Source of the DNA: Candidatus Poriferisocius sp.
GTDB lineage: Bacteria; Actinomycetota; Acidimicrobiia; Acidimicrobiales; Bin134
Direction of reading: 5' to 3'
DNA length: 64,000 bases
Assembly (NCBI RefSeq): GCF_965219815.1
Contig: NZ_OZ244791.1
Location: 3,500,491 to 3,564,490 of the forward strand
Shown here: in pieces, positions 1 to 64,000 of the stretch
How positions within the stretch are numbered: position 1 is the stretch's first letter
How the letters are laid out: each line of letters begins with the position of its first letter
Notes under the pieces: model-generated
Database searches by the model: none
Seen by the model: only the letters and a program-made list of their open reading frames with translations
What the model was told of the DNA's origin: nothing
Translations under genes and position numbers: made by a program

Positions 1-1183
1 CACGGGAGAAATCCCCGCTGAACAGGCTGCCGCCCTGCTCATGGCCATCGTGTGGCGGAGCCTCACCGCCCGAGAGCTGGCCACCTGGACCGCAGCCATG
101 ATCAACAGCGGCCAGCAGCTGGACTTGTCGAGCCTGGAAAGGCCCACGGTCGACAAGCACTCCACCGGCGGGGTGGGCGACAAGGTTTCGCTGGTGCTGT
201 GCCCGCTGGTGGCCGCCTGCGGCGCAGCGGTGCCCCAGCTCTCCGGACGGGGTCTGGGCCATACCGGGGGCACGCTCGACAAGATGGAGGCCATCGCCAG
301 CTGGCGAGCCGCCCTGAGCGACGACGAGTTCCTCGCCCAACTTCAAGACGTGGGCGCAGTGATCGCGGCGGCCACCGCTGACCTGGCCCCCGCCGACCGG
401 GTTCTGTACGCCCTGAGGGATGTGACCGGGACGGTGGCCTCAATCCCGCTAATCGCCAGCTCGATCATGTCCAAGAAGATCGCCGAGGGCACCGCCGGAC
501 TGGTGCTGGACGTGAAGTTCGGCTCGGGGGCGTTCCTGCCCGACCCGGCCATGGGCGAGGAGTTGGCCCGAACCATGGTCGGTTTGGGCCACGCCCACGG
601 GGTGGACACCGTGGCCCTCCTCACCGACATGGACCAACCACTGGGCCTGGCCGCAGGCAACGCCCTCGAAGTAGCCGAGGCAGTTGAAGCGCTGGCCGGG
701 GGTGGCCCCGCCGACCTGGTGGAGGTAACCCTGGCCCTAGCCCAAGAGATGGTGGCATTGGCCGATCTGGACGCCGATCCGGCCGAAGTGCTGGCCTCTG
801 GTCAGGCCATGGACGCATGGCAGGCCATGGTGGCCGCCCAAGGCGGCGACCCCGCCGCTCCCCTGCCTACCGCCAAAGTGGTGGACCACTGGACCGCGCC
901 GGCCGATGGGGTGATCAACCGCATCGATGCCCTGGCAGTGGGAGTGGCCGCCTGGCGGCTGGGCGCAGGACGGGCCCGCAAAGAAGACGACGTGTCGGCC
1001 TCGGCCGGAGTGCTCCTGCGCCGTGTCCACGGCGACCGTGTGTCTGCCGGCGAGGTCATCGCCGAACTCCACACCGAAGACCCCTCCCTATTGCCCACGG
1101 CCCACGATGCCCTGAGCTCGGCCTTGACCATCGCCAACACCGCTCCTGAACCTCGCCGCCTGATTGCCGACCGGGTTGCCTAA
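1..1183 (+). CDS. deoA: thymidine / pyrimidine-nucleoside phosphorylase (5' end lies outside the window)
   Basis: The frame is open from the window edge. Family motifs [14 protein letters not shown] and [14 protein letters not shown] are present, and the third codon position is GC-rich. Confidence 0.9.
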
Positions 1184-2264
1184 CCTTAAGCCAGTGATAC
1201 ATCCGACAATCGAAGAAGTAAGAGCCGCCCCCAAAGTGTTGTTGCATGACCACTTGGACGGGGGGCTGCGTCCGCAGACTGTGGTGGAGTTGGCGGCGGA
1301 GACCGGTTACGACAACCTGCCCACCACCGATGCCGATGAATTGGCCCGGTGGATGGTGCGGGGAGCCAGCCGACTCGACCTCACCTTGTACTTGGAGACG
1401 TTTGCCCACACGGTGGGGGTCATGCAGACCCGCGACGCTTTAGAGCGGGTGGCGGCCGAGTGCGCTGAAGACCTGGACGACGACGGCGTGGTCTACGCCG
1501 AGGTCCGCTTCGCTCCTGAATTGCACACTGAAGGCGGGCTGAGCCTGGACGAGGTGGTGGAGGCGGTGGTGGCTGGTTTCGAAGCGGGTAGCGCCAACCG
1601 GAACATCCGCATCGGGACGCTGCTCACCGCCATGCGCACCGCGGCCCGGTCGCTGGAGATCGCGCAGTTGGCCATCCGCCACCGCGACCAGGGCGTCGTG
1701 GGCTTCGACATCGCCGGGGCCGAGGCCGGCAACCCGCCCACCCGCCACCTGGACGCCTTCCACTTGATGCAGCGGGAGAACTTCCACTTCACCATCCACG
1801 CCGGAGAGGCCTACGGCCCGCCGTCCATCTGGGAGGCAGTTCAGTACTGCGGCACCGAGCGACTGGGCCATGGGGTCCGCATCGTGGACGACATCGACTT
1901 CAACCCCGACGGCACCCCCAAGCTGGGCCGTTTGGCTGCCTTCGTGCGAGACAGGCGCATCCCGTTGGAGCTGTGCCCCACCTCCAACGTCCACACCGGA
2001 GCGGCGCCGTCCATCGCCGAGCATCCCATCAAGGTGCTGAGTGACCTGCGGTTCCGGGTGACGGTAAATACCGACAATCGTCTGATGAGTGCCACCTCCA
2101 TGACCCAAGAGGTGATGCAGCTAGTGGAGGAGTTTGGTTTCGGCTGGGCCGACATCCAGTGGCTCACCATCAACGCTATGAAGAGCGCCTTCATCCCCTT
2201 TGATGAGCGCCTGGAGATCATCAACAAGGTGGTCAAGCCGGCCTACGGATCACTGGCACTGTGA
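1164..2264 (+). CDS. add: adenosine deaminase
   Basis: Contains [12 protein letters not shown] (metal-binding HxHxDG), HAGE and NTDNRLMS motifs. The TTG start at 1164 overlaps the deoA end; an alternative GTG start lies at 1194. Confidence 0.9.
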
Positions 2265-2313
2265 CCGCGGCTCCCATCGAAATCGTCGGATTGGCCTCGG
2301 GGATAGGCTCCCC

Positions 2314-3000
2314 ATGATCGAAACCGTCGGCCTCGATGCCGATGACACCCTGTGGCACAACGAGTCGATCTTCGCCGACTACGAGCAGCGGATGGCCGAT
2401 CTGGTGGCCCGCTACCTGCCCGATGTGGACTTCCACGAGCGGCTCATCGAACTAGAGCGGCACAACGTGGCCATCTTCGGCTACGGGATCAAAGGGTTCG
2501 TGCTGTCGATGATCGAGACCGCCATCGAGGCCACCGAAGGACAGATCACCGCGGAGGAGATCCACACCATTGTGGGCTGGGCCAAGGAAATGCACGCCCA
2601 CCCAGTGGAGCTGCTCGACGGAGTAGCCGAGACCATCGAGGCGTTGGAGCACCGCTATCGCCTGGTGCTCATCACCAAGGGCGACCTGTGGAACCAGGAA
2701 ACCAAGATCGCCGCCTCCGGGCTGGCCGATCACTTCGACGCAGTGGAGATCGTGGCCGAGAAGGACCAGTCCACCTACACCCGGCTGTTCGACCGCCACG
2801 ACATCGCCATCGACCGATTCGTGATGGTGGGAAACTCGGTGCGCTCCGACATCGAGCCCGTGGTCGCTCTCGGCGGCCGCGGCGTCCACATCCCCTACCA
2901 CCTCACTTGGGACCTAGAGCACGCCACCATCTCCCCCCACGACAATTGGGTGGAACTCTCCGACATCCGCCAACTCCCCCCCTGGCTGGACGGCCAGTAG
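2314..3000 (+). CDS. HAD-superfamily hydrolase (phosphatase)
   Basis: Starts MIETVGLDADDTLWHNE, which contains the HAD motif I DxDxT. The 5' part of ORF 2200..3000 overlaps add and looks non-coding, so the start is placed at ATG 2314. Confidence 0.75.
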   Translation: MIETVGLDADDTLWHNESIFADYEQRMADLVARYLPDVDFHERLIELERHNVAIFGYGIKGFVLSMIETAIEATEGQITAEEIHTIVGWAKEMHAHPVELLDGVAETIEALEHRYRLVLITKGDLWNQETKIAASGLADHFDAVEIVAEKDQSTYTRLFDRHDIAIDRFVMVGNSVRSDIEPVVALGGRGVHIPYHLTWDLEHATISPHDNWVELSDIRQLPPWLDGQ

Positions 3001-3005
3001 CGGTC

Positions 3006-3653
3006 TTAGGCTGAACGGTCGTCTAGGCGGTCGGTGCTGGGGTCGAAGGTGGGGAGTTGGTGTTGGACGGCGCCTTGATGGGCGGCCAGCTCGTCGTACA
3101 CCATGGCCTCCACTTCTTCCCAAGAGGTGGCCCGGGGCGGGTCTAATTCCCGGTTGTAGGGCTGGTCGAACACGATCACGGTTCGGCCCTCCGACCTGAG
3201 GGCCTCGACATTGTGGGGTGCGTCTTCGATGTAGATGTGGGCGTCCACCGCCGACTTTCCGCCTACGAAGCACAGGTCGCGATAGGGGATCTTGGCCTTG
3301 TCGAGCCACTCTGCTGTGTCGCCGGCGGCGATGGCGTGGTCCCAGTTGGTGTAAAGGCGGTGGGTGATGATGCGGATCCACACCCCGGCCTCCGATAGCC
3401 GCCACAGTGCTCGGGACGCGCCGGGCATGGGCGGTATGTCGGCCAGCATCCGATGCTCCTTCACCGCCCGGCGGTGGTAGGCCTCGAAGTCGCCGTCCTC
3501 GAACCCCCATTCCTGGAAGCCCCAACTGCACTCCAGGGTCAGCGACTCCTCAGGCACGCCCTTCTCCTGGGCCACGATCTTGCGGAAGGCCACAGTGTGC
3601 TGGGCGCACACCCCGTCGAGGTCGACGCCGAGGACAAACGGACCAGAGCTCAT
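3006..3653 (-). CDS. 5'(3')-deoxyribonucleotidase-like HAD phosphatase (NT5C family-like)
   Basis: Starts MSSGPFVLGVDLDGVCAQH with a DxDGV nucleophile motif. The ATG at 3653 overlaps the stop of the upstream ALDH-like gene, suggesting translational coupling. Confidence 0.7.
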   Translation of the reverse strand: MSSGPFVLGVDLDGVCAQHTVAFRKIVAQEKGVPEESLTLECSWGFQEWGFEDGDFEAYHRRAVKEHRMLADIPPMPGASRALWRLSEAGVWIRIITHRLYTNWDHAIAAGDTAEWLDKAKIPYRDLCFVGGKSAVDAHIYIEDAPHNVEALRSEGRTVIVFDQPYNRELDPPRATSWEEVEAMVYDELAAHQGAVQHQLPTFDPSTDRLDDRSA

Positions 3654-4525
3654 CTTCCCTTGGGGTGCCAGACGGTCTTGGTCTCGCAGAAGGCGTCGAT
3701 GATATAGGGACTCTGGGCAGCCTCGACAGCCCATTGCCGCTCGGCGGGCGACGCGCTCACCACCCGGGTGATGGTGGCCGCCGCCTGTCGGGCGGCCTCG
3801 GCGGCCAATTCAGCATCGCAGCCGGTGAGGTCCAGCGAATCGACCGCCACATGGCCGGCCAACGGCGGGACGAGCTCGTCACGATGGCCGGTAAGGATGT
3901 TGACCACCCCGGACGGCACATCGCTCAGCGCCAGGGTCTCGGCCAAGGTGACGGCCGCCAGGGGACAGCGCTCTGAGGCCAGCACCACTGCGGTGTTTCC
4001 CGACACGATCACCGGGGCCAACCGGGACACCAGCGGCAGAAGGGGCGGTTCGTCGGGGGCCACAATCCCCACCACGCCGGTGGGCTCGGGCACGCTGAGA
4101 TTGAAATAGGGGCCGGCCACCGGGTTGGCCCCGCCCAGCACAGTGGCGAACTTGTCAGCCCAGCCCGCGTACCACACCCAGCGGTCGATGGCCGCGGCGG
4201 TCTCGTCGGCAGCAGTCGCCTCGGTATACCCGTCACCCGCCCGGAGCACCTCGGCGCAAAACTCGTCTCGGCGGGATTCCATCACCTCGGCCACCCGATA
4301 CAGGACCTGGCCCCGGTTGTAGGCCGTGCGCCCGGCCCAGCCCTCTTGAGCCGAACGGGCTGCCGCCACTGCGTCCCGTACGTCTTTGCGGGATCCCTGG
4401 ACGGCGTGGGCCAAGAGCTGGTCTTCGGCACCTACCACCGGATACGACCGGCCCGACTCGGAGCGCTCGAACGCCCCGCCGATGAACTGCTTGTAGGTCT
4501 TGTTGACCATTAACCGAGTGTTCAC
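3650..4525 (-). CDS. aldehyde-dehydrogenase-like protein lacking the catalytic domain
   Basis: The N-terminal ALDH NAD-binding region is present (YKQFIGG..., GVVGIVAPDEPPL, SGNTAVVLASE, GVVNILTG), followed by an ALDH-like C-terminal strand (ETKTVW). No ELGGK segment and no catalytic Cys segment are present. The GTG at 4525 overlaps the upstream stop as GTGA; an alternative ATG start is at 4510. Confidence 0.7.
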   Translation of the reverse strand: MNTRLMVNKTYKQFIGGAFERSESGRSYPVVGAEDQLLAHAVQGSRKDVRDAVAAARSAQEGWAGRTAYNRGQVLYRVAEVMESRRDEFCAEVLRAGDGYTEATAADETAAAIDRWVWYAGWADKFATVLGGANPVAGPYFNLSVPEPTGVVGIVAPDEPPLLPLVSRLAPVIVSGNTAVVLASERCPLAAVTLAETLALSDVPSGVVNILTGHRDELVPPLAGHVAVDSLDLTGCDAELAAEAARQAAATITRVVSASPAERQWAVEAAQSPYIIDAFCETKTVWHPKGR

Positions 4526-6009
4526 GCCACCAACTCCACGTAAGGCAACAGCCCTGCCCGGCCGCCCTCGCGGCCGTAGCCGCTCTCCCGGTAGCCGCCG
4601 AAGGGGCTGGCGGGGTCGAACCGATTGAAGGTGTTGGCCCACACCACGCCAGCCTGCATCCGATCGGCCATCCACAAGATGCGAGACCCCTTCTCAGTCC
4701 AGATGCCGGCCGACAGCCCATAGGGCGTGTTGTTGGCCTTGTCCACCGCCTCCTCCGCGGTGCGGAAAGTGAGCACCGACAGTACCGGCCCGAAAATCTC
4801 CTCCTGGGCGATGCGGTGGGCAGTGGACACATTGGTGAACAGCGCCGGGGCGTGGAAGAAGCCCCGCTCGGGTAGCACGCACTCCGGCGTGTACAGCTCG
4901 GCCCCCTCGGCCACCCCCGAGGCCACCAGCTCTTGGATGCGGTTGAGTTGGGCTTGGGAGTTGATGGCCCCGATGTCGGTGTTCTTGTCCAGCGGATCAC
5001 CCACCCGCAAGGTGTCCATTCGCCGCTGGAGCTTGCCCACCACGGTGTCGGCCACCGTCTCCTGCACCAGCAGGCGCGATCCGGCGCAACATACCTGGCC
5101 GCCGTTGAAGTAGATGCCGTTGACGATGCCCTCGGTCACCTGGTCGAGGGCGGCGTCGTCGAACACGATGTTGGCCGCCTTGCCCCCCAGCTCCAAAGTG
5201 AGGCGCTTGCCGGTCCCCGCCACCCCGGCGGCAATGGCCCGGCCCACCTCGGTAGAGCCAGTGAACGCCACCTTGTCCACTCCGGGGTGGGCCACCAGCG
5301 CGGCCCCGGCGGCGTCGTCTCCGGTAATGATGTTGACCACGCCGGGGGGAAGCTCGGCGTCACGCAGCACCTCGGCCAGCAGCAAAGCGGTCAGCGGAGT
5401 GGTGGGCGCTGGCTTGAGCACGACGGCATTGCCGCAGGCCAAGGCAGGAGCCAGCTTCCAGGCCGCCATGAGCAGGGGGAAGTTCCACGGGATGACCTGG
5501 GCAGCCACCCCCAGGGGTGCGGCTCGGCGGCCGCTGAAGGCGTAGTCGAGCTTGTCAGCCCAACCGGCGTAGTAAAAGAAGTGGGCCGCGGCCAGCGGGA
5601 TGTCGAGGTCGCGGGACTCCCGGATGGGCTTGCCCCCATCCATCGTCTCCAGCACGGCGAACTCCCGAGCCCGTTCCTGCAACAGCCGGGCCACCCGGTA
5701 CAGGTACTTGGCCCGCTCCGCACCGGGCAGATCACGCCATCCCCCTTCCCAGGCGGTACGGGCAGCGGCCACGGCCCGGTCCACGTCGGCGGCATCGGCC
5801 ACGCTGACTTCGGCCAACGCCTCCCCGGTGGCGGGATTGACGGTGGGGGCGAGCTGACCGGCAGCTGGCTCCACCATCTCGCCCCCCACGAACAGGCCAT
5901 ACTGCGAGGCCAAGCGCACCGCGGCGGTGGATTCGGGGGCAGCTGCATACTCGAGATCGAAATCGCCTACCGGCGCCACCTCGTGTCCTGGAGACGAGCG
6001 GTCAGTCAA
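4522..6009 (-). CDS. NAD(P)-dependent aldehyde dehydrogenase
   Basis: Full-length 495 aa with ELGGKAANIVF, the catalytic FNGGQVCCAGSRLLV and EEIFGPVL motifs. Confidence 0.92.
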   Translation of the reverse strand: MTDRSSPGHEVAPVGDFDLEYAAAPESTAAVRLASQYGLFVGGEMVEPAAGQLAPTVNPATGEALAEVSVADAADVDRAVAAARTAWEGGWRDLPGAERAKYLYRVARLLQERAREFAVLETMDGGKPIRESRDLDIPLAAAHFFYYAGWADKLDYAFSGRRAAPLGVAAQVIPWNFPLLMAAWKLAPALACGNAVVLKPAPTTPLTALLLAEVLRDAELPPGVVNIITGDDAAGAALVAHPGVDKVAFTGSTEVGRAIAAGVAGTGKRLTLELGGKAANIVFDDAALDQVTEGIVNGIYFNGGQVCCAGSRLLVQETVADTVVGKLQRRMDTLRVGDPLDKNTDIGAINSQAQLNRIQELVASGVAEGAELYTPECVLPERGFFHAPALFTNVSTAHRIAQEEIFGPVLSVLTFRTAEEAVDKANNTPYGLSAGIWTEKGSRILWMADRMQAGVVWANTFNRFDPASPFGGYRESGYGREGGRAGLLPYVELVA

Positions 6010-6988
6010 CGCTGTAGTCCTCCCGCCGCTGATAGCGGCCGTCGCGGAGCTTGGCCCGCTGCATGAGCACGTCGTTGAGCAGGCTGGAAGCGCCCAATCG
6101 AAAACGCTCTGGGGTCAGCCACCCCGGTCCCAATGTCTCGCCCACAATCACCAGATAGTGCCAGGCCTGCTTGGCGGTGCGGATTCCCCCGGCCAGCTTG
6201 AGGCCCACGGACCGCCCGGTTTGCTCGGCCATGTCCCGGATGGCCTCGGCCATACACAAGGCGACAGCCGGGGTGGCCGAGGTACCGATCTTGCCGGTAG
6301 AAGTCTTGATGAAGTCGGCACCCGCCACCATGGCCAGCATCGACGCCCGCCTGATCTGGTCGTACGACCCCAGCTCGCCGGTCTCCAAAATCACCTTCAG
6401 GTGGGCCGACCCGCAGGCCTGCTTGGCCCCGGCGATTTCGTCATAGGCCTTTTGGTACCGCCCGGACAGAAATGCCGAACGGTTCAGCACAATGTCCACC
6501 TCGTCGGCCCCCGCGGCCACTGCCCAGGCGACCTCGGCCAGCCGAGCTTCCAGAGGGGCCAGTCCGGCCGGGAATCCTCCGGCCACGCTGGCCACCGCCA
6601 CTGCACTGTCGGCCAGTGCCTCGGCGGCCACCGGCACCAACTCGGGGTACACGCACACCGCAGCCACGGAGGGAACCGACCAGTCGACCGCGTCGGGATG
6701 GCGGGCCCGGGTACACAGGGCCTCAACCCGCTCCGGCGTATCAGCACCCTCAAGGGTGGTCAGGTCCATCACCCGGATGGCCAAGTCAAGCGCCGCCGCC
6801 TTGGAAGATGTTTTGATCGACCGGGTACACAGCGCGGCAGCCCGTTGCTCCAGCCCCACCGCGTCCACCGGGGTGATGCGCACCCCGGCCACGGCATCGG
6901 CGGCCCCTGTCGGGGTCTCGATGGCGAGCAGATCGGTCACCCGCCCAAGGATAGGGCGGGAGTTCGACAACCAGTCACCCGTGATCAA
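6002..6988 (-). CDS. deoC: deoxyribose-phosphate aldolase
   Basis: Contains the Schiff-base lysine context FIKTSTGK and the GGIR motif. It overlaps the downstream ALDH start, consistent with an operon. Confidence 0.9.
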   Translation of the reverse strand: MITGDWLSNSRPILGRVTDLLAIETPTGAADAVAGVRITPVDAVGLEQRAAALCTRSIKTSSKAAALDLAIRVMDLTTLEGADTPERVEALCTRARHPDAVDWSVPSVAAVCVYPELVPVAAEALADSAVAVASVAGGFPAGLAPLEARLAEVAWAVAAGADEVDIVLNRSAFLSGRYQKAYDEIAGAKQACGSAHLKVILETGELGSYDQIRRASMLAMVAGADFIKTSTGKIGTSATPAVALCMAEAIRDMAEQTGRSVGLKLAGGIRTAKQAWHYLVIVGETLGPGWLTPERFRLGASSLLNDVLMQRAKLRDGRYQRREDYSVD

Positions 6989-7004
6989 TGCCTAAGGTGA
7001 GGCT

Positions 7005-7628
7005 ATGGAGGTTTCGGTTGTCGATCACCCGCTGGTGCAGACCCGCCTGACCGCCCTACGCGGGGCCGACACCCCTTCACCGGAGTTTCGACGGGCCCTA
7101 GATGAGCTGAGCGGACTGTTGGTCTACGAAGCCCTGCGGGATCTTCCTGCCGCCGTGGTCAGCGTCGACACGCCGCTGGCGCCGACATCTGGAGTCCGAA
7201 TCGACGACCCCCCACTGCTAGTGCCGGTGCTGCGAGCCGGGCTGGGGATGCTCGAAGCCGCTCGCAAGCTGTTACCGGAGGCGGCCGTGGGCTTTCTGGG
7301 CGTGCGCCGCAACGAGGAGACGTTCCAGCCCGAGCCCTATCTCAACACCGTGCCCGACGATCTCCGCGGTCAGGCCGTGCTGGTATTGGAGCCGATGCTG
7401 GCCACCGGAGGGTCGCTGGCCTACGTGTGCGGGCGGATGGCCGCCGCCGGCGCCGGACAGATCACCGCAGTGTGCGTGCTGGCCGCCCCTGAGGGGGTGA
7501 AGGCACTAGAAGCCGCCGCTCCCGGCGTTCGCCTGTTCACCGCGTCAGTCGACGAGGGGCTCAACGATCGGGCCTACATCGTGCCCGGCTTGGGAGACGC
7601 GGGCGACCGTCAGTTCGGAGAGCTCTGA
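7005..7628 (+). CDS. upp: uracil phosphoribosyltransferase
   Basis: 207 aa with the PRPP-binding loop [13 protein letters not shown] and C-terminal [12 protein letters not shown]. Confidence 0.93.
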
Positions 7629-7666
7629 TACATCGCGCGGAAAAAGAACAGTTCGGAGAGCTCTGA
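7611..7666. repeat. 18-bp perfect direct repeat CAGTTCGGAGAGCTCTGA (7611-7628 and 7649-7666); the second copy lies inside a hairpin-capable palindrome
   Basis: Read directly from the sequence. Copy 1 is the last 5 codons plus the stop of upp. Copy 2 is flanked so that ACAGTTC...GAACTGT can pair around AGAGCTCT. Confidence 0.85.
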
Positions 7667-7687
7667 ACTGTCCCGACAGGGGAAGGA

Positions 7688-8107
7688 TCAGCCGGGGCCG
7701 CCGAGGTCGGTGTCGTAGGCGCTGTACACCACGTCGACGGCGTGGTGATTGAGCTGGTCCACCCGGTGGACGATGTCGGCCATCGACCGTTCCAATGTTG
7801 AGTCGGGCTTTTGGGTGTGCAGTCGGTGGATTTGCTCCTGCACCGAGGCTTGGAGCTGAACCTGCTCGGTGCGGATCTTCTTTACTTGGGGCACCAGCCG
7901 AGGGGCCAACTCGATGCAGTCATCGAATAGCCCGAGGTCGCAGTCCGAGCAGAATCCGGTAAGCACCCGGCTGAGTTCTCCGAGTTGGTCCTCTAGGCGC
8001 TGCACCCACTCGTCGAGATTGTCGGCGGGCATGCCCTCTGACAAGAGCGCTTGCAGGCCAACTCCGGCCCGGTTCAACTCAATGCGCCAGTCTGTGTTTT
8101 CCCCCAT
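7688..8107 (-). CDS. hypothetical protein (139 aa, acidic, predicted helical)
   Basis: Clean ORF with GC-rich third positions, convergent with upp. I recognise no family motif. Confidence 0.5.
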   Translation of the reverse strand: MGENTDWRIELNRAGVGLQALLSEGMPADNLDEWVQRLEDQLGELSRVLTGFCSDCDLGLFDDCIELAPRLVPQVKKIRTEQVQLQASVQEQIHRLHTQKPDSTLERSMADIVHRVDQLNHHAVDVVYSAYDTDLGGPG

Positions 8108-8145
8108 GGCGATCTCCTCGTCATCATGTGGGAACGACCACGCTG

Positions 8146-8193
8146 TCGCTCTTGCGTTTTGCTTGCGTTCGCTACTGCGATCGCTCTTGCGTT
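8146..8193. promoter_or_regulatory. three copies of the octamer CTTGCGTT (8151, 8162, 8186) upstream of the 139-aa gene; candidate operator
   Basis: Read directly. The 13-bp TCGCTCTTGCGTT is repeated at 8146 and 8181. The copies lie 40-90 bp upstream of the start at 8107. Confidence 0.35.
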
Positions 8194-8269
8194 CAACCGC
8201 AGCTTAGGCTCACTCCCCTGGAGCGCGCCAGAGGACTTTGGCGAATTCTGCGGAAACGCCTGGTTGTGC

Positions 8270-9937
8270 CTAGCGGGCGGAGGGGCGCAGGATGTCGCCG
8301 GGGTGGGCGCCTACGCCGCTCTCGTCAACCTCGCCATCGCGGCGGATGGGGGCGCCGTTCACCAGCACGTGGGTGATGCCCACGGAGGCATCCGCGGTGA
8401 GCCGCTCGGCGTTGGCGGGGAAGTCCCGCACCCGGCGCAGTGGCCCGGGCGCCACCGTGTCGGGGTCGAACACCACCACGTCGGCATAGGCCCCCTCCCG
8501 CAGATAGCCCCGGTCCACCAGGTTGAACAAGTCGGCCTGCACTGCGGAGAGCTTCCTCACCGCCTTCTCCATGGGCATGAGCTCGCGGTCGCGCACCCAA
8601 TTGCCCAAGAAGTCGGTGGCCTGCGGTGCATCGCACAGTTGGCCCACGTGGGCGCCGGCGTCGGACAGGCCCAGCGTGCAGCCGTCCTGCCGCAGAAGCA
8701 TGGCCACCCCGTCGGGGTCGTCGTTGGCGATGATGCAGCTGATCCGAGTGGCCAGGTCGTCGGATACCGCGGTATCGAGAAGCACGTCGAGGGGGCGTAC
8801 TCCCAGCTCTTCGGCGACGTCAGTGAGCCGTCGCCCGACCAATTCCGGGCGAGAAGCCGTCTCAGCGATCTGGAAGGTCTCCCACCGGGGAACCATGGCT
8901 TTCTGGTGCTTGAAAGCCTCCGCCGTCCGGTTGCGCCAGTCCTCATCGTCGTAGGCCTTGAGCCGAGCGTCGTGGTCCTCGCTCATCAACGCGGCGAACT
9001 CGGGGTTCACGTTGAGAGTGAACGGATCGGTCATCACCATTTGGAAGGTGAGCGGACGAGGAGTGACCTGGGGCCACACCTCGATGCCCTCCTCCCAACC
9101 GGCCCGGTTCCGGGCGGCGCTCTTCTCGTGGTTGCCGTTGGGGAAGGTCAGCAGGGCGCCATAGGTGAACGGCACTCCCACCTGGGGCTGCAACGCGTAC
9201 ATATCGTCGATGCCCACCTGCTCTCCAGGGGCAATCGACACTACGCCCCGGCGCTTCTGGCCGAGCACGCCGATGAGCGCCTCGAACTCGTCCCGGGTGG
9301 CGAATCGGCTGGGGATAGGCAGTCCATCGGCCCCGCGGTGGGTCATGGCAAAGCTGGTGGCCAGCCCGGCCGCCCCGGCATCGATGGCCTCAGCCACCAC
9401 CTCCACCATTCGGGCCACCTCTTCATCGGTTGAGGCCCGCTCGTAGGCCTCGTCGCCCACCACAAACAGCCGCAAGGCGGTGTGGCCGATGTAGGCCCCG
9501 AAGTTGAGGGCGATGCCCCGTCGGGAGATGGAGTCCAGATACTCCGGGAACGTCTCGAAGTCCCAGGGGATGCCCTCGGCCAGGCTGTCCACGTTCATGT
9601 CCTCGACGTTCTCGAGCGTGCGGGCGATGAGATCCTGGTGGCTGGGCCGGGTGGGAGCGATGGAGAATCCGCAGTTGCCGGCGATCACCGAAGTCACCCC
9701 GTGATAGCACGAAGGTGTGAGGGCCGGATCCCAGAACACCTGGGCGTCGTAGTGGGTGTGGATGTCGATGAAACCGGGGGCCACCACCTGGCCGCTGGCA
9801 TCCAGTTCGACCTTGCCCGACAGCCCCGAACCGATCTCGCTGATGCGGTCCCCGGTGATGGCGACATCGGCCTCCCGTCCTGGCTCTCCTGAGCCGTCCA
9901 CCACAGTTCCCCCGCGAATTACTACGTCTGCACTCAT
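8270..9937 (-). CDS. N-acyl-D-amino-acid deacylase (D-aminoacylase, amidohydrolase superfamily)
   Basis: Starts MSADVVIRGGTVVDGSG and has the metal-binding motif GFIDIHTHYD. The start is placed at ATG 9937 because the 5' 79 codons of the tracked ORF are Arg/Gly-rich and overlap the upstream gene. Confidence 0.85.
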   Translation of the reverse strand: MSADVVIRGGTVVDGSGEPGREADVAITGDRISEIGSGLSGKVELDASGQVVAPGFIDIHTHYDAQVFWDPALTPSCYHGVTSVIAGNCGFSIAPTRPSHQDLIARTLENVEDMNVDSLAEGIPWDFETFPEYLDSISRRGIALNFGAYIGHTALRLFVVGDEAYERASTDEEVARMVEVVAEAIDAGAAGLATSFAMTHRGADGLPIPSRFATRDEFEALIGVLGQKRRGVVSIAPGEQVGIDDMYALQPQVGVPFTYGALLTFPNGNHEKSAARNRAGWEEGIEVWPQVTPRPLTFQMVMTDPFTLNVNPEFAALMSEDHDARLKAYDDEDWRNRTAEAFKHQKAMVPRWETFQIAETASRPELVGRRLTDVAEELGVRPLDVLLDTAVSDDLATRISCIIANDDPDGVAMLLRQDGCTLGLSDAGAHVGQLCDAPQATDFLGNWVRDRELMPMEKAVRKLSAVQADLFNLVDRGYLREGAYADVVVFDPDTVAPGPLRRVRDFPANAERLTADASVGITHVLVNGAPIRRDGEVDESGVGAHPGDILRPSAR

Positions 9938-9942
9938 GCGTC

Positions 9943-10956
9943 TCAGTCTCCCACGCGAATTTCGAACTTGCCCGTTCGAGCACCGGAGAGCACCACCGAG
10001 CCCACATCGATTACCCGGGGCCCACCACGCACCACCCGCAACAAAGCGATCTGGCCGGAGTGCAGGAGGCGGCTGCGCTCTCCGTCGAAGGCCAGCAGAC
10101 ATGGCCCGGCCACTTCCACGGAGACGTCGAGTTCCAGATATCGGCTTCGGGCCAAGCCAACCGACGCAAACCACCCCGGTGCCAGCGCGCCCCGCACCAG
10201 CCGAGCCGGATTCTGGCTCGGGGGCATGAACTCCAGCACCACCCCCTGTTCCTCGTCAGGAGTGCAGGGCAACACCGTGCCCGCCAAGCCGCTGAAGCCG
10301 ATGGCGGCAGGGTCGGCGCGGGTCAGTACGCCCAGCATCAAGGTTTCGGGGTCGAACAGTTCCAGAGATCCCACATAGGGGTCATCCACTGCGATGGCAT
10401 CAACAATGGCCATGTCGGTTTCGGTGCCGGAGTCGCCACCGGTCACCTCCACCGCCACTACCTTGGCCCGGGATGAGTGGGCGTCGAGGTTCACTGCTCC
10501 GGTGGCAATGAGCCCCGCGGCCATACCGGCCACGGTGGGCTCAACGTGGATGGGAAAGGCGTTGTTGGTACCGGTGGACACCGGAATCAGCGGGGCGTCG
10601 GGCCATCCCAGGGCCAGCGCCCGATTGGTGCCGTCGCCGCCCAAGCTGACCACCGAGCCGCACCCCGCGTCTCGCATGGCCTGAGCCGCATCCACGGAAT
10701 CACGTTCGTTGTGGTGCAGGGGCAGGTCGAGAAACTCCATCTTCAGAGGCAGCTGAAGGTTCTCAGTCGCCCGGCGGGCGATGGAGAAGGGATCCCGGGT
10801 CAGCACCACCTGCTCGGCACCCGCCTCCACCGCTCCGTGAATGAGGCGGCGGAGAATGCTGATTTTGTCCTCGATGGTGGACGAGCCGGCACTGGTGAGG
10901 AGACGCCGCACATCGCTGCCCGATCGCGGGTTTACCAGGATGCCGAAAGTGGACAC
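9943..10956 (-). CDS. ATP-NAD kinase / diacylglycerol-kinase-fold family protein
   Basis: Contains the GGDGTNR motif and an N-terminal FGILVNPRSG. It sits in an operon with the D-aminoacylase, separated by 5 nt. Confidence 0.75.
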   Translation of the reverse strand: MSTFGILVNPRSGSDVRRLLTSAGSSTIEDKISILRRLIHGAVEAGAEQVVLTRDPFSIARRATENLQLPLKMEFLDLPLHHNERDSVDAAQAMRDAGCGSVVSLGGDGTNRALALGWPDAPLIPVSTGTNNAFPIHVEPTVAGMAAGLIATGAVNLDAHSSRAKVVAVEVTGGDSGTETDMAIVDAIAVDDPYVGSLELFDPETLMLGVLTRADPAAIGFSGLAGTVLPCTPDEEQGVVLEFMPPSQNPARLVRGALAPGWFASVGLARSRYLELDVSVEVAGPCLLAFDGERSRLLHSGQIALLRVVRGGPRVIDVGSVVLSGARTGKFEIRVGD

Positions 10957-11099
10957 TCCTCCATGTTGTCAGCACCCGTTCAGTGGGTGGTCATCCACAG
11001 TCATTCGCAGTCCTCAGTACACCACGGTGATCGCTCTTTTTTAGGTTTGGGAGCGCGTTGCGTATTGTTGAGGGCCACTGGTTCAGAGGAGGTGTCGCC

Positions 11100-11645
11100 A
11101 TGCGCCGGGCTCAATTGTTGTTGATGGTGCTGATGTTGGCCGTGTTGGGCGCGGCCTGCGGCGGCGGAGGGGGAACGACTTCGGAAGAACGCCCGCTCGG
11201 CGCGGACTCAGACGAGTTGGCCCCTCCCACCGCTCAGGTCGTCGTTCCGACCCCGCCCCCCACCCCTACGCCAACCTCAACCCCCGAGGCATTCATCTAC
11301 GTGGTTCGAGAGGGCGACACGCTGGGTAGCGTCGCCGACGAGTTCGGCATCACCTGGCAGGAGATCGACGCGATCAACGAGTTGGAGAACCCCAACGTCT
11401 TGAGCATCGGCCAAGAGATCGAAATCCCCCAAGACGCGCCGGTGGTTCTCAACAGCGACGGCACCGTCCGCCCCGGCGAGCGCACCCATATCGTTGTCCA
11501 AGGCGACACACTGCTGGGGATCGCCCTCCAATATGGAAAGACGCTGGATGAGATCACCGAGGCCAACAGCATCGTCGCGGCCGAACTGATCCAGGTCGGC
11601 CAAGCGTTGATCATCCCCCCCGACGAGGAAGAGCCCGCTCCCTAG
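11100..11645 (+). CDS. LysM-domain lipoprotein (two LysM repeats)
   Basis: Signal peptide with lipobox LGAAC. Two LysM units are present (YVVREGDTLGSVADEFGITWQEI... and HIVVQGDTLLGIALQYGKTLDEI...). A GGAGG Shine-Dalgarno sequence lies upstream of ATG 11100. Confidence 0.85.
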   Translation: MRRAQLLLMVLMLAVLGAACGGGGGTTSEERPLGADSDELAPPTAQVVVPTPPPTPTPTSTPEAFIYVVREGDTLGSVADEFGITWQEIDAINELENPNVLSIGQEIEIPQDAPVVLNSDGTVRPGERTHIVVQGDTLLGIALQYGKTLDEITEANSIVAAELIQVGQALIIPPDEEEPAP

Positions 11646-11787
11646 CGGCGGTTATCCACAACTTGGGCTGACCACACCCTCATGGCGGATATCCACAACT
11701 TGCGCTAACCGCGCTTCTAGTGTGGGCCATATGGCCGTTCCGGCTCGCGCCTGGTTATTTGCGCCGAGAGCGCGGCGCAAAGCCACC

Positions 11788-11928
11788 ATGTGGTGTCCAC
11801 GCTGCGATGTCACATGGTGGGGCACGGCGCGCGACACCTGTTGGTCGTGCCGCCAGCACACCGCCACCACTCCGGCCCCGACCGCCAATGTCCGCGTGCT
11901 GGCTGCCAGCACGGTCGGCGAGTCGTGA
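11788..11928 (+). CDS. small putative zinc-ribbon protein (46 aa; CxxC-x11-CxxC, Trp-rich)
   Basis: Sequence MWCPRCDVTWWGTARDTCWSCRQH.... About 83% of third positions are G/C in this frame versus about 50% in the overlapping frame. The start is uncertain (GTG 11722 or ATG 11731 are possible) and there is no clear Shine-Dalgarno sequence. Confidence 0.4.
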   Translation: MWCPRCDVTWWGTARDTCWSCRQHTATTPAPTANVRVLAASTVGES

Positions 11929-11962
11929 ACGTCGGGGTTGTTCTTCCCGCGATTGTCCTCTC

Positions 11963-12892
11963 GTGAACGCCGGGCTCGCCATTCCCGCGATCATCATCTT
12001 GGGGTGCGGTCTGCTGGCCGGCATCGTGGCCATGGCTACCCGCAAGAAACGGGCCCTGTGGGATATCTTCCCGGGTCCGGAAGCAAGCCAGGCCGCCTCA
12101 GAAAAGGGGCCGGTGCCTTTCGACGGCGAGCTTGATTTCTCCGATTCCGAGGACGAATCAGAGGCCTCCAACGAGAAACCGAAACTTGAACTGGTAGGTG
12201 ACACCACAGACGAGGTGCCCCACGCCGTGGACACCTCTCGGCCCGACCATGAGGGCCTGGCCGAGTGGCACCGGCACCACGACCAGACGGTCTCGGCCTG
12301 GATCGAGAATCACCAGAAAGTGCTAGGCGAAATCAATGCCTCGGGCCTCCAGATCGACATGGACAATCGTGACGAACTCTTGGCCGGCCACGAAGAGCTG
12401 GCCCCGAAGATGCGGGAGGCCATCGCCAGCCATCCTTCGCCGGTCATGAGAGCCGAGCTGAGCGCCATGCACGTGGCCGGGGAGGCAGCGGTGTTCGCGG
12501 TGATCAAAAGCGACTACGCCACCGCCCGTCGCCAGCACCTCATCTATGTGCAGTATCGGGACGAGTGGATCGAGCGGCTGCGCCAATTCTCCGAAGAGCC
12601 CATGAGCAACCTGCGGGCGGTTATGTCCACCGCCGAATTCGAACTGGAGGAGATACGCACGGCACTGGAGACGGCGTTAATCGAAACCGATGAGCCAGAA
12701 GAAGACGAGCCCGATTTCGAGGCCCCGATCATGGTGCGAGATGACTCAGGGTCCGCCTTCGACTTGGAAAACCATCCCGAGGATGCCCTTGAGGTTGCGG
12801 TCGGCGTGCCCGAGGACACCACCGAGGACCTTGAAGGCGGTCGCATCCGCCGCCTTCTGCGCCGGCGCGGCACCTCCGAAGACGCGGAGTAG
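11963..12892 (+). CDS. membrane-anchored acidic protein of unknown function
   Basis: GTG 11963 precedes a single TM helix (AGLAIPAIIILGCGLLAGIVAMA), followed by a long Glu/Asp-rich helical region. GC3 rises only after 11963, so the tracked 5' extension from 11720 is rejected. Confidence 0.55.
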   Translation: MNAGLAIPAIIILGCGLLAGIVAMATRKKRALWDIFPGPEASQAASEKGPVPFDGELDFSDSEDESEASNEKPKLELVGDTTDEVPHAVDTSRPDHEGLAEWHRHHDQTVSAWIENHQKVLGEINASGLQIDMDNRDELLAGHEELAPKMREAIASHPSPVMRAELSAMHVAGEAAVFAVIKSDYATARRQHLIYVQYRDEWIERLRQFSEEPMSNLRAVMSTAEFELEEIRTALETALIETDEPEEDEPDFEAPIMVRDDSGSAFDLENHPEDALEVAVGVPEDTTEDLEGGRIRRLLRRRGTSEDAE

Positions 12893-12997
12893 AGAAAAGC
12901 CGCGACATCAATCCAGACCTCTTTAGTCAGGTATTGCCTCCGCGGAGTAGGGTGGGCAGACTTCTTTCATCAACTGCCGCGCAGCAAGGAGACAAAC

Positions 12998-13627
12998 ATG
13001 GCTATTCGACTGGGGGATGCCGCCCCCGATTTCACTGCCGAGACCACTGAGGGAACCATCTCTTTCCACGAGTGGAAAGGGGACTCGTGGGCGGTTCTGT
13101 TCTCCCATCCCAAGGACTTCACCCCAGTGTGCACCACTGAGCTGGGCTACACCGCCCAGCTGGCCGAGGAGTTCGCAGCCCGAAATGTGAAGGTGATCGG
13201 GCTGTCGTGCGACTCGGTGGAAGACCATGTGGCCTGGTCGCAGGACATAGAGGACACTCAGGGCATCCGTCCCAACTTCCCGATGATCGGCGACGCCGAC
13301 CGCGCCGTGGCCGACCTCTACGACATGATTCACCCCAACGCCAGCGACACCATGACGGTGCGCTCGGTGTTCGTGATCGGCCCCGACAACACGGTCAAGC
13401 TCACCATCACCTATCCGGCCAGCACGGGGCGCAACTTCGACGAGGTGCTGCGGGTGATCGACTCGCTCCAACTCACCGCCACCAAGAAGGTGGCCACCCC
13501 GGTGAACTGGCAGCACGGCGACGACGTGATCATCGTGCCCGCCCTTTCCAATGAAGAGGCCGCGGAGCTGTTCCCCGACGGCTGGGACGAGCAGAAGCCC
13601 TACCTTCGTGTAGTCTCCCAGCCATAA
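12998..13627 (+). CDS. peroxiredoxin (1-Cys Prx6-like)
   Basis: Contains FSHPKDFTPVCTTEL, the peroxidatic Cys motif; 209 aa. Confidence 0.92.
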   Translation: MAIRLGDAAPDFTAETTEGTISFHEWKGDSWAVLFSHPKDFTPVCTTELGYTAQLAEEFAARNVKVIGLSCDSVEDHVAWSQDIEDTQGIRPNFPMIGDADRAVADLYDMIHPNASDTMTVRSVFVIGPDNTVKLTITYPASTGRNFDEVLRVIDSLQLTATKKVATPVNWQHGDDVIIVPALSNEEAAELFPDGWDEQKPYLRVVSQP

Positions 13628-13673
13628 TTTCCGCCGACAAAGGTCCGGCTCACATCAACGAAGGGCTATCTAC

Positions 13674-14504
13674 ATGAGTGACGCGTCCATGCTGGCCACC
13701 GACACCATGGCCGCCGCCCGTGCGGTAAACGCGGTGAAGATCTACGGGTCGGGCGAGACCGAGGTTCGAGCCCTCGACGGGGTGGACATCACCTTCGAGA
13801 AGGGCAAGTTCACCGCCATCATGGGCCCGTCGGGCTCGGGCAAGTCCACCCTCATGCACTGTATGGCCGCGCTCGACAACCTCACCGAGGGCCAGGCATT
13901 TATCGGCGACACCGACCTGAGCACTCTCTCCGACAAAGAGCTCACCATGTTGCGCCGTGACCGAGTGGGGTTCATCTTCCAGGCGTTCAACCTGGTCCCC
14001 ACACTCAACGCCATCGAGAACATCACCCTGCCGATGGACCTGGCCCGACGCGAGCCCGACCAGGAATGGGTCGACAGTGTGATCGCCACCGTGGGGCTGC
14101 AAGACCGATTGACCCACCGACCCAACGAGCTGTCGGGCGGTCAGCAACAGCGGGTGGCGGTGTCGAGAGCGCTGGCCAGCCAGCCGGAGATCATCTTCGC
14201 CGACGAGCCCACCGGGAACCTCGACTCCCGATCGGGCAATGACGTGCTCAAGTTCATGCGCGAAGCGGTGGACGATCTAGGGCAAACCATCGTTATGGTC
14301 ACCCACGACGCCAAAGCGGCATCCTTCGCTGACCGGACAGTGTTCTTGGCCGACGGCCTGCTCCAGGGCGAGATGCTCAACCCCACCGCCGATCAGATAC
14401 TCGATTACATGAAGATCCTGCAAGTGGGCCAGTTCGTCAAGGGCATACCAGAGGGGGCCACCATGGAAGAGATCTTGGAATACATGAAGGATCTGGGCGA
14501 CTGA
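13674..14504 (+). CDS. ABC transporter ATP-binding protein (MacB/LolD type) with a C-terminal extension
   Basis: Walker A GPSGSGKST, signature LSGGQQQRV and Walker B IIFADEP are present. The extra C-terminal tail of about 45 aa carries a duplicated ILxYMKxL motif. Confidence 0.92.
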   Translation: MSDASMLATDTMAAARAVNAVKIYGSGETEVRALDGVDITFEKGKFTAIMGPSGSGKSTLMHCMAALDNLTEGQAFIGDTDLSTLSDKELTMLRRDRVGFIFQAFNLVPTLNAIENITLPMDLARREPDQEWVDSVIATVGLQDRLTHRPNELSGGQQQRVAVSRALASQPEIIFADEPTGNLDSRSGNDVLKFMREAVDDLGQTIVMVTHDAKAASFADRTVFLADGLLQGEMLNPTADQILDYMKILQVGQFVKGIPEGATMEEILEYMKDLGD

Positions 14505-14559
14505 GCTAGGTCGCAGCCAAGTAGCCCGACCTCTAAGTTCATGATCCGGTAATCGGCCA

Positions 14560-17154
14560 ATGACTCTCCTGCGATACAGCCTCCGGAGCATCGCCGGCGT
14601 CAAGGTCCGGTTCGCGCTCACCACCCTTGCCGTAGTCATCGGGGTGGCCCTCACCACCGGGGTGCTGATCTCCACAGACGGCCTCCGCGCCTCCCTCAAC
14701 GACCTGTCGGGGCAGATTTACGAGAAGTACGACTTCACCGTTCGCGCCGCCTCCGACGTCGGCGACCGGAACGAGGGCGTGCCGCTGGTTCCTGTGTCGC
14801 TGAGCGAAGAGCTCATGTCGATGGACGGAGTAGAAGCCGTGGCGGGTTTGGCGCAGGAATTCAACGTCGTGGCCATCGACGGCGAAGGCAACGCCTTGGA
14901 CCCCGGCGTAGGCCGACAAATCGGATACGGCTGGCCCGAAGTTGAGTCGCTCAGCACGATCTATGTCTACGACGACGGCATCAGCCGCCAGCCCGTCGGG
15001 CCCGATGAATTCGCCATCGACCACTACACCGGCCGGGAGAACAACTTCGTCATCGGTCAGCGCTACAAGGTGGCCACCCCTGGGGGCACCGGCGAATACG
15101 AGCTGGTGGGGTACTTGTACTTTCTCGACCCTGAGACCCGGGTAGCGCTTCAGACCGTTTCGTGGGACATGCCCACCGCATTGGAACTCTTGCACGATGG
15201 CGGCGGCTACGACCACATCCACGGGAAGCTGTCACCGGGAGCGAGCTACGAAGAGGTGGCCGCGGCCATCAGTGCCCTCGTGGGCCCCGATATCGAGGTG
15301 GTCTCCCAGCAGGACAACATCGATGAGAGCAACGCGGAATTCGCCGGAAACATCGACCGTATCCAAAACCTCCTGTTGGCTTTCGCGGTGATCGTCTTGA
15401 TCATCTCGGCGTTTATCACTTACAACACATTCACCCTGGTCATGGGGCAACGCATCAGGGAGTTGGGCCTGCTGAGGGTACTGGGCGCCGAGCGGCGCCA
15501 AGTCGCCCAAGTCGTGGCGGTCGAAGCCTTGATCGTCGGGATCGTGGCCACCATCGCGGGATTCGGACTCGGCATATTGGTGGCTCTTGGTATTGCCGGA
15601 GCACTGAACAGCGCCGGCGCCCACCTTCCCGCTATCGACATCATCATCGGAGGGTGGACCGTTGCAGCCGCGGTGATCATCGGCATCGGTGTGACCATGG
15701 TGACCGCCATCTGGCCGGCCATGCGGGCCCGCCGGGTGACGCCCATGGTGGCGCTGGCCGACGAGGCCGAGATCGATCCCTTCAACAAGCGGCGCGCCTT
15801 GGTCATCGGATCGGCAGCCGGCGGGGTGGGGCTGATCCTGATGCTGATTGGTCTGCTGGCCGGTCTTCCTACCTCCCAGCTTTTGCTACCGCTCGGGTTG
15901 GGGGCGTTGTTGATGCTTCTGGGGGTCAACATCGCCACGCCGGGGATCGCCCGGTCGATGTCGCTGTTCTTGGGATGGCCGGCCGACCGGCTGTTCACCA
16001 TCAACGGGCGGTTGGCTCGGCTCAACGCGGCCCGCAACCCACGCCGCACCGCCACCACCGCTTCAGCGCTCATGATCGGCTTGGCCATGGTGTCGCTGGT
16101 CACCGTGCTCGGCACATCCCTCAAACAAACCTTGACTAGCCAACTAGAGGGTTCGGTGGAGGCCGACTGGCTCGTTTGCGTGAACGAGTGCAACACCGAT
16201 TTGAGCACGTTCAGCACCGCTGTGGGCGCGTTCAGCCAAGAGGCCACTCTGCAAATGTCGGAGATGCCCGAGGTGGAATCGGTGATGGCCTTCCGATTCC
16301 GCCCCGACGGAGCGCTCGCCCCCGATGGCGAACAGCGCCGCCTGACCGGCACTGACCTCGACTCGTTCTCACTCCATGTCGACCCGGGCGTGGTCTCCGG
16401 GAACTTGGAAGGCGCAGGCTCCGGCGATGTGCTCGTTCACAAGGATCTAGCCGACGATCTCGACATCGCCGTCGGAGACCAGCTGCTCCTCGAGTTCCCC
16501 GGCGAGCAGACGTCGACGTTTGATGTCGTCGCCCTTCACACCGAGGATTCCGTGGTCGGTCCGTTGGTGGTTGACTTCAGCGACTGGGACCAATTTATGG
16601 GCGGCACCCAGGACAATCTGGCCACGGTCATCATCGCTTCGGGGATTGACACGGACCAGGCCCGGTCCAGCCTGGAATCAGAGCTCGCCGACTATCCCCA
16701 GGTTGTGGTCAAGGACCAGGCCGAATACCGGGAGGGCAGGGCCACTGAGATCAACACGTTCCTGGTGATCATCAACGTGTTCTTGATCCTCGCTTTGCTC
16801 ATTGCGGTGGTGGGCATCTCCAACACCATGGCCCTTTCGATCTTCGAGCGAACCCGCGAGCTGGGGCTGGTGAGGGCCATCGGCATGGCCAAGAGGCAAA
16901 CCTGGGGGACGATCTTCTTGGAGAGCATCATCGTCGCCGTCTTCGGGGGAATCGTGGGCATTGCGACCGGCGTGGTGGCCGGCGCCATCGCCGCGGCCGC
17001 CCTTCCCGACAGCGTGATCTCCACCGTCAGCGTGCCGTGGCTCACGCTGGTGATCTACCTGGTGGTGTCGGCGGTGGCCGGAATGCTGGCCGCCTTCTTC
17101 CCGGCCCGCCGAGCCAACCGCCTCAACGTGCTGGAAGCCATCGCTCACCAGTAA
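14560..17154 (+). CDS. ABC transporter permease, internally duplicated FtsX/MacB type (864 aa)
   Basis: Two FtsX modules are present, each with the RTRELGLLR-type motif (IRELGLLRVLGA and RTRELGLVRAIGM), plus large extracytoplasmic domains. Confidence 0.9.
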   Translation: MTLLRYSLRSIAGVKVRFALTTLAVVIGVALTTGVLISTDGLRASLNDLSGQIYEKYDFTVRAASDVGDRNEGVPLVPVSLSEELMSMDGVEAVAGLAQEFNVVAIDGEGNALDPGVGRQIGYGWPEVESLSTIYVYDDGISRQPVGPDEFAIDHYTGRENNFVIGQRYKVATPGGTGEYELVGYLYFLDPETRVALQTVSWDMPTALELLHDGGGYDHIHGKLSPGASYEEVAAAISALVGPDIEVVSQQDNIDESNAEFAGNIDRIQNLLLAFAVIVLIISAFITYNTFTLVMGQRIRELGLLRVLGAERRQVAQVVAVEALIVGIVATIAGFGLGILVALGIAGALNSAGAHLPAIDIIIGGWTVAAAVIIGIGVTMVTAIWPAMRARRVTPMVALADEAEIDPFNKRRALVIGSAAGGVGLILMLIGLLAGLPTSQLLLPLGLGALLMLLGVNIATPGIARSMSLFLGWPADRLFTINGRLARLNAARNPRRTATTASALMIGLAMVSLVTVLGTSLKQTLTSQLEGSVEADWLVCVNECNTDLSTFSTAVGAFSQEATLQMSEMPEVESVMAFRFRPDGALAPDGEQRRLTGTDLDSFSLHVDPGVVSGNLEGAGSGDVLVHKDLADDLDIAVGDQLLLEFPGEQTSTFDVVALHTEDSVVGPLVVDFSDWDQFMGGTQDNLATVIIASGIDTDQARSSLESELADYPQVVVKDQAEYREGRATEINTFLVIINVFLILALLIAVVGISNTMALSIFERTRELGLVRAIGMAKRQTWGTIFLESIIVAVFGGIVGIATGVVAGAIAAAALPDSVISTVSVPWLTLVIYLVVSAVAGMLAAFFPARRANRLNVLEAIAHQ

Positions 17155-17217
17155 TACTTACTCATCGGCCTCATCCGCTACGCCCTGAAGAGCATCGCCG
17201 GAACTCGCATCCGGTTC

Positions 17218-19884
17218 ATGCTGACCACGCTGGCCGTTGTCGTGAGCGTGGGCTTCACCGTGGGCGTGCTGGTGACTACCTCGGGGCTTCGCTCCACATT
17301 CGACAACCTCTCGGCGGACATCTTCCAGGGCGTTGATCTGTCGGTGCGCCCCGAGCTGGTGTTCGGCGACAGGGGCGAAAGCGGAACGCTGGTCGACCCC
17401 GAGCTCCTCGATGACGTGCAGTCGGTGGACGGGGTGGCCGCCGCGGTGGGGACGGTGGTCGAATTCAACGTGATTCCCATCACCGCTGACGGCGAGGCAT
17501 TGGAGCTGTTCGGGCCACCCCAAATCGGCATCGGCTGGCCCTCAGACGACTCCCTCGGTGCCTTGGAAGTGTGGCCCGACGGCGTTAGCCGAGTCCCCAC
17601 CGGACCCGACGAGTTCGCCTTAGATGCCGACACCGCCAACGACAACGGCTTTGAGGTGGGCCAGCGCTATCGGGTGTCTACTCCCTCCGGCACCGAATCG
17701 TTCACGCTGGTCGGGCTCTTCCGCTACGGCAGCGGCGACAACGCCACCGCGGGCGCGCAGATGACGGCGTGGGATATCGAAACCGCCCGCCAGCTTTTGC
17801 ACAACGGAGGGGGTTTCGACAGCATCGACATCCGGCTGGAGCCCAACACCTCGCCGGAGGCGGCATCGGCGGCCGTCGCCACCGTGCTTGACGATGGCCT
17901 AGAGGTGGTGGCCAACGAAGATCTGGTGCAAGAGCAGGCCGACCTGTTCGACGAGTTCATCGGCTTCTTCGAGTACTTCATGTTGGGCTTCGCAGTGGTG
18001 ATCCTGGTGGTGTCGGCCTTCATCATCTACAACACCTTCACCATCCTGGTGAGCCAGCGCACCCGGGAGCTGGGGCTGCTGCGGGCCTTGGGGGCCAGTG
18101 GACGGCAGGTCACCGCCATCGTCGTCGGCGAGGCCATCGCCGTCGGAGTGGTGGCCAGCGCCGCCGGCCTCGGGTTGGGCGTGCTGATTTCCCTGGGCAT
18201 CCGAGCGTTGATCGCCAGCTTCGGCGCGGGCTTGCCCGACTCGCCCATCATCGTGGGCACCAACTCAATTCTCGCCGCGATCCTGGTGGGGGTGGGTGTG
18301 ACCGCGGTGTCGGCCATCTGGCCCGCCCTTCGAGCCCGCCGGGTAACACCGATGGCGGCGCTCACCGGGAACATGCCGCCCCGCCTCACCGAGGAGCGCC
18401 GGTCTACGGGGCTGGAGAAGCTGCTCACCGCCTCCAGCGTGATCTTGGTGGCGTTCGGAATCGTCTGGGAGACCGCGCTGGTCATCATCGTCACTGCACT
18501 TGCCGCCGCTGTGCTGGCCTTCGTCGGCGGCCGCAACCTGCCCCAGCCGGTGGGCCAGGCCCGAGTGCTGGTGTTGGGTTTGGCCATGCTCATAGTGGCC
18601 GTGGTCGGAGACTTCTCCACCAGTTCGCTTTTGGCCCTGCTGGGCATGAGCGCGCTGTTGGTGTTTGTGGGGATGAACCTAGTCAGCCCGGTATTTGCGG
18701 TACCGGTCTCCAGGGTCTTGGGATGGCTGCCGGCCAAGATCTCCGAGGTCAGTGGGCGGCTGGCTCGCCAAAATGCGGAACGCAGTCCCCGGCGAACGGC
18801 CAATACCGCCTCGGCGCTCATGATCAGTCTGGCTCTGGTGTCCATGGTCTCGGTGCTGGGCCAGTCGTTCAAGCAGACTCTCGAGGACACCTTGGACCGC
18901 TCGGTCAAGTCCGACTGGCTCATCTGCCCAGGAAACTGCGGTGACCCCACGGCAACGTTCAGCCCGCAAGCAGCCGGGAGCATCAGCGAGATGGACGAGG
19001 TTTCCTCCGTGCTGGCCTACCGGTACAAGTTCGAGGGCATCCGCTCCCCGATCGACGGCGATGTCGACGAAGTTGGGGCCGTTGATTTGGATGTCGTGCC
19101 CCTGCACTTCGACCTCGACGTGGTGGAGGGGACCTTTGCCGGTGCCGGCGCCGGCGATGTGGCCCTTCACACCGACCAGGCTGAGAACTTGTCGGTCGGC
19201 GTTGGCGATCCGGTGGAACTGGAGTTCTCCGACGGCCAGACGGCGACCTTTGAGGTGGCGGCCATCTTCGGCGACAACGCGGTGTTCGGCTCCTGGCTGA
19301 TCGACACCGCCGATTGGGATCGCTACCTCATCGCCCAGGAGGACGCCTTCATCTCCGCTCTCACCGCCCCGGGTTACACCGCAGACCAGGCCCGAGAGGC
19401 GCTCGAGCGGGTGACTCTGACCTACCCGCAGCTCAATGTGCGAGACCAGGTCGAGTTCCAGGAAACCCAGGAGAGCCAGATCGACACGTTCTTGGGGGTG
19501 GTCAACGCCTTCTTGGCCATCTCCCTGATCGTCGCCCTCATGGGGGTGGCCAACACGCTGGCCCTCTCAGTGTTCGAGCGGACCCGGGAACTGGGCCTGT
19601 TGCGAGCGGTGGGCATGTCCCGGCGCCAAGCCCGGCGGATGATCCGCTGGGAAGGGGGCATCGTGGCCGTGTTCGGCGGGCTCATGGGCATCACCGTCGG
19701 GGTGCTGTTCGGCTGGGCCACAGTGGAGATCATCCCCGACAACTTCGTCTCGTCGTTCTCCATACCGTGGGGCACGCTCTGGATCTACTTGGTGATCGTG
19801 GCCGTCGCCGGTCTGCTGGCCGCTTCGATACCCGCCCGTCGGGCCAGTCGCCTCAACGTGCTGGAAGCCATCTCCTACGAATAG
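17218..19884 (+). CDS. second ABC transporter permease, internally duplicated FtsX/MacB type (at least 888 aa)
   Basis: Paralog of the preceding gene (RTRELGLLRALGA and RTRELGLLRAVGM). The conserved N-terminal segment LIRYALKSIAGTRIRF is encoded upstream of ATG 17218, in frame and directly after the TAA of the previous gene, so the true start is probably non-canonical or upstream. Confidence 0.85.
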   Translation: MLTTLAVVVSVGFTVGVLVTTSGLRSTFDNLSADIFQGVDLSVRPELVFGDRGESGTLVDPELLDDVQSVDGVAAAVGTVVEFNVIPITADGEALELFGPPQIGIGWPSDDSLGALEVWPDGVSRVPTGPDEFALDADTANDNGFEVGQRYRVSTPSGTESFTLVGLFRYGSGDNATAGAQMTAWDIETARQLLHNGGGFDSIDIRLEPNTSPEAASAAVATVLDDGLEVVANEDLVQEQADLFDEFIGFFEYFMLGFAVVILVVSAFIIYNTFTILVSQRTRELGLLRALGASGRQVTAIVVGEAIAVGVVASAAGLGLGVLISLGIRALIASFGAGLPDSPIIVGTNSILAAILVGVGVTAVSAIWPALRARRVTPMAALTGNMPPRLTEERRSTGLEKLLTASSVILVAFGIVWETALVIIVTALAAAVLAFVGGRNLPQPVGQARVLVLGLAMLIVAVVGDFSTSSLLALLGMSALLVFVGMNLVSPVFAVPVSRVLGWLPAKISEVSGRLARQNAERSPRRTANTASALMISLALVSMVSVLGQSFKQTLEDTLDRSVKSDWLICPGNCGDPTATFSPQAAGSISEMDEVSSVLAYRYKFEGIRSPIDGDVDEVGAVDLDVVPLHFDLDVVEGTFAGAGAGDVALHTDQAENLSVGVGDPVELEFSDGQTATFEVAAIFGDNAVFGSWLIDTADWDRYLIAQEDAFISALTAPGYTADQAREALERVTLTYPQLNVRDQVEFQETQESQIDTFLGVVNAFLAISLIVALMGVANTLALSVFERTRELGLLRAVGMSRRQARRMIRWEGGIVAVFGGLMGITVGVLFGWATVEIIPDNFVSSFSIPWGTLWIYLVIVAVAGLLAASIPARRASRLNVLEAISYE

Positions 19885-19921
19885 TCGGCCAGCGGCCACC
19901 AAACACCCGGTTACGCTGCGG

Positions 19922-21469
19922 GTGATGCACGACACCGTCGAGTGGCAGGCGCTGAGCACTCACCGAGAGGCACTCCACGGCGTCCACCTGCGGGAATTGT
20001 TCGACGGCGATTCCAACCGGGGCGAGCGGCTTGTGGCCGAGACCGACGGCCTGCTGTTGGACTACTCCAAGAACCGCCTGACTGATGAGACGATGGAGTT
20101 GCTGGCCGCCCTGGCCGACAGGGCTGGGCTACGGCACCGAATTGAGGCCATGTTCAGTGGCGAGCCGGTGAACACCACCGAGTACCGCCCCGCCTGGCAC
20201 GTCGCCCTGCGCCAACCCAACCCGCCCCCTGAAGTCCGCGCTGAATTCGATCACATGGCGGAATTCGCGGCCGAGGCCCGCAGCGGCCGCTGGCAATCGG
20301 TGGTGAACATAGGCATCGGCGGGTCGGACCTGGGGCCGGCCATGGCCGCTGCGGCGCTGGGCGCCTTTGCCGACACTGATTTGGATGTGCGATTCCTGTC
20401 AAACATCGACGGTGCCCACTTCCGGGAGGTCACGCAGGGGCTGGACCCAGACCGGACCCTGTTCATCGTGGTGTCCAAGACGTTCACCACCACCGAAACT
20501 TTGACCAACGCCACCACTGCACGAGCCTGGGTCGCCGACGCGGTGGGCGCAGAGGCCGTCGGCAGCCACTTTGCCGCGGTCACCGCCAGCCCAAACAAGG
20601 CCCAAGACTTCGGTATCGACGCGAATGCCGTCTTCGCCATGTGGGACTGGGTGGGCGGCCGTTATTCACTGGCCTCAGCGGTGGGGCTCAGCCTTATGGC
20701 CGCCGTCGGGCCCGACGCCTTCGCCGACATGCTGGCCGGGATGCACCACATCGACGAGCACTTCCGCACCGCCCCGTGGGCCGAGAACCTCCCCGCCCTG
20801 CTGGGGCTCATCGGAATCTGGAACCGCAACTTCTGGGGTTGGCCCACTTATGCCGTGCTCCCCTATTCCCAGGAGCTGGCCCTGTTCCCCGCCTACATCC
20901 AACAGCTCGACATGGAGAGCAGCGGCAAGTCGGTACAAGCCGACGGCACCCCAGCGGCCACCGCCACCGGCCCGGTGGTGTGGGGCCAGCCGGGAACCAA
21001 CGGTCAACACGCCTTCCACCAACTGCTGCACCAGGGCACCGACATCGTCCCGGTGGACTTCATCGGCTTCTGCCGCTCGAACCACTCCCACATCGAGCAC
21101 CACGACCTGCTCATGTCCAACCTGTTCGCCCAGGCCGAGGCCCTGGCCTTCGGCGCCCCCGACGCTGGCAACCCCCACCAGCAGTTCTCAGGCAACCGGC
21201 CCAGCACCGTCCTTCTTGCCGACCAACTCACCCCCCGCACTCTGGGCCAGCTCGTGGCCCTCTACGAGCACAAGGTGTTCACTCAAGCCACCGTGTGGGG
21301 CATCAACCCCTTCGACCAATGGGGAGTCGAACTGGGCAAGACCCTGGCCACCAACATCGCCGCCGAACTCACCGGCGCAGCCCACCCCAACCCGGCCCGA
21401 GACTCCTCCACCCAATCCCTCATCAACCGCTACGTCAGCCGGGGGCCATCACGAGCCCAGAACAAGTGA
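19922..21469 (+). CDS. pgi: glucose-6-phosphate isomerase
   Basis: 515 aa with GIGGSDLGP, VVSKTFTTTET and GQHAFHQLLHQG motifs. Confidence 0.95.
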   Translation: MMHDTVEWQALSTHREALHGVHLRELFDGDSNRGERLVAETDGLLLDYSKNRLTDETMELLAALADRAGLRHRIEAMFSGEPVNTTEYRPAWHVALRQPNPPPEVRAEFDHMAEFAAEARSGRWQSVVNIGIGGSDLGPAMAAAALGAFADTDLDVRFLSNIDGAHFREVTQGLDPDRTLFIVVSKTFTTTETLTNATTARAWVADAVGAEAVGSHFAAVTASPNKAQDFGIDANAVFAMWDWVGGRYSLASAVGLSLMAAVGPDAFADMLAGMHHIDEHFRTAPWAENLPALLGLIGIWNRNFWGWPTYAVLPYSQELALFPAYIQQLDMESSGKSVQADGTPAATATGPVVWGQPGTNGQHAFHQLLHQGTDIVPVDFIGFCRSNHSHIEHHDLLMSNLFAQAEALAFGAPDAGNPHQQFSGNRPSTVLLADQLTPRTLGQLVALYEHKVFTQATVWGINPFDQWGVELGKTLATNIAAELTGAAHPNPARDSSTQSLINRYVSRGPSRAQNK

Positions 21470-21679
21470 ATAGCCCAAAAAGGTGTCTCGTGACGAAAGC
21501 TCGCCCTGCCTCACCCATTATGTGAAGAGCCAGAACCCATCAATACCTGGGCGATTTGCGGCAGAACCTGCAAAGGACAGCGAACTCTGTTGGGAAGCAG
21601 GCAACACTAGACAGGGCGGAACTGGTGTCATTGGTGGTGGGTAGAGTGCTGGGATGCTCGGGGCGATGTTGGGACCAGA

Positions 21680-24600
21680 ATGGCCGATCCTGACCAGCTG
21701 GTGAAGGGCGCCCGGGTGTGTTTGCCTGGGGACGATGATGTGATGACGCTGGTGCAGGTCACCCAGGGGGCGTTCTGGGAGATCGTCTATCGGGGTTCGG
21801 ACGGCAGCCTGGGCGAGGTCACACTACCTGAGGCTGAAGTACCAGAGATCAAGCTGATGTCATCGGCGGGACCGGTTCGCTTCAGCGGAGATCCCCGCCG
21901 GTTTCGGCTGGGAGTAGAGGCACTGCGGATCGAGAACATGTTTCGTCACGACATGGCGGCGTTGGCCGTGTCGAATATCTCGCCTCTGCCCCATCAGCTT
22001 GACGCGGTGTATGGGTCGCTCTTGCCGGAGCCGGTGCTGCGGTTCTTGTTGGCTGACGATCCAGGCGCTGGCAAGACCATCATGGCTGGGCTTTACATCA
22101 AGGAACTGATGCTGCGCCATGCCGCCGATCGGGTGTTGATCGTGACTCCGGCCAACCTGCGCCCGCAGTGGCAGCGTGAGCTGGCAGAGCGGTTCGACAT
22201 CCACTGCACTCAGTTCGACTCGGCAATGCTGCATGCCCATCCGACACAGAACCCTTGGGATCAGCACGATTTGGTGGTGGTGTCGCGGGATTTGCTCCGG
22301 CGAGAGGAGGTTATGGAGGGGTTTGCCAGCGCCGAGCGGGAGTGGGATTTGGCCATCATCGACGAGGCTCACGGGTTCACGCTCGATGTCGACAGCAAAG
22401 GTCTGATCAAAAAGCGCAGCGAGCGCTACAAGGCGGCTGAAGTGGTGGCCCGGAAGGCGCATCGACTGATCCTGTTGACGGCCACGCCGCATTCGGGCCG
22501 CAACGAGTCAATGTGGGGACTGCTTCGTTTGCTCGACCCGGACGCCTATGGCGACCGCTGCCCTTCAGGCGATGTGCCGCTGAATCCCCACCAGTACCGG
22601 AAGGTTGCCAAGGAAGAGATGGTGGACATGAGGGGCGAAGCTCTGTTCAAGCCCCGTCACCCGCACACGGTGGCCTACAGCCTCGCGGGCGCGGAACGGG
22701 ACTTGTATGAAGCGGTCACCAGCTTTGTGTCCACTGAACTGGCTCGCATCCGAGGCGAGAGCGGCCCACGGGTTGCCGGTTTTGCGCTCACTACCATGCA
22801 GCGGCGGCTGGCGTCGTCGCTCCGGGCCATCAAACGCACCTTGGAGCGCCGTGTCAATCGCTTGGAACAAGCGCTGGAAGACCCCGCGACCTATCTGCGG
22901 AACCGCCAGGAGTTCATCTCCGGCGTCTACGGCGAACAGCATCCCGACGAGTTGGGCGACCTCAACGAAGACGAGCGCTGGGAGATGGAAGAGAGGGCCC
23001 TCGAGGAGTGGTTACCGGGAACCATCACAGAGCTGGAGGAGGAGTTGACCGCATTGCGCCCCCTGCTCATCCAGGCCGAGGAGGCTGAGGCAGCGGGCAC
23101 GGAGGTGAAGCTGAACGAGTTGCTCGAAGTAGTGCGCCAAGAGGGCCTGAGCGACGATCCGTCGGTCAAGTTGCTGATCTTCACTGAGCACCGCGACACC
23201 CTCCACTATCTGGTGGAGAAGTTGTCGCCAGACTTCGATGTGGTTTCCATCCACGGTGGCATGAGGCTGGGAGACCGGATTGCCGCGGAAAGGGACTTTC
23301 GGGAACGGGCCCAGGTCATGGTGGCCACCGAGGCCGCCGGAGAGGGCATCAACCTCCAGTTCTGCCACCTGATGGTGAACTACGACATCCCGTGGAACCC
23401 GAACCGATTGGAACAGCGCATGGGCCGCATCCATCGCATCGGCCAGACCCGCGACGTGCATATCTATAACATGGTTGCCGCCAACACCCTTGAGGGTCAC
23501 GTGCTGGCCACCCTTCTCCAGAAGTTGGAGAACATGGGCCGAGTTCTCGGAGACAAGGTGTTCGACGTGATCGGGGAGACCTTTGCCGGATATCGCCTGG
23601 CAGAGTTGATCGAGCAGGTACTGGCCAAAGAAATCAGCCCAGACGACGCGGCCGAGAGCATCGGAGGAGACCAAGCCGATCCCGAGACGGAGGCGAGGTT
23701 CCGCGAGCTCACCAAAGAGGCGCTGGCGACCCGCTACCTGGATTGGCAATCACAAGCCGAAGCCGCTGCTCGAGCAGCGGAGCGACGACTCCCGCCCGGC
23801 TACATCGAGAAGTTCTTCACCGACGCAGTGGACTTCTTGGGCGGCAAAGTCGAAGATCGGCTCGACCCCGGCACCCTGCGAGTAACCCGCACACCCGACA
23901 AACTGGTAGCGGGGTCTCGGGCCGCTGGTGCAACCCGAGAGGTGTATCCGAGCTATGAGCGCATCACCTTCGACAAAGCAGTTCGCCTGCGGGCACACAC
24001 CAGCGGAGGCGAACACGCCGTCCCAGAGGCTGAACTATGCGGTCCCGGCCATCCCCTCTTCGATGCGGCGCTCAACACCGTGATCGTCCGCACCCGGGCC
24101 GATGTGGAGGCAGGCGCGGTGTTCGCCGCCCCCGACGTTGATGCGCCAACAGTCTTGTTCTTCCTCACCGGAGATTGTATGGACGGCACTGGCGAGATGG
24201 TCCACCGGGCATTTGCCACCGTTGCCGAACCGCAGGGCCAAGCTCTCAGGCCAAGCCGTGAACTGCTGTATGACATGTTCTTCCACGATGCTGAAGCACC
24301 CGAGGTGACTCTTTCTGATGTCGACAAGGTCGTGAACTGGGCGCGGCAACACGAGTTCGAGCCTCACTTCCAGCAAGCCAGCACCGAGCGGACTCGGGTC
24401 GTTCGAATCACCGAGGACTACCTCACCAAGGCATTCGCAGAGATAGCGGCCCGTCAACAAACCACTCTGCTTGACCTTGATGCAGAGGTCGAGCGCGGAG
24501 TGGCTGGCGCAGAGGGTCGCCGCCGACAAGCCGAGCTCGCAGCGGCAGAGACCACCGCGAAACGCGATGAGCGCCTAGACAAGACCAGGCGCTCTCGCAA

Positions 24601-25087
24601 TGTGAAGCGCGGCCCAGTGCGGATCATTGCTACCGCGTTGGTGGTTCCCAGCCTTACCGTGGGCGACGACCGTCCCATTGATACAACCGGCAAATTTTCT
24701 AGCCGTGAGATTGAGCAGATCGCCGTGAGGGAGGCGACGCGCTACGAAACCGATGTGCGCGGAGCAGACATTGTGAAGTCTTTTGAAGCGCAGAAGATCG
24801 GCTTCGACCTTCTTTCCTTGACGGGCATTGACCGGCGCTGCATCGAGGTGAAGGGCCGGGCCGGAGTGGGTGGAGTGGAACTGACCTGGTCGGAGTTTGC
24901 CAAGGCCCTTGAGTTGGGTGAGGACTATTGGCTGTACGTGGTGTTGGACTGCGCCACCCCCAACCCTCGCCTCTATAGGGTGCAGGATCCGGCCAAGGCC
25001 TTGGCCAGCGCTTGGTCGTCCAAACTCGATGTGCGTTATCGAGTTGCCCCCCAGCCGGTCATCGATGCCGCCGAGGCACAGCCATGA
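21680..25087 (+). CDS. SNF2-family helicase fused to a C-terminal DUF3883-like PD-(D/E)xK nuclease-fold domain (1135 aa)
   Basis: Helicase motif I LLADDPGAGKTIMAG, motif II IIDEAHGF, motif III LLTATPHSG and motif VI QRMGRIHRIGQTRDV. The C-terminus reads GFDLLSL...RCIEVKGRAG...DYWLYVV, a D...ExK pattern. Confidence 0.9.
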   Translation: MADPDQLVKGARVCLPGDDDVMTLVQVTQGAFWEIVYRGSDGSLGEVTLPEAEVPEIKLMSSAGPVRFSGDPRRFRLGVEALRIENMFRHDMAALAVSNISPLPHQLDAVYGSLLPEPVLRFLLADDPGAGKTIMAGLYIKELMLRHAADRVLIVTPANLRPQWQRELAERFDIHCTQFDSAMLHAHPTQNPWDQHDLVVVSRDLLRREEVMEGFASAEREWDLAIIDEAHGFTLDVDSKGLIKKRSERYKAAEVVARKAHRLILLTATPHSGRNESMWGLLRLLDPDAYGDRCPSGDVPLNPHQYRKVAKEEMVDMRGEALFKPRHPHTVAYSLAGAERDLYEAVTSFVSTELARIRGESGPRVAGFALTTMQRRLASSLRAIKRTLERRVNRLEQALEDPATYLRNRQEFISGVYGEQHPDELGDLNEDERWEMEERALEEWLPGTITELEEELTALRPLLIQAEEAEAAGTEVKLNELLEVVRQEGLSDDPSVKLLIFTEHRDTLHYLVEKLSPDFDVVSIHGGMRLGDRIAAERDFRERAQVMVATEAAGEGINLQFCHLMVNYDIPWNPNRLEQRMGRIHRIGQTRDVHIYNMVAANTLEGHVLATLLQKLENMGRVLGDKVFDVIGETFAGYRLAELIEQVLAKEISPDDAAESIGGDQADPETEARFRELTKEALATRYLDWQSQAEAAARAAERRLPPGYIEKFFTDAVDFLGGKVEDRLDPGTLRVTRTPDKLVAGSRAAGATREVYPSYERITFDKAVRLRAHTSGGEHAVPEAELCGPGHPLFDAALNTVIVRTRADVEAGAVFAAPDVDAPTVLFFLTGDCMDGTGEMVHRAFATVAEPQGQALRPSRELLYDMFFHDAEAPEVTLSDVDKVVNWARQHEFEPHFQQASTERTRVVRITEDYLTKAFAEIAARQQTTLLDLDAEVERGVAGAEGRRRQAELAAAETTAKRDERLDKTRRSRNVKRGPVRIIATALVVPSLTVGDDRPIDTTGKFSSREIEQIAVREATRYETDVRGADIVKSFEAQKIGFDLLSLTGIDRRCIEVKGRAGVGGVELTWSEFAKALELGEDYWLYVVLDCATPNPRLYRVQDPAKALASAWSSKLDVRYRVAPQPVIDAAEAQP

Positions 25088-27732
25088 CCCGTCGGAAACT
25101 GATCGAGGCGGCGCTCCCGCTGGCTGCGATCAACCACGCATCGGTCACCGACAAGCGCACTCATGACGGACATATCTCCACTCTGCACACCTGGTGGGCT
25201 CGGCGTCCGCTGCCCATGGCCCGGGCAATGGCGGCAGCCGCACTGATCGAAGAGGGAGCGGACGCCAGCGAAGTGCTGTCCAAGATCGGCGACGCGATGC
25301 CGCCCAAGAGACTGCTCTACAACGATGCGGTGGGTTGGCTCAAGAAGCGAATCCGGCAAGACCATTTGCAGCCGCCGAAGGTGCTCGACTGTTTTGCGGG
25401 CGGGGGCGCCATTCCATTGGAGGCCATGCGACTGGGCTGTGACACCACAGCCATGGACCTGAACCCGGTTGCCCATCTGGTGGAGCTGGCCTCTCTTGAC
25501 TATCCCCAGCGCTTCGGGGATACAGACCTGGACGGACGCAACACCCTGGTGGTGGACGTTGAGCGATGGGCGGGGTGGGTGGCCTACAAAACCGAAAAAG
25601 CTGTGGCCCATCTCTATCCCGCCGCCGAAAGCCGCCCGCCGGTGCCCTACTACTTCTGGGTGCGGACCATGCCCAGTCCCGATCCGGGCCGGGAGGTCGA
25701 GATTCCGATTCTCAGCTCTCGGCTCTTGGCTGAGGGGCGTCGCCACGCGTGGGTGACTACCTCGGTGACGCCGGACGGCGTGGACATTGAAGTCCATCAG
25801 GGCGAGCTTCCCGACGACCCGACCCTCAAAGACGGATTCGAGTCGGCAGGAAGCGTTACCTGCCCGATTTCGGCGGTCACCGCTCCCCAGCGCGACGTGA
25901 AGGCCCACGGGACAGCCCACGGTTTCGGTTATCGGCTGTACGCCGTCTGCGACGTTGACGGGCGAGAGCGCACCTACCGCGCACCGACTCCGGTTGAGTC
26001 GGAGGCTCCTGTGTTGGCGGCCGACGAACTTCCTGCCCTGGTCGACGACGAGTTCGACGACGGAACGGCTCGCCTGCCCGATGAACAGGTAGACGAGATC
26101 GGCTACAACAATTTGCAGTTCTTGCCCTATGGCTATCGCACGTGGCGATCGCTGTTCACCGACCGGCAACTGGTGCTCTATGCGACGCTGAGCGCCAACA
26201 TCCGCGCCGCCCATGAGTCGATGCTGGCCGAGGGCATGGCTGCGGACCGGGCCCGGGCGGTGGCCACCTACCTTGCTTTCGCGCTCGACAAGGTGGCGGA
26301 TCGGAACTCGGCGTTCTCCAGTTGGCAGACCGGCGGCGAGAAGATACGAGCGACGTTCACTGGCCAAACGGTGCAGATGCGCTGGGACTTCTGCGAGAAC
26401 TATCCGTTCCGCACCGGGTCTGGTTCTTGGAACGACGCGGTGACGGCAATCGGCAAGGTGATCGAGCACTGCTCACAGACCGGGGAAACCCCGGCGCGGG
26501 TGCTGCGGGGCGACGCCCGGGCCATGCCATTCGCTGATGGTGAGTTTGATGCCGTCCTCATCGATCCGCCCTACTACTTCTCGGTCATGTACTCCGATCT
26601 GTCGGACTTCTTCTATGTGTGGCTCAAGCGGTCGGTCGGCCACCTGTACCCCGAGCACTTCGCCACCCCGTGGACCCCCAAGGCTCAAGAGGTTGTGCAG
26701 AACCGCTGTCGCCCCAGCATGGGGGGCTACATCTCCGAGGAGGAGTTCGACCGGCGGCTGGCCGACGCGTTGTCGGAAGTGGCCCGGGTGGTCAAGCCCG
26801 ACGGGGTGGTCGCTCTGGTGTTCGCCCATACTGCGGTCAAGGCGTGGGAGAAGTTGCTGCGCGCGCTGCGAATCGCGGGCTTGAGCGTTACCACCTCGTG
26901 GCCTATCCGCTCGGAGATGGCTGGCCGGCCAGTCGCCCATGTCAAGGCGACCTTGGCTAGCTCGGTGGTGCTGGTGTGCCGGCCCAACAATGAGGCCGGC
27001 GATGCGTTCTACGACGAAGTAGAGGCCGAGCTGAATCGGGTGGTCGGTCAGCGGTTGAATGAGTTCGAGGACTTGGGGTTGCGGGGCGCGGATTACTTCG
27101 TGTCGGCCATCGGCCCAGCCTTCGAGGTATTCGCCAGCCACCGCTCGGTCACCCGACTGGATGGGACTGAGGTGTCCATTGGCGATCTCATGGAACTGGC
27201 CCGCAAGGCTGTTGCCCGCCACGCGATGGGACGTCTGCTCGCGGCCGATACGCTCGGCGTGCTTGACGACCGATCCCTGCTCTACGTCACCTGGCGATGG
27301 GCATACCTGACGGTGCCCGTCCCCGCCGATGAGGCCATCAAGCTCTCCCGGGCATTCTCGGTAAGCCTTGACGATGTGACCATGCCCGGCGGGATGGTCA
27401 GCCGCAAGGGCAAGAACTTCTCACTGCTCGGCCCCCACGAGCGCCCCGACGTTCGGCTGCGGCCCGACAGCCCGTTGATCGACGTTCTGCATGTGGCCTC
27501 GCAGCTTTGGGATGCGGGCCGGGCCAACGAAGTGATTGAAGTGCTTGCTGCCTCGGGGTGTGGGACCATGCCCGGGTTCTGGGATGTAGCCCGTGCTTTG
27601 GCAGAAGTGCTTCCTGAAGGGCAACGGGAGCGCACCATGTACCAAGCGCTCGCCACGTCACAGCAGCGTCTGGCCGAGGCGGCGGCAAAGCAGCCGGCAA
27701 CAAGCTATGAAGAACTCCAGCTTTCCTTCTGA
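25084..27732 (+). CDS. DUF1156-type DNA methyltransferase (N6-adenine/N4-cytosine class, DPPY motif)
   Basis: The N-terminus MTRRKLIEAALPLAAINHAS...LHTWWARRPL is the DUF1156 signature. SAM motif I is VLDCFAGGGAIPLEA and motif IV is VLIDPPYY. The ATG at 25084 overlaps the helicase stop as ATGA. Confidence 0.88.
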   Translation: MTRRKLIEAALPLAAINHASVTDKRTHDGHISTLHTWWARRPLPMARAMAAAALIEEGADASEVLSKIGDAMPPKRLLYNDAVGWLKKRIRQDHLQPPKVLDCFAGGGAIPLEAMRLGCDTTAMDLNPVAHLVELASLDYPQRFGDTDLDGRNTLVVDVERWAGWVAYKTEKAVAHLYPAAESRPPVPYYFWVRTMPSPDPGREVEIPILSSRLLAEGRRHAWVTTSVTPDGVDIEVHQGELPDDPTLKDGFESAGSVTCPISAVTAPQRDVKAHGTAHGFGYRLYAVCDVDGRERTYRAPTPVESEAPVLAADELPALVDDEFDDGTARLPDEQVDEIGYNNLQFLPYGYRTWRSLFTDRQLVLYATLSANIRAAHESMLAEGMAADRARAVATYLAFALDKVADRNSAFSSWQTGGEKIRATFTGQTVQMRWDFCENYPFRTGSGSWNDAVTAIGKVIEHCSQTGETPARVLRGDARAMPFADGEFDAVLIDPPYYFSVMYSDLSDFFYVWLKRSVGHLYPEHFATPWTPKAQEVVQNRCRPSMGGYISEEEFDRRLADALSEVARVVKPDGVVALVFAHTAVKAWEKLLRALRIAGLSVTTSWPIRSEMAGRPVAHVKATLASSVVLVCRPNNEAGDAFYDEVEAELNRVVGQRLNEFEDLGLRGADYFVSAIGPAFEVFASHRSVTRLDGTEVSIGDLMELARKAVARHAMGRLLAADTLGVLDDRSLLYVTWRWAYLTVPVPADEAIKLSRAFSVSLDDVTMPGGMVSRKGKNFSLLGPHERPDVRLRPDSPLIDVLHVASQLWDAGRANEVIEVLAASGCGTMPGFWDVARALAEVLPEGQRERTMYQALATSQQRLAEAAAKQPATSYEELQLSF

Positions 27733-27744
27733 TAGGCAGACCCC

Positions 27745-30552
27745 ATGACCGATTTGGCACCGTGGCTTGATATCGCCTGTCCCCACGCAGACATCCGCGA
27801 CGGATCGTTCGACGAATCTCTGTTTGCCGCCGACCTCGGCTTGGTGGCGAACGGGATGGGTCCAGATGACTACGTGGATGCCGAGTTGTTCGCGGCCAAG
27901 ACGTACCTGACCGAGAATCTGCGATCAGTGCTGGTGGAGGTGGGCAATCGACTGAGTGGCGACGCGGGATCGGCGGCAGTGTTCCGGATGCAGACCGAGT
28001 TCGGCGGGGGCAAGACCCACACTCTGCTGGCCGCGTACCACCTGTTCCGCGCTCCCGAGCAGGTTGCCGGCACGCAACTAGGAATAGATCTTGCCGCAGC
28101 CTTGAGAACCGGAAGTTTGCCCAATGCCCGAGTTGCGGTGTTGGACGGCTCCGCGCTGACCGTCGATCCCGAGACCATGCCCGATGGCTCCGTGGTGCGA
28201 TCTTTCCTCGGGCATTTGGCCTGGAGGTTGGGCGGTGCCGCGGCGTATGAGACGGTCCGGGCCAAAGATGAGGGCCTGCGCGGCACTTCCACAGTGGAGA
28301 TGGTCAAGCTTCTCAGCGAAGCGGCACCGTGCCTGATCTTGCTGGACGAGACCTTGGAGTACCTCAATAAGGCATTGGCGGTTGGCTCGGTTGACGGCAA
28401 CCTGGCCGCCACCACGCTCACGGTGATCAAAGAACTCTGTACCGCCGCCTCAAACGTGCCCGGCGTCGCGGTGGTCGCTACCCTTACCTCCTCGCGCTTA
28501 GAGGACTACTCGACGGTTGCTGGCCAGGAGATGGCGGAGCGGCTGTCCAAGGTCGTGGGCCGCATCGAGAACATTGTCACCCCAGTGGAGGGCGACGACA
28601 TTTTCCCCATCCTGCATACTCGCCTGTTCGAGACCATCGGCAGTTTGGAGCAGCGGCAGGCGGTGGCCGACGCCTATGGCGCCTGCTACGACCAGATGGG
28701 CGATGTGCTCCCCCAGTCCTACCGCGACCCCTCCTACCGAGACCGCATCCGAGGTGCCTATCCGTTCCACCCGGAGTTGATCGACCTGCTTACCAATCGC
28801 TGGGGGTCGCTGTCGGGATTCCAGCGCACCCGAGGGGCGTTGCGAACATTGGCCCACACGGTGAAGGCACTAGCCCAGAGCAATCATCAGGGGCTGCTCA
28901 TCGGCCTTGGCGATGTGCCTTTGGCCGATGACGGTGTGCGGGCTGAGGTCATTCGATTTGCTGGAGAGTCGTACAAGTCGGCCCTCAACGCCGACATCAT
29001 CCGGCCCGATTCCAAGGCTGCGGTGGAGGACGAGCGCCGGGGAGGAGAGATCAAGAGAAATCGGGTTGCGGTGGGACTGGCCACGACGGCGTTCCTCAAC
29101 AGCTTCGGCTCCGACCGGGTGCTTGGCGCTTCACCACCACAGATGCTCGTCGGCGTCGCCCAGCCGCTGCCCGGCCTGTCCCGAGGGCTGCTCGACGACG
29201 TGCGCGACGCTCTGGCCGGATCGCTGTGGTACATGCGCTATGAGGGCGGCCGCTATCGGTTCACGACCGAGCCCAATCTGAACAAGGTGATCGTGGAACG
29301 GGAGGGCGCCGTCGGAGACGGGGAGATCACCGCGCTGTTGAGAGAAACGGTCGGCCACATCGCCGGGCCGGTGGCCCCGTTCCGGGTAGTCACCCATGTC
29401 GTCGAGCCCAACGACGTGATTGACGAACCCCGCCTCACCCTCGGCGTGCTCGCCCCACACCGGGCAGTCGGCAACCAACCAGGCAGCACCGCTGTCGAGG
29501 CAGATGAAGTGGCGGGCGCGGTGCTCAACACCGGGCGAGGGTCGTCTCGGTCGAACAAGAACGCGCTTGTGTTGGTTGCGGCCGACGCCGGTGGTGTGAC
29601 CAAGGCTCGCCAGGTTGCTCGCACGGTGGTGGCCATGCGGGACATCACCAGGGACAGCATCCGGGTTAAGCGGTTCAACCAGGACCAGCGTGACCAGCTG
29701 GAAGCCCGGCTGAGTGCGGTAGAAGAGCGCCTGCCCCAGGAGGTGGTGATGGCCTACCGGCACCTCATCCTGCTCGGGCCGGACGGCAATGGCGGCGTCC
29801 GGGTTGAGACTGTTGACCTCGGCCCGGCTCGGGTGGGCGACACCATTTGCCAGCGGGTGGTTGACCACCTCAAGGCCACTGACCGGCTTATCGACACCAC
29901 GCTCGCACCAGCGGCCTTGCTCACCGACCGTTTCGGCGTGATCGGCTCGGACGAGCCAGTAGTCGAACTCGACCGCCTGTTGGACTACTTCTACCGGCTG
30001 CCCCGCTTACCGAAGATCGCTAGTTCCGATGTGCTGCGCCGTTGTCTGGCGCAGGGGGTAAGTGCCAGCCTGTTCGGCTTGGCATCAGGTGCTTCCTGGG
30101 ACGCCGCTGATGCCGTGCTGCGCTTTGGGGAGCCGCTGGACCCGACCGAGATCCAGTTCCAACCCGGCACCTGGTTAGCACGCGCCGCTGACATCAAGCC
30201 TCTGATTGAGGCTCGCCGTCCGAGCGAGGAGTCTGAAGAAGCCAAACCAACAACTGGTTCAGAGCCTGAGGGCGAGACCACTCCTACGGAGCACCCAGAG
30301 AACCAGCAGTCTGGTGTCAAGGAAGGCCAAGATCCGACCAGAGTCACCCTCACCACACGCCAGATCCCTGCCGACAAAATCCGCGATGTGGTCAAGGTCG
30401 CCATTATGCCCCTCGCTGCCACCGGAGCAGACGTGACCATCAACGTCGAAGTCACTGCCACCCACCCTGATGGCATCCCCCACACCACACTGGACCTGAC
30501 CGTCGCCGAAGGATTGCGCCAACTCGGCCTCGATCACGATCTCACCAAGTAG
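27745..30552 (+). CDS. DUF499-type P-loop ATPase (935 aa)
   Basis: Walker A-like FGGGKTHTLLAAYHL and Walker B LILLDETLEYL. The gene starts 13 nt after the methylase stop. Confidence 0.85.
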   Translation: MTDLAPWLDIACPHADIRDGSFDESLFAADLGLVANGMGPDDYVDAELFAAKTYLTENLRSVLVEVGNRLSGDAGSAAVFRMQTEFGGGKTHTLLAAYHLFRAPEQVAGTQLGIDLAAALRTGSLPNARVAVLDGSALTVDPETMPDGSVVRSFLGHLAWRLGGAAAYETVRAKDEGLRGTSTVEMVKLLSEAAPCLILLDETLEYLNKALAVGSVDGNLAATTLTVIKELCTAASNVPGVAVVATLTSSRLEDYSTVAGQEMAERLSKVVGRIENIVTPVEGDDIFPILHTRLFETIGSLEQRQAVADAYGACYDQMGDVLPQSYRDPSYRDRIRGAYPFHPELIDLLTNRWGSLSGFQRTRGALRTLAHTVKALAQSNHQGLLIGLGDVPLADDGVRAEVIRFAGESYKSALNADIIRPDSKAAVEDERRGGEIKRNRVAVGLATTAFLNSFGSDRVLGASPPQMLVGVAQPLPGLSRGLLDDVRDALAGSLWYMRYEGGRYRFTTEPNLNKVIVEREGAVGDGEITALLRETVGHIAGPVAPFRVVTHVVEPNDVIDEPRLTLGVLAPHRAVGNQPGSTAVEADEVAGAVLNTGRGSSRSNKNALVLVAADAGGVTKARQVARTVVAMRDITRDSIRVKRFNQDQRDQLEARLSAVEERLPQEVVMAYRHLILLGPDGNGGVRVETVDLGPARVGDTICQRVVDHLKATDRLIDTTLAPAALLTDRFGVIGSDEPVVELDRLLDYFYRLPRLPKIASSDVLRRCLAQGVSASLFGLASGASWDAADAVLRFGEPLDPTEIQFQPGTWLARAADIKPLIEARRPSEESEEAKPTTGSEPEGETTPTEHPENQQSGVKEGQDPTRVTLTTRQIPADKIRDVVKVAIMPLAATGADVTINVEVTATHPDGIPHTTLDLTVAEGLRQLGLDHDLTK

Positions 30553-30611
30553 GCTAGATCCGGGTATTCGATTATCGGTGTAAGCAACACAAACTGGAAT
30601 AGGAGAAAGAG

Positions 30612-30746
30612 ATGGCAAAAGGGGAAACAGTACAAGAGGGCATTAGGGTGAACGCCCAAAGACAGGGTCAAAAAAAGGTGCAGAATGCTCCAGCACCTCC
30701 GGTTGCCAAGAGCAGGCCCAAGCCTCCTGTTTCAAAGAAGAAATAA
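30612..30746 (+). CDS. small Lys/Pro-rich basic peptide (44 aa), hypothetical
   Basis: Sequence MAKGETVQEGIRVNAQRQGQKKVQNAPAPPVAKSRPKPPVSKKK. A strong AGGAG Shine-Dalgarno sequence (30601-30605) lies 6 nt upstream of the ATG. The stop is 4 nt before the next ATG. It lies in the low-GC segment and is below the ORF-track length cutoff. Confidence 0.4.
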   Translation: MAKGETVQEGIRVNAQRQGQKKVQNAPAPPVAKSRPKPPVSKKK

Positions 30747-30750
30747 CTGA

Positions 30751-31392
30751 ATGCCAGCAACTGTACTTAGCCTGGCAATTGCCGGACTAGTAGTCTTGCC
30801 AGGACTAAGCTACCTGGCGGGCAGAGAATCTCAGTATCCTACTCAAAAGATCAGAGGCTTTAGAGAGACTGCGACAATAGTATTTGCAGGGATTGTCTCA
30901 GTTGTAATTGGCTTGATTGCATTCGCAATCGTCCGTGCATCAATCCCAACGCATACACCCGATATCGGGGCATTGCTTCGCATGCCGGAATCATACGTTC
31001 GAGAACACCTACCATATGTCTCTGGGTGGGCATTAGCTATATTAGCGTTTTCATCTCTTGGCTCATTCCTCTTTGGAAAATTCTCCCCTAGATTACCAAG
31101 CAATATTTCAGTCGAGTCAGCCTGGTGGTCTGCATTTGAATCCATACCAGACTCAGACAAAGTACAGGTATATATTGACTGTTACCTGACAGACGATTCC
31201 ATACTATCAGGATATCTCTATAGCTACAGCGTGGATATAGAAGAGACAATGGACAGAGAGATCTGCTTAGTCGCTCCCGTAACATACAAGGCATCAAAAC
31301 CATCTTTAGCAGAAGAATTGGAGGACGCAGGTATTGTGACAGTCAGTGCATCTCGAATAAAGTTTGTTTCAGTCACTTACTTCAATGTGTAG
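30751..31392 (+). CDS. hypothetical membrane protein (3 predicted TM helices plus a soluble C-terminal domain of about 100 aa), low-GC gene
   Basis: Hydrophobic segments ATVLSLAIAGLVVLPGLSYLAG, TATIVFAGIVSVVIGLIAFAIV and VSGWALAILAFSSLGSFLFGKF. GC in sampled 60-nt lines is about 42-53%, versus about 65% in flanking genes. Confidence 0.65.
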   Translation: MPATVLSLAIAGLVVLPGLSYLAGRESQYPTQKIRGFRETATIVFAGIVSVVIGLIAFAIVRASIPTHTPDIGALLRMPESYVREHLPYVSGWALAILAFSSLGSFLFGKFSPRLPSNISVESAWWSAFESIPDSDKVQVYIDCYLTDDSILSGYLYSYSVDIEETMDREICLVAPVTYKASKPSLAEELEDAGIVTVSASRIKFVSVTYFNV

Positions 31393-31410
31393 ATAAAGGA
31401 TCAAACACTG

Positions 31411-32676
31411 ATGCAGACTATGTATGAGGAACACCCCTTATTGGTGAGCCCCTGGTACCATCAGACCGAATTGCTCCGATTGATTGCCGGTGGCGAGAAC
31501 TCGCGCGTGGAGTTCATGCGGGATGACGTGCAGCCGGGGAAGTTCGCCACGGTGCTCGCTGGACTGCTGAACCTCGACGGCGGGCATGTGCTGCTCGGCG
31601 TCGAGGACGACGGCGGCGTCTCCGGGCTATCGCGTGCGGTTGCAAGAGCCGAAGAGTGGATCATGCAGGTTGCTCGCGATCACCTGGAGCCCTCCATCAT
31701 CCCGAACTGGGAGGTTATCGAGTCTGACGGCGGCATCATGGTCGGCATCGTAACCGTGCCGGCCAACGCACCCGACAAGCCGTACAAGTCCAAACAGGGG
31801 TCGCACTGGGTTACCAAGGTCCGTGTCGGCACCACCACACGCGATGCGACTCGTGAGGAGGAACAACGGCTGTACCAGCAGTCGGGTGGACTCCGCTACG
31901 GCCTCAAGCCGGTACCAGGAGCCAGTGCTGCCGATCTCGACACACGACGCCTTCAGGATTACTTCGCCCGCATCCGCGGCGATGCGGAGATGCCCAGCCC
32001 CAATTCAGAGTCGTGGCGCAGGCTGCTCTGCAACCTTGAGCTTGCCACCGAAACCGGTGGTGAAACGTACGCCACCGTCGACGGGATGCTCCTGTTCGGC
32101 CTGAACACAGGGTGATTCTTGCCGCAATGCGGAATTCGAGCGGTGTGCTTCCCGGGCCAAGAGTCCGACTATGCCACGAGATCCGACGAGAGCATCAAGG
32201 GCCCGCTAGTGGCTTTGCGCTCAGTCGACGGTGAGTTAGTCGAAACCGGAGTCGTGGAAAGGGCTCTCGACTTCGTCCGTCGCAACACGGGTGCCTCCGC
32301 AGCGCTGGAGGACGGTCGCCGTGTCGAGCGCCCCGATTTCCCTGAGCCAGCCATTCGCGAGGTTGTGGTCAATGCACTTGTACACCGCGACTACAGCATC
32401 ACTGGGACCGATGTGCTGTTATCGGTCTTCGACGATCGAATCGAAGTGCAGAGTCCTGGGAGCCTGCCGAACACCATCAGCGTCGAGGGCATGCGTGAAG
32501 GAGCCCGCTATGCGCGTAACCAGGTGATGATGAGCATCATGCGTGACTACGGCTACGTCGAGGGGCTGGGCATGGGCATCCGCCGACAGGTCATCCCCGC
32601 CATGGCACAGCACAATGGCACCGAACCGGACTTCTCCGAAGAAGAATCCCGCTTCACCGTCTCCCTGAGGAAGTAG
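31411..32676 (+). pseudogene. AlbA_2 (Schlafen-like divergent AAA) plus HATPase_c_4 putative DNA-binding protein, interrupted by one in-frame TGA (32113-32115)
   Basis: ORFs 31411..32115 and 32119..32676 are in the same frame. The N-terminal part has GENSRVEFMRDD and the C-terminal part has VVNALVHRDYS...IEVQSPGSLP. The protein reads ...LLFGLNTG*FLPQCGIRAV... across the stop. Confidence 0.75.
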
Positions 32677-32725
32677 AAGTCGCCATAGGAACCGCTAGCC
32701 GTCTGTGGCAGACTAAGGGCGACAA

Positions 32726-34575
<1,850 letters not shown>

Positions 34576-34599
34576 CACTGGGCGAGGGCAACGGCTTCG

Positions 34600-35241
34600 A
34601 TGACGCTGATCGACCATGAGCTAGCCGTGAGTGATCCGGTGACCACACATGTCCCCCGCCTGCATGTCATCGTCAACTGCGCCTCTTTGGCCGATGCCGC
34701 CTTTCGAGGCGGAGCCCCTGCGGTGCAGGTGCGGATCAAAGAGGCCAGCGACATCGCAGTGTTGGCAGAGTGCCAGCGCATTCTGGCATCGGCTCAGGCC
34801 ACAGACGCGATGGTGATCGTGAACGACCGGGCCGACATCGCGCTGGCCGCAGGAGCTCACGGAGTACACGGCGGCGCCAATGACCTGCCAGTGGCCGAGA
34901 TGCGTCGCCTACTCGGCGCCGACCGAATGGTGGGGAGCACGGCCCGTGATCCCGAGTCCGCCCTCCGCCACCAGGACGATGGGGCTTCGTACGTGGGGGT
35001 CGGGCCGGTGTACGCCACCGCCACCAAAGACGGGCTGCCCGCCCCGCTGGGTCCGACCGGGGTGGAGAAGGTGGCCACCGCGGTGGACATCCCGGTGATT
35101 GCCATTGCCGGGATCACCGCTGCCCAGGTGCCGGAATTGCTGGACGCTGGGGCTCATGGTGTGGCGGTAATCGGAGCGGTGGCCCACGCCGACGACCCCG
35201 CCGCGGCCACAGCCGAACTGCTGGAGGTCCTCGGTGGCTGA
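34600..35241 (+). CDS. thiE: thiamine-phosphate synthase
   Basis: 213 aa with typical ThiE segments VQVRIKEAS, IVNDRADIALA, GVGPVYATATK and VIAIAGI. Confidence 0.9.
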   Translation: MTLIDHELAVSDPVTTHVPRLHVIVNCASLADAAFRGGAPAVQVRIKEASDIAVLAECQRILASAQATDAMVIVNDRADIALAAGAHGVHGGANDLPVAEMRRLLGADRMVGSTARDPESALRHQDDGASYVGVGPVYATATKDGLPAPLGPTGVEKVATAVDIPVIAIAGITAAQVPELLDAGAHGVAVIGAVAHADDPAAATAELLEVLGG

Positions 35242-36357
35242 CGTGCCTTCGAAGCCGGACGTCATCATTGTGGGCGGCGGCATCATCGGACTGTCCACCG
35301 CCTGGCAGCTCCTTCAAGACGGCGCCGAAGTTGTGGTGCTCGACCCCGCCCCGGGCACCGGGGCCAGCCACGCGGCGGCGGGGATGCTGGCCCCCATCCA
35401 CGAGGCCTACTGGGGAGAGAGCCATATCTTGGAGCTGAACCTGGCCGCCAGCCAGGCGTGGCCGGCGTTCGCCGACTCTCTGGGGGCCGATGCCGTGGAC
35501 TACCGCCGCGACGGGATGCTCATGGCCGCCTACGACGCCGACGACAAGGCGCTGCTCGACAATCTGGGCGACCTGCACGAGCAGGAGGGCCTGCCGGTGG
35601 AGCGGCTTCGGAGCCGGGAATGCCGGGCCCGAGAGCCGCTGCTCGCCCCCGGCGTGCGAGGCGGGGTGTACTCCCCGCTCGACCACCAGGTGAACCCCCG
35701 CCGGGTGGTGGCCGAACTGTTGAACCGGGTGCCCACAATTTCGGCCTCAGCCACCGAGGTGAGCCGGAACCAGGTGGTGGCCAGCGATGGCCAAACGGTG
35801 ACCGGCCAGCAGGTGGTGGTGGCCGCCGGGGCGTGGAGCGGCCGGTTGCTGGGGGTGCCCATCCGACCCATCAAGGGGCAGATCCTCCGCCTGAGTGGTC
35901 CGAGCGGACTGCTGCAATTGCCGGTGCGGGGGGTGGTGCGGGGGTCGAGCGTGTACGCGGTACCCCGCAGCGACGGTGAGATCGTGGTGGGTGCCACCCA
36001 AGAGGAACAGGGCTTTGACACCCGGGTGACCGCGGGGGGCGTTTACGAGTTGCTCCGCGACGTTCTGGCCCTGCTGCCGGGGCTCAGCGAGATCGACCTG
36101 GTGGAGACGTGGGCCGGCCTGCGTCCCGGAGCGCCCGACAATGCCCCCATCATCGGGACCGGCCGTGACGGCATCGTTTACGCCACCGGCCACTACCGCA
36201 ACGGCATCCTCACCGCTCCCATCACTGCTACAGCGGTGTCGGCGCTGGTGCAGGGACATGAGCCGCCGCTGGACTTGTCGCCATTCAGCCCCAACCGGTT
36301 CGACTCCCGGCCAAGTGGTCACACCCCAGATCCCGAACACCTCAGCGGAGTATCGGC

Positions 36358-36361
<4 letters not shown>
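35234..36361 (+). CDS. thiO: glycine oxidase (FAD-dependent)
   Basis: Dinucleotide-binding motif DVIIVGGGIIGLSTAW. It lies in the thi operon between thiE and thiS. Confidence 0.88.
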
Positions 36362-37355
<994 letters not shown>

Positions 37356-37404
37356 CCACCGCCGGCCGTACAGCCCCAAGCGGGCACTGTCGTCAGAGCT
37401 GCTC

Positions 37405-37917
37405 GTGCTCACCGACGTGGTGGTGAAGGCCCCTGCGGTGATCTTTCGGGCCAAAGACCGCCCGCCGCAGATCAGGCGGGAGCTGGCCCGGTTGATGAGT
37501 GAGCAAACCGACTGCCTGATACTGGCGTCGATGATTGATCCAGTGGCTGACGGGGTGCATTTGGCCGGGTTCGACCGCTATCCCAAGGTGTACCAGGGCA
37601 TCGTGGGACGGTCGTGCCACGGACTCGACGAGGTGCGCCAGGCCGAGCTTGAGGGGGTGGACTACGTGACCATCTCCCCGGTGTTCGAAACCGAGTCGAA
37701 ACCCGGCTACGGGCCACCGTTGGGGCTGGGCGGGCTAGGACGGATCGTTCGGCAGGCCCATGTCCCGGTGTACGCCCTGGGGGGGATCGGCCCGGGTCGA
37801 GTGGCCGCCTGCCGAGACGCCGGGGCGGCTGGCGTGGCGGTACAGGGGGCAGTAGCCCGCAGCCCTGACCCTCAAGAGACCATCGCTGCTCTCTTAGACG
37901 AATGGCACTCGGGATGA
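37405..37917 (+). CDS. second ThiE/TenI-like thiamine-phosphate-synthase-fold protein
   Basis: The C-terminal part of ORF 37099..37917 has YVTISPVFETESKPG and VYALGGI, a ThiE/TenI-type phosphate-binding pattern. The 5' part of the ORF overlaps thiG out of frame and is rejected. The start is uncertain (GTG 37405). Confidence 0.6.
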   Translation: MLTDVVVKAPAVIFRAKDRPPQIRRELARLMSEQTDCLILASMIDPVADGVHLAGFDRYPKVYQGIVGRSCHGLDEVRQAELEGVDYVTISPVFETESKPGYGPPLGLGGLGRIVRQAHVPVYALGGIGPGRVAACRDAGAAGVAVQGAVARSPDPQETIAALLDEWHSG

Positions 37918-38672
37918 ACCCACCCGTCGCGTTGAGCGTGGCCGGATCGGACTCATCTGGTGGCGCCGGCGTGGCCGCCGATCTGGCCACATTCGCCGCC
38001 CTTGGCGTTCACGGAACCGCAGCGATAACCGCGGTGACCGCACAGAACACCGTTGGAGTTCAGGGAGTTCATCCCGTGCCGGCCCAATTCGTGGCCCAGC
38101 AACTGGATTCCGTGCTAGACGATCTGACCGTTGGGGCGGTCAAGACCGGCATGCTGGCCAATCTGGAGATCATCTCCGTGGTTGGGGACTACGCCGCGGC
38201 CGGACGGCTGCCCAACCTGGTGGTCGACCCGGTGATGGTGTCGTCCACCGGCGCCCGGCTGCTGGATGCCGGCGCCGAGTCCCTCTACCTCGAGTTGCTG
38301 AGCCATGCCACTGTCGCCACCCCCAACCGACGGGAGGCCGCGGTGCTTCGGGAGGTGGCCGGATTGGACGATACGGGCGATCTGGGCGCTCTCTGCCCCG
38401 GCTGGCTGGTTGTGACCGGAGAGGCCACCGCGGTCGACCGAGCACACCACCGAGGAGAATGGACGGAGTTGGCCGGCGAAGTGGTCGAAACGGACAACGA
38501 CCACGGCACGGGCTGCACGTTTTCGTCGGCAGTTGCCGCAGGCTTGGCCACGGATATAGAGCCGATGGATGCGATCGTTGCGGCCAAGGAGTATGTGCGG
38601 GCTTGCATAATCCGGTCGGCCGACTGGCAGCTAGGAGCAGGCCGAGGACCGGTAGCGCACCTGTTGAATTAG
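37902..38672 (+). CDS. thiD: hydroxymethylpyrimidine/phosphomethylpyrimidine kinase
   Basis: Contains ALSVAGSDSSGGAGVAADL, VKTGML and GTGCTFSSA motifs. Confidence 0.92.
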   Translation: MALGMNPPVALSVAGSDSSGGAGVAADLATFAALGVHGTAAITAVTAQNTVGVQGVHPVPAQFVAQQLDSVLDDLTVGAVKTGMLANLEIISVVGDYAAAGRLPNLVVDPVMVSSTGARLLDAGAESLYLELLSHATVATPNRREAAVLREVAGLDDTGDLGALCPGWLVVTGEATAVDRAHHRGEWTELAGEVVETDNDHGTGCTFSSAVAAGLATDIEPMDAIVAAKEYVRACIIRSADWQLGAGRGPVAHLLN

Positions 38673-39337
38673 GGGGCGTGGGTTATAAGCGTTAGCCCGT
38701 CGGAGATGGGGAGCATCACTTGGGTTGTCCGGGGGTCGGCAACCACGGAAGCGTTGAACTCTCGAATGTGGGCGGTATCGGGGTTCTCTTCGAGGTCGGC
38801 ATCGGGGTCGGCCACCCGGCCTGCCCACAACACGTTGTCCACCAGGATGATTCCCTTGGGGCTGAGGCGGCGCAGGATCTCCTCGTAGTAGATCCGATAA
38901 GACCGCTTGTCGGCGTCGATGAAGGCCAGGTCGATGGGCGGATCGTCGGGCAGGGTGGCCAAGGTCTCGGCCGCAGGGGCGATTACCACCTCGATGCGTT
39001 CGGCCACCCCGGCCCGCTCCCAAAACGGGCGGCCGATGCTGACCCACTCGTCGCTAACGTCGCAGCACAGCAGCCGCCCACCGGGGGCCAGTCCCCGGGC
39101 GATGGACAGGGCCGAGTAACCGGTGAAGGTCCCCACTTCTACCGCGAACTGCACGTCGAGCAGGCGAGTGAGCATGGTCATGAACGCGCCCTGCTCAGGG
39201 GCGATCTGCATCCCGGAGACGCGGCCCAACTCAGCGGTGACGTCGATCAGCTCTTGGGCAATGGGGTCGATGCCCGCACCGTGGGCCACCAAATACTCCT
39301 GCACATTGGCGCTGAGGCCGATGCTCTTGGGATTCAT
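38669..39337 (-). CDS. class I SAM-dependent O-methyltransferase (caffeoyl-CoA OMT-like)
   Basis: Contains VEVGTFTGYSALS (SAM motif I) and FIDADK, the typical catechol-OMT family pattern. Confidence 0.85.
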   Translation of the reverse strand: MNPKSIGLSANVQEYLVAHGAGIDPIAQELIDVTAELGRVSGMQIAPEQGAFMTMLTRLLDVQFAVEVGTFTGYSALSIARGLAPGGRLLCCDVSDEWVSIGRPFWERAGVAERIEVVIAPAAETLATLPDDPPIDLAFIDADKRSYRIYYEEILRRLSPKGIILVDNVLWAGRVADPDADLEENPDTAHIREFNASVVADPRTTQVMLPISDGLTLITHAP

Positions 39338-39735
39338 CAGGCCCGCCCCAGCACTGAATCCACCGCAATGATGATGGCCCGCCGGTCGGAACCCCGGTCT
39401 TTGGCCGGGCTGTAGCGCTCGCCGTAGCGGGCCACGGCATCAGCGCACTCATCCGGATCGGCGGTGACGGTGGCGTGACCCTCCAGGGTGACCCATCGAC
39501 CACCGTCAACCTGGCAAAGTGCGGCTCTGCCGCCCCCGGCCGCATCTAGCATGCGCACCTTCTTCGCCCCCGCCCAGGTGATGATGCGGGCGGTGGCGGT
39601 GGCGGAATCCCAGGTGAATCCTACCGGGGTCACATGGGGGGTGCCGTCGGGGCGCAGGATAGTGAGCGAGGCCAAATGGCGATCCCGGAGAAAGCCGTTC
39701 ATCTCGTCGGTGAGGTTGCGGGGATCGTGGGCCAT
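39337..39735 (-). CDS. pyridoxamine 5'-phosphate oxidase-fold (PPOX / F420-dependent class) protein
   Basis: Sequence MAHDPRNLTDEMNGFLRDRHLASLTILRPDGTPHVTPVGFTW is the typical split-barrel N-terminus. The ATG is at 39735. Confidence 0.8.
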   Translation of the reverse strand: MAHDPRNLTDEMNGFLRDRHLASLTILRPDGTPHVTPVGFTWDSATATARIITWAGAKKVRMLDAAGGGRAALCQVDGGRWVTLEGHATVTADPDECADAVARYGERYSPAKDRGSDRRAIIIAVDSVLGRA

Positions 39736-39739
39736 CAGC

Positions 39740-41797
39740 TCATGCCTCCTTGGTGAGCAGGGGCTCGGGCAACGGACGGGCGTACACAACCACCAGACGT
39801 TGAGTGGCCCGGGTCATGGCCACATACAGAGCTCGCATCCCCTTGGGGAGCTTCTCGCAGATGTCGGCCGGCTCCACCACGATGGCGGTGTCCACCTCAA
39901 GCCCCTTCACCAACTCCACCGGCACGATGGTCACCCGGGACTCCAGGCCTCGCTCATACACCAAACCGTGATCGACGTCGGCAGAGGTGAGGGCCTCAGA
40001 GATGGCATCGGCCAGTGCGTTGTGGCAGATCACCGCCAGGTTCCCGTTGGCCAACGCGCTGAGCTCGGCCTTTACCTCCCTGACGACGGCGGCGGTCAGG
40101 CTGCTGGGGCTGGGTTCGCTGTCTTGGACACTGCCTTGTCCGTTGCCCTGGCCGTTGCCGGAGGCTGGGGCTTGATGGGCAACCACGGGCACGAATCGGG
40201 GAGGGAGGCCCTCAGTGCGGATTGATTGAGGCGGAACCAGGCCGGGCATGGCGGCGTCGAGCACCTTGGCAGCCACTTCCATGATGGGCTCGGGTAGGCG
40301 ATACCCGATGGTCAACTCGGAAAATCGGGTGTCGACGTGGTCGGGGAGGTGCTCGATCACGCTGTCCCAGGAGTCGTGCCCCCATGCCGAGGTGGCCTGG
40401 GCGATGTCGCCTACCACGGTCATCGACCCGTTAAGCGAGCGGCGGCTGATCATCCGGAGCTGCATGGGCGACAGATCTTGGGCCTCATCCACCACGATGT
40501 GGCCGTAGGTGCGAATCGAGTCAGACAGCTTGTGGCCGGGCCGGGGGCCCAACAGGGCCAGGGCCTCATCCAACAAGGGGGCGTCGTCGGCCGTCCACAC
40601 CACTTCAGAGGCATGGGGTTGTCGGGAGCGGTAGAGCAGGTCGGTTTCCTCTGGAGTCAACACCGACGCCGTCGCTGAGCGGAGCAGCGCGGGAGAACCG
40701 AACAGGTCGTGCAGCAGGTGGGATGGGGTGAGCACTGGCCACATCCACTCCAGGGCCTCCCGCAGTTCGATGCTGCCGTGGAGTTGTTCGCGCACCGCCT
40801 CCATATCAGGAGCGGGGGAATCGGTGCGGGCGCCACTATCGGCCAGGTGCTGGTACACCTGTTCTTCCACAAAGCGACGGGCCCGGTTGTGGGTGCGGAA
40901 CCGCTTGCGGGCTTGGCGCACGATCTCGGCGCTCTGGTCCACGGTGAGCCGGAGCCGACGCAGGCCAAACCCCACCGTCACGTCGGCACGCAGCGGGCGC
41001 TGGCGATCCCGGCGAGCCCGGCGCAGCACCGTGATCATTCGCAGATCGCCCTTGATGCGGGAGATACGAGGGTTGTCTAGACCCTTGACCCGCGTACCAG
41101 GAAGCAGATCGGCCAGCATTGACACCTCCACGCCGGCCTCGCCCAGCGATGGAAGCACCTGCTCGATATAGGTCAAAAACAGGCGGTTGGGGCCGAGCAC
41201 CAGCATTCCCTGGCCTTCGAGGGGAAAGCGGTGGGTATAGAGCAGATAGGCGGCCCGGTGGAGAGCGGCCACCGTCTTGCCGGTGCCGGGACCGCCTTGC
41301 ACCACGAGGAGTCCGGACAGCGGGGAGCGGATAATGGCGTCCTGCTCGATCTGGATGGTGGCGGCCGCGTCGGCGAGGCGGCCGGTGCGGCCGGCTTCCA
41401 AACCGGCTCGAAGGGTGGCCTCCCCCACCAGCGGCATCCTGCCTCGGCCGTTGGTTTCGCCGAAGTACTCGTCTTCCACCCCCAGCAGCTCCCGGCCTCT
41501 GGTCACGAAGTGGCGGCGTCGGGACAGGCCCATGGGCTCGCTCCCGGTGGCTCGGTAGAAGGCCTCGGCCGCCGGGGCCCGCCAGTCGATGGTCACCGGC
41601 TCCTGGTCGTCATCCCACACCGCCACCCGGCCCACATAGAGCTGGTCGCCGCCCTGCTCATCGCTCCAGTCGAGGCGACCGAATACCAGCGAGGCGTCAC
41701 CGATGTCCAGAACGCTGAGGCGGGTGCTTATCGAATCCCAAATGATCTCCCGCTCATAGCGGGCCTGATGGGTGCCGCCCGCGCCCACCTCAACCAT
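39740..41797 (-). CDS. helD: HelD-like UvrD-family helicase (helicase IV / RNAP-associated)
   Basis: Contains VVQGGPGTGKTVAALHRAAYLLY, VVDEAQDLSPMQ and YVAMTRATQRL, with an N-terminal extension as in HelD. Confidence 0.85.
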   Translation of the reverse strand: MVEVGAGGTHQARYEREIIWDSISTRLSVLDIGDASLVFGRLDWSDEQGGDQLYVGRVAVWDDDQEPVTIDWRAPAAEAFYRATGSEPMGLSRRRHFVTRGRELLGVEDEYFGETNGRGRMPLVGEATLRAGLEAGRTGRLADAAATIQIEQDAIIRSPLSGLLVVQGGPGTGKTVAALHRAAYLLYTHRFPLEGQGMLVLGPNRLFLTYIEQVLPSLGEAGVEVSMLADLLPGTRVKGLDNPRISRIKGDLRMITVLRRARRDRQRPLRADVTVGFGLRRLRLTVDQSAEIVRQARKRFRTHNRARRFVEEQVYQHLADSGARTDSPAPDMEAVREQLHGSIELREALEWMWPVLTPSHLLHDLFGSPALLRSATASVLTPEETDLLYRSRQPHASEVVWTADDAPLLDEALALLGPRPGHKLSDSIRTYGHIVVDEAQDLSPMQLRMISRRSLNGSMTVVGDIAQATSAWGHDSWDSVIEHLPDHVDTRFSELTIGYRLPEPIMEVAAKVLDAAMPGLVPPQSIRTEGLPPRFVPVVAHQAPASGNGQGNGQGSVQDSEPSPSSLTAAVVREVKAELSALANGNLAVICHNALADAISEALTSADVDHGLVYERGLESRVTIVPVELVKGLEVDTAIVVEPADICEKLPKGMRALYVAMTRATQRLVVVYARPLPEPLLTKEA

Positions 41798-41988
41798 CCC
41801 CTTAAGCGACAGCGCCCGCTCCCGGGCCGTCTCAAGGGCTTGGTGGGCCCGATCGATATATGTCTGTTCCGCGGCGTGATCCGGATGAATCGGAGACTCC
41901 TCAGACTGAGTTCAAAACCAGTGAACGTTCAAGTCTAATACGAAATTGACGGGTTAGGGCGTGGCAGGCTCGCCGATCTCCGTGAGAC

Positions 41989-44900
41989 TCAGGATGGTTC
42001 AAAGATGAGCTCGGGCACCACGACCTCCCATGTGTCGCTCTTGAGCTGCTCTTGGTATTGCGGCTCTGAGTGCTGACGGCCCCAGGAAGCAATAGCCAGA
42101 ACCGTGGCACCGGTGCAGGTCATACCCTCTGGTGGTTTGAATGACTTGGCCAGCGTCCCCACCACCACCCCGGCATCATCGAGCAGTTCCCACCTTTCTG
42201 ACTTCAGCTGCACCTGTAGCGGGTCATTTGGCAAGAGCGCAGCAAGAGCGCGATGCACCCGATGGTCGGGTGGCATTCGACCCGCGAAGCTCAGGTAGAC
42301 GTTCTTCAAATTCAACTGTCGATAGTGGCGGGCCAACTCTATTGGCGGTGGTGGAACCGCGATGGGCTCTCGCCACTTCACCGCTGTGCTACTCCGCAGC
42401 GCCTCCTGCATCGCATTTGGTTTGCCGAGGTACCCGAGGGCAAGGGTTTGGCGGGCCCGGGTCATGGCCACGTAGTACAGGCGGCGCTCGGCGTCAGGGT
42501 CTTGATCTTGTCCGCCGCGGTCCCAGCCACCGTCAAGCACCACAACGTGATCGAACTCAAGTCCCTTTGCCCTATGGGCGGTGCAAAGCAGTATTCCTCG
42601 CTGGCGCCGGCGCACCTCGCGCCCCCATTCGGCCAGCCATTCTCTGAATGTGTCCACTGGAACCTGGCCTGAACCGAACTCCATCTGGTGCTCGTCAACG
42701 GCATCCTTCAAGAGTTCAGTCCAAGGGGTGGGCTCTTGTTTGCTCACCCAGTTGCACAAGTCGGAATTGACGATCCACTGAGAATCGCGCTCGCGGAGCC
42801 AATCCAAGAGGGCCTGGGTCTCGCGAAGATGCCAAACGCTGGGGAGTTCTTCGTTCGCCATCTGAACCGGTATGCCGTCAAGCTCGCAGATGCTGCGAAT
42901 TGGTTGCAGATAGTTCCACTCCCTAGCAATCACGGCACAGGTTGACCAATCCCAGTCTGACGAGAGGCTTGCCATTCGCTGGAGCTCGGCCATAACCGCC
43001 TGCCCCTGCGCCTGTGAGCCCGCGTCGCGTCTGGCGGTCAGGATTTGAACCCTCCCACCACCTATGGGATCGCGCTCGGCCCAAATGCCGCCCGGTGGGT
43101 ATTTGGCGCGCTGTTTGTCGATTCGGATCTCGTTGTCCCGCTTCATGCGATCTTGTGCTGGCTCGATAACCGCATTGGCGGCCTTGATGATGTGTTGGGT
43201 AGATCGGTAGTTGTCGGTGAGGAAGGCGGGTTTGGCTTCGTAGTCCTGTTCAAAGTTGCGAATGAACTGCACCGACGAACCCTTGAAGGCATAGATGTTC
43301 TGGTCGTCGTCGCCCACCGCGAACAAGGTCAGCTTGGCATCGGCGTCTGCTTGAGTCCGGCCAGCTAGGGCCGAGATGAGGTCGTACTCGTCGCGGCCGA
43401 CATCTTGGTATTCGTCCACCAGAATCCAGCGGAACCCCGCCAGCAGCCGGGCCCGCGACTCCTCTGCCTCCTCCTCTGTTGCCAGCCCTTCGCCATGCAG
43501 CAGGGCAGTGGCCTGCCTGAGGATGTCTTGGAACTGCTCACTTTCGGGGCGGTCGGCCCGCTCGGCGAAGCTGGTGCCAACAAGCCTCATGGCCAGGGCG
43601 TGGCAGGTAAGCACCAGCACCCTTCGCGAGTCGTCTCCAACCAACTCAGCAAGTCGGCGACGTATCTCAACTGCGGCATGCCGGTTGTAGGCCAAGGCAA
43701 GGATGCCCCGAGGGTCTTCGCGCCTCACTCGAACTAGATAAGCGATTCGATGTACCAGCACCCGGGTTTTTCCTGAGCCGGGCCCGGCCAGCACCAGCAC
43801 GTTCGTGGTCTCGCGGTCGTCGGCCACTAGGCGTCGCTGAGAGGGATTCTTCAGGCTCTCGACGATGTTGTGCCACGACTCTGGAGAGGTTTGGCGGGAC
43901 AACTCTCGTTCACGATCAGGGAGCCAGCGGCGAATGAACTCTTCGTCGCCGAGAGCGAAGTAATCGAGAGATAGACGCAAGGCGTCAGCCATGTCCTGGA
44001 GGCCCCGCTGCGCGAATTCGGCCATGACATGTATCTGGCGCACTGTTTGGTCGTAGTGAATCTGTAGAGACTGAAAGTCGGCGTTGGCGAAGCCACGTTG
44101 TTTGTGCCTCGCTTCCAGGCGGATGGTCATCGCCGGGCGGAACACGGTGAGGCCCTTATTGAGCCTTATGACCTCCAATTCATGCAGCCACATGAGGGAG
44201 CGGTCCACAAGCTTGCGAACGTCGTTCACCTGCCCCCTCAGGGTTAGATCGCTGTCTACCGATCTAACCAGCTCCCCCAGCGTGGTTTCAGCCAGCAAAT
44301 CGGTCCCGCGACGCTTGCCCGGCGGCAACCTCGACAGGAGGTGCTCAAGCAGACGCTTCGCACCAGAACGCCGGCGCTGGGCAATGTCGGCAAGGGAGCG
44401 CCACTCTCGCTTTAACGTCACCCAAACGCTCTCGGCGTCGAGCTTGTTCACGCTGATGCTGCCGCCGACACCCCTCTCGCCCCGTCCGTCGCCGGCGATT
44501 CCGCGCAGGATGCGAGTCACGTACTCAGGACGAACATTGTCGTGGCCGTCGTCTTTGATCCTCTGGGTGGCCACCCGAAGGTTCAGCGGCGCGCTGTCAC
44601 CCACTCCCATATCGGGGGCCATCTCTTGCATGAGGCTTATGAGCTTCTCCTCCACTGCGGCCGCCTCGGCGAATCGCTTCTTCGAACTCCGCGTGACGCC
44701 GGCGTGGACGAAAGCGGTCAACCCGGTTTCATTGCTGGCGATTCCAAAGTTCTCCAGGTCATGGAGCGCGCCTCGCAACCGTTTGGGTTCGAAACCGATT
44801 GTGCTCATCAGCACGTCGGTGGAAATGCCCTCGTCGGGGTCGGCTTCGATCAGCGCCTTCACGATGGCGAGGAGTTGGGCGCGGTAGCCATCGCTGATCG

Positions 44901-47202
44901 GCTTGGCGTCGAGCTTCTTCCGGGCCTCCTCGACCGTGCTCACCTGTAGCGAAGACGGGAAGACTCTGACTCGGTTTTCCTCCCGAGTGAGCAACTCTGA
45001 CTCCTCCAACCAGGCGAGGGCGGTCCGTCCTCGGGTGTCGTCGGTAGCAGAATCCCGCCGGAATTCCTTGTCTTCGTCTTCGATGAGGATCTCTCCCATG
45101 GTGGCGACCACTTCGTCGCTCTTGTTGCGACGACCCAGCCGGCGCAGGGCTCGAAGGACCCCGTGAATGTCGCGCCGGGTTAGCCGGGAGCGAGCAGACA
45201 TGCCGAACTGCCGCTCCACATCGTCTTTGGTGTAGAGCAGCACACAATGGGCTTCTTGCTGGTCTCTCCCCGCACGCCCTGCCTCTTGCAAGTAGTTCTC
45301 CAACGACGACGGTATGTCAGCGTGGATCACCAACCGGACATCGGGCTTGTCGATACCCATTCCGAAGGCGTTGGTGGCGGCGATCACCCGCAGATCACCC
45401 CTGATGAACTCGTCTTGGACGGTCTTCTTCTCCTCGGGCTGCAACCCCGCGTGGAAGCGGTCGGCTGAGACCTCGTGCTCTCGCAGGTAATTCGCCAGTT
45501 CTTCGGTCCGCCGCCGCGTGGCGCAATACACGATCGCGCCGCCTTGGCGGTCTGGGGGCAAGTGCTTGGCCAAGATCATGTGAATGTCGTTGGACTTCTG
45601 GGATCTGGTGGTCTCCACCACCACAAAATCAAGGTTCGTTCGGCGACTGCCACCGTCGAAGTCGTGCAACATGATGCCGAGCTTGTCCCTGAAGTAATCC
45701 AGGATCTCTTCTTTGACCCCCGGTTTGGCCGTGGCAGTCAGGCACATAACTGGGGGAATCAACCCGCCTTCGGCCCGTTCATCGATGAAGCGCCCCACAT
45801 AGCGATAATCGGGGCGGAAGTCATGGCCCCACTTGGAGAGGCAGTGAGCCTCGTCGAGAACCCAGGCACCTATTTCGCGTTGTTCCAAGGCCCGTCGAAA
45901 CGAGACGCTGCGCAACTGCTCGGGAGAGATCAATACGATGGATGCGTCTCCCAGCCTGAGCTTTTCCAGTGCATCGGCTCGCTCTGGCATTGACAACAGG
46001 CCGTTTATCGTGATGCAGGAGTCGATGCTATGGGCTTCTAGTCCGGCAACCTGGTCGACCATCAGAGCCACCAACGGTGAGATGACCACGGTTACTGCCC
46101 CGGTCTTCTCGTATCGTGAAAGGGCCGGTATCTGGTAGCACAACGACTTGCCCGTACCCGTGGGCAGGATTCCCAGAACATGGCGACCCTCCATTGCTGA
46201 CTCGACAATGGACTGCTGTAATGAATGTCCTTGCCGTTCCGGGTCTTCCGGTTCTGGTCTGAAGGCGTCGAAGCCAAAGAAACGCTTCAGTTCCTCAGAG
46301 GCATTGTGGCGCTCTCGGCACCAGGGACATCCCCGGTCGGGGCATCTGCGATCACGGAGTCGTCGAACCAGTTGCCCGGCCTTGGGAAACTGGTGCCTAA
46401 CCCAAGATGGCATGACCGAGTTGCCCCCTGCTACCGACAGCCACGCCAAGGCATAGGCGAGCGGCCAACTGTGCTGATCGGCTGATGCGATGGCTTCGTT
46501 GGCATACGTGCGGCAGGCGATGTGTTCGAGGCGGGCCTGGATCGCCTCCCGGCCCTCCGCATCGGATGGCCGGGGTGATCTACGTAAGCACTCGAAGAAA
46601 AAGTCGAAGCCGGTTTCGGGCTGCCCCCCCGTGAGCCAGTGCCAGGCGGCCAGTAGGTCGGATGGTGCCTCCAGCAGCTTTTTTTGCTGGTTAGAGAAGA
46701 CCTGCAAAGCCAGTTCGGCGTCTTGTTTCGGGTCGTTCTTGCGCTCAGAGTTGAGCTGCCCGTCTTGATAATGCTTGACCAGATGGTGGTATGGGTTGCG
46801 AGGAAAGGCGAGTGGATTGAGCCACAGCGTGTCTATTGCCGGCAGTCGCAGCAGGCGCAGATCGGGCTTTTTGGCTTGCAGTCGGGGCAAGTCGAAGTCG
46901 ATGAGATTGTGATTGAGCAAGAAATCTGCACCTTTGGCGAGATCGTCTAGCTCAGCCAGCGCCTGTTCAAACCGGCGGCCCCCTGAGGGGAATACAACGG
47001 ACTTCCCGGTATCACGGCGTACTCCGGCAAAGGCGTGGATGTGCTCGGTTTCCTTCGATACCTCAAGGTCGATGGCAAGGCAGCGAGACAGTCTCATGAG
47101 AAGACGCTGGGCTTCGATCTTGCTGCTCAGACCATCAGCAACGTCAGATCCAACACGACTGGAGGTGTTTTCGACGGCTTGAGCAACTCCCTCTTCGGTC
47201 AC
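41989..47202 (-). CDS. 1737-aa multidomain protein: DnaQ-like 3'-5' exonuclease, RecQ-family helicase core and UvrD-like helicase
   Basis: Exonuclease motifs AIDLEV and NHNLIDFDLPRL. RecQ core: LPTGTGKSLCYQIPA, VLDEAHCLSKWGHDFRPDY, TNAFGMGIDKPDVRLVIH, QEAGRAGRD. UvrD part: VLAGPGSGKTRVLVHRIAYL, ILVDEYQDV, DNYRST, HRAKGLEFD, YVAMTRARQ. The start is GTG at 47202. Confidence 0.9.
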   Translation of the reverse strand: MTEEGVAQAVENTSSRVGSDVADGLSSKIEAQRLLMRLSRCLAIDLEVSKETEHIHAFAGVRRDTGKSVVFPSGGRRFEQALAELDDLAKGADFLLNHNLIDFDLPRLQAKKPDLRLLRLPAIDTLWLNPLAFPRNPYHHLVKHYQDGQLNSERKNDPKQDAELALQVFSNQQKKLLEAPSDLLAAWHWLTGGQPETGFDFFFECLRRSPRPSDAEGREAIQARLEHIACRTYANEAIASADQHSWPLAYALAWLSVAGGNSVMPSWVRHQFPKAGQLVRRLRDRRCPDRGCPWCRERHNASEELKRFFGFDAFRPEPEDPERQGHSLQQSIVESAMEGRHVLGILPTGTGKSLCYQIPALSRYEKTGAVTVVISPLVALMVDQVAGLEAHSIDSCITINGLLSMPERADALEKLRLGDASIVLISPEQLRSVSFRRALEQREIGAWVLDEAHCLSKWGHDFRPDYRYVGRFIDERAEGGLIPPVMCLTATAKPGVKEEILDYFRDKLGIMLHDFDGGSRRTNLDFVVVETTRSQKSNDIHMILAKHLPPDRQGGAIVYCATRRRTEELANYLREHEVSADRFHAGLQPEEKKTVQDEFIRGDLRVIAATNAFGMGIDKPDVRLVIHADIPSSLENYLQEAGRAGRDQQEAHCVLLYTKDDVERQFGMSARSRLTRRDIHGVLRALRRLGRRNKSDEVVATMGEILIEDEDKEFRRDSATDDTRGRTALAWLEESELLTREENRVRVFPSSLQVSTVEEARKKLDAKPISDGYRAQLLAIVKALIEADPDEGISTDVLMSTIGFEPKRLRGALHDLENFGIASNETGLTAFVHAGVTRSSKKRFAEAAAVEEKLISLMQEMAPDMGVGDSAPLNLRVATQRIKDDGHDNVRPEYVTRILRGIAGDGRGERGVGGSISVNKLDAESVWVTLKREWRSLADIAQRRRSGAKRLLEHLLSRLPPGKRRGTDLLAETTLGELVRSVDSDLTLRGQVNDVRKLVDRSLMWLHELEVIRLNKGLTVFRPAMTIRLEARHKQRGFANADFQSLQIHYDQTVRQIHVMAEFAQRGLQDMADALRLSLDYFALGDEEFIRRWLPDRERELSRQTSPESWHNIVESLKNPSQRRLVADDRETTNVLVLAGPGSGKTRVLVHRIAYLVRVRREDPRGILALAYNRHAAVEIRRRLAELVGDDSRRVLVLTCHALAMRLVGTSFAERADRPESEQFQDILRQATALLHGEGLATEEEAEESRARLLAGFRWILVDEYQDVGRDEYDLISALAGRTQADADAKLTLFAVGDDDQNIYAFKGSSVQFIRNFEQDYEAKPAFLTDNYRSTQHIIKAANAVIEPAQDRMKRDNEIRIDKQRAKYPPGGIWAERDPIGGGRVQILTARRDAGSQAQGQAVMAELQRMASLSSDWDWSTCAVIAREWNYLQPIRSICELDGIPVQMANEELPSVWHLRETQALLDWLRERDSQWIVNSDLCNWVSKQEPTPWTELLKDAVDEHQMEFGSGQVPVDTFREWLAEWGREVRRRQRGILLCTAHRAKGLEFDHVVVLDGGWDRGGQDQDPDAERRLYYVAMTRARQTLALGYLGKPNAMQEALRSSTAVKWREPIAVPPPPIELARHYRQLNLKNVYLSFAGRMPPDHRVHRALAALLPNDPLQVQLKSERWELLDDAGVVVGTLAKSFKPPEGMTCTGATVLAIASWGRQHSEPQYQEQLKSDTWEVVVPELIFEPS

Positions 47203-47275
47203 AGTGCGGCGGCCTGCCTAATCGTGTCCGGCAGACAATTCTTGTGGCACGGTGGGGATGCTAGACGTTGACAGT

Positions 47276-47297
47276 TATGTGTCGGCTATGTGTCGGC
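47276..47297. repeat. tandem 11-bp repeat TATGTGTCGGC x2 in the divergent intergenic region
   Basis: Read directly. Neighbouring short inverted repeats are CTCGAC/GTCGAG (47313/47327) and TTTCTC/GAGAAA (47362/47377). Confidence 0.8.
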
Positions 47298-47424
47298 TTT
47301 GCCCTGCCAACACTCGACTGAAAATTGTCGAGATTCATATGTTTTGACTGCAAATTGGATGTTTCTCATTGTTCACGAGAAATGTCATGTAGATACTGTC
47401 ACTGGTGTCGGTAGACTGGTGGGC

Positions 47425-48591
47425 ATGGAATCTGGGACGTTGACCAGGCGAAACGCCAGCACTGGCGTGCATGTTGATGCGGTGGAGATCGCCGGGTTGG
47501 ACGATGCTTCCCTGGATTTGCGGTTGCGTCAGATCGGGCGGGCTCGGAATCAGTTGGATGGGTTCTTGGCGGAGGCGGTGGCGGAAAAGAAGCGACGCAC
47601 CAGCCCGTATGACACGGCCAACACATTGAAATCTGAGCTCCGCCAGTCGGGCCAGCAGGCCCAACGCACCATGCGCGACGCTGAACAGTTGGAATCGCTG
47701 GCGGCCACTCGGGGAGCGCTCTCTGACAGCCGCATCACCTCCGAGCACGCCCGCATCCTGGGAACTGCGGCACAAGCAGGGCCCCTGGACGAGGACAAGA
47801 TGCTGGCCGCGGCCGAGCACCAGACCCCCGAGCAATTGCGGCGCACGGTACGCGAGCACCAAGACGAGATGTCTGGCGATACAGACGGTGCCAAGCGGCT
47901 CGAGCGCCAACGGAGAAAACGCACCGCCAGCTTCACCGAGCAGGACGACGGCATGTGGCGACTGTTCGCTCTGTTCGACCCGGTCGCTGCGCAAGGCATC
48001 CGGGCTGCGCTCAACCACAAGACCGACATGGCCTGGCACGCCACCACCGGCCGTGAGCGGCTCGAAGCCCGCCATCGCCGGGCCGATGCAATCTCTGGGC
48101 TGCTGACCCGTACTTCAGACGGAGAGACCGAGCAGCCCCAGCCGACCAGCCTGTTGATCCTGGCCGACTACGACGCCATCGACCGTCAACTTGGCAATCC
48201 TCGGTTGGCCGATGGCACCCCGTTGCCTCAAGATGAGTTCCGCAAGCTGGCCTGCGACGCCGAAATCCTCACCGGGATCTTCGATGCCGACCTGCAATGC
48301 CTCTCACTGGGCCGCCAACGCCACCCCAGTCCCCAACTTCGAGCCGCCATTACTGCTCGGGACCAAGGCTGCATCGGCTGTCGAGCCGAGCCCGAGTGGT
48401 GCGTCTCCCACCACATCATCCACTGGCAAGACGACGGCCCCACCCAATCCGACAACCTCGTGCAGCTCTGCCACGACTGCCACCACAAAGTCCACCACCG
48501 CAACTGGGATGTCGAACATCACCCCGACACCGGCCGCCCCCACCTACGACCCCCCTGGCAACAACCCCCCGAACCACCGCCCAGACGCTGA
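47425..48591 (+). CDS. DUF222-type HNH endonuclease (actinobacterial 13E12-repeat-like family)
   Basis: The N-terminal DUF222-like helical region (LDGFLAEAV...) is followed by a C-terminal HNH (CIGCRAEPEWCVSHHIIHWQDDGPTQSDNLVQLCHDCHHKVHH). ATG 47425 is chosen as the start. Confidence 0.85.
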   Translation: MESGTLTRRNASTGVHVDAVEIAGLDDASLDLRLRQIGRARNQLDGFLAEAVAEKKRRTSPYDTANTLKSELRQSGQQAQRTMRDAEQLESLAATRGALSDSRITSEHARILGTAAQAGPLDEDKMLAAAEHQTPEQLRRTVREHQDEMSGDTDGAKRLERQRRKRTASFTEQDDGMWRLFALFDPVAAQGIRAALNHKTDMAWHATTGRERLEARHRRADAISGLLTRTSDGETEQPQPTSLLILADYDAIDRQLGNPRLADGTPLPQDEFRKLACDAEILTGIFDADLQCLSLGRQRHPSPQLRAAITARDQGCIGCRAEPEWCVSHHIIHWQDDGPTQSDNLVQLCHDCHHKVHHRNWDVEHHPDTGRPHLRPPWQQPPEPPPRR

Positions 48592-48654
48592 CAGATCGCC
48601 GCCTGAGGAGCGCTTTCTGGCACGTCAAGAAGCCAGGACAATCCATAGCGGTTG

Positions 48655-48690
48655 CCATATATATACGGTTATAATACCGTACTTATATGG
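48655..48690. promoter_or_regulatory. imperfect 15-bp inverted repeat flanking a TATAAT box; candidate promoter/operator of the toxin-antitoxin pair
   Basis: CCATATATATACGGT (48655-48669), TATAAT (48670-48675), ACCGTACTTATATGG (48676-48690). Thirteen of 15 positions are complementary. The right arm contains the antitoxin ATG (48687), implying a leader of only a few nt. Confidence 0.45.
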
Positions 48691-48932
48691 CTTCTAAGAC
48701 AACCATCAACTTCGATGACGAGATGGAAGCAGCACTCGCCGAACTGGTGGCATTGGACGGCACCAAGAAGCTGGCCATCAAGCGGTCTCTTCTCGCCGAG
48801 GTGAAGCGCCGCCGCAGCAGTCGCGCAATGCTCGACATGATCGCTTCGTGGGAGGCAGATGAAGGCCCCATCAGCTCCGAGCATCTCGAGTGGGCCGACG
48901 GCGTACTCGACCGACAGGGGGTGGATCGTTGA
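48687..48932 (+). CDS. type II antitoxin (VapB-like)
   Basis: 81 aa. The N-terminus KTTINFDDEMEAALAEL resembles VapB-type antitoxins. Its stop overlaps the toxin start. Confidence 0.7.
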   Translation: MASKTTINFDDEMEAALAELVALDGTKKLAIKRSLLAEVKRRRSSRAMLDMIASWEADEGPISSEHLEWADGVLDRQGVDR

Positions 48933-49282
48933 TCGTTGACGCTGGTCCGCTGATCCTCGATAGCGAAAAACTTAACTCCCGACTGTGGGCTCTAATCAAG
49001 CGGGCCGCTGAGCGCGGTGACGATCTACACACGACCCATCCGGTGCTCGCTCAGGTTTGGCGAGAGCCCGCGAAACAAGCGAACTTGGCCCGCGCGCTGC
49101 GCTACTTCTCTATCCACCCTTTCGACGAGTCGGTGGGCGTGGGACTCAGGCTTGCCGACTCCGGTACCTCAGATGTGGTTGACGCCCACCTCGCCGTGGT
49201 CGCAGAGGGCTTGGGCACATTCATCCTCACCACAGACCACGATGACATGTCAAGACTCAACGCCCGCTTCGAGCGCTACTGA
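48929..49282 (+). CDS. PIN-domain toxin (VapC-like)
   Basis: The TTG at 48929 overlaps the antitoxin stop as TTGA. Acidic PIN residues are present in IVDAGPL, VVDAHL and LTTDHDD. Confidence 0.72.
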   Translation: MIVDAGPLILDSEKLNSRLWALIKRAAERGDDLHTTHPVLAQVWREPAKQANLARALRYFSIHPFDESVGVGLRLADSGTSDVVDAHLAVVAEGLGTFILTTDHDDMSRLNARFERY

Positions 49283-49315
49283 CGGACGGAGTTGACAAAC
49301 CCTCACCAGTGGTGC

Positions 49316-49597
49316 TCAAAGAGTTCCACCCTCGCCGATCTCTTTGAGGGCGTCGCCGATGGCGGCTTGGAGGCGGCGGGCCAGGGGTGGGGACAGGTGG
49401 GCCACTAGGCCATAGCCGGCTTGGCCTACCTCTTCCACGGTGAGCACCACCCGGGGAGTGGCGTCTTCGTAGTCGTCGGCGATGGCCACCGCCCACGACA
49501 CCGGGGAGAACTCGTCGTCGTCGCCGGGCGGGAGGTCGGCCGGGTCGAAGGGGTAATCGTCAATAGACCGGCGCACCGCATGGATGGTACCGGCCAA
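49316..49597 (-). CDS. hypothetical acidic protein (93 aa)
   Basis: ORF with GC-rich third positions, divergent from hemE. I recognise no motif. Confidence 0.45.
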   Translation of the reverse strand: MAGTIHAVRRSIDDYPFDPADLPPGDDDEFSPVSWAVAIADDYEDATPRVVLTVEEVGQAGYGLVAHLSPPLARRLQAAIGDALKEIGEGGTL

Positions 49598-49621
49598 CCC
49601 ATATGTCAGTACCGTTTATGC

Positions 49622-50674
49622 GTGGCTGCCGGTTCCTCCATCGCCAATGACGCCTTTTTGCGGGCGTGTCGCGGGCTGCCGGTGGAGCGGGTGCCGGTGT
49701 GGTTCATGCGCCAGGCGGGGCGATCGTTGCCTGAGTACCGGGCCATCCGGGGGGAGGGCTCGATGCTGGACACCATCGCTCGTCCCGAGGTGGCCACCGA
49801 AATCACCCTTCAACCGGTGCGCCGCTATGGGGTGGACGCGGCCATCTTGTACTCCGACATCGTGGTTCCCACTCATGCCATCGGGTTCGGCGTCGACATC
49901 GTGCCCGGGGTGGGGCCGGTTGTGGAGCATCCGTTCCGCGAGGCCCGCGACCTGGATCGGCTGCGCCCGCTCGATCCCGACGCCGACACCCCGTATGTGC
50001 TGGAAACGGTGCGCAACCTGGTGGCGGAGCTCGACGTCCCGTTGATCGCCTTCGCCGGGGCGCCGTTTACCATGGCTTCCTATTTGGTGGAGGGAGGGCC
50101 GTCTCGCACCCACGCCCTCACCAAGCGGTTCATGCACAGCGAACCCGACCTGTGGGCCGCGCTGATGGACCGATTGGCCGATCTGGCTATTGCGTCCATT
50201 GGCTCGCAGCTCGATGCCGGCGCTGCGGCGTTCCAATTGTTCGATTCCTGGGCCGGTGCGCTGGCCCCCGATGAATACCGGCAGTTCGTGCTGCCAGCCA
50301 GCCAGCGAGTGTTCGCCGAGTTGGGCAACCGGGGCGATGGGGTGCCGGGCATCCACTTCGGGGTGGGCACCGGCGAGCTGCTGGAACTGTTGGCCAAAGC
50401 TGGGGCCGATGTAGTGGGGGTGGACTGGCGGGTTCACCTGGACGACGCTCGGGAGCGACTCGGACCCGATGTGGCCGTGCAGGGCAACTTGGATCCCGCC
50501 GCGGTGCTGGCCCCGTGGCCGGTGGTGGCCGACCGGGCCACCGACGTGCTGGATCGCAACGCCGGACAGCCGGGTCACGTGTTCAACCTGGGCCACGGCG
50601 TACTGCCCGAAACCGATCCCGAGACGCTGGAACAAGTGGTGGAGTTGGTCCACAGATACAAGGCCTTGCCGTGA
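49622..50674 (+). CDS. hemE: uroporphyrinogen decarboxylase
   Basis: Contains PVWFMRQAGRSLPEYR, the canonical HemE N-terminal motif. GTG 49622 is chosen because the tracked ORF start at 49421 overlaps the divergent gene. Confidence 0.92.
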   Translation: MAAGSSIANDAFLRACRGLPVERVPVWFMRQAGRSLPEYRAIRGEGSMLDTIARPEVATEITLQPVRRYGVDAAILYSDIVVPTHAIGFGVDIVPGVGPVVEHPFREARDLDRLRPLDPDADTPYVLETVRNLVAELDVPLIAFAGAPFTMASYLVEGGPSRTHALTKRFMHSEPDLWAALMDRLADLAIASIGSQLDAGAAAFQLFDSWAGALAPDEYRQFVLPASQRVFAELGNRGDGVPGIHFGVGTGELLELLAKAGADVVGVDWRVHLDDARERLGPDVAVQGNLDPAAVLAPWPVVADRATDVLDRNAGQPGHVFNLGHGVLPETDPETLEQVVELVHRYKALP

Positions 50675-50731
50675 AGGACCCAGGAGGAGAAGCGGCACCC
50701 CAGGACATGGCCGCGCCATGAGGGTGTCTCT

Positions 50732-52066
50732 GTGAAAGTTGCCGTTGTCGGGGCGGGGATCACCGGGTTGGCCGCAGGCTACGAGGCGGCCAAGGCCGGC
50801 GCCGAGGTGGTGGTATATGAGGCAGCCGAGCGGGCGGGGGGGCGAATTCTCACCTCTGAGCTGGCTGGGCAGCCGGTGGATGAAGGAGCAGATGCGTTCT
50901 TGGCCCGGGTGCCGTGGGCGGTGGATCTCTGCCAGGAGCTGGGCTTGGCCGCCGATCTGGTGTCGCCGGCCCAGCGGGCGGCGTTCGTGTATTCCCGAGG
51001 AGCGCTGCGGGCAGTGCCCCAGCCCAACGTGCTGGGGGTGCCATTGGACTTCGACACTTTGGCCGCCTCCGGGATCGTGTCGGCCGATGGAGTGGACCGC
51101 GCCCGCCAAGAGCCCGATTTGGCTGGGTCGCCGTTGGCAGAAGACGAGTCGGTTGGCGGGCTGGTGCGGCGCCGGTTGGGCGACGAGGTGGCCGACCGGT
51201 TGGTGGATCCGCTGATCGGGGGCATCAACGCCTCTTCAATCGACGACTTGAGCGTGAGGGCGGCCGTGCCCCAGTTGGCCGAAGCCGCGGCTCGGGGCCC
51301 CAGCTTGGTGCGGGAGATGCGTCGGCTGGCCGCGTCGTCAACCGCCGACCCAGACGCGCCGGTGTTCTACTCCCTGCCCGACGGTGTGGGGCGATTGACC
51401 GATGAATTGGCCAGACGATTAGAGCAACGGCTGCGGCTGTCGTCCCCGGTGGTCGACCTGAGCGAGTTGGACGCCGACCAGATGATCGTGACCCTCCCGG
51501 CAGGAGCGGCTAGCGCGCTGGTAGCCCCGGTATCGGCAACCGCGGCCGATCTATTGCACAGCATCGACTACGCGTCGGTGGTGCTGGTGTCGCTGGCGTT
51601 TGACACCGCCGATGTCGATCACCCCATGGCGGGCTCGGGCTATCTGGTGCCCGCGGTTGAGGGCCGGACCATCACCGCCTGCTCGTGGGCATCGAGCAAG
51701 TGGTCTCACGTCGGGACGGCTGACACGGTTGTACTGCGGGTGTCGGCTGGACGGTTTGGCGACGACCGGGCACTGGCCCTCGACGACGACGCCCTGCTGG
51801 AGGCAGTGGTGGACGACCTGTCCCTCACCATGGGTCTGGATGCCGAGCCCCACGCGGTGAGAATCAGCCGTTGGGAGCGGTCTCTGCCCCAGTTCCGGCC
51901 CGGCCACCTGGAACTCGTGGCCGACATCGAGCGGGCGCTGAGCCAAGACGCCCCCTGGTTGCGGGTGACCGGGGCTTGGGCTCGAGGCTTGGGGATTCCG
52001 GCTTGCATCAACCAAGGGCGACAGGCAGCTCGGGCCAGTGTGTCCGACGGCGCGGTCGCCCGATGA
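50732..52066 (+). CDS. hemY: protoporphyrinogen/coproporphyrinogen III oxidase (HemY/CgoX type, FAD)
   Basis: Contains the KVAVVGAGITGLAAGY dinucleotide fold; 444 aa, located after hemE. Confidence 0.88.
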   Translation: MKVAVVGAGITGLAAGYEAAKAGAEVVVYEAAERAGGRILTSELAGQPVDEGADAFLARVPWAVDLCQELGLAADLVSPAQRAAFVYSRGALRAVPQPNVLGVPLDFDTLAASGIVSADGVDRARQEPDLAGSPLAEDESVGGLVRRRLGDEVADRLVDPLIGGINASSIDDLSVRAAVPQLAEAAARGPSLVREMRRLAASSTADPDAPVFYSLPDGVGRLTDELARRLEQRLRLSSPVVDLSELDADQMIVTLPAGAASALVAPVSATAADLLHSIDYASVVLVSLAFDTADVDHPMAGSGYLVPAVEGRTITACSWASSKWSHVGTADTVVLRVSAGRFGDDRALALDDDALLEAVVDDLSLTMGLDAEPHAVRISRWERSLPQFRPGHLELVADIERALSQDAPWLRVTGAWARGLGIPACINQGRQAARASVSDGAVAR

Positions 52067-52092
52067 GCAGCCGATGAGCAGCCGATGAGCAG
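52060..52092. repeat. 11-bp tandem repeat CCGATGAGCAG x3 spanning the hemY stop and the lnt start
   Basis: Read directly. The units are at 52060, 52071 and 52082, and each carries an overlapping ATG/TGA. Confidence 0.9.
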
Positions 52093-53569
52093 CCCGCGAC
52101 TTGCTGTGTGGGTTCGCACCAGCGGGTGGACCGCGGCGGGCTCCCTGGCGGCGGGCGGGCTGGTAGCGCTGTCGATGCCTCCGTGGGGATGGTGGCCGCT
52201 GGCTTTGGTGGGATTGCTGGTATTCGAGCGCCTCATTGCCGACCAGCCGATTTGGGCCCGGGCGTGGCGGGGGTTTGGATTCGGGGCGGGCTGGCTGTTC
52301 CCGGCCACGCTCTGGATGGTCGACTTCACCCTGCCCGGCTATCTGGCGGTGTGTGTGGTGTTCTCCGCGCTATACGGCCTCGCCGGGGCGGCTTGTCCGC
52401 CGGGGCGCAGCCGATGGCTGGCGCTACCCGGCCTGTTTGTGCTGGCCGGAGCGATTCGCTGGCGGTGGCCGTTTGGGGGGGTGCCGCTGGCCACCCTGCC
52501 CATGAGCCAGGTGGATACTCCGTGGGCCACCACTGTGCGGGTGCTCGGACCGTTGCTGCTGGTGGGGGTGTGTGCGGCCATCGCCATGGTGCTGGCTGCC
52601 GCGCTCGATCGCCGCTGGCAGGCGGCAATGGCCTTGGCAGTGGTGGTGCTGGGGTTTTGGGGCTGGGCGGCTCTGGCCCCCCGGGGCTCGGCCACCGGCA
52701 CCATCGACGTGGCGGTGGTGCAGGGAGGCGGGCCACAGCGGACCCGGGCGGTCAACACTGAGCCTGGGGTGGTGTTCGCGCGGCACCTCGAGGCCAGCCA
52801 ACTGGTGCGGCAGCCGGTGGACTTGGTGGTGTGGCCCGAAGACGTGGTGGACGTGCATGGCCTGTTCGCCAACAGCCGGGAGCGCCTGCGGCTGGCTGAG
52901 CTGGCCCGCGAGCTCAACACCACGCTGGTGGCCGGAGTGGTTGAGGACGTGTCGGACACCGAAGCGGCCAATTTCGCCGCGGTGTTCGCCCCCGACGGCA
53001 CCCAGGTGGACCGTTACGACAAGGTCCGACTGGTGCCGTTCGGGGAGTACGTGCCGCTGCGGTCGTTGATCGAGCCGCTGGCCCCCGACTATCTGCCAGC
53101 CCGAGACATGCGCCGAGGTGACACCCCCGCAGTGGTGGACACCCCCGTGGGCCGCCTCGGGGTGTCCATTAGCTGGGAGATCTTCTTCGAGGATCGGGCC
53201 CGAGACGCCATCGGCAACGGCGGCGAAGTGCTGTTGAACCCCACCAACGGGGCCAGCTATTGGCTCACCATCGTGCAGACCCAGCAAATCGCCAGCTCCC
53301 GGCTGCGGGCTTTGGAGACCGGCCGCTGGGTAGTGCAGTCGGCCCCCACCGGGTTCAGCGCCTTCGTCGACCCCGACGGCAACGTCTACCAGCGCACCGC
53401 CGTCTCCGAGCGCAAGGTCATACAAGCCGAAATCGAGCTCCGCTCCGGCCAAACCCTCGCCACTCGAGCCGGCCCTTGGCCCATGTTCGCCCTCGCCCTA
53501 GCTGCCCTGCTGGCGGCCTGGATAGCTCACTCAAGGACCACCACCCCTCCCCGCCGCCAATCCCGCTGA
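52085..53569 (+). CDS. lnt: apolipoprotein N-acyltransferase homolog (Ser at the position of the nitrilase-fold catalytic Cys)
   Basis: Multi-TM N-terminal half plus a CN-hydrolase domain. VVWPEDVV supplies the Glu, YDKVRLVPFGEYVP the Lys, and the nucleophile position reads GVSISWEIFF (AGC Ser at 53171-53173). Confidence 0.82.
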   Translation: MSSPRLAVWVRTSGWTAAGSLAAGGLVALSMPPWGWWPLALVGLLVFERLIADQPIWARAWRGFGFGAGWLFPATLWMVDFTLPGYLAVCVVFSALYGLAGAACPPGRSRWLALPGLFVLAGAIRWRWPFGGVPLATLPMSQVDTPWATTVRVLGPLLLVGVCAAIAMVLAAALDRRWQAAMALAVVVLGFWGWAALAPRGSATGTIDVAVVQGGGPQRTRAVNTEPGVVFARHLEASQLVRQPVDLVVWPEDVVDVHGLFANSRERLRLAELARELNTTLVAGVVEDVSDTEAANFAAVFAPDGTQVDRYDKVRLVPFGEYVPLRSLIEPLAPDYLPARDMRRGDTPAVVDTPVGRLGVSISWEIFFEDRARDAIGNGGEVLLNPTNGASYWLTIVQTQQIASSRLRALETGRWVVQSAPTGFSAFVDPDGNVYQRTAVSERKVIQAEIELRSGQTLATRAGPWPMFALALAALLAAWIAHSRTTTPPRRQSR

Positions 53570-54007
53570 TCAGACCTCCACCATTAGGGTGACGGGGCCG
53601 TCATTGATCAACTCGACGGCCATCATTGCGCCGAAGGAGCCGGTGGCGACGGTGGCGCCCAGGTTGCGGAGTTCGACAACGAGGTCGTCGACCAGGACAG
53701 CGGCTTGGTCGGGGGCGGCGGCACCGAGGAATGAGGGGCGGCGGCCCCGGCTGATGTCGCCGTAGAGGGTGAACTGGCTCACCACCAGCAGCTCGCCGCT
53801 GGTGTCGGCCACCGACAGGTTCATGTGCCCGTTCTCGTCGGTGAAGATGCGCAAGTTCCACAGTTTGCCGGCCATCTTCTTCACCGTGTCGGCGTCGTCA
53901 TCGTGGGTCACGCCCACCAGACAGCACAGCCCAGGACCGATCTCCCCGATCACTTCGCCGTCTACCCGAACCCGGGCCTCGGCGGCCCGCTGCACCAGCG
54001 CTCGCAC
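53570..54007 (-). CDS. dtd: D-aminoacyl-tRNA deacylase
   Basis: Contains (M)RALVQRAAEARV...VSQFTLYGD...GRRPSF motifs; 145 aa from GTG 54007. The long 5' extension of the tracked ORF is rejected. Confidence 0.92.
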   Translation of the reverse strand: MRALVQRAAEARVRVDGEVIGEIGPGLCCLVGVTHDDDADTVKKMAGKLWNLRIFTDENGHMNLSVADTSGELLVVSQFTLYGDISRGRRPSFLGAAAPDQAAVLVDDLVVELRNLGATVATGSFGAMMAVELINDGPVTLMVEV

Positions 54008-54082
54008 AGGGCCAAGATAGCGGTCAGTCGGAGCATCTGAGCATTTGCCAAACCCACCGAATTCCGAAAGCCTTGTGGGGCT

Positions 54083-55348
54083 ATGGTCTCGGCGGATCGC
54101 CCGCTCAAAATCGCCCTTTTGTCGTACCGGGGCAAGCCCCACTGCGGTGGACAGGGGGTGTACGTCCACCATCTCAGCCGGGCACTGACCGACCTCGGCC
54201 ACCACGTGGAGGTGCTGAGCGGACAGCCCTATCCGGTGCTCGATGAGCGGGTGCCGCTGCACGAGCTCCCCAGCCTGGACATCTTCAACGATGCCCATCC
54301 GGGGCGGATGCCGGGGTTCTGGGAGATCAAGACGTGGGCCGACGCCGCCGAGGTGGGTTCGTTCATGACCGGTGCCTTCTCGGAGCCGCTGGCCTTCTCC
54401 ATCCGGGCGTGGCAGATGCTGCGCTCCCGAGTGGGGGATTTCGACCTGGTACACGACAACCAGTCGCTGGGCTACGGGCTGCTGGCCATGGAACGCGATG
54501 GCTTGCCGGTGCTGGGCACCATCCACCACCCCATCACCGTCGACCGCCAACTGGAGCTCGAACACGCCCGTAGCCCGATAGAGCGGCTGGGCAAGCGGCG
54601 CTGGTACTCCTTCACCCGGATGCAGGCCCGGGTGGCCCGGCGCCTCCGGCGCATCATCACCGTTTCGGAGTCGTCGCGCGACGACATCACCCGAGACCAA
54701 AAGGTGCCCCGCCGCCTGATGCACGTGGTTCCGGTGGGGGTGGACCCCGAGCAGTTCCGCCCGCTGCCCGGCGTAGACCGCAAGCCCGAGCAGATCATCA
54801 CCACCGCCAGCGCCGATGTGCCCATGAAGGGCCTGCGCTACCTGTTGGAGGCAGTGGCCAAGCTGCGCACCGAGCGGGACGTTCGCCTGATCGTCATCGG
54901 CAAGCCCCGCGAGGGGGGCACCTCAGCCGAAGCCATCCACAATCTGGGCCTGAGCCAGGTGGTGGAGTTCATCTCCGGGGTGCCCGACGAGCGCATCGTG
55001 GAGCTGTATGCCACCAGCTCGGTGGCGGTGGTGCCATCGCTGTACGAAGGGTTCTCGCTGCCGGCCATCGAGGCCATGTGCAGCGGCACGCCGCTGGTGG
55101 CCACCACGGGAGGAGCGCTGCCCGAAGTGGCCGGCCCCGACGGCGAAACGTGTGTGTCGGTGCCGCCCGGCGACAGCGAGGCGTTGGCCGCGGCGCTGAG
55201 CAGAGTGCTGGACAATCCCGAAATGGCCGCCCGCATCGGAGCGGCGGGACGGGAGCGGGTGATTGGCCGGTGGAGCTGGCGTCACACCGCCGACCAGACG
55301 GTGGAGCACTACCGGGCACTGCTCGACGAATGGCGGCCTGGCCGATAG
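54083..55348 (+). CDS. glycosyltransferase family 4 (GT-B)
   Basis: N-terminus GGQGVYVHHLSRAL and the C-terminal E-x7-E region (PSLYEGFSLPAIEAMCSGTPLVAT). Confidence 0.88.
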   Translation: MVSADRPLKIALLSYRGKPHCGGQGVYVHHLSRALTDLGHHVEVLSGQPYPVLDERVPLHELPSLDIFNDAHPGRMPGFWEIKTWADAAEVGSFMTGAFSEPLAFSIRAWQMLRSRVGDFDLVHDNQSLGYGLLAMERDGLPVLGTIHHPITVDRQLELEHARSPIERLGKRRWYSFTRMQARVARRLRRIITVSESSRDDITRDQKVPRRLMHVVPVGVDPEQFRPLPGVDRKPEQIITTASADVPMKGLRYLLEAVAKLRTERDVRLIVIGKPREGGTSAEAIHNLGLSQVVEFISGVPDERIVELYATSSVAVVPSLYEGFSLPAIEAMCSGTPLVATTGGALPEVAGPDGETCVSVPPGDSEALAAALSRVLDNPEMAARIGAAGRERVIGRWSWRHTADQTVEHYRALLDEWRPGR

Positions 55349-55381
55349 GCACGAATACTCTCGGCGATTTCCAGTTCGATC

Positions 55382-56134
55382 ATGCTGACCGTTGACTACA
55401 ACCGCTTGGGTCTGAAGCCAGGCGAACGGCTGCTCGATTTGGGATGCGGGTTTGGGCGTCATGCTTATGAGGCCGCCCGGCAGGGCGCCCATGTGGTGGC
55501 CTGTGATCTGGCGTCGGCCGAACTGTCCGAGGTTCGGGCCACGTTCGCGGCCATGTCGGATGCCGGAGAGCAGTACCAAGGAACGTGCCAAGCCGCCCAG
55601 GGTGATGCCACCCGGCTTCCGTTTCCCGACCAGTCGTTCGACCGGGTCATCGCCTCCGAGGTGCTGGAGCACGTGGACTCCGACGAACAGGCGCTGGCCG
55701 AGCTGACCCGGATTCTGCGCCCCGGCGGGGTGCTGGCGGTAACGGTTCCCACCTGGTTCCCCGAAAAAGTGTGCTGGGCGCTCTCGGATGAGTACCACGC
55801 CCCCAAGGCGGTGGGCGGCCATGTGCGGATTTACCGGCGCAGCGAACTCCGGCGTCGGCTCCGACAAGCAGGCCTGGCTCCCTATTCGGGCCATCACGCC
55901 CACGCGCTGCACAGCCCCTACTGGTGGCTGCGGTGCGCGGTGGGTCCCGACCGCGACTACCATCGGCTGGTGGCGGCTTATCGCCGGCTCTTGGAATGGG
56001 ATATTGTTCGCCAACCAAGAATCACCCGAATAGCCGAACGGGTCCTGAGTCCAGTGCTGGGCAAGAGCCTGGTTCTTTATAGCCGGAAGCCAGGATCACA
56101 GAGTTCAAGGGAGACCGAGCTTGTCGCCGTCTGA
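55382..56134 (+). CDS. class I SAM-dependent methyltransferase
   Basis: Contains LLDLGCGFGRH (motif I) and the RILRPGGVLAV post-I pattern. Confidence 0.85.
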   Translation: MLTVDYNRLGLKPGERLLDLGCGFGRHAYEAARQGAHVVACDLASAELSEVRATFAAMSDAGEQYQGTCQAAQGDATRLPFPDQSFDRVIASEVLEHVDSDEQALAELTRILRPGGVLAVTVPTWFPEKVCWALSDEYHAPKAVGGHVRIYRRSELRRRLRQAGLAPYSGHHAHALHSPYWWLRCAVGPDRDYHRLVAAYRRLLEWDIVRQPRITRIAERVLSPVLGKSLVLYSRKPGSQSSRETELVAV

Positions 56135-57239
56135 ACCCCACAACCACAGGGAGACCGAACTTGCCGATGCTGAGTCCCCTACCCTTGGAGGTAGCGATTC
56201 TGCTGGGCCTTGCGTGGCCGGCGTTTTGTCGGCAACCGAGCTAGAGCAAACCGCCGACAGCATCGCCGATTGGCAGTTGCCTAATGGCATGATCCCCTGG
56301 TTCCCCGGCGGCCATGCCGACCCGTGGAACCACGTGGAAGCCGCCATGGCCCTCACCGTGATGGGCCGTCGGGCCGAAGCCGAGCGGGCCTACCAGTGGT
56401 TGTCGGACCATCAACGGCCCGATGGCGCCTGGCATCAGTACTACGTGGCCGACGGCGTGGAGCAAGACAAGCTAGATGCCAACTGCGTGGCCTACGTGGC
56501 TGCCGGCGTGTGGCACCACTACCTGTGTACCGGCGACCGGAGCTTCTTAGAGTCGATGTGGCCGGTGGTGGAGCGGGCCGTGGACTTCGTGCTCGATTTG
56601 CAGCTCCCCCGTGGGGAGATCCGCTGGGCCCGCCACGCCGACGGCACGCCGTGGTCGTTCGCCCTGCTGACCGGTTCGTCCAGCATCTGCCACAGCCTGC
56701 GAGCCGCCATCGCCACCGGCGAGGAGTTGGGCCACGAGCGGCCCGACTGGGAACTGAGCGCGGCCCGGCTGGCCGATGTGATCCGAACTCAGCCCGATGC
56801 CTTCGCCCCCAAGCACCGCTGGGCCATGGATTGGTACTACCCCGTTCTGGCCGGCGTGGTCACCGGCCAGGAGGGTCGCACCATGCTGGCCTCTCGCTTC
56901 GACACCTTCGTGATGGACGGCCTCGGAGTGCGCTGCGTGTCGGACAGGCCCTGGGTCACCGCCGCGGAGACCTGCGAGAGCGTCATCGCCCATCTGGGCG
57001 TGGGGCGACGAGATGTCGCCGCCGAGATGTTCGAGTGGGTGCAAAACCTGCGAGCCGACGACGGCTCCTACTTCACCGGCATGGTCCATCCCGAGCGGGT
57101 CCACTTCCCCGCGGATGAGCGCACCTCTTACACCGCCGCCGCCGTCATCCTGGCCGCCGATGCCCTATCCGGCGCCTCCCCCGCCTCCACCCTCTTCTCC
57201 AACCACCGCACCCTCCCCGAACTAATCACCATCGGCTAA
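56121..57239 (+). CDS. prenyltransferase/squalene-cyclase-repeat-like (alpha/alpha toroid) protein
   Basis: Repeated Q/W-rich segments (DWQLPNGMIPWF, HQRPDGAWHQYY, LPRGEIRWARHADGTPW). It follows the GT4 and methyltransferase genes in an operon. The family call is tentative. Confidence 0.6.
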   Translation: MSPSEPHNHRETELADAESPTLGGSDSAGPCVAGVLSATELEQTADSIADWQLPNGMIPWFPGGHADPWNHVEAAMALTVMGRRAEAERAYQWLSDHQRPDGAWHQYYVADGVEQDKLDANCVAYVAAGVWHHYLCTGDRSFLESMWPVVERAVDFVLDLQLPRGEIRWARHADGTPWSFALLTGSSSICHSLRAAIATGEELGHERPDWELSAARLADVIRTQPDAFAPKHRWAMDWYYPVLAGVVTGQEGRTMLASRFDTFVMDGLGVRCVSDRPWVTAAETCESVIAHLGVGRRDVAAEMFEWVQNLRADDGSYFTGMVHPERVHFPADERTSYTAAAVILAADALSGASPASTLFSNHRTLPELITIG

Positions 57240-57273
57240 GGACGCCCCCGCGGAGCGTCGCTACCATCAGCCC

Positions 57274-57717
57274 ATGAGCGGGTTGCCGGAGGGGTCTTGG
57301 GCTTCGTCGGAGGCGACCCGAAAGTCGATGCAGGGGAATCGCAGCCGCGACACCAAGCCGGAATTGGCGGTTCGCTCGGCGGTTCATCGGCGAGGGTTGC
57401 GCTATCGGGTGGCCTCTCGGCCGCTACCGGAGCTACGCCGGACGGCCGATCTTGTATTCCGCAAGGCCAAGATCGCGGTGTTCGTGGACGGCTGCTACTG
57501 GCACGGCTGCCCGGAGCACCACACTCAACCGGCCACCAACCCCGAGTACTGGTCAGCCAAGATCACCGGCAATATCGCCCGCGACCAAGACACCGACGCC
57601 CACCTCCAAGAAGCCGGCTGGACCGTGCTGCGCTTCTGGGAACACGAAAACCCCGAAACTGTTGCCGATGCGGTGGAGCAATTGGTACGCGCTGCCTTAC
57701 AGCCAGGGAATCTCTGA
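57274..57717 (+). CDS. vsr: very-short-patch repair endonuclease
   Basis: Contains TKPELAVRSAVHRRGLRYRV, DLVFRKAKIAVFVDGCYWHGCPEH and VLRFWEHE, the canonical Vsr motifs. Confidence 0.9.
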   Translation: MSGLPEGSWASSEATRKSMQGNRSRDTKPELAVRSAVHRRGLRYRVASRPLPELRRTADLVFRKAKIAVFVDGCYWHGCPEHHTQPATNPEYWSAKITGNIARDQDTDAHLQEAGWTVLRFWEHENPETVADAVEQLVRAALQPGNL

Positions 57718-57731
57718 GAACTGCTCGCTGG

Positions 57732-58304
57732 CTAGCGGATGATGCCGCAACCCACGCGGCCGCCAGCGCCGCCGATGGGCTGGGTGAGGTGATCGTCGGG
57801 GTTCTCGTGGATGACCAACGTGGAACCGTCGGCATCAAGCAGTGCGGGCATTGACCCGCCAGAAATGGTCACCAGCGAGGTGAAGAACTCGGCTTGGGCA
57901 ATGCCGTCGGCCGCCGCGTACAGGTTGGGTAGGTCGCCGTTGTCGTGGTTGTCCACCGTGCGCTCAGGGTTCTTCAGGCCGTGCTGGGCTTCATCGGTGG
58001 CCGTGAGGTGACCGCCGGCCGCCTTGAAGTCGGGAGTGCAGGCACCAACTTCGTGCAGGTGGATGCCGTGCGCGCCGGGGGTGAGGCCACTCATCGACAT
58101 CGTAATCAGCACTCCTGTCGGCCCCTGCTCAAACTCGGCGCTGCCCACAACGTCGCCATCGGGGTTGACAATGCTGGCCGAGGCTGTGGCACCAACCCGG
58201 TCAGCCTCGTAAGCCTGCCCGTTGTCGTCGCTCCCGCAGGCCGCGGCCATCAAAAGGAAGCAGGCAACAAGAGCAGGGATTCTCCAAATGCTCCAGGAAA
58301 TCAT
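57732..58304 (-). CDS. sodC: Cu/Zn superoxide dismutase lipoprotein
   Basis: Lipobox LLMAAAC, plus HGIHLHEVGAC, GDLPNL and GGAGGRVGCGII. The start is ATG 58304; the Pro/Arg-rich 5' extension of the tracked ORF is rejected. Confidence 0.9.
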   Translation of the reverse strand: MISWSIWRIPALVACFLLMAAACGSDDNGQAYEADRVGATASASIVNPDGDVVGSAEFEQGPTGVLITMSMSGLTPGAHGIHLHEVGACTPDFKAAGGHLTATDEAQHGLKNPERTVDNHDNGDLPNLYAAADGIAQAEFFTSLVTISGGSMPALLDADGSTLVIHENPDDHLTQPIGGAGGRVGCGIIR

Positions 58305-58351
58305 GGGAGCGAGGCTATATCGCGCTACAGGCTTAACCGCGCCAATGAAGT

Positions 58352-59533
58352 TCAGCAGCGGAAGCGGTGGGCGCGGGACTGGCGGCGGGAGGCGATTTGG
58401 GTGGCGCGTTGGTCGGGGGTGAAGCGGGTCACGAAGTCGGGGAGGTGGGAGTCGACCTCCATGAAGGGGACTACTTGGCCCTCGGGGGTGGGCATGGAGG
58501 AGCTGAGGACCCAGCGGAAGGTGATGAGAGCCTCGGGGCGGCCCTCGGTGTCGAGCCAGTTCTGCACGCCGGGGTCGTGGTGGGCCACCACGATGCGGAA
58601 GCGGCCGTCGGGGTCCACCGCGATCTGGGCGTTGTTGAGGCTCACGGTGCGGTTGGCGAAGTCCAGCGACTCGAACCAGGCGTAGCTGTAGAGCATGAAC
58701 GACCAGTACTGGGCGTCGGGCACGTCGCAAGTCACTACCAGGGCCTCGTCGGGCCCCAGTTCATAGGAGCAGCCGCCGTAGCCGATGGCGTCGGCCCCGC
58801 CGGGTACCGAGCGGGGGCCGTAGAACACGTTGGGCGGGGCGGCTCGGCGGCTGCGCTCCATCCACTGGTTCCAAAACACCAGGGCGTCCTCGGCCCAGGC
58901 CATGGCCCGGTCCAAACCCTCGGCGAAGCCAGCCGGATCGAGCGGCTCAGGGCGCTCACCTTCACTGCCCACCCGCTCAACCACAAACCGGCCCGGCTCG
59001 TCCACTCCCCAGTCCACGTTGTACTCCCGCACGGAGATGTGGTCGGTGTGCTCGTCGATGGGGAGCCAGTTGCCGTCGTGGGGAGTTGCACTGGCGATGA
59101 AGGTGAAACTGCCATCGGGATCCACCGCGAAATCGTCGCTCGAGCGTTCGGCGGTGATGCCCAACCGGTTCTGGTGCATCTCGCCGTGGGCGCTTTGGAT
59201 CACGAACATCGCCCCTGGCGGCAGCCACCCATTGATCCGATAGGAGTGCTCAACACTCACGTGGGCCCGCCAATAGGTGTTGTCCACGTTGGGGCCACCC
59301 CAGCGCATCACGTCGTCGTTGTGGCGGTACATGACCGGGAAATCCCGGTCGCCAAACTCAACCTGCTCGACCCACCCCTGCATCAGCAGCCGGCCCAAGT
59401 GCCGGTAGCCCTCGGCCAGATCAGCCGCTCCCGCCGGAAAGTCGTCTTCCAGCAGCCGGTCGCCCGCGGCCTTCAAACGGTCGCTGAACTCCTGCCACGC
59501 TTCGCCTGATGCCAGCCTTTGTTCTTGATTCAC
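58352..59533 (-). CDS. conserved hypothetical protein (393 aa)
   Basis: Long ORF with GC-rich third positions. No motif is confidently recognised; it is possibly DUF1214-like. Confidence 0.6.
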   Translation of the reverse strand: MNQEQRLASGEAWQEFSDRLKAAGDRLLEDDFPAGAADLAEGYRHLGRLLMQGWVEQVEFGDRDFPVMYRHNDDVMRWGGPNVDNTYWRAHVSVEHSYRINGWLPPGAMFVIQSAHGEMHQNRLGITAERSSDDFAVDPDGSFTFIASATPHDGNWLPIDEHTDHISVREYNVDWGVDEPGRFVVERVGSEGERPEPLDPAGFAEGLDRAMAWAEDALVFWNQWMERSRRAAPPNVFYGPRSVPGGADAIGYGGCSYELGPDEALVVTCDVPDAQYWSFMLYSYAWFESLDFANRTVSLNNAQIAVDPDGRFRIVVAHHDPGVQNWLDTEGRPEALITFRWVLSSSMPTPEGQVVPFMEVDSHLPDFVTRFTPDQRATQIASRRQSRAHRFRC

Positions 59534-59581
59534 GCCGCAACGGTAGTGAGGCGACTAAGGACCTGCTTGAAACTGAGTAGA

Positions 59582-60238
59582 TCAGATGCCCGGGGCGACG
59601 CGGGTGAGGACCCTGAGGGAGCCGGTGACTGGGTTTTCTCTGAAAGCACCGGAGGCCATGGCCCGGCAGTAGATCTCGTAGGGCGGGCGGCCGCCATCGG
59701 CGGGGTTGGGAAACACGTCGTGGATGGCCAACCGCCCGCCGATGGCCACGTGGGGCACCCAATTCTCATAGTCGGCGTGGGCCGGCTCGGTGCCGTGGCC
59801 GCCGTCAATGAATAAGAAGGCCAGCGGGGTGGACCAGTTCTGGGCAATGGCCACTGAGTCGCCCACTAAAGCCACCACGCTCCCTTCCAACCCGGCCTCA
59901 TACACGGTACGCCGGAAATGGGGCAGGGTGTCGATCAGGCCGACGGCGGGATCGACGAGATCGGGCTCGTGCCACTCCCAGCCCGGCTGGTTCTCCTCGG
60001 AGCCCCGGTGGTGGTCGAGGGCGAACAGCAGTCGGCCTTGGGCTTGAGCGGCATCGCCCAGATACACCGACGATTTGCCGCAGTAGCTGCCCACTTCCAG
60101 CAGCGGCCCGTCGACCTCCAAGTCGCAGGCGGCCTGGTGCAGCGCCATTCCCTCGTCGGGGTGCATGAACCCCCGGGCGCCCTCAGCGAACGCCCGCCGA
60201 CTGGGTTCCATCGTCTTGAGTCTCGAGGCCCATGTCAA
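59582..60238 (-). CDS. class I SAM-dependent methyltransferase (O-methyltransferase-like)
   Basis: Contains LLEVGSYCGKSSVYL (motif I) and FIDGGH. The start is uncertain (60238 or 60211) and overlaps the end of the GtrA gene. Confidence 0.72.
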   Translation of the reverse strand: MTWASRLKTMEPSRRAFAEGARGFMHPDEGMALHQAACDLEVDGPLLEVGSYCGKSSVYLGDAAQAQGRLLFALDHHRGSEENQPGWEWHEPDLVDPAVGLIDTLPHFRRTVYEAGLEGSVVALVGDSVAIAQNWSTPLAFLFIDGGHGTEPAHADYENWVPHVAIGGRLAIHDVFPNPADGGRPPYEIYCRAMASGAFRENPVTGSLRVLTRVAPGI

Positions 60239-60677
60239 CTGACTCGCCGTCGAGCGCTGGACCGAACAAGTACTGGTCGCACACCGCGTACTTCACCAGC
60301 CATACCGTGCCGAAGGCGCCAACCGACGCCGCGGTGATGAACCAGCCGTTGTCGGTGGCGGCGTCCACCAAGCCCACGGCCAGCGACGACAGGGCCAGCC
60401 CAGCCAGCGAGACCAGCCAGAAGGGCAGTACTACTCGGCCCCATTGCGTAGGACCGCTGCTGTCCCACACCCACCCCCGGTACAGGAAATAGACGGGGAT
60501 ATTGGCGATCATGAAGGCAACCAGGTTGGACAACAGCCCCGACCAGCCGAACAGGTCGTAGCACACCCGAAGAATGGTCTGACCCAGCACCACTCCCACC
60601 GCCGATGTGCCGCAGTAGCGCAGCAGGCGGCGCCAGTTTTCCAAGACGTGAGCGCGAGCAGAGACAAGAAGCGTCAT
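60183..60677 (-). CDS. GtrA-family membrane protein
   Basis: LLRYCGTSAVGVVLGQTI...VAFMIANIPVYFLYRGWVW, with four hydrophobic helices. The start is ATG 60677, or alternatively TTG 60710. Confidence 0.8.
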   Translation of the reverse strand: MTLLVSARAHVLENWRRLLRYCGTSAVGVVLGQTILRVCYDLFGWSGLLSNLVAFMIANIPVYFLYRGWVWDSSGPTQWGRVVLPFWLVSLAGLALSSLAVGLVDAATDNGWFITAASVGAFGTVWLVKYAVCDQYLFGPALDGESVDMGLETQDDGTQSAGVR

Positions 60678-60765
60678 GGGGAGAAACAAGCGTACCCCAG
60701 CCCCTCTCAAATCCGACCACTAGGCCATAAGGTTTGCCTAACTCTGACGGTAGGATCAGTCGGTC

Positions 60766-61611
60766 ATGCAAGCAGAGGTAGATGCGCTCATCGAACTGCT
60801 GGATCTGGAGCCCATCGAGGAGGACATCTTCAGGGGAGTCAGCCCCCAAGAAGACCGCCAGCGGGTGTTCGGCGGTCAGGTGGCCGGCCAAGCCCTCGTA
60901 GCGGCCACCCGCACGGTGGAGGATCGCTCGGTCCACAGCCTCCAGGCCTACTTCATCCGTCCCGGCGATGTGGCTGCCCCCCTGGTGTATCTGGTGGAGC
61001 GGGTACGAGACGGCCGATCGTTCACCACCCGCCGGGTGACCGCCATCCAGCACGGCCAGCCCATCTTCGCCATGTCGGCCTCCTTCCACAAACAAGAAGA
61101 GGGCTTCGAGCACCAGACTGACCTTCCCGCAGGCATCCCCGACCCCGAAGAGTTGGAACCGTTCGTTTGGGACGGTTTCCCGGTGGACGACCAAGGCCGG
61201 ATGATCCGCCCCATCGAGCTGCGCTACGTGACCGGCTCGCCCGCGGAACGGGGCCAGAGCCGAGAGCCCCGCTTGCAGGTGTGGCTGCGGGCCACCGGCA
61301 CGCTGACCGAAAACCCTGTACTACACACCTGCATGTTCACTTACGCCAGCGACATGACCGTGCTGGACACCGCCACCAAGGCGCTGCCGGTGAGGGGCAA
61401 CGAGATCGACATCCAAGCGGCCAGCCTCGACCACGCCATGTGGTTCCATAGGCCGCTGCGAATGGATGACTGGATCTTCTTGGACCAGGTGTCCAACTCG
61501 GCCTCCAATGCCCGGGGCCTGGCGTGGGGCACGGCGTGGAACCGCACCGGCGAACTGGTGGCCTCAGTGGTGCAAGAGGGCTTGATCCGGCCCCTGCGGA
61601 AGCAGCCATGA
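60766..61611 (+). CDS. tesB: acyl-CoA thioesterase II
   Basis: Double hotdog; LEPIEEDIFRG, VFGGQVAGQAL and the LDHAMWFHRP motif. Confidence 0.9.
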   Translation: MQAEVDALIELLDLEPIEEDIFRGVSPQEDRQRVFGGQVAGQALVAATRTVEDRSVHSLQAYFIRPGDVAAPLVYLVERVRDGRSFTTRRVTAIQHGQPIFAMSASFHKQEEGFEHQTDLPAGIPDPEELEPFVWDGFPVDDQGRMIRPIELRYVTGSPAERGQSREPRLQVWLRATGTLTENPVLHTCMFTYASDMTVLDTATKALPVRGNEIDIQAASLDHAMWFHRPLRMDDWIFLDQVSNSASNARGLAWGTAWNRTGELVASVVQEGLIRPLRKQP

Positions 61612-62951
61612 GCCGCGGCCGGCAAATGGTGGTGGCAGTCGCCGGGATTTGCCTGCTAGTTGGCGCTTGCGGCGACAGCGAGGACAACCGGCGCAACGCG
61701 GAGCCACAAGTCGCGGCCACGGTAGCGGCTACCGCTGGTGCAGCAGCACCGACAGGCCCTGCTCCCGATTCGGGACCGGACGCCCCAACCGTTGCTGGAG
61801 GTCAGCCGGCTGACTCCCCTGCGACCGACCCGGCCCCCGACCCAGGCGAGGACGAACACGGCACGGTGGCCGTCCAGCCTGAAGAGGCGAACCTGGTGTT
61901 GACCCCGGTGGCATCGCTCACCGACCCGATGGCGCTCGTCGCCCGACCGGGCACCGGCGGCACCAGCGGAGACCTCTACGTGGCCACCCGGGAGGGCCAA
62001 GTGTGGCTGATGAACGCTGACGGGGATGAACCTCCCGAGATGGTGCTGGATATCAGCGACCAAACCAATCCAGAGTGCGAAGAAGGGCTGTTGGGCATCG
62101 CCTTCTCCCCTGACGGATCGAAGCTCTACGTGAGCTCCACCGACTTGAGGGGCGACAGCCTGATTGTGGAGTACCCCATGAGCGGGCAGTGGGTTCAGGG
62201 CGACCAGGGCCGGACGGTGCTGGGCGTCGACCAGCCGGCCTGCAACCACAATGGCGGCCATATCGCCTTCGGGCCCGACGGCTACCTGTGGATCGGATTC
62301 GGCGACGGTGGTGGCCGAGATGACATGTTCAACCAGGGCCAGAATCTGGACACCCTGCTAGCCGCCATGATCCGCATCGACCCCGAGGCCGATGGCAACG
62401 CGGATTACTCCATTCCCGCCGACAACCCGTTTGCCGACGGCGGGGGGCGAGCTGAGATCTGGCACTACGGGGCTCGCAACCCCTGGCGATTCTCCTTCGA
62501 CCGGACCACCGGCGATCTGTGGATCGCAGATGTGGGACAAAACGAGTGGGAAGAAGTCCACGTACTGCGGGCCGCCGACGGCTGGAAGCCAGGGGCCAAC
62601 TTGGGATGGCCGCTATTCGAAGGCCACGTCCGGTTCTCCGGCGTCGAAACTCCCGAAGATTTGGACTTCCCCGTTCACGTGTACGACCACGACACGGGCT
62701 GCTCCATAACCGGCGGCCACGTGTACCGGGGTTCGGCCATACCCAGCCTGGTGGGCACCTACGTATTCGGCGATTTCTGCCAAGGTCGCCTGTGGGGTCT
62801 CACCGTTGATGCCCAAGGAGTGGACACCAGAAAAGAGCTCGGCCTTTCCGTCGACCCGGTCACCCTGGTCTCCTTCGGTGAGGACGCGGCTGGCGAGCTG
62901 TATGTGCTGAGCTTCGACGACACCGTGTACCGGCTGGAGCTTGCCCAGTAG
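61608..62951 (+). CDS. PQQ-dependent (soluble) sugar dehydrogenase-like beta-propeller lipoprotein
   Basis: Lipobox LLVGAC, plus NHNGGHIAFGPDGYLWIGFGDGG and ARNPWRFSFD. The ATG at 61608 overlaps the tesB stop as ATGA. Confidence 0.85.
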   Translation: MSRGRQMVVAVAGICLLVGACGDSEDNRRNAEPQVAATVAATAGAAAPTGPAPDSGPDAPTVAGGQPADSPATDPAPDPGEDEHGTVAVQPEEANLVLTPVASLTDPMALVARPGTGGTSGDLYVATREGQVWLMNADGDEPPEMVLDISDQTNPECEEGLLGIAFSPDGSKLYVSSTDLRGDSLIVEYPMSGQWVQGDQGRTVLGVDQPACNHNGGHIAFGPDGYLWIGFGDGGGRDDMFNQGQNLDTLLAAMIRIDPEADGNADYSIPADNPFADGGGRAEIWHYGARNPWRFSFDRTTGDLWIADVGQNEWEEVHVLRAADGWKPGANLGWPLFEGHVRFSGVETPEDLDFPVHVYDHDTGCSITGGHVYRGSAIPSLVGTYVFGDFCQGRLWGLTVDAQGVDTRKELGLSVDPVTLVSFGEDAAGELYVLSFDDTVYRLELAQ

Positions 62952-62984
62952 TCGGCTTGATTCTGCGGATGCAAGAATGACCCG

Positions 62985-64000
62985 GTGAAGTTGAGCGGGG
63001 GGGAAGCTCTCGCAAAATCGCTGGTCCGAGAGGGCGTTGAAGTCGTCTTTGGAATACCTGGAATCCAGATGTACGGGATTGTGGCCGCGCTGCGCGACGA
63101 GCCCGGCATTCGGATGGTCACCACCCGGCATGAACAGGCCGCCACCTACATGGCCTACGGCTATTCCCGAGCGTCGGGCGTGCCGGGAGTGGCCCTCGTC
63201 GTTCCCGGTGTCGGCATATACAACGCAGCTGCGGGATTGGCCACGGCCCACGCCCGCTCTAGTCCGTTGTTGCTCATAGCCGGACAAATTCCCCGAGGGC
63301 AGATAGGGAAGAACCTGGGAGGTGTCCATGAGATCGAAGACCAGATGGACATCGTGCGACCTATCACCAAATGGCGCCAGCAAGCCCTGACTCCAAGAGA
63401 GATTCCCGCGGCCGTATCCGAGGCATTTCAGCAAATGCGCACCGGCCGCCCCCGTCCGACCTACATCGAATGCCCACCGGATGCCCTGGTAGAACGAGAT
63501 GAAGTCGAACTACCGGATCCCGCTTCTATCTCGCGACTCATGCCCAGCCGCGACCAGCTGCAAGAAGCAGCCTCGGCCATTTCGCAATCCCGACTTCCCC
63601 TGATAGTTGCCGGAGGCGGGGTAGCCCTCTCCGGCGCAGAGCAGGCGCTCCTCGAATTAGTCGAAGCCTCGAACATCCCGGTGGTGACATCGGGGGGTGG
63701 AAAGGGCGCCATCCCCGACAGCCATCCTTTGTGCTACGGCTCATGCGTCAGCCCCGGCGGTGAACGGCACGAGATGAATCAGCTCTTGGACGTTATGAAG
63801 ACCGCCGATGTCGTCATCGGGATTGGAACCCGCTTTTCCTTGGGCAACCCCGCCGGGGAGTCGTCGACGCTCGTGAACATCAACATCGACGACTTCGACC
63901 TCACCCGGATTCAAGACAACACCATCCCTTTGCACGGCGACGCCAAAGCAACCATCAACTCTCTCTTGCCACTTCTGGTTGAAGCCGGGTGTCGAGACCG
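62985..64000 (+). CDS. thiamine-pyrophosphate-dependent enzyme (acetolactate-synthase-like), 3' end outside the window
   Basis: My own translation from GTG 62985 gives VKLSGGEALAKSLVREGVEVVFGIPGIQMY...TTRHEQAATYMAYGYSRASG. It is open to the window end and is not in the ORF track. Confidence 0.85.
   Translation, partial: MKLSGGEALAKSLVREGVEVVFGIPGIQMYGIVAALRDEPGIRMVTTRHEQAATYMAYGYSRASGVPGVALVVPGVGIYNAAAGLATAHARSSPLLLIAGQIPRGQIGKNLGGVHEIEDQMDIVRPITKWRQQALTPREIPAAVSEAFQQMRTGRPRPTYIECPPDALVERDEVELPDPASISRLMPSRDQLQEAASAISQSRLPLIVAGGGVALSGAEQALLELVEASNIPVVTSGGGKGAIPDSHPLCYGSCVSPGGERHEMNQLLDVMKTADVVIGIGTRFSLGNPAGESSTLVNINIDDFDLTRIQDNTIPLHGDAKATINSLLPLLVEAGCRD

Follow-up and report, generated by a model that had tools for sequence, protein, structure and literature searches.

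The closest described relative of the locus reported here is Hma, a system named by Payne et al. [quoted passage not shown] An Hma locus comprises three genes on one strand at one locus, with three or fewer genes separating neighbours, and type 1 is defined by an active C-terminal PD-(D/E)xK nuclease on the helicase (PMC12839542). HmaA was tested in 2024, when the Halomonas meridiana protein alone was found to protect E. coli against T4 via its nickase domain. The protection extended to T4 only among four phages tested, and the protein is non-toxic without HmaB and gives an abortive-infection-like phenotype. Its PD-(D/E)xK domain is a Mn2+-dependent nickase on supercoiled plasmid, and the quadruple mutation D1084/E1104/K1106/E1121 abolishes both defence and nicking (PMC11232893).

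The sister system MANTIS (also Gao_RL, or BR type 2) is composed of the DUF499 ATPase MtsA, MtsB, the methyltransferase MtsC and the PLD-helicase MtsD. A preprint of September 2026 analysed it experimentally: the DUF499 ATPase loads MtsC, 6-bp asymmetric sites are hemimethylated and restriction requires both ATPases (bioRxiv 10.64898/2026.09.23.753747). MtsC is the type-2 counterpart of the DUF1156 methyltransferase, and the comparative model for type 1 in the literature is the same as the MANTIS-type scheme (PMC12839542). MtsB (DUF3780) is needed to stimulate methylation, for which a Tudor domain on HmaA has been proposed as the substitute in Hma, and the MANTIS nuclease is a dimeric PLD enzyme. 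The initial annotation of the locus held that the mechanism of such triads had not been worked out. That statement stands for Hma itself and fails for the wider family, in which HmaA has been tested and the ATPase role and site type of MANTIS are known.

Results

A complete and compact Hma locus

The window (the whole 64,000-nt stretch of DNA that was analysed) contains a complete compact Hma system, that is, a DUF499-centred BR type 1 locus (Table 1). The PADLOC models for HmaA (PDLC00659, 1.8e-195, residues 19-1089 of 1135), HmaB (1.9e-111) and HmaC (1.5e-139, residues 4-930) match near full length, and the name Hma, given in the initial annotation, is therefore right. Chance does not account for profile E-values of 1e-111 to 1e-195 together with a gene order that recurs across genomes. 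All three genes lie on one strand with no intervening gene. The hmaA stop and the hmaB start overlap by 4 nt in an ATGA, and hmaB and hmaC are 12 nt apart (taggcagacccc), which is the tight co-directional packing originally reported and agrees in strand and spacing with the definition of an Hma locus. The overlap and the short gap suggest a single operon with translational coupling. Promoter and terminator scans of 21300-32900 returned counts no better than those of shuffled sequence.

Table 1. Features of the Hma locus and of the genes 3´ of it (window coordinates).
Feature	Position	Strand	Description
hmaA	21680..25087	+	1135 aa; Snf2-family helicase with C-terminal PD-(D/E)xK nuclease; predicted restriction effector
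hmaA Snf2 motor core	21899..23749	+	~aa 74-690; GAGKT 22064-22078, DEAH 22361-22372, QRMGRIHRIGQ 23414-23446
hmaA NOV_C / PD-(D/E)xK nuclease domain	24713..24976	+	aa 1012-1099; Pfam NOV_C 1e-10
hmaA predicted catalytic codons	D1043 24806-24808, E1056 24845-24847, K1058 24851-24853, E1072 24893-24895	+	
hmaA stop / hmaB start overlap	25084-87		ATGA
hmaB	25084..27732	+	882 aa from ATG; DUF1156 amino-methyltransferase; predicted self-marking and site-recognition subunit
hmaB motif I	25393-25407		FAGGG, aa 104
hmaB TRD insert, eroded zinc ribbon	25675..25872	+	former Cys columns S198, R203, C260, S263 (alignments)
hmaB motif IV	26563-26574		DPPY, aa 494
hmaB-hmaC spacer	27733-27744		12 nt
hmaC	27745..30552	+	935 aa; DUF499 AAA+ ATPase, BrxC-like
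hmaC Walker A	28003-28020		GGGKTH, aa 87
hmaC Walker B	28339-28350		LLDE, aa 199
hmaC C-terminal domain	30331-30549		small domain after the linker
44-aa basic Pro-rich ORF	30613-30747	+	low-GC
DUF6338 membrane protein	30751-31392	+	Pfam DUF6338 1.7e-30; low-GC
Schlafen/AlbA_2 + HATPase_c_4 gene	31411..32676	+	auxiliary-type, broken (Pfam); in-frame TGA 32113-32115

Of the related loci, 18 cover the three genes with readable frames, and every one of them retains the compact A-B-C order. Conserved synteny had been put forward as a check on the assignment, and the same order was observed in Acidimicrobiia, Streptosporangiales, Streptomyces, Nocardia and one alphaproteobacterial MAG. At 82-90% identity the triad occupies other chromosomal contexts in five relatives (L004-L007 and L018); it is mobile as one unit. 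Third-position GC is 0.74-0.77 in the triad and 0.83-0.90 in the flanking housekeeping genes. In this Candidatus Poriferisocius (Acidimicrobiia) genome, the locus belongs to an island gained by horizontal transfer, which lies between pgi and thiC. Scans for tRNA genes and Rfam families found no tRNA and matched only the TPP riboswitch of thiC, so that no obvious integration site is present. In the closest relative, L001, the Hma locus is decayed, and the Schlafen-type gene of the window carries a nonsense codon, from which it follows that the island is not under uniformly strong selection. The deletion in L001 was also considered as a sign of methylase-nuclease addiction. It does not discriminate, because the MANTIS methylase is itself needed for restriction.

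The HmaA helicase-nuclease

HmaA comprises the Pfam domains SNF2-rel_dom, Helicase_C, ResIII and NOV_C. NOV_C is the Pfam name of PF13020, listed as DUF3883 in the initial annotation, and both families proposed there, SNF2 and DUF3883, were thus recovered. The intact SNF2 motifs and the D...ExK pattern quoted there were located without exception: GAGKT at residue 129, DEAH at 228, TATP at 267 and QRMGRIHRIGQ at 579 in the motor, and GFD (1041-1043) and CIEVKG (1054-1059) in the nuclease domain. The regions outside these domains (residues 1-73 and 691-1011) are conserved across orthologues, and Pfam searches with residues 1-80 and 691-1011 gave no usable match even at E = 10, so that neither the Tudor domain nor an inactive REase domain was confirmed there.

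Among solved structures the motor is nearest to RapA (5.7e-43), and the same span is matched by the DrmD and BrxHII profiles. The RapA relationship is what a role outside defence would build on, with a RapA-like RNA-polymerase recycling helicase and a regulatory methylase forming an epigenetic or transcription-associated module for host physiology. This role is very improbable. The triad is patchily distributed in varying chromosomal contexts and has an atypical composition, the cargo beside it varies and is of defence type, and in a close relative the locus is decayed; moreover, its proteins match defence-specific profiles and a homologue is directly anti-phage (PMC11232893).

The C-terminal nuclease that defines type 1 is present, with a NOV_C domain and four conserved catalytic positions. 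The Asp, the Lys and the second Glu are identical in 13 of 13 orthologues and the first Glu in 12 of 13. These residues, D1043/E1056/K1058/E1072, match D1084/E1104/K1106/E1121 of Halomonas HmaA by motif order. The Halomonas data also bear on whether HmaA needs its partners. As a self-sufficient sensor-effector, its Snf2 motor would sense infecting or replicating phage DNA and nick it, causing an abortive-infection-like stall, and HmaB and HmaC would form a separate or modulatory methylation module. Full T4 protection by Halomonas HmaA alone in E. coli, MOI-dependent and non-toxic without HmaB or HmaC (PMC11232893), is consistent with this arrangement, and other single-protein helicase-nuclease defences are known (Nhi, Hna). 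However, the three genes overlap or nearly so and are co-inherited at every locus examined, 79% of type-1 systems retain the helicase-nuclease fusion beside the methyltransferase and the ATPase (PMC12839542), and MANTIS needs all its components for restriction. The T4 result was, in addition, obtained by heterologous expression with a phage whose DNA is heavily modified. A self-sufficient HmaA is thus unlikely, albeit the strongest of the alternatives.

The HmaB methyltransferase and its eroded zinc ribbon

The DUF1156 family assigned to HmaB was recovered by the Pfam profile (3.4e-14), and the N-terminal HTWWARRP motif starts at residue 35. Motif I (FAGGG) and motif IV (DPPY), both seen in the initial annotation, are invariant in 50 homologues. 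The spacing of ~370 aa given there did not hold, since FAGGG at 104 and DPPY at 494 place the motifs 390 aa apart. The order of motif I, TRD insert and motif IV is that of the alpha class. The AF2 model of HmaB has a pLDDT of 83 and a pTM of 0.81. Foldseek comparison of this model with an April 2026 copy of the PDB returned only generic Rossmann methyltransferases (E ~6e-3) and no whole-protein analogue, and a PDB sequence search with HmaB returned no match.

The methyltransferase TRD insert usually bears a 4-Cys zinc finger at its apex, a feature that PADLOC does not use. The paired-Cys zinc ribbon had not been seen in the first reading of HmaB, and the alignments bear this out, with S198, R203, C260 and S263 standing at the four Cys columns. 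Homologues at 56% identity or less to the window HmaB carry Cx4C...CPxC. Among the 117 closest full-length HmaB homologue clusters, the zinc columns read CCCC in 74 and S-x-C-S/T in 43, and all of the latter are at least 62% identical to the window HmaB. Read from these alignments, the predicted zinc finger is eroded throughout one HmaB subclade, which is the one departure from usual Hma. The region is still modelled at a pLDDT of ~90, and the 43-cluster subclade has three of the four zinc ligands replaced, with the fold probably kept. Since the ligands are lost at the TRD apex, DNA recognition by this subclade may differ.

The HmaC ATPase

HmaC was annotated as a DUF499 ATPase with GGGKTH as Walker A and LLDE as Walker B, and Pfam and the motif positions support each point; the Walker A GGGKT and the Walker B DE are invariant in the alignment. 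A C-terminal RRM-like domain has been described for the type-1 DUF499 ATPase. In HmaC, a disordered Pro/Glu linker (residues 827-862) leads to a small C-terminal domain (residues 863-935), which is modelled as two helices (pLDDT 81-86, AF2) with no strand by DSSP and no Pfam match.

The top Foldseek matches of the HmaC model are to the N-terminal region of BrxC (9zll, E 9e-5, probability 1.0, ~600 aligned columns). PDB sequence searches with HmaC and with an 11-sequence HmaC profile returned no match; the link to BrxC is thus seen by fold comparison only. Together with the likeness of the HmaA core to BrxHII and RapA, the resemblance to BrxC allows a BREX-like exclusion to be envisaged, in which HmaB-HmaC marks self, HmaA stops phage replication or transcription by RapA-like remodelling, and the nuclease is minor or a backup. 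Classical BREX indeed stops replication with no obvious cleavage. Exclusion without DNA degradation is nevertheless improbable here, less likely than a self-sufficient HmaA. The PD-(D/E)xK catalytic residues are conserved in orthologues, and the sole tested homologue needs them both to defend and to nick (PMC11232893). Nuclease and PglZ are interchangeable among BR types, which points to the nuclease as a primary effector.

Genes 3´ of hmaC

The two low-GC genes that follow hmaC lie outside the Hma core. The pair formed by the 44-aa ORF and the DUF6338 gene, which has no PADLOC or NCBIfam match, is also found 3´ of hmaC in L001, L002, L004, L006 and L007; in other relatives, the slot holds different cargo. 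DUF6338 was considered as a fourth Hma gene, as it follows hmaC in six loci. It was rejected, since a 46%-identical homologue, preceded by the same small ORF, lies without Hma in L025-L028.

The third gene combines Schlafen/AlbA_2 and HATPase_c_4 domains. Schlafen RNase + minimal histidine kinase + wHTH genes are reported to be frequent auxiliary effectors next to BREX and BR loci (PMC12839542). The codon read as TGA in the window is CGA in the relatives L001-L003.

A further reading is doubtful, slightly less so than BREX-like exclusion. It holds that the zinc-free TRD confers a DNA recognition or target-site class different from that of canonical Hma, BR and BREX-3 methylases and, separately, that the 44-aa ORF and DUF6338 constitute a small module, not described before, with a defence or accessory role and carried in a variable slot beside defence systems.

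Discussion

The locus probably works in a MANTIS-like manner, with HmaC-loaded HmaB marking self and HmaA attacking unmodified DNA. HmaC, the BrxC-like AAA+ ATPase, would bind ATP and load the monomeric alpha-class HmaB at DNA sites that are short and asymmetric. At such sites in the host chromosome, HmaB would methylate an exocyclic amino group on one strand only, most likely at N6 of adenine, leaving a self mark. On incoming DNA with unmodified sites, site-bound HmaB-HmaC would recruit or license HmaA, whose Snf2 motor would translocate on dsDNA at the expense of ATP while nicking or cutting is done by the PD-(D/E)xK domain. The initial annotation had assigned modification to the methyltransferase, translocation and cleavage to the SNF2-nuclease, and a sensor or regulator role to the ATPase, in agreement with the literature proposal (PMC12839542). 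MANTIS yields sharp predictions for type 1, namely an ATPase-loaded methylase, hemimethylation and a dependence on site orientation. Two differences speak against the analogy: Hma is without MtsB, and its effector is a PD-(D/E)xK nickase rather than a dimeric PLD nuclease. The behaviour of Halomonas HmaA, which acts alone, is non-toxic and gives an abortive-infection-like phenotype, also does not agree with a simple model of a nuclease held off by methylation.

Comparison with known systems

With Type III and Type ISP restriction enzymes, the window system shares the logic of a nuclease that works with an ATP-driven motor and, as predicted, the hemimethylation of asymmetric sites. With DISARM it shares the Snf2 core, which matches DrmD profiles at 1e-110. 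In contrast to all of these, it consists of three separate polypeptides that include an AAA+ loader. DISARM was rejected as an identity: the resemblance to DrmD is confined to the Snf2 core, the NCBIfam DrmD model scores 344 where its cut-off is 610, and DrmA, DrmB, DrmC and other Drm genes were not found in the island.

Type 3 BREX is closer. The HmaC fold resembles BrxC, HmaA matches the BrxHII profile at 4e-86, HmaB matches PglXI weakly, and the methyltransferases of both systems have a TRD insert after strand 2 (PMC12839542). In the window, however, the helicase is fused to a nuclease and the methyltransferase has a DUF1156 N-terminus. BR type 3 and BREX type 3, which call for PglZ, an inactive STAND (BrxB-like) gene and a nuclease-free helicase, were rejected on the nuclease-bearing helicase and on the neighbours, which are pgi, DUF6338, the Schlafen-type gene and thiC; Pfam found no PglZ or BrxA/BrxB-like gene in the island.

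MANTIS has a homologous DUF499 AAA+ ATPase, a homologous alpha-class methyltransferase (380 aa from motif I to DPPY, compared with 390 aa in HmaB) and an SF2 motor-nuclease effector. The window locus differs in having no MtsB/DUF3780 gene, and its operon leaves no room for another gene. Its nuclease is a C-terminal PD-(D/E)xK domain, whereas that of MANTIS is an N-terminal HKD/PLD domain; neither Pfam nor PADLOC found a PLD domain in HmaA, and the PLD_Helicase profile matches the motor only. The window proteins score 159, 171 and 168 bits against NCBIfam type-2 cut-offs of 1000, 1200 and 1100. The missing DUF3780 and PLD nuclease, with scores far under the cut-offs, led to the rejection of MANTIS as an identity.

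The agreement with Hma covers three families near full length, gene order, strand, a helicase with a NOV_C nuclease, the DUF1156 N-terminus and DUF499. The locus is real, correctly named and of an already catalogued kind, and is an ordinary instance of it. Catalogues already list Hma or BR type 1 for ~1,500 to 2,400 genomes or taxa, and a PADLOC run would pick up this locus, so that it carries little weight as a discovery. Beside the eroded zinc finger, it differs from other Hma loci in having no embedded genes (~63% have some), in an HmaC without the N-terminal HEPN fusion carried by 1370 of 2446 type-1 taxa (PMC12839542), and in its host, an uncultivated sponge-associated member of Acidimicrobiia. 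With all its catalytic motifs intact and neither embedded genes nor a HEPN fusion, it is a clean minimal example of the system and adds to the record of defence content in sponge-symbiont Acidimicrobiia. The subclade with a zinc-less TRD offers a natural comparison for the contribution of the zinc finger to target recognition.

Operon structure and classification

The three co-directional genes described in the initial annotation are indeed tightly packed. The stop codon of hmaA (helicase) and the start codon of hmaB (methylase) share an ATGA overlap, and a gap of 12 bases precedes hmaC (ATPase). All of the motifs quoted for these genes are found in the translated ORFs, and the catalytic motifs are intact. 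HmaA contains GAGKT (residue 129), DEAH (228), TATP (267), QRMGRIHRIGQ (579) and GFD...CIEVKG (1041-1059); HmaB contains HTWWARRP (35), FAGGG (104) and DPPY (494); and HmaC contains GGGKTH (87) and LLDE (199).

The proposed families were recovered by Pfam profile search, with SNF2-rel_dom, Helicase_C, ResIII and NOV_C (the Pfam name of PF13020, or DUF3883) in HmaA, DUF1156 plus weak methyltransferase matches in HmaB, and DUF499 in HmaC. The suggested name, Hma, agrees with the PADLOC profiles HmaA (1.8e-195), HmaB (1.9e-111) and HmaC (1.5e-139), which match almost end-to-end. The NCBIfam "anti-phage DUF1156 / DUF499 / phospholipase-D helicase" models gave partial matches far under their cut-offs.

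The name Hma comes from Payne et al. 2021, who reported 1,638 operons of the three genes across 26 phyla (PMC8565338). Among BREX-related (BR) systems, type 1 has a C-terminal PD-(D/E)xK domain on the helicase, and its ATPase often bears a HEPN fusion; type 2 combines a PLD-helicase with DUF3780; and PglZ and an inactive STAND protein are additional components of type 3 (PMC12839542). The window locus is Hma type 1 (BR type 1), because the helicase bears a C-terminal nuclease, no DUF3780 gene lies within the hma operon, no PglZ or inactive STAND gene was found in the island, HmaC is HEPN-less and no genes are embedded between hmaA, hmaB and hmaC. HmaC begins at its conserved N-terminal motif with Walker A at residue 87, and therefore carries no HEPN fusion. 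Other defence genes are embedded between the hma genes in about 63% of 1,485 Hma loci (bioRxiv 10.1101/2024.01.29.577857).

Coordinates of features in the window and in related loci (L handles)
Feature	Position	Strand	Remark
pgi	19922-21469		left neighbour of island
hmaA	21680-25087	+	1135 aa
hmaB	25084-27732	+	882 aa counted from ATG
hmaC	27745-30552	+	935 aa
Basic, Pro-rich ORF (MAKGETVQEGIRVNAQRQGQKKVQNAPAPPVAKSRPKPPVSKKK)	30613-30747	+	44 aa; own AGGAG ribosome-binding site
DUF6338 membrane-protein gene	30751-31392	+	starts 3 nt past end of 44-aa ORF
Schlafen/AlbA_2 + HATPase_c_4 gene	31411-32676	+	in-frame TGA at 32113-32115
TPP riboswitch	32720-32830	+	Rfam RF00059, 58 bits; upstream of thiC; right edge of island
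TPP riboswitch + thiC	from 32720		right neighbour of island
1737-aa ORF	41989-47202	-	within lower-GC stretch (0.59-0.61)
L003, low-GC cargo downstream of hmaC	12960-15677		close relative
L018, low-GC cargo downstream of hmaC	12814-13527		close relative
L004, low-GC cargo downstream of hmaC	13686-14444		close relative
L005, low-GC cargo downstream of hmaC	12968-14713		close relative
L001 (JAJDUJ010000015.1), region carrying a deletion	8149-10001		about 3.5 kb lost
L008 (CAVZRJ010000004.1), hmaA match	4123-7291		six pieces, different frames
L019 (Streptomyces sp. LBL), partial hmaB	upstream of 8733		intact HmaC

Conservation and mobility

With each species represented by one genome, a scan identified 24 loci encoding HmaC relatives. 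The initial annotation had made its reading depend on synteny in other genomes, and the same tight hmaA-hmaB-hmaC order is kept in 18 of the 18 loci in which all three genes are covered and their frames can be read, most of them with an identical A/B overlap. HmaC is 85-91% identical to that of the window in sponge/marine Acidimicrobiia MAGs; other hosts are Nonomuraea, Streptosporangium, Actinoallomurus, Actinomadura, Streptomyces, Nocardia and one Hyphomicrobiaceae MAG. Within the window, pgi and the TPP riboswitch/thiC border the island, and loci L004-L007 and L018 carry the triad at 82-90% identity in unrelated contexts. Third-position GC is 0.74-0.77 in the triad and 0.83-0.90 in the flanking housekeeping genes. 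These contexts and this composition, together with the conserved order across hosts, fit a mobile defence module. At the right edge, the longest thiC ORF starts at 32815 and overlaps the riboswitch, so thiC probably begins 3' of this position.

Several related copies are, or may be, disrupted. L001, the closest relative with the pgi-thiC context, bears a deletion at a CCTTCT microhomology that joins hmaA codon 613 to the final bases of hmaB; the nuclease (3') half of hmaA and the entire methylase gene are lost, and hmaC is intact. The fragmented hmaA of L008 points to a pseudogene or, alternatively, to frameshift errors in long reads. In L019, HmaB was matched only over its C-terminal 400 residues, and HmaA was not found within 10 kb upstream. 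The L008 and L019 copies may represent further decayed or interrupted Hma.

Variable cargo beside hmaC

The slot 3' of hmaC acts as a hotspot for variable cargo that lies next to Hma, not inside it. In the window this slot contains a low-GC cassette (0.55) made up of the small ORF and the DUF6338 gene, a pair whose protein sequences are conserved in L001, L002, L004, L006 and L007. A 46%-identical version occurs away from Hma in L025, where the small ORF has no called gene. Because the pair is also found without Hma, it was rejected as a core component; no papers discuss the function of this cassette. Near BREX and BR loci, Schlafen/AlbA_2 + HATPase_c_4 genes have been reported to be auxiliary effectors (PMC12839542). 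L001-L003 have CGA (Arg) in place of the in-frame TGA, so the stop either arose by one C-to-T substitution or is a sequencing error. The cargo in L003, L018, L004 and L005 includes a 905-aa PHP + ABC-type ATPase protein, a DUF7689 protein and proteins with weak nucleoside 2-deoxyribosyltransferase-like matches.

Anatomy of the three proteins

The nearest solved relative of the HmaA motor is RapA, to which BrxHII has likewise been related (PMC12839542). Of the nuclease residues, D1043, K1058 and E1072 are shared by all 13 orthologues and E1056 by 12 of them. By motif order, not by an alignment of the two proteins, these four correspond to the PD-(D/E)xK residues D1084/E1104/K1106/E1121 in NOV_C of Halomonas meridiana HmaA. 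Liu et al. 2024 showed that this protein by itself protects E. coli from T4, that protection requires those residues and the Snf2 motifs, and that the NOV_C domain in isolation introduces nicks into supercoiled plasmid in the presence of Mn2+ (PMC11232893).

No PDB entry matched HmaC in sequence searches. The only significant structural matches of its AlphaFold2 model (48 homologues, pLDDT 74) are to BrxC of the Acinetobacter BREX complex (9zll, E 9e-5 to 5e-4, about 600 columns), followed at non-significant E-values by ORC, DnaA and clamp-loader AAA+ proteins. The similar, BrxC-like fold predicted by the model directly supports a BREX relationship of HmaC.

In the HmaB model, which is confident (pLDDT 83, pTM 0.81), a beta-rich insert separates motif I from motif IV and accounts for their spacing of 390 residues, given as about 370 in the initial annotation. 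No solved whole-protein analogue was found in the PDB copy searched. The DPPY motif and the PADLOC description (DNA-adenine methylase) point to an amino-methyltransferase, as opposed to the "m5C" methylase of the 2021 text (PMC8565338).

A 4-Cys zinc finger at the apex of the target-recognition (TRD) insert is the conserved, usual state (PMC12839542), and HmaB homologues at ≤56% identity have Cx4C...CPxC. In contrast, the four columns read Ser, variable, Cys and Ser in window HmaB and its relatives, which bears out the missing paired-Cys Zn-ribbon of the initial annotation. The 117 best full-length homologue clusters divide into 74 with CCCC and 43 with S-x-C-S/T, the latter being exactly those at least 62% identical to window HmaB. 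From this distribution, the loss of zinc ligands is old and is tolerated throughout a diversified subclade, and is not decay of the window copy. The corresponding region is modelled with high confidence.

A proposed model for Hma and comparison with MANTIS

BR type 2, formerly called Gao_RL, was dissected under the name MANTIS in a September 2026 preprint. In this system the methylase MtsC is loaded onto DNA by the DUF499 ATPase MtsA and leaves asymmetric sites of 6 bp hemimethylated, and restriction requires all four proteins and both ATPase activities, with the strongest effect from inverted unmodified sites (bioRxiv 10.64898/2026.09.23.753747). The best-supported account of Hma combines these experiments with the type-1 comparative model (PMC12839542). 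We infer that ATP-bound HmaC would load HmaB onto asymmetric sites, that HmaB would methylate a single strand of host DNA, leaving it hemimethylated, and that unmodified invader sites bound by HmaB-HmaC would license HmaA. Licensed HmaA would then translocate and nick or cut the invading DNA. How type 1 Hma senses and marks DNA is a question for the whole family, not specific to this locus.

HmaB and MtsC share the alpha-class motif order, with spacings of 390 and 380 residues. Four points argue against carrying the MANTIS model over unchanged: Hma has no MtsB equivalent, its nuclease is of another kind, Halomonas HmaA acts alone against T4, is not toxic and gives an abortive-infection-like phenotype (PMC11232893), and the window clade is without the zinc finger. 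The window locus thus adds one more member to a system that is already known and widely distributed, and it shows one minor variation at the level of its clade, the loss from HmaB of the TRD-insert zinc finger of the usual BR methylases.

Follow-up and report, generated by a model that had tools for sequence, protein, structure and literature searches.

Directly behind the DUF499 ATPase gene of a defence island in a member of the Acidimicrobiia lies a short stretch of unusually low GC that holds two genes, one for a 44-aa peptide and one for a 213-aa membrane protein. How did this pair come to stand there, and what could it do for the genes it follows? The original prediction took the stretch for a recent and separate horizontal acquisition. 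We followed it up in the 64-kb window, by which we mean the whole stretch of DNA analysed, and at related loci; positions refer to the window, and all features given with coordinates below lie on its + strand.

The compositional anomaly itself is confirmed by sliding-window GC. With 600-nt windows the 64 kb have a mean GC of 0.645 (SD 0.037), and the only segment under the mean minus 3 SD is 30553–31410, where the minimum of 0.437 is about 5.6 SD below the mean. With 300-nt windows GC is 0.43–0.53 across 30450–31499, against 0.60–0.68 in the flanks on both sides, and the edges of the low-GC stretch, at about 30500–30550 and 31400–31450, match gene boundaries.

A fixed pair at the 3′ end of the hmaABC operon

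The first gene upstream, hmaA (21680–25087), encodes an SNF2 helicase with a C-terminal NOV_C (PD-(D/E)XK-type) nuclease (PADLOC HmaA, E = 1.8e-195; Pfam SNF2-rel_dom, Helicase_C and NOV_C). It is followed by hmaB (25084–27732), encoding a DUF1156 N6-adenine methyltransferase (PADLOC HmaB, E = 1.6e-111; Pfam DUF1156 plus methyltransferase domains), the true start of which is likely the ATG at 25084, in an ATGA overlap with the hmaA stop. The mechanical ORF of hmaB opens at a TTG at 25012, and hmaB orthologues are 882 aa long. The third gene, hmaC (27745–30552), encodes a DUF499 AAA+ ATPase that lacks an N-terminal HEPN domain (PADLOC HmaC, E = 1.5e-139 over residues 4–930; Pfam DUF499). Helicase-nuclease, DUF1156 methyltransferase and DUF499 ATPase are thus contiguous on the + strand, and judged by its sequence the triad at 21680–30552 is a canonical HmaA-HmaB-HmaC, a Type-1 DUF499-centred BREX-related system. 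The original prediction had placed the pair directly after a DUF499 ATPase in a defence island, and this stands, as the ATPase is HmaC and a PADLOC Hma triad lies upstream. The site of the Hma island is pgi-thiC, and the TPP riboswitch ahead of thiC is the only Rfam match in this neighbourhood.

The small ORF (30612–30746) starts 59 nt past the hmaC stop at 30552. The spacer between them (30553–30611, 59 nt) contains the Shine-Dalgarno sequence AGGAG at 30601–30605, 6 nt ahead of the peptide ATG; both the ORF and this site can be read in the sequence as predicted, and so can the tight gene spacing that follows, in which the peptide TAA stop (30744–30746) is separated by the 4-nt junction CTGA (30747–30750) from the ATG of the gene for the 213-aa protein (30751–31392; GC 0.447, GC3 0.397). 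We found zero terminator-like and zero promoter-like sites in the spacer after hmaC, and since a terminator-like site is missing there, the pair is likely co-transcribed with hmaABC.

The gene for the 213-aa protein belongs to Pfam family DUF6338 (see below), and four diverged Hma lineages have the genes in the order HmaA/B/C, peptide, DUF6338 (the window and L020; L001 and L021; L007 and L022; and L023), each with different genes downstream. Our tuned scans of named genomes and metagenomes gave only this close clade. Between the window and L001 identity is 90% for HmaB, 85% for HmaC, 73% for DUF6338 and 64% for the peptide; between L001 and L007 it is 96, 96, 88 and 93%, respectively. The GC3 of the pair is 0.31–0.40 in all Hma lineages, although these differ from one another by a dS of at least 1.6 (saturated). 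Because of this recurrence in four lineages, the co-divergence and the low GC3 that persists despite saturated synonymous sites, we conclude that the link between pair and triad is old and that the low GC has been maintained. In this Acidimicrobiia lineage the pair is the fixed 3′ end of the hmaABC operon, with which it has co-diverged. It is not among the components of the PADLOC Hma model, and it is a lineage-specific addition to Hma.

The claim of a recent, separate horizontal acquisition is therefore not supported. That foreign DNA of low GC had recently and independently entered this island was suggested by the sharp GC drop and by its edges, which fit gene boundaries, but it is very improbable given the same pair in the same position, co-diverging with HmaB and HmaC and keeping its low GC3. 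There are furthermore no meaningful flanking repeats (one imperfect inverted repeat of 13 nt is no more than chance would give, and the gene that holds its right arm is missing from the other lineages), neither a tRNA gene nor an integrase gene lies nearby, and no tRNA integration site was found in the window. A phage origin was also considered and rejected, as there was no tblastn match in 50,697 phage genomes and no IMG/VR relative for two subclades. The very low GC3, kept through saturated divergence in a high-GC operon, is a puzzle of its own; it may reflect selection to keep a harmful gene slowly expressed or silenced.

What follows the pair is less constant. The original prediction had noted an adjoining AlbA_2/Schlafen-like gene, and such a gene does lie directly downstream (31411–32676; Pfam SLFN_AlbA_2 and HATPase_c_4 on two same-frame ORFs), but it is not intact, being broken by an in-frame TGA at 32113–32115. 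Its counterpart in L020 has CGA (Arg) at this codon and a stop of its own at codon 10, and the gene is absent in L001, L007 and L023, so that it is variable cargo outside the conserved block. In L001 the cargo after the pair is TIR-like, and thus both this cargo and that of the window are of defence type.

The DUF6338 membrane protein

The original prediction could not assign the C-terminal domain of the 213-aa protein to any family. The protein is, however, a full-length member of Pfam PF19865 (DUF6338), a family of unknown function (E = 1.7e-30; 106.6 bits versus a cut-off of 26.5), with residues 1–210 aligned to profile positions 1–201 of 205, and PF19865 is also matched by all 97 aligned relatives. 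The three hydrophobic helices and the C-terminal soluble domain of the original prediction, the latter measuring about 90 aa, are borne out by the structure model and by hydropathy, which agree. The AF2 model has a pLDDT of 94.4 and a pTM of 0.82.

The membrane part (30754–31083) was delimited by AF2 secondary structure, hydropathy, the positive-inside rule and invariant residues. AF2 and hydropathy place TM1 at residues 2–28, TM2 at 36–64 and TM3 at 87–111. The loop between TM1 and TM2 is basic and cytoplasmic, with a conserved FRET motif and an invariant E39, and the external loop between TM2 and TM3 carries short helices at 72–85. In 95 out of 97 members the K+R count of loop 1 plus the segment after TM3 exceeds that of the N-tail plus loop 2. 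The positive-inside rule, hydropathy and the AF2 model together show a predicted topology of N-out, C-in, with a cytoplasmic C-domain.

This C-domain (31120–31386), delimited by Foldseek, charge and invariant columns, is modelled by AF2 as a helix (124–130) followed by strands at 138–146, 151–159, 170–180, 195–199 and 203–212. It is acidic, with 6 K+R versus 15 D+E, and W125 and R169 are invariant. In a Foldseek search against PDB, the best 50 matches were all Sm or LSm proteins (E = 3e-3 to 4e-2; target-normalised TM-score 0.5–0.77), and the best of them was a peptide-bound LSm domain (6f9w). A sequence-profile search of PDB gave nothing significant, the best Sm hint being 4xq3 with E = 1.8. 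At the level of the model, the fold comparison shows the C-terminal domain to be a cytoplasmic acidic Sm-like (LSm/SH3-like) beta-barrel. A single structural match was to a protein of an uncultured siphovirus.

The original prediction knew of no described system of this composition, and we reach the same result: neither protein has a significant match in PADLOC, NCBIfam or PHROGs, and DUF6338 is named in one paper only (PMC10433244).

MscS-type channels have a core in which an Sm-like domain comes after three TM helices. DUF6338 shares this plan, including the N-out/C-in orientation, but the C-terminal alpha/beta domain of MscS is missing from it. Homology to MscS was tested and rejected, with an hhalign probability of 0.14% versus the MscS gene of L015 and no Pfam MS_channel match in the 97 members at E ≤ 1. 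A second relative in plan is Cap15, one of the CBASS/Pycsar TM effectors, in which a beta-barrel senses a ligand, followed by oligomerisation and membrane disruption (PMC10419184). Both proteins combine few N-terminal TM helices with a small cytoplasmic C-terminal beta-barrel, but DUF6338 has three TM helices and Cap15 two, the barrel of DUF6338 has an Sm fold, and the protein is paired with a peptide rather than with a nucleotide signal. We rejected a Cap15-type effector, as the PADLOC Cap15/PycTM models gave no match at E ≤ 0.01, 7N35 was absent from the best 50 structural matches, and no nucleotide cyclase was present in any examined locus.

DUF6338 could also be a general small membrane protein (a channel, or a stress or envelope protein) that is common on mobile DNA and is only a passenger behind the Hma genes, with the peptide as its subunit or chaperone. 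The family is moderately large, with about 940 clusters at 50% identity (E ≤ 0.001), mostly stand-alone genes, which is in line with such a passive role, as are the lack of a match in any defence-model library and the MscS-type core plan. The contexts of other DUF6338 genes, which we sampled at about 16 independent loci and without a statistical background, bear on it in both directions. A type I restriction-modification system lies beside DUF6338 in L026 and L008, AIPR and caspase-kinase genes are neighbours in L013, and HKD-SNF2, NgoFVII and Fic genes in L015. Mobile contexts include a relaxase/TraG element (L027), an integrase and an integrative conjugative element (L028, L029) and four plasmids. 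The more distant DUF6338 genes are thus shown to be cargo of plasmids or integrative or conjugative elements, or to lie near restriction or abortive-infection genes. There is, on the other hand, no defence neighbour at L012, at L030 or at L008/L024, a clade at 46% identity whose stable chromosomal position next to cobW has no Hma. Most of the other sampled contexts are defence islands or mobile elements.

Against a passive passenger stands, besides these contexts and the failure to find MscS homology, the behaviour of the pair in the Hma lineages. It stayed directly after hmaC, with no terminator in between, down to 73% identity, although everything downstream was replaced, and this positional retention exceeds what is expected from co-transfer of neighbours. 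We grant the passive reading some chance, and doubt it.

The small peptide and its junction with DUF6338

The peptide of the window, MAKGETVQEGIRVNAQRQGQKKVQNAPAPPVAKSRPKPPVSKKK, is Lys/Pro-rich (8 K, 3 R and 6 P; net charge +9) and predicted to be disordered. Homologous peptides are encoded upstream of DUF6338 in L001, L007, L008, L015, L020, L023, L024, L026 and L027, and an intact ORF was present at 10 out of 10 sampled loci whose DUF6338 is at least 39% identical. These ORFs start with ATG, and most copies have a GGAG/AGGA-type site upstream. The conserved core reads GQK-x(3-4)-[NT][AR]P.PPV ... [KR]P.PP, followed by a basic tail; G19, Q20 and K21 and four Pro positions are invariant. Three independent lineage pairs gave a dN/dS of 0.14–0.20, 0.11 and 0.06, with saturated dS. 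A profile search of 5.8 billion proteins matched only two called peptides. On sequence grounds we regard the peptide as a real, conserved gene, and the two ORFs as a genuine pair, as the original prediction had it.

The peptide is missing at more distant DUF6338 loci (L012–L014, L017, L019 and L028–L030), and in L016 and L018 acidic small ORFs replace the basic peptide upstream; plasmids of Streptomyces and Rhodococcus carry such acidic ORFs, coupled to DUF6338. Because distant DUF6338 genes either stand without the peptide or have acidic small ORFs, DUF6338 can presumably work without it. Where both are present, basic peptides (+7 to +12) partner acidic C-domains (−7 to −16). As C-domains throughout the family are acidic (mean charge −6.8 over 97 members), this complementarity is weak evidence for an interaction and not specific to the clade.

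A similar arrangement has been described in Pseudomonas stutzeri, where three Pro-rich peptides of 36–47 aa (SEP1, SEP5 and SEP2 of 'operon 9') are encoded directly upstream of a DUF6338 gene (PMC10433244). They have PPPPKK-like tails, are abundant by mass spectrometry (44–114 spectral matches) and were judged to be strain-specific and possibly de novo genes (PMC10433244). The likeness lies in a short basic Pro-rich ORF followed by DUF6338; the difference is that the peptide family described here is conserved across diverged lineages, and that P. stutzeri is not reported to have an Hma context. Homology between the two sets could not be demonstrated, as profile scores did not exceed those of 2000 composition-matched shuffles each (z = 0.24, −2.17 and −0.74). 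Judged from these comparisons the P. stutzeri and window peptides appear to share architecture only.

Could the peptide itself be the active component, for example as a ribosome-blocking antimicrobial-like toxin, with DUF6338 as the membrane protein for immunity or export? The peptides are cationic and Pro-rich, 36–54 aa long and located on mobile elements, and the order of genes is that of bacteriocin operons, in which small structural genes come first and a membrane immunity gene second. To our knowledge, however, the G-Q-K core is not among the known motifs of proline-rich antimicrobial peptides. No leader or signal sequence, processing enzyme or ABC exporter was seen in any examined locus, the small ORFs coupled to DUF6338 on the Streptomyces and Rhodococcus plasmids are acidic, and most DUF6338 genes stand without a peptide of this kind. 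The three tandem copies before the P. stutzeri gene fit a toxin, and an antimicrobial role is raised by the authors (PMC10433244), but on balance we find a peptide toxin quite unlikely.

At the junction of the two ORFs, the window, L001 and L007 share AAGAAGAAATAACTGAATG, of which L020 and L023 have single-base variants, and in the window a TGA in the frame of DUF6338 abuts its ATG. The distance from peptide stop to DUF6338 start is −1 to 6 nt at 8 out of 10 loci, including a 1-nt overlap in L015 and 3–6 nt in L008 and L024; in L026 and L027 it is 47 and 23 nt. Ahead of DUF6338 there is only the weak purine-rich site AAGAAGAAA, in contrast to the strong AGGAG of the peptide. This geometry is consistent with translational coupling, and together with the co-occurrence it shows that the peptide and DUF6338 form a conserved, translationally coupled two-gene module. 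A programmed frameshift or read-through fusing the two ORFs was rejected: the frame relation is +1 in the window and in frame in L008, and because it differs among lineages there is no conserved recoding mechanism.

Such coupling could be the main purpose of the small ORF. As a leader it would act in cis, the ribosomes that finish it going on to translate DUF6338, and its Pro stretches would tie the coupling to EF-P and prolyl-tRNA, so that expression tracks translation status. There is precedent in Salmonella, where the Pro-codon leader ORFs mgtP and mgtL depend on EF-P and prolyl-tRNA (PMC3641672, PMC5299641, the latter on EF-P control of mgt genes) and likewise lie just upstream of a membrane-protein gene. 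In addition to the strong and weak ribosome-binding sites and the short stop-start distances, a leader is in line with a PPPP(P) stretch 3–5 codons ahead of the stop in L008, L024 and L026, with PP pairs in the peptide of the window, and with the final ~30 nt of the ORF, which are nearly invariant in DNA between the window and L001 despite a dS of ~1.6. In the window, L001, L007 and L023 the peptides have PP pairs only (APPV, KPPV). The mgtP/mgtL leaders, however, have 17–18 codons and alternative RNA hairpins, as against 44–54 codons and selection at the protein level here. At the junction we found no RNA switch, no Rfam family and no alternative RNA structure that is conserved (consensus energy −5 kcal/mol; z-score of the single sequence −1.25). 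The invariant G19, Q20 and K21 are not Pro, and dN/dS is 0.06–0.20 over the whole ORF; mgtP, by contrast, tolerates scrambling outside its Pro codons (PMC3641672). The gaps of L026 and L027 are poor geometry for strict coupling, and the P. stutzeri peptides accumulate (PMC10433244). A role mainly as a leader is therefore possible but doubtful, and it can be compatible with a trans-acting role of the peptide.

A candidate membrane-acting accessory of Hma

Which function would fit a coupled pair at the end of an Hma operon? BREX-related (BR) systems commonly recruit backup suicide effectors (PMC12839542), and the Hma/BR surveys describe HEPN, PIN, Schlafen and TOPRIM/OLD effector genes in or beside the loci and hma loci as insertion hotspots (PMC11232893, PMC12839542). 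The pair sits in such an auxiliary-effector position, but the described backup effectors are nucleases whereas the pair includes a membrane protein; the searchable text and supplements of the two surveys mention no membrane protein, Sm-like domain, DUF6338 or small ORF. HmaC is fused to HEPN in about half of Type-1 systems, unlike the HmaC described here.

The pair also resembles type II toxin-antitoxin and abortive-infection modules, in that a small upstream gene is tightly coupled to a larger downstream gene (with a 4-nt gap in the window), in that it is found on plasmids, integrative elements and defence islands, and in that the small partner evolves faster (64% versus 73% identity). It differs from type II systems in that its small partner, predicted to be disordered, lacks a DNA-binding fold, and in that the candidate toxin is a membrane protein.

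In our view the most plausible role is that of a membrane-acting accessory that has a small partner. Specifically, we tentatively favor, at somewhat less than even confidence, that the pair is a membrane effector under the control of a co-translated peptide and an accessory of Hma. Domains of the Sm type usually assemble into rings of six or seven subunits. By analogy, DUF6338 would oligomerise into a ring through its Sm-like domain, and the TM helices of this ring could perturb or open the membrane; ring formation and membrane damage are what we infer from these parallels. The peptide would be made first, in step with DUF6338, bind the acidic cytoplasmic domain and, like an antitoxin, hold DUF6338 inactive. 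Its supply would need continuing translation through the Pro-Pro motifs, and should that supply fail, for example upon takeover by a phage that escapes Hma, DUF6338 would be freed and the cell shut down. The pair would in this way be a membrane-acting backup effector of Hma, in the role that HEPN and Schlafen RNases have in related systems.

A more far-reaching version is that the pair is a new abortive-infection trigger that senses translation status: a closed Sm ring and a short-lived poly-Pro peptide, with its EF-P-dependent synthesis as the sensor, would convert phage translation shutdown into the release of a depolarising effector, and a coupled small disordered ORF, basic and Pro-rich or acidic depending on the clade, would be a general partner of DUF6338 across phyla. 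We consider this version unlikely. The pair is a good candidate for a new membrane-acting defence accessory.

In conclusion, DUF6338, a family whose function is unknown, can now be given a confident fold and topology; it has a conserved peptide partner that had gone unannotated, and it is reproducibly linked in genomes to an anti-phage system. For the Pro-rich P. stutzeri peptides, which had been taken for de novo genes, there are counterparts in a different phylum. Should the pair prove to be a membrane-acting backup effector, DUF499/BREX-related immunity would gain a non-nuclease arm, and the pair would then be a compact case of a membrane effector controlled by a small peptide.

The low-GC segment and the Hma island

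GC content falls to 0.43-0.53 over window 30450-31499 against 0.60-0.68 on both sides (300-nt windows), with edges at about 30500-30550 and 31400-31450. The sharp drop claimed in the original prediction is thereby borne out, as this segment is the sole part of the 64-kb window lying below the mean minus 3 SD (600-nt windows; mean 0.645, SD 0.037, minimum 0.437). It holds two plus-strand ORFs, one encoding a peptide of 44 aa (30612-30746) and one a protein of 213 aa (30751-31392), whose positions and strand were confirmed from the sequence, as were the AGGAG Shine-Dalgarno sequence 6 nt ahead of the peptide ATG and the 4 nt between the peptide TAA and the next ATG. The hmaC stop lies 59 nt before the peptide ATG, and no terminator-like sites were found in this interval.

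The three genes upstream of the pair (21680-30552, +) match the definition of Hma and form a canonical system, with HmaA (SNF2 helicase and NOV_C nuclease), HmaB (DUF1156 methyltransferase) and HmaC (DUF499 ATPase, without HEPN fusion). Hma now carries a new name, the Type-1 DUF499-centred BREX-related system (PMC12839542), and anti-phage activity is reported for HmaA (PMC11232893). The mechanical hmaB ORF begins at TTG 25012, but since the orthologues have 882 aa and ATG 25084 overlaps the hmaA stop (ATGA; window 25012-25087), the true start is likely 25084. The island is bounded on the left by pgi (19922-21469), while its right core-genome edge is formed by a TPP riboswitch (32720-32830, +; Rfam RF00059, 58.1 bits, E = 4.7e-10) directly upstream of thiC (32815-34575). 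Further along, 39740-48591 may hold another defence-like cluster, with a milder GC dip at 45.5-47.7 kb; it is made up of a 685-aa UvrD-like protein (39740-41797, -), a 1737-aa DEAD and UvrD helicase fusion (41989-47202, -) and a 433-aa HNH protein (47290-48591, +).

A small gene coupled to a DUF6338 membrane protein

Comparison between loci shows the small ORF to be a genuine gene. Wherever a sampled locus has a DUF6338 protein at least 39% identical to that of the window (the window, L020, L001, L007, L023, L008, L024, L015, L026 and L027), a homologue of this ORF, 44-54 codons long, precedes DUF6338. These ORFs start with ATG, most have a GGAG/AGGA-type site, and their shared core reads GQK, then [NT][AR]P.PPV, then [KR]P.PP or PPPP, then a basic tail. 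Three independent comparisons gave a dN/dS of 0.14-0.20 (window against L001, L007 and L023), 0.11 (L008 against L024) and 0.06 (L026 against L027), all at saturated dS; the values are rough, each coming from about 44 codons. The distance from the peptide stop to the DUF6338 start is -1 to 6 nt in eight loci and 23-47 nt in two, and since the two ORFs share a frame in L008 but not in the window, no conserved frameshift or read-through can join them. The ORF could alternatively be a cis-acting, EF-P-sensitive leader, which we consider unlikely: selection acts at the protein level, non-proline residues are invariant and no conserved RNA switch was found, features in which the peptide contrasts with mgtP.

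In a set of 5.8 billion called proteins the peptide turns up just two times, on contigs that, going by their matching lengths, appear to carry DUF6338 as well. At the DNA level the 3' end of the small ORF (~30 nt, AAGCCTCCTGTT..AAGAAGAAATAACTGAATG; window 30700-30753 and its equivalents in L001, L007 and L023) is almost invariant, the rest being saturated at synonymous sites. In the minimum-energy fold a Pro-codon CCUCC pairs with the peptide's own Shine-Dalgarno sequence, but the fold is not significant (z = -1.25).

The 213-aa protein belongs over its full length to Pfam DUF6338 (PF19865; E = 1.7e-30), which has no assigned function, and had no match in PADLOC, NCBIfam or PHROGs. An exhaustive profile search returned 940 clusters (50% identity) at E <= 0.001, so the family is widespread, yet not huge. 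A shallow alignment gave a poor structure model, whereas a 97-sequence alignment gave one with pLDDT 94.4 and pTM 0.82, predicting helices at 2-28, 36-64 and 87-111, the latter two separated by short helices (72-85), then a linker, a helix at 124-130 and five beta-strands ending at 212. The 50 best PDB matches are without exception Sm/LSm proteins (target-normalised TM-score 0.5-0.77), the first being an LSm domain with bound peptide, and the soluble C-terminal part left unassigned earlier is thus predicted to have an Sm/LSm-like fold. The combined K+R content of loop 1 and the post-TM3 segment exceeds that of the N-tail and loop 2 in 95 of the 97 sequences, which argues for an N-out, C-in topology with the acidic Sm-like domain in the cytoplasm. 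P17, E39, W125 and R169 are invariant in this alignment. Cap15-type effectors and MscS channels resemble DUF6338 in plan only, and tests for belonging to either group came out negative.

In one family representative, P0024 (346 aa), the usual MPTT start is preceded in frame by an N-terminal extension rich in proline (residues 1-71; ...VEEKRGGQTSPQVWPVPPV...). The extension is similar to the L026 and L027 peptides and at odds with the N-out topology of the remaining family; P0024 is either a genuine fusion of peptide and DUF6338 or the product of a gene caller reading through.

DUF6338 genes of actinomycetes at a greater distance (26-37% identity) lack the peptide. In RefSeq, ORFs of 51-52 aa are annotated 3 and 11 nt upstream of DUF6338 on plasmids of Streptomyces chartreusis (L016, 5839-5997) and Rhodococcus rhodochrous (L018, 5834-5989), respectively, but they are strongly acidic (C-termini DDDSTTDEGS and SASDLDDD), neither basic nor proline-rich. 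In another subclade (L028 6001-6906 and L029 6001-6903) DUF6338 immediately follows a tyrosine integrase, has no small ORF upstream and bears a basic C-terminal tail of ~90 aa rich in Pro, Arg and Gln. The single paper in which we found DUF6338 mentioned describes three proline-rich P. stutzeri peptides of 36-47 aa with PPPPKK-like tails directly upstream of a DUF6338 gene, each with 44-114 spectral matches, which its authors read as strain-specific, possibly de novo genes (PMC10433244). Their design is that of the window peptide, but against the window-peptide profile they score no higher than composition-matched shuffles, so the architecture is shared while homology is not proven.

Age of the pair within the Hma operon

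The original prediction took the low GC as a sign of recent, separate horizontal acquisition. DUF6338 homologues of ~73% identity, however, lie directly 3' of HmaA-HmaB-HmaC in other Acidimicrobiia (L001-L006/L021, L007/L022 and L023), and a 95% relative (L020) has the same arrangement as the window. Window and L001 share 90% identity in HmaB, 85% in HmaC, 73% in DUF6338 and 64% in the peptide, and L001 and L007 share 96, 96, 88 and 93%, respectively; the topology is the same for all four, which have therefore co-diverged. For DUF6338 the GC3 is 0.31-0.40 and for the peptide ORF 0.44-0.49, whereas the Hma genes reach 0.72-0.77 and pgi and thiC 0.85-0.90; in every locus examined the DUF6338 gene has a lower GC than its locus. 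Synonymous divergence between window and L001 is saturated, with a dS of ~1.6 in the peptide ORF, at least 2 in DUF6338 and ~1.05 in hmaC. Had the difference in composition been neutral, it should have faded over that span, so some process keeps the GC low; it may be selection favouring slow or rare-codon translation, a silencer that targets AT-rich DNA, or exchange with a low-GC pool. The pair has thus long been fixed in the Hma operon, and a recent insertion is effectively excluded.

On the Clavibacter plasmid pCL-A6099 (L017) the DUF6338 gene has a GC of 0.574 against 0.632 in its surroundings, and an Lsr2-family gene (3114-3461) lies ~2.5 kb away. The Lsr2 family silences AT-rich DNA in actinobacteria.

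What follows the pair varies. The window and L020 have a broken Schlafen-like gene, L007 has an AMP-binding gene on the opposite strand and L023 a short-chain dehydrogenase. L001 has a third low-GC gene (8720-9442, +; GC 0.40, GC3 0.36) encoding a TIR-like, nucleoside-deoxyribosyltransferase-like effector (PADLOC 'Effector TIR' E = 7.7e-11), which argues that the site collects variable defence cargo. In the window the AlbA_2 (Schlafen-like) and HATPase_c_4 gene (31411-32676, +) is one reading frame with an in-frame TGA at 32113-32115; L020 (4732-5997) has CGA there but a different in-frame stop at codon 10. Barring assembly errors, these two closely related genomes thus seem to be losing the gene independently of each other.

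Possible roles of the pair

Most of the ~16 independent DUF6338 contexts sampled are mobile elements or defence neighbourhoods, which is suggestive for a sample without statistical background. They include Hma (four lineages), type I RM (L026; in L008 at a distance of ~4 kb), HsdR, AIPR and caspase-kinase (L013), HKD-SNF2 helicase, NgoFVII and Fic (L015), a relaxase/TraG element (L027), the position directly after an integrase (L028), an actinomycete integrative conjugative element with RepSA, FtsK/SpoIIIE and Xis-like genes (L029), and four plasmids; no such neighbours were seen in L012 and L030. That DUF6338 and the peptide are passive accessory cargo seems to us doubtful. Sequence searches found none of the DUF6338 subclades tested in phage genomes or IMG/VR contigs. 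Only one viral protein, BFVD A0A8S5PTE5 (uncultured Siphoviridae sp. ct96x5, 197 aa), matched the whole fold (Foldseek E = 2.6e-6, TM ~0.47), a modelled likeness hinting that some phages or prophages may carry a DUF6338 relative.

What the analysis shows is an anti-phage operon that ends in a fixed pair, namely a basic, co-translated peptide and a protein with three TM helices whose Sm-like domain is cytoplasmic. As Sm-type domains normally form rings, DUF6338 probably oligomerises, which would bring together 15-21 TM helices able to perturb the membrane. Barrels of the Sm/SH3-like kind are known peptide binders, and the basic peptide (+7 to +12) would face an acidic domain (-7 to -16), although the domain is acidic across the family in general. 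Gene order and coupling mirror those of antitoxin-toxin pairs. We tentatively favour the reading that the pair could be a peptide-restrained membrane effector backing up Hma, a role filled in related loci by HEPN or Schlafen RNases (PMC12839542). The reverse assignment, with the peptide as toxin and DUF6338 as immunity or export protein, we regard as improbable.

The pair is not among the Hma components described in PADLOC models or the searchable text of PMC11232893 and PMC12839542. With its anatomy clearly established, the pair fits best as a candidate accessory effector module of a defence operon, or as a membrane protein under the putative control of a small partner. It merits attention because DUF6338 is an uncharacterised family whose peptide partner goes unannotated.

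Follow-up and report, generated by a model that had tools for sequence, protein, structure and literature searches.

The locus examined here raises two questions: whether an unusually large open reading frame (ORF) encodes one genuine enzyme with two helicase motors of different superfamilies, and what such an enzyme would do for the bacteria that carry it. The gene lies in a window of 64,000 nucleotides (the whole stretch of DNA that was analysed; positions 3,500,491 to 3,564,490 of contig NZ_OZ244791.1) from Candidatus Poriferisocius sp. A first-pass annotation, made from the letters of the window, had described it as an exonuclease-RecQ-UvrD fusion acting in nucleic-acid surveillance, defence or unusual repair. 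The gene and the parts of its product are arranged as follows.

41989..47202, minus strand: giant gene, a 1737-aa fusion of an exonuclease-like domain, RecQ, a probable winged-helix array, UvrD and a C-terminal domain; stop codon at 41989-41991
46663..47091, minus strand: DnaQ-like (DEDD) exonuclease-like domain, aa ~38-180, most like the exonuclease at the N-terminus of Firmicute DinG
46303..46662, minus strand: four-Cys helical module, aa ~181-300, pattern C-x56-C-x4-C-x2-C
45208..46296, minus strand: RecQ-family SF2 helicase core, aa ~303-665, with motifs I, II (DEAH), III (TAT) and VI (QEAGRAGRD)
43873..45207, minus strand: linker, aa 666-1110, a family-specific probable winged-helix array of ~445 aa
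42403..43866, minus strand: UvrD/PcrA/Rep-type SF1A motor, aa ~1113-1600, with Walker A AGPGSGKT, DEYQD, GDDDQ, YRST, TAHRAKGLEF and YVAMTRAR
41992..42345, minus strand: beta-rich C-terminal domain, aa ~1620-1737, pLDDT 85-91, ending in a conserved W-E-V-V-x-P-E motif

Translation from the GTG start yields 1737 aa with no internal stops, and every motif quoted for the uninterrupted 5.2-kb ORF was recovered from it. The exonuclease motifs are AIDLEV (aa 43-48), NHNLIDFDLPRL (aa 97-108) and NDPKQDAELA (aa 156-165); those of RecQ are GTGKS (aa 349-353), VLDEAHCLSKWGHDFRPDY (aa 448-466) and QEAGRAGRD (aa 639-647); and those of UvrD are AGPGSGKT (aa 1139-1146), VDEYQD (aa 1262-1267), YRST (aa 1332-1335) and YVAMTRAR (aa 1577-1584). 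An alternative ATG at Met36 (~47097) would shorten the product to ~1702 aa. The closest named homolog, from Ca. Poriferisocius sp. (P0002), begins at the position matching Met36, which may be the true start. Inspection of the upstream region for promoters, terminators and SOS boxes revealed nothing notable.

A split gene or frameshift had been named as the outcome that would undo the fusion. We found uninterrupted ORFs of 1698-1842 aa in 69 of 77 homologous loci in GTDB genomes, many of them on complete long-read chromosomes, and the fusion is therefore genuine. More than 120 protein clusters (at least 65% identity) have the same length and domains as the giant protein. Split-gene variants were rejected: the shorter, linker-first database entries that we inspected begin inside RecQ motifs V/VI.

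Species-representative genomes of GTDB contain at least 588 loci of the family, which spans hundreds of species and at least 10 phyla. A phmmer search with the linker alone recovered 902 representative proteins. Among the 150 matches listed, full-length proteins of ~1700-1900 aa place the linker between ~590-690 and 1040-1150, down to 29% identity, and the family architecture is constant down to ~30% identity. Between phyla the giant protein keeps ~65% identity, and a hypervariable segment was not found along it; dN/dS of 0.08-0.36 shows purifying selection on each of the five domains. One distant member additionally carries an S24 peptidase domain of the LexA/UmuD type. We conclude that the giant protein represents a genuine, strongly conserved family of single-chain enzymes. 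In databases the family is labelled merely as "RecQ family ATP-dependent DNA helicase". Neither full-text literature searches nor the PDB or PADLOC returned a characterised member, in agreement with the initial statement that none was known; literature on a second RecQ in Desulfonema could not be linked to the family.

The N-terminal domain was correctly recognised as DnaQ-like. A family profile of this domain matched the 3'-5' exonuclease domain of DinG (8zef_A, E=1.3e-7), followed more weakly by the exonuclease domains of PolC, T7 Pol, Pol II and Cas2-DEDDh, and the order of strands and helices in the AF2 model (pLDDT ~80-90) agrees with the DnaQ fold. A Pfam scan of the domain in 18 members gave sub-threshold matches only, to RNase_T (E=0.031), RNase_H_2 and DNA_pol_B_exo1. 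D45, E47, D104 and D161 are invariant in homologs ranging from 29% to 93% identity, and the Exo II 'GHN...D' motif is conserved in the family. Doubt had been voiced over Exo III, with good reason: neither the His (DEDDh) nor the Tyr (DEDDy) that serves as fifth catalytic residue stands in its place 4-5 residues before the last Asp. The residue aligned with the Exo III His of DinG is Asn156; it is Asn in all close and most distant homologs, whereas a few members have Pro, Ser, Gly or Gln there. Upstream of it, Y138-H139 is nearly invariant, and this pair might substitute for the canonical general base. This DinG-type DEDD domain, exonuclease-like by its sequence, keeps the four metal-binding acids and is missing the canonical general base. 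In the helical module that follows, C230, C287, C292 and C295 are invariant and make up a putative metal site, for Zn or Fe-S. The module, which precedes the RecQ core, is unrelated to the Zn-binding part of canonical RecQ.

The SF2 core belongs to the RecQ family. Pfam DEAD and Helicase_C match aa 328-647, the NCBIfam model recQ_fam (TIGR00614) reaches 307.2 bits (cut-off 219.8), and 45 diverse members show no variation in motifs I, II (DEAH), III and VI. With the AF2 model, Foldseek retrieved the cores of WRN, BLM, RECQ1 and bacterial RecQ at E values of 1e-17 to 1e-21. The HMM matches stop at position 336 of 591 (TIGR01389) and 338 of 470 (TIGR00614), the RecQ equivalog score of 338 falls below its cut-off of 640, and the Pfam domains RQC, HRDC and RecQ_Zn_bind have no match in the giant protein. 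The C-terminal parts of canonical bacterial RecQ (the Zn-binding part, the RQC winged helix and HRDC) are therefore missing.

The RecQ core is followed by the linker. Like aa 1-316 and the last ~150 aa of the giant protein, the 445-aa linker has no Pfam match even at E<=10; it had initially been described as having no recognisable motif. However, it is not featureless: the AF2 model consists of repeating helix-helix-helix-strand-strand units and weak wHTH matches were found, so that the linker, as modelled, is probably an array of tandem winged-helix domains.

The second motor is equally well defined. Pfam UvrD-helicase, AAA_19, UvrD_C and UvrD_C_2 all exceed their cut-offs within aa 1119-1591 (PF00580, 134.8 bits; PF13361, 59 bits; PF13245, 81.9 bits), and its best Foldseek matches are Rep, UvrD, PcrA and UvrD1. 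Its SF1A motifs are invariant in 45 full-length representatives with pairwise identities of at most 50%. All helicase motifs of both motors are kept in these representatives, which bears out the view of one chain with two complete motors of different superfamilies. The housekeeping equivalog models score far below their cut-offs (PcrA, 173 against 911; UvrD, 160 against 1144), and orthology with UvrD, PcrA, Rep, HelD or AddA was rejected on these grounds. For the C-terminal domain, a profile search against the PDB and Pfam gave no sequence relatives, and Foldseek searches with two AF2 models, used uncut, returned matches limited to RecQ and UvrD. From its position, the domain is possibly akin to the C-terminal Tudor domain of PcrA/UvrD.

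Comparison with related genomes locates the gene on an island between hemE (URO-D) and a gene of the HelD/HelR family.

41987..49330, no strand assigned: insertion of 7344 bp where related genomes have an empty hemE|helD site, holding the giant gene, an HNH gene and a small toxin-antitoxin (TA)-like cassette
41969..41986, plus strand: left copy of an 18-bp imperfect direct repeat, CTCGCCGATCTCCGTGAG, ending 2 nt before the stop codon of the giant gene
49331..49348, plus strand: right copy of the repeat, CTCGCCGATCTCTTTGAG, a sequence present once in the empty site
47425..48591, plus strand: HNH endonuclease-domain gene, 388 aa from Met 47425, divergent from the giant gene; longest ORF from 47290
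48687..49282, plus strand: two small ORFs of 81 aa and 130 aa that overlap, with a weak PIN match in the second

The hemE|helD site is empty in relatives L089-L091, which directly shows the accessory island that had been proposed and rejects a conserved core gene at this position; three very close relatives carry the island with the giant gene. The lower GC content of the gene that had been noted is likewise real, with 0.56-0.62 over the gene against 0.65-0.71 in the flanks. Of the reported neighbours, helD (HelD/HelR), hemE and the HNH gene (PF01844, 23-24 bits) were recovered, whereas a VapBC pair is weakly supported: the PIN match of the 130-aa ORF (E=0.014) is below the cut-off and the small upstream ORF has no match. 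The two ORFs are, by sequence, a possible VapBC-like cassette. This cassette is absent in L169 and non-homologous in L170, and the HNH gene accompanies the giant gene in three closely related genomes and not in other lineages.

The gene moves horizontally. Close relatives share flanking DNA that is 96-98% identical while their giant genes are 67-83% identical, the divergence being confined to the ORF; in one of them, flanks of 96-98% identity enclose a 77% allele. Conversely, copies that are 85-95% identical occur in different phyla. Copies from Spirochaetia and Acidobacteriota share 92% DNA identity (dS 0.10-0.17 in the centre), and those from Latescibacterota and Chromatiales share 95% protein identity. 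In cross-phylum pairs with comparable flanks, DNA similarity ends at the ends of the ORF. One genome holds two identical copies beside IS-like repeats, and 13 of 80 loci have a tyrosine integrase in their vicinity. We also found 25 full-length copies on plasmids or chromids of cultured bacteria, including Cereibacter, Rhizobium, Paracoccus and Thiothrix. They include D0Z66_20275 on p.A of Cereibacter sphaeroides, U8Q05_37070 on pRlX5 of Rhizobium ruizarguesonis, J1836_RS00275 on pTfr153 of Thiothrix and a plasmid copy in Rhizobium leguminosarum TA1. Plasmid copies adjoin a type I-D CRISPR-Cas locus with a WYL protein, or Doc/MazE and YoeB/Phd, or HipAB. Four viral contigs in IMG/VR match the family, and none of 50,697 phage records contains a full-length copy. 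The giant gene is therefore accessory, exchanged between phyla, replaced allele-for-allele at a fixed site, and also plasmid-borne.

No gene family is common to more than 13 of 80 loci as a neighbour of the giant gene. A conserved partner gene was rejected on these 80 loci and on the nearest neighbours in 38 loci, and the gene can be regarded as stand-alone, as initially suggested. In the 38 loci, ordinary metabolic functions prevail among the two nearest genes on each side, and PADLOC models (E<=1e-10) are matched by about 7 of 150 such neighbours, taken as a raw count. Enrichment next to defence genes, put forward at the outset as a check together with patchiness, was thus not demonstrated; the patchy distribution and the empty sites were. 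TA, CRISPR or restriction-modification genes do occur nearby in several annotated plasmids and in L001. Ogt lies directly downstream of the giant gene in 6 loci, and NurA is found in L001. The top PADLOC profiles are DpdF (377 bits) and PsyrT (290 bits) for the RecQ part and GajB (186 bits) for the UvrD part. These matches cover single domains, no PADLOC model spans the whole protein, and GajA, Dpd or PsyrA do not recur among the 150 nearest neighbours. Membership in Gabija, Dpd or PsyrTA was rejected, as their obligatory partner genes are not conserved neighbours. Overall, the defence-island signal is weak.

What, then, does the protein do? Our best guess, tentative and a little short of even likelihood, is that it acts alone as an ATP-driven enzyme of DNA surveillance or defence. 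Helicases of the RecQ and SF1A kinds share a 3'->5' direction of translocation. In our proposal, both motors would be set on branched, gapped or 3'-tailed DNA by the winged-helix array and the C-terminal domain; candidate substrates are the intermediates that incoming plasmids and phages form when they replicate or recombine. There the motors would unwind the DNA and strip off bound proteins, the DEDD domain might bind or trim the exposed 3' end, and foreign or aberrant DNA would be blocked from replicating or recombining.

Several observations favour this function: the empty site with its direct repeat, the low GC content, the allele change confined to the ORF and the transfer across phyla; the carriage on plasmids beside CRISPR and TA genes, the HNH gene and PIN-like cassette of the island and the lack of a conserved partner; the invariant architecture across a broad family with all five domains under purifying selection; and the domain-level similarity to DpdF, PsyrT and GajB. 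It is weakened by nearest neighbours that are mostly metabolic and rarely match PADLOC, and by the absence of full-length copies from the phage records. Cross-phylum identity of ~65% without a hypervariable segment is unusual for an immune gene, a recognised toxic effector domain is absent, and the only nuclease-like domain is without the canonical His/Tyr. In a more specific form, the protein would constitute a new self-contained single-gene immunity against mobile DNA, in which an SF2 RecQ motor, an SF1A UvrD motor and a DEDD-fold 3'-end module dismantle invader intermediates recognised by the winged-helix array, with alleles swapped in an arms race among unrelated bacteria, especially sponge symbionts. 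This fuller version we consider on the doubtful side.

A close rival, itself quite possible, is that the protein is an accessory enzyme of DNA repair or replication stress, corresponding in function, within bacteria, to WRN or to Firmicute DinG. Stalled forks, D-loops, R-loops or RecA filaments would be the substrates that the motors remodel, with the DEDD domain trimming 3' ends. The gene would then owe its horizontal spread to the help it gives in maintaining genomes where mobile DNA or DNA damage is abundant, rather than to any attack on invaders. RecQ, UvrD/PcrA and the DinG exonuclease homologs, the groups to which the motors and exonuclease-like domain of the giant protein were assigned, are all repair or replication-conflict proteins. 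Strong conservation with low dN/dS and the mostly non-defence neighbours point the same way, as do Ogt in 6 loci and NurA in L001, which also count against defence. The LexA-like S24 domain fused in one distant member implies a tie to RecA/ssDNA signalling and fits repair at least as well as defence. However, a repair gene sits less easily with absence from close relatives and a patchy distribution, with allele replacement confined to an ORF between flanks 96-98% identical, with recent cross-phylum transfer and with plasmid copies beside CRISPR and TA modules, and the accessory domains that canonical RecQ uses in repair are missing.

The copies on plasmids and chromids could also mean that the helicase-nuclease serves its carrier elements, aiding their establishment, replication, recombination or anti-defence, for instance by processing incoming ssDNA or countering host nucleases. 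Integrases near 13 of 80 loci, the four IMG/VR matches, the duplicated copy surrounded by IS-like repeats and the ORF as the unit of transfer and recombination are consistent with this idea. Yet most copies are found on chromosomes of Mb scale, where metabolic genes surround them and element genes are not adjacent, the protein has no relaxase, replication initiator or transposase domain, and full-length copies number zero in the phage records; we regard a mobile-element function as improbable. Finally, an artefact in which two or three adjacent genes (exonuclease-RecQ and UvrD) were fused through an error in sequencing or assembly, or else a pseudogene in decay, has as its sole grounds the unusual size and the ~40% of the length without Pfam coverage, and is effectively refuted by the 69 independent loci with an intact ORF, by uniform conservation over the entire length, by the low dN/dS in every domain including the linker, and by the shorter database entries, which start with a Met inside the RecQ motifs and are truncated fragments.

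We found no studied enzyme in the literature that holds an SF2 RecQ and an SF1A UvrD motor in one chain. The family poses a new mechanistic question, namely how two motors that are expected to run in the same direction work together, and with a DEDD domain that is without the usual general base. It is large, concealed under the generic label "RecQ family helicase", and also carried on plasmids of culturable hosts. The empty site, the ORF-confined allele replacement and the near-identical copies across phyla of sponge symbionts mark a gene pool shared within a habitat. If the protein acts in defence, it represents a new single-gene system; if in repair, a bacterial counterpart of WRN or DinG with an extra motor.

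The likeness to WRN drawn in the first-pass annotation stands as an analogy of domain order only: both proteins place a domain of 3'-5' exonuclease fold N-terminal to a RecQ core in one polypeptide. The exonuclease of WRN is of the DEDDy / DNA_pol_A_exo1 type, whereas the domain of the giant protein resembles DinG/RNase T and has Asn in place of the general base; WRN has RQC and HRDC and is without a second motor. In the giant protein, the WRN-type exonuclease (PF01612), RQC and HRDC have no matches.

Firmicute DinG (S. aureus / B. subtilis; PDB 8zef, 9ii8) is the sole significant relative of the N-terminal domain in the structural database. The alignment spans Exo II and Exo III and continues into the following helices, and in both proteins the exonuclease lies N-terminal to a helicase. 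However, the motor of DinG is XPD-like SF2, whereas in the giant protein a RecQ core and, behind it, a UvrD motor follow the domain, and DinG retains the Exo III His that is Asn in the giant family.

Among defence proteins, DpdF and PsyrT (RecQ-like) and GajB (UvrD-like) resemble the two motors as single domains, and their systems are defined by the dpd cluster, PsyrA and GajA, which are not conserved neighbours of the giant gene. Nhi and Hna are single large defence proteins with a motor and a nuclease on mobile islands. By analogy, the giant protein, whose role in defence is a candidate one, may follow the same general logic, but their motors and nuclease folds are different and the relationship seen by PADLOC is limited to the helicase superfamily.

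RecBCD, AddAB and AdnAB unite two motors and a nuclease in one machine, as the giant protein may do with its putative nuclease, and the UvrD-type motor of the giant protein is homologous to the motors of RecB, AddA and AdnB. These are multi-subunit SF1 complexes (SF1A and SF1B in RecBCD) with PD-(D/E)xK nucleases, whereas the giant protein is one chain that holds a DEDD-fold domain together with an SF2 and an SF1A motor, each with an expected 3'->5' polarity.

The giant gene is a single ORF of 1737 codons with a GTG start on the minus strand (window 41989-47202), and its translation contains, each in its proper place, all the motifs quoted in the first-pass annotation. Pfam and NCBIfam searches confirmed that two motors of different superfamilies, a RecQ-family SF2 core and a UvrD-type SF1 motor, are combined in one protein. 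The Pfam search (E<=10) recovered no family for the N-terminal 316 aa, the 445-aa linker between the motors (aa 666-1110) or the last ~150 aa. The protein has the following features:

aa ~303-665, RecQ-family SF2 core: Pfam DEAD and Helicase_C; TIGR00614 at 307 bits (cut-off 219.8)
aa ~1113-1600, UvrD/PcrA/Rep-type SF1 motor: UvrD-helicase, AAA_19, UvrD_C and UvrD_C_2, all above their cut-offs
helical region after the exonuclease-like domain: four invariant cysteines (C230, C287, C292 and C295)
last ~115 aa, C-terminal domain: beta-rich (pLDDT 85-91), terminating in W-E-V-V-x-P-E

The match to the RecQ model ends at position ~336, and the RecQ core has no match to the Pfam/NCBIfam models of the Zn-binding, RQC or HRDC domains. 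Foldseek aligned this part with the cores of RecQ, BLM, WRN, RECQ1 and RECQL5 (E 1e-17 to 1e-21), and the UvrD part, in which the full set of SF1A motifs is present, with Rep, UvrD, PcrA, UvrD1 and AdnB. All motifs of both motors, the ATPase sites included, are kept in 45 full-length representatives that are mutually <=50% identical. The dN/dS of 0.08-0.36 in each of five regions of the gene indicates purifying selection. The protein passes the RecQ-family and UvrD-like helicase models at family level; no equivalog model for a named enzyme reaches its threshold.

More than 120 protein clusters, at 65-93% identity, share this length and set of domains. An uninterrupted ORF of 1698-1842 aa is present in 69 of 77 homologous loci from GTDB genomes, many of the 77 being on complete long-read chromosomes. 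This excludes an assembly artefact and establishes one gene rather than two or three separate ones. The GC content of the gene is lower than that of its surroundings, as first noticed (0.56-0.62, against 0.65-0.71 in the flanks).

In a single-sequence search the sole match of the N-terminal domain was the exonuclease domain of Firmicute DinG (8zef_A, E=0.016). When 18 diverse members of the family were combined into a profile, this match improved to E=1.3e-7, followed by weak matches to the DEDD exonuclease domains of PolC, T7 polymerase, Pol II and Cas2-DEDDh; individual members gave sub-threshold matches to RNase_T, RNase_H_2 and PolB-exonuclease. In the AlphaFold model, aa 30-260 (pLDDT ~80-90) follow the strand-strand-strand-helix-strand-helix order of the DnaQ fold, with D45 and E47 on the first strand and D161 at the beginning of a long helix. 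D45, E47, D104 and D161 are invariant in homologues ranging from 93% to 29% identity, and the Exo II motif 'GHN...D' is kept in them. The DnaQ-like module proposed from the sequence is thus supported by profile, acids and fold, and the doubt then raised about Exo III was justified: the position of the DinG Exo III histidine holds Asn156, which is Asn in most members and sometimes Pro, Ser, Gly or Gln. Because the four acids are invariant and Asn156 occupies the His position, the metal-binding tetrad is retained and the canonical general base missing; the acids and fold are present, and the fifth catalytic residue of DEDD exonucleases is absent. The nearly invariant Tyr138-His139, upstream of Asn156, might stand in for the missing base. 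The four-cysteine module may bind Zn or an Fe-S cluster.

The linker is specific to this family. Used alone as a phmmer query against 1.84 billion representative proteins, it retrieved 902 proteins, 235 of them at E<=1e-30, and among the 150 matches listed it lies at residues ~590-690 to 1040-1150 of full-length (~1700-1900 aa) proteins. Its AF2 model consists of repeating helix-helix-helix-strand-strand units. The linker profile and individual members gave only weak matches, many of them winged-helix (DtxR/IdeR, AsnC, Rrf2-like, Crp-type HTH, RPA_C, MarR and eIF2D-WH). We infer that the linker is an array of winged-helix domains. Profile and domain searches detected no relatives of the C-terminal domain. 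One of the 45 full-length representatives has an added recognisable domain: the distant member P0264 (1886 aa) carries a LexA/UmuD-type Peptidase_S24 in its last 139 residues (PF00717, E=5e-7, above cut-off), which hints at coupling to RecA/ssDNA signalling.

Using the HelD/HelR-family protein next door as query, we searched metagenome contigs for an empty site. In the closest contigs without the giant gene (L089-L091; HelD 87% and hemE 91% identical), hemE, a small ORF and helD are adjacent, and the giant gene, HNH gene and PIN-like cassette are all missing. DNA alignment against this empty site delimited the insertion, whose features in window coordinates are:

41987-49330: insertion, 7344 bp
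41969-41986: left repeat copy, CTCGCCGATCTCCGTGAG, ending 2 nt from the giant gene stop codon
49331-49348: right repeat copy, CTCGCCGATCTCTTTGAG
47290-48591, plus strand: HNH-domain protein, divergent from the giant gene; likely start Met at 47425, giving 388 aa as in related loci L169 and L170
48687-49282, plus strand: PIN-like cassette, two overlapping small ORFs
49316-49597, minus strand: small conserved ORF, its 3' end clipped by the insertion

The flanking 18-bp direct repeat is imperfect (16/18 identical), and related contigs have a single copy of it at their empty site. The 7344-bp insertion itself contains neither an integrase nor a transposase. The accessory island proposed by the first-pass annotation is therefore real, and its alternative, a conserved core gene at hemE/helD, is contradicted by the empty sites of L089-L091; all 80 helD loci recovered by the contig search lack the giant gene. 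The 'VapBC' pair of that annotation is weakly supported: the second ORF matches PIN weakly and below threshold (E=0.014), and the first has no match. The N-terminal ~300 aa of the HNH-domain protein match no family, its HNH region is weakly similar to that of IscB, and the gene accompanies the giant gene in the three closest genomes only.

Three loci with flanking proteins 96-99% identical (L169, L170 and L171) carry the island at the same site, with an HNH gene 92-94% identical. The giant protein of L169 is 92.7% identical to that of the window, whereas that of L170 is 77% identical, against 96-98% for the flanks (DNA) and 94% for the HNH gene. Aligned with window 41800-47500, the giant gene DNA of L170 and L171 is 67-83% identical over nearly the full length, with a short patch of 88-91% at 43301-43900, and the break falls at the ORF ends. 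Divergence confined to the ORF, between flanks of 96-98%, marks the replacement of the allele by recombination with a foreign homologue. L169 lacks the PIN-like cassette and L170 has unrelated sequence in its place, which makes the cassette a separate, recent addition to the island.

A pattern search of one genome per GTDB species confirmed at least 588 family loci. The best 80 of these (L002-L081; linker identity 59-72%) are spread over more than ten groups at phylum or class level: Acidimicrobiia, Dehalococcoidia/SAR202, Caldilineaceae, Spirochaetia, Vicinamibacterales and other Acidobacteriota, Binatia, Latescibacterota, Poribacteria, Nitrospirota, Nitrospinota, and Alpha-, Beta- and Gammaproteobacteria. 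The closest named homologue is from Candidatus Poriferisocius. Many of the 80 bear sponge- or coral-type names (Poribacteria, Ca. Poriferisocius, Ca. Poriferisodalis; SB06xx, IRC4, RHO, APA and Plut bins). Record titles and bin labels of these loci tentatively suggest a habitat-structured gene pool. Full-length copies with 50-60% identity reside on 25 plasmids or chromids of cultured bacteria, namely Thiothrix fructosivorans, Cereibacter sphaeroides, C. azotoformans, Rhizobium ruizarguesonis, R. leguminosarum TA1, Paracoccus versutus, Sulfitobacter, Croceicoccus and Microvirga; annotated plasmid copies are named "RecQ family ATP-dependent DNA helicase". Phage records contained no full-length copy. 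Four predicted viral or proviral IMG/VR contigs (L085-L088) hold full-length family members with 36-53% linker identity.

The family is exchanged horizontally. The nearest relative belongs to the same phylum-level group for 53 of 68 proteins and to another group for the remaining 15. Some cross-phylum pairs are very close, with protein identities of 91% (Spirochaetia/Acidobacteriota), 87.5% (Binatia/Acidobacteriota) and 85-86% (Alphaproteobacteria/Acidobacteriota). A Latescibacterota/Chromatiales pair (L030 and L077) reaches 92% in DNA and 95% in protein, L077 being a 5.1-kb contig with almost no flank. Several cross-phylum copies reside in chromosomes or contigs of Mb size, which makes binning error an unlikely explanation. 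In pairs with enough flank for a comparison (L009, L013, L033 and L025 against L042; L024 against L052), DNA similarity of 85-92% runs from a few tens of nt inside the ORF to ~25 nt before the stop, and the flanks are unrelated. Between L009 and L042 (Spirochaetia/Acidobacteriota), dS rises from 0.10-0.17 in the gene centre to 0.3-0.6 towards either end, suggesting that the gene is mosaic or recombinant. The simplest reading is that incoming alleles replace resident copies homologously, as at the window locus. One Vicinamibacterales contig carries two 100% identical giant proteins 775 kb apart (L040 and L042), within a ~12-kb duplicated segment (96.8% identical) surrounded by 1.6-1.7-kb repeats, 99.7% identical, in both orientations and IS-like in appearance.

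All-against-all comparison of the flanking ORFs of 80 loci found no conserved partner gene, in agreement with the stand-alone gene first proposed; the giant gene often lies within variable regions. The commonest neighbour families were tyrosine integrase (13 loci), sulfatase (9), DUF4143 ATPase (7), Ogt (6) and RM-type methyltransferase (5). At six loci the Ogt-type methylated-DNA-protein-cysteine methyltransferase gene is convergent, ~20 bp downstream of the giant gene (e.g. 15150-15674 of the Caldilineaceae MAG locus, L001); this adjacency may reflect lineage synteny or a repair context. The two nearest genes on each side at 38 loci (150 ORFs) belong mostly to metabolic families, and ~7 of the 150 match PADLOC (PDC-S01, methyltransferases, type IV restriction enzyme, HEC-06 and AriA), a weak signal that does not demonstrate enrichment beside defence genes. 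The surroundings of annotated plasmid copies include a type I-D CRISPR-Cas locus (accompanied by a WYL protein and a 3'-5' exonuclease), Doc/MazE together with YoeB/Phd, and HipAB. L001 has a HEPN/MNT-like pair, a Dam-type methylase, NurA and an AAA_15 ATPase in the vicinity.

Translocation on DNA is 3'->5' in both RecQ and SF1A helicases, and DinG-type DEDD domains are 3'-5' exonucleases. In our proposed mechanism, the winged-helix array and C-terminal domain would seat both motors on DNA with a branch, gap or 3' tail, the motors would unwind it and strip off proteins, and the DEDD domain would grip or trim the released 3' end. We tentatively rank first a single-gene surveillance or defence function against incoming DNA, on account of its location in an island, the turnover of alleles at a constant site, the recent cross-phylum exchange, plasmid carriage beside CRISPR and toxin-antitoxin modules, and domain-level likeness to DpdF, PsyrT and GajB. 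A close second is an accessory enzyme of WRN/DinG type for repair or replication stress, a possible reading supported by the high conservation of the family, by neighbours that are mostly unrelated to defence, by the presence of Ogt and NurA nearby and by the S24 domain of P0264. That the gene serves the mobile elements themselves is improbable, and an artefact is excluded.

No PADLOC v2 model covers the giant protein, solved structures (PDB) match it in single domains only, and full-text literature searches yielded no description of its architecture, in keeping with the initial impression that no member had been characterised. Motors of two superfamilies in one protein are unusual, and this large, unstudied family has striking population genetics and genetically tractable hosts among its carriers. 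The protein scores above the RecQ family threshold, and the RecQ C-terminal domains are absent. It shares the exonuclease-plus-helicase logic of WRN and Firmicute DinG, and the two motors plus nuclease of RecBCD/AddAB, but is a member of none of these; it belongs among the helicase-nuclease fusion enzymes.
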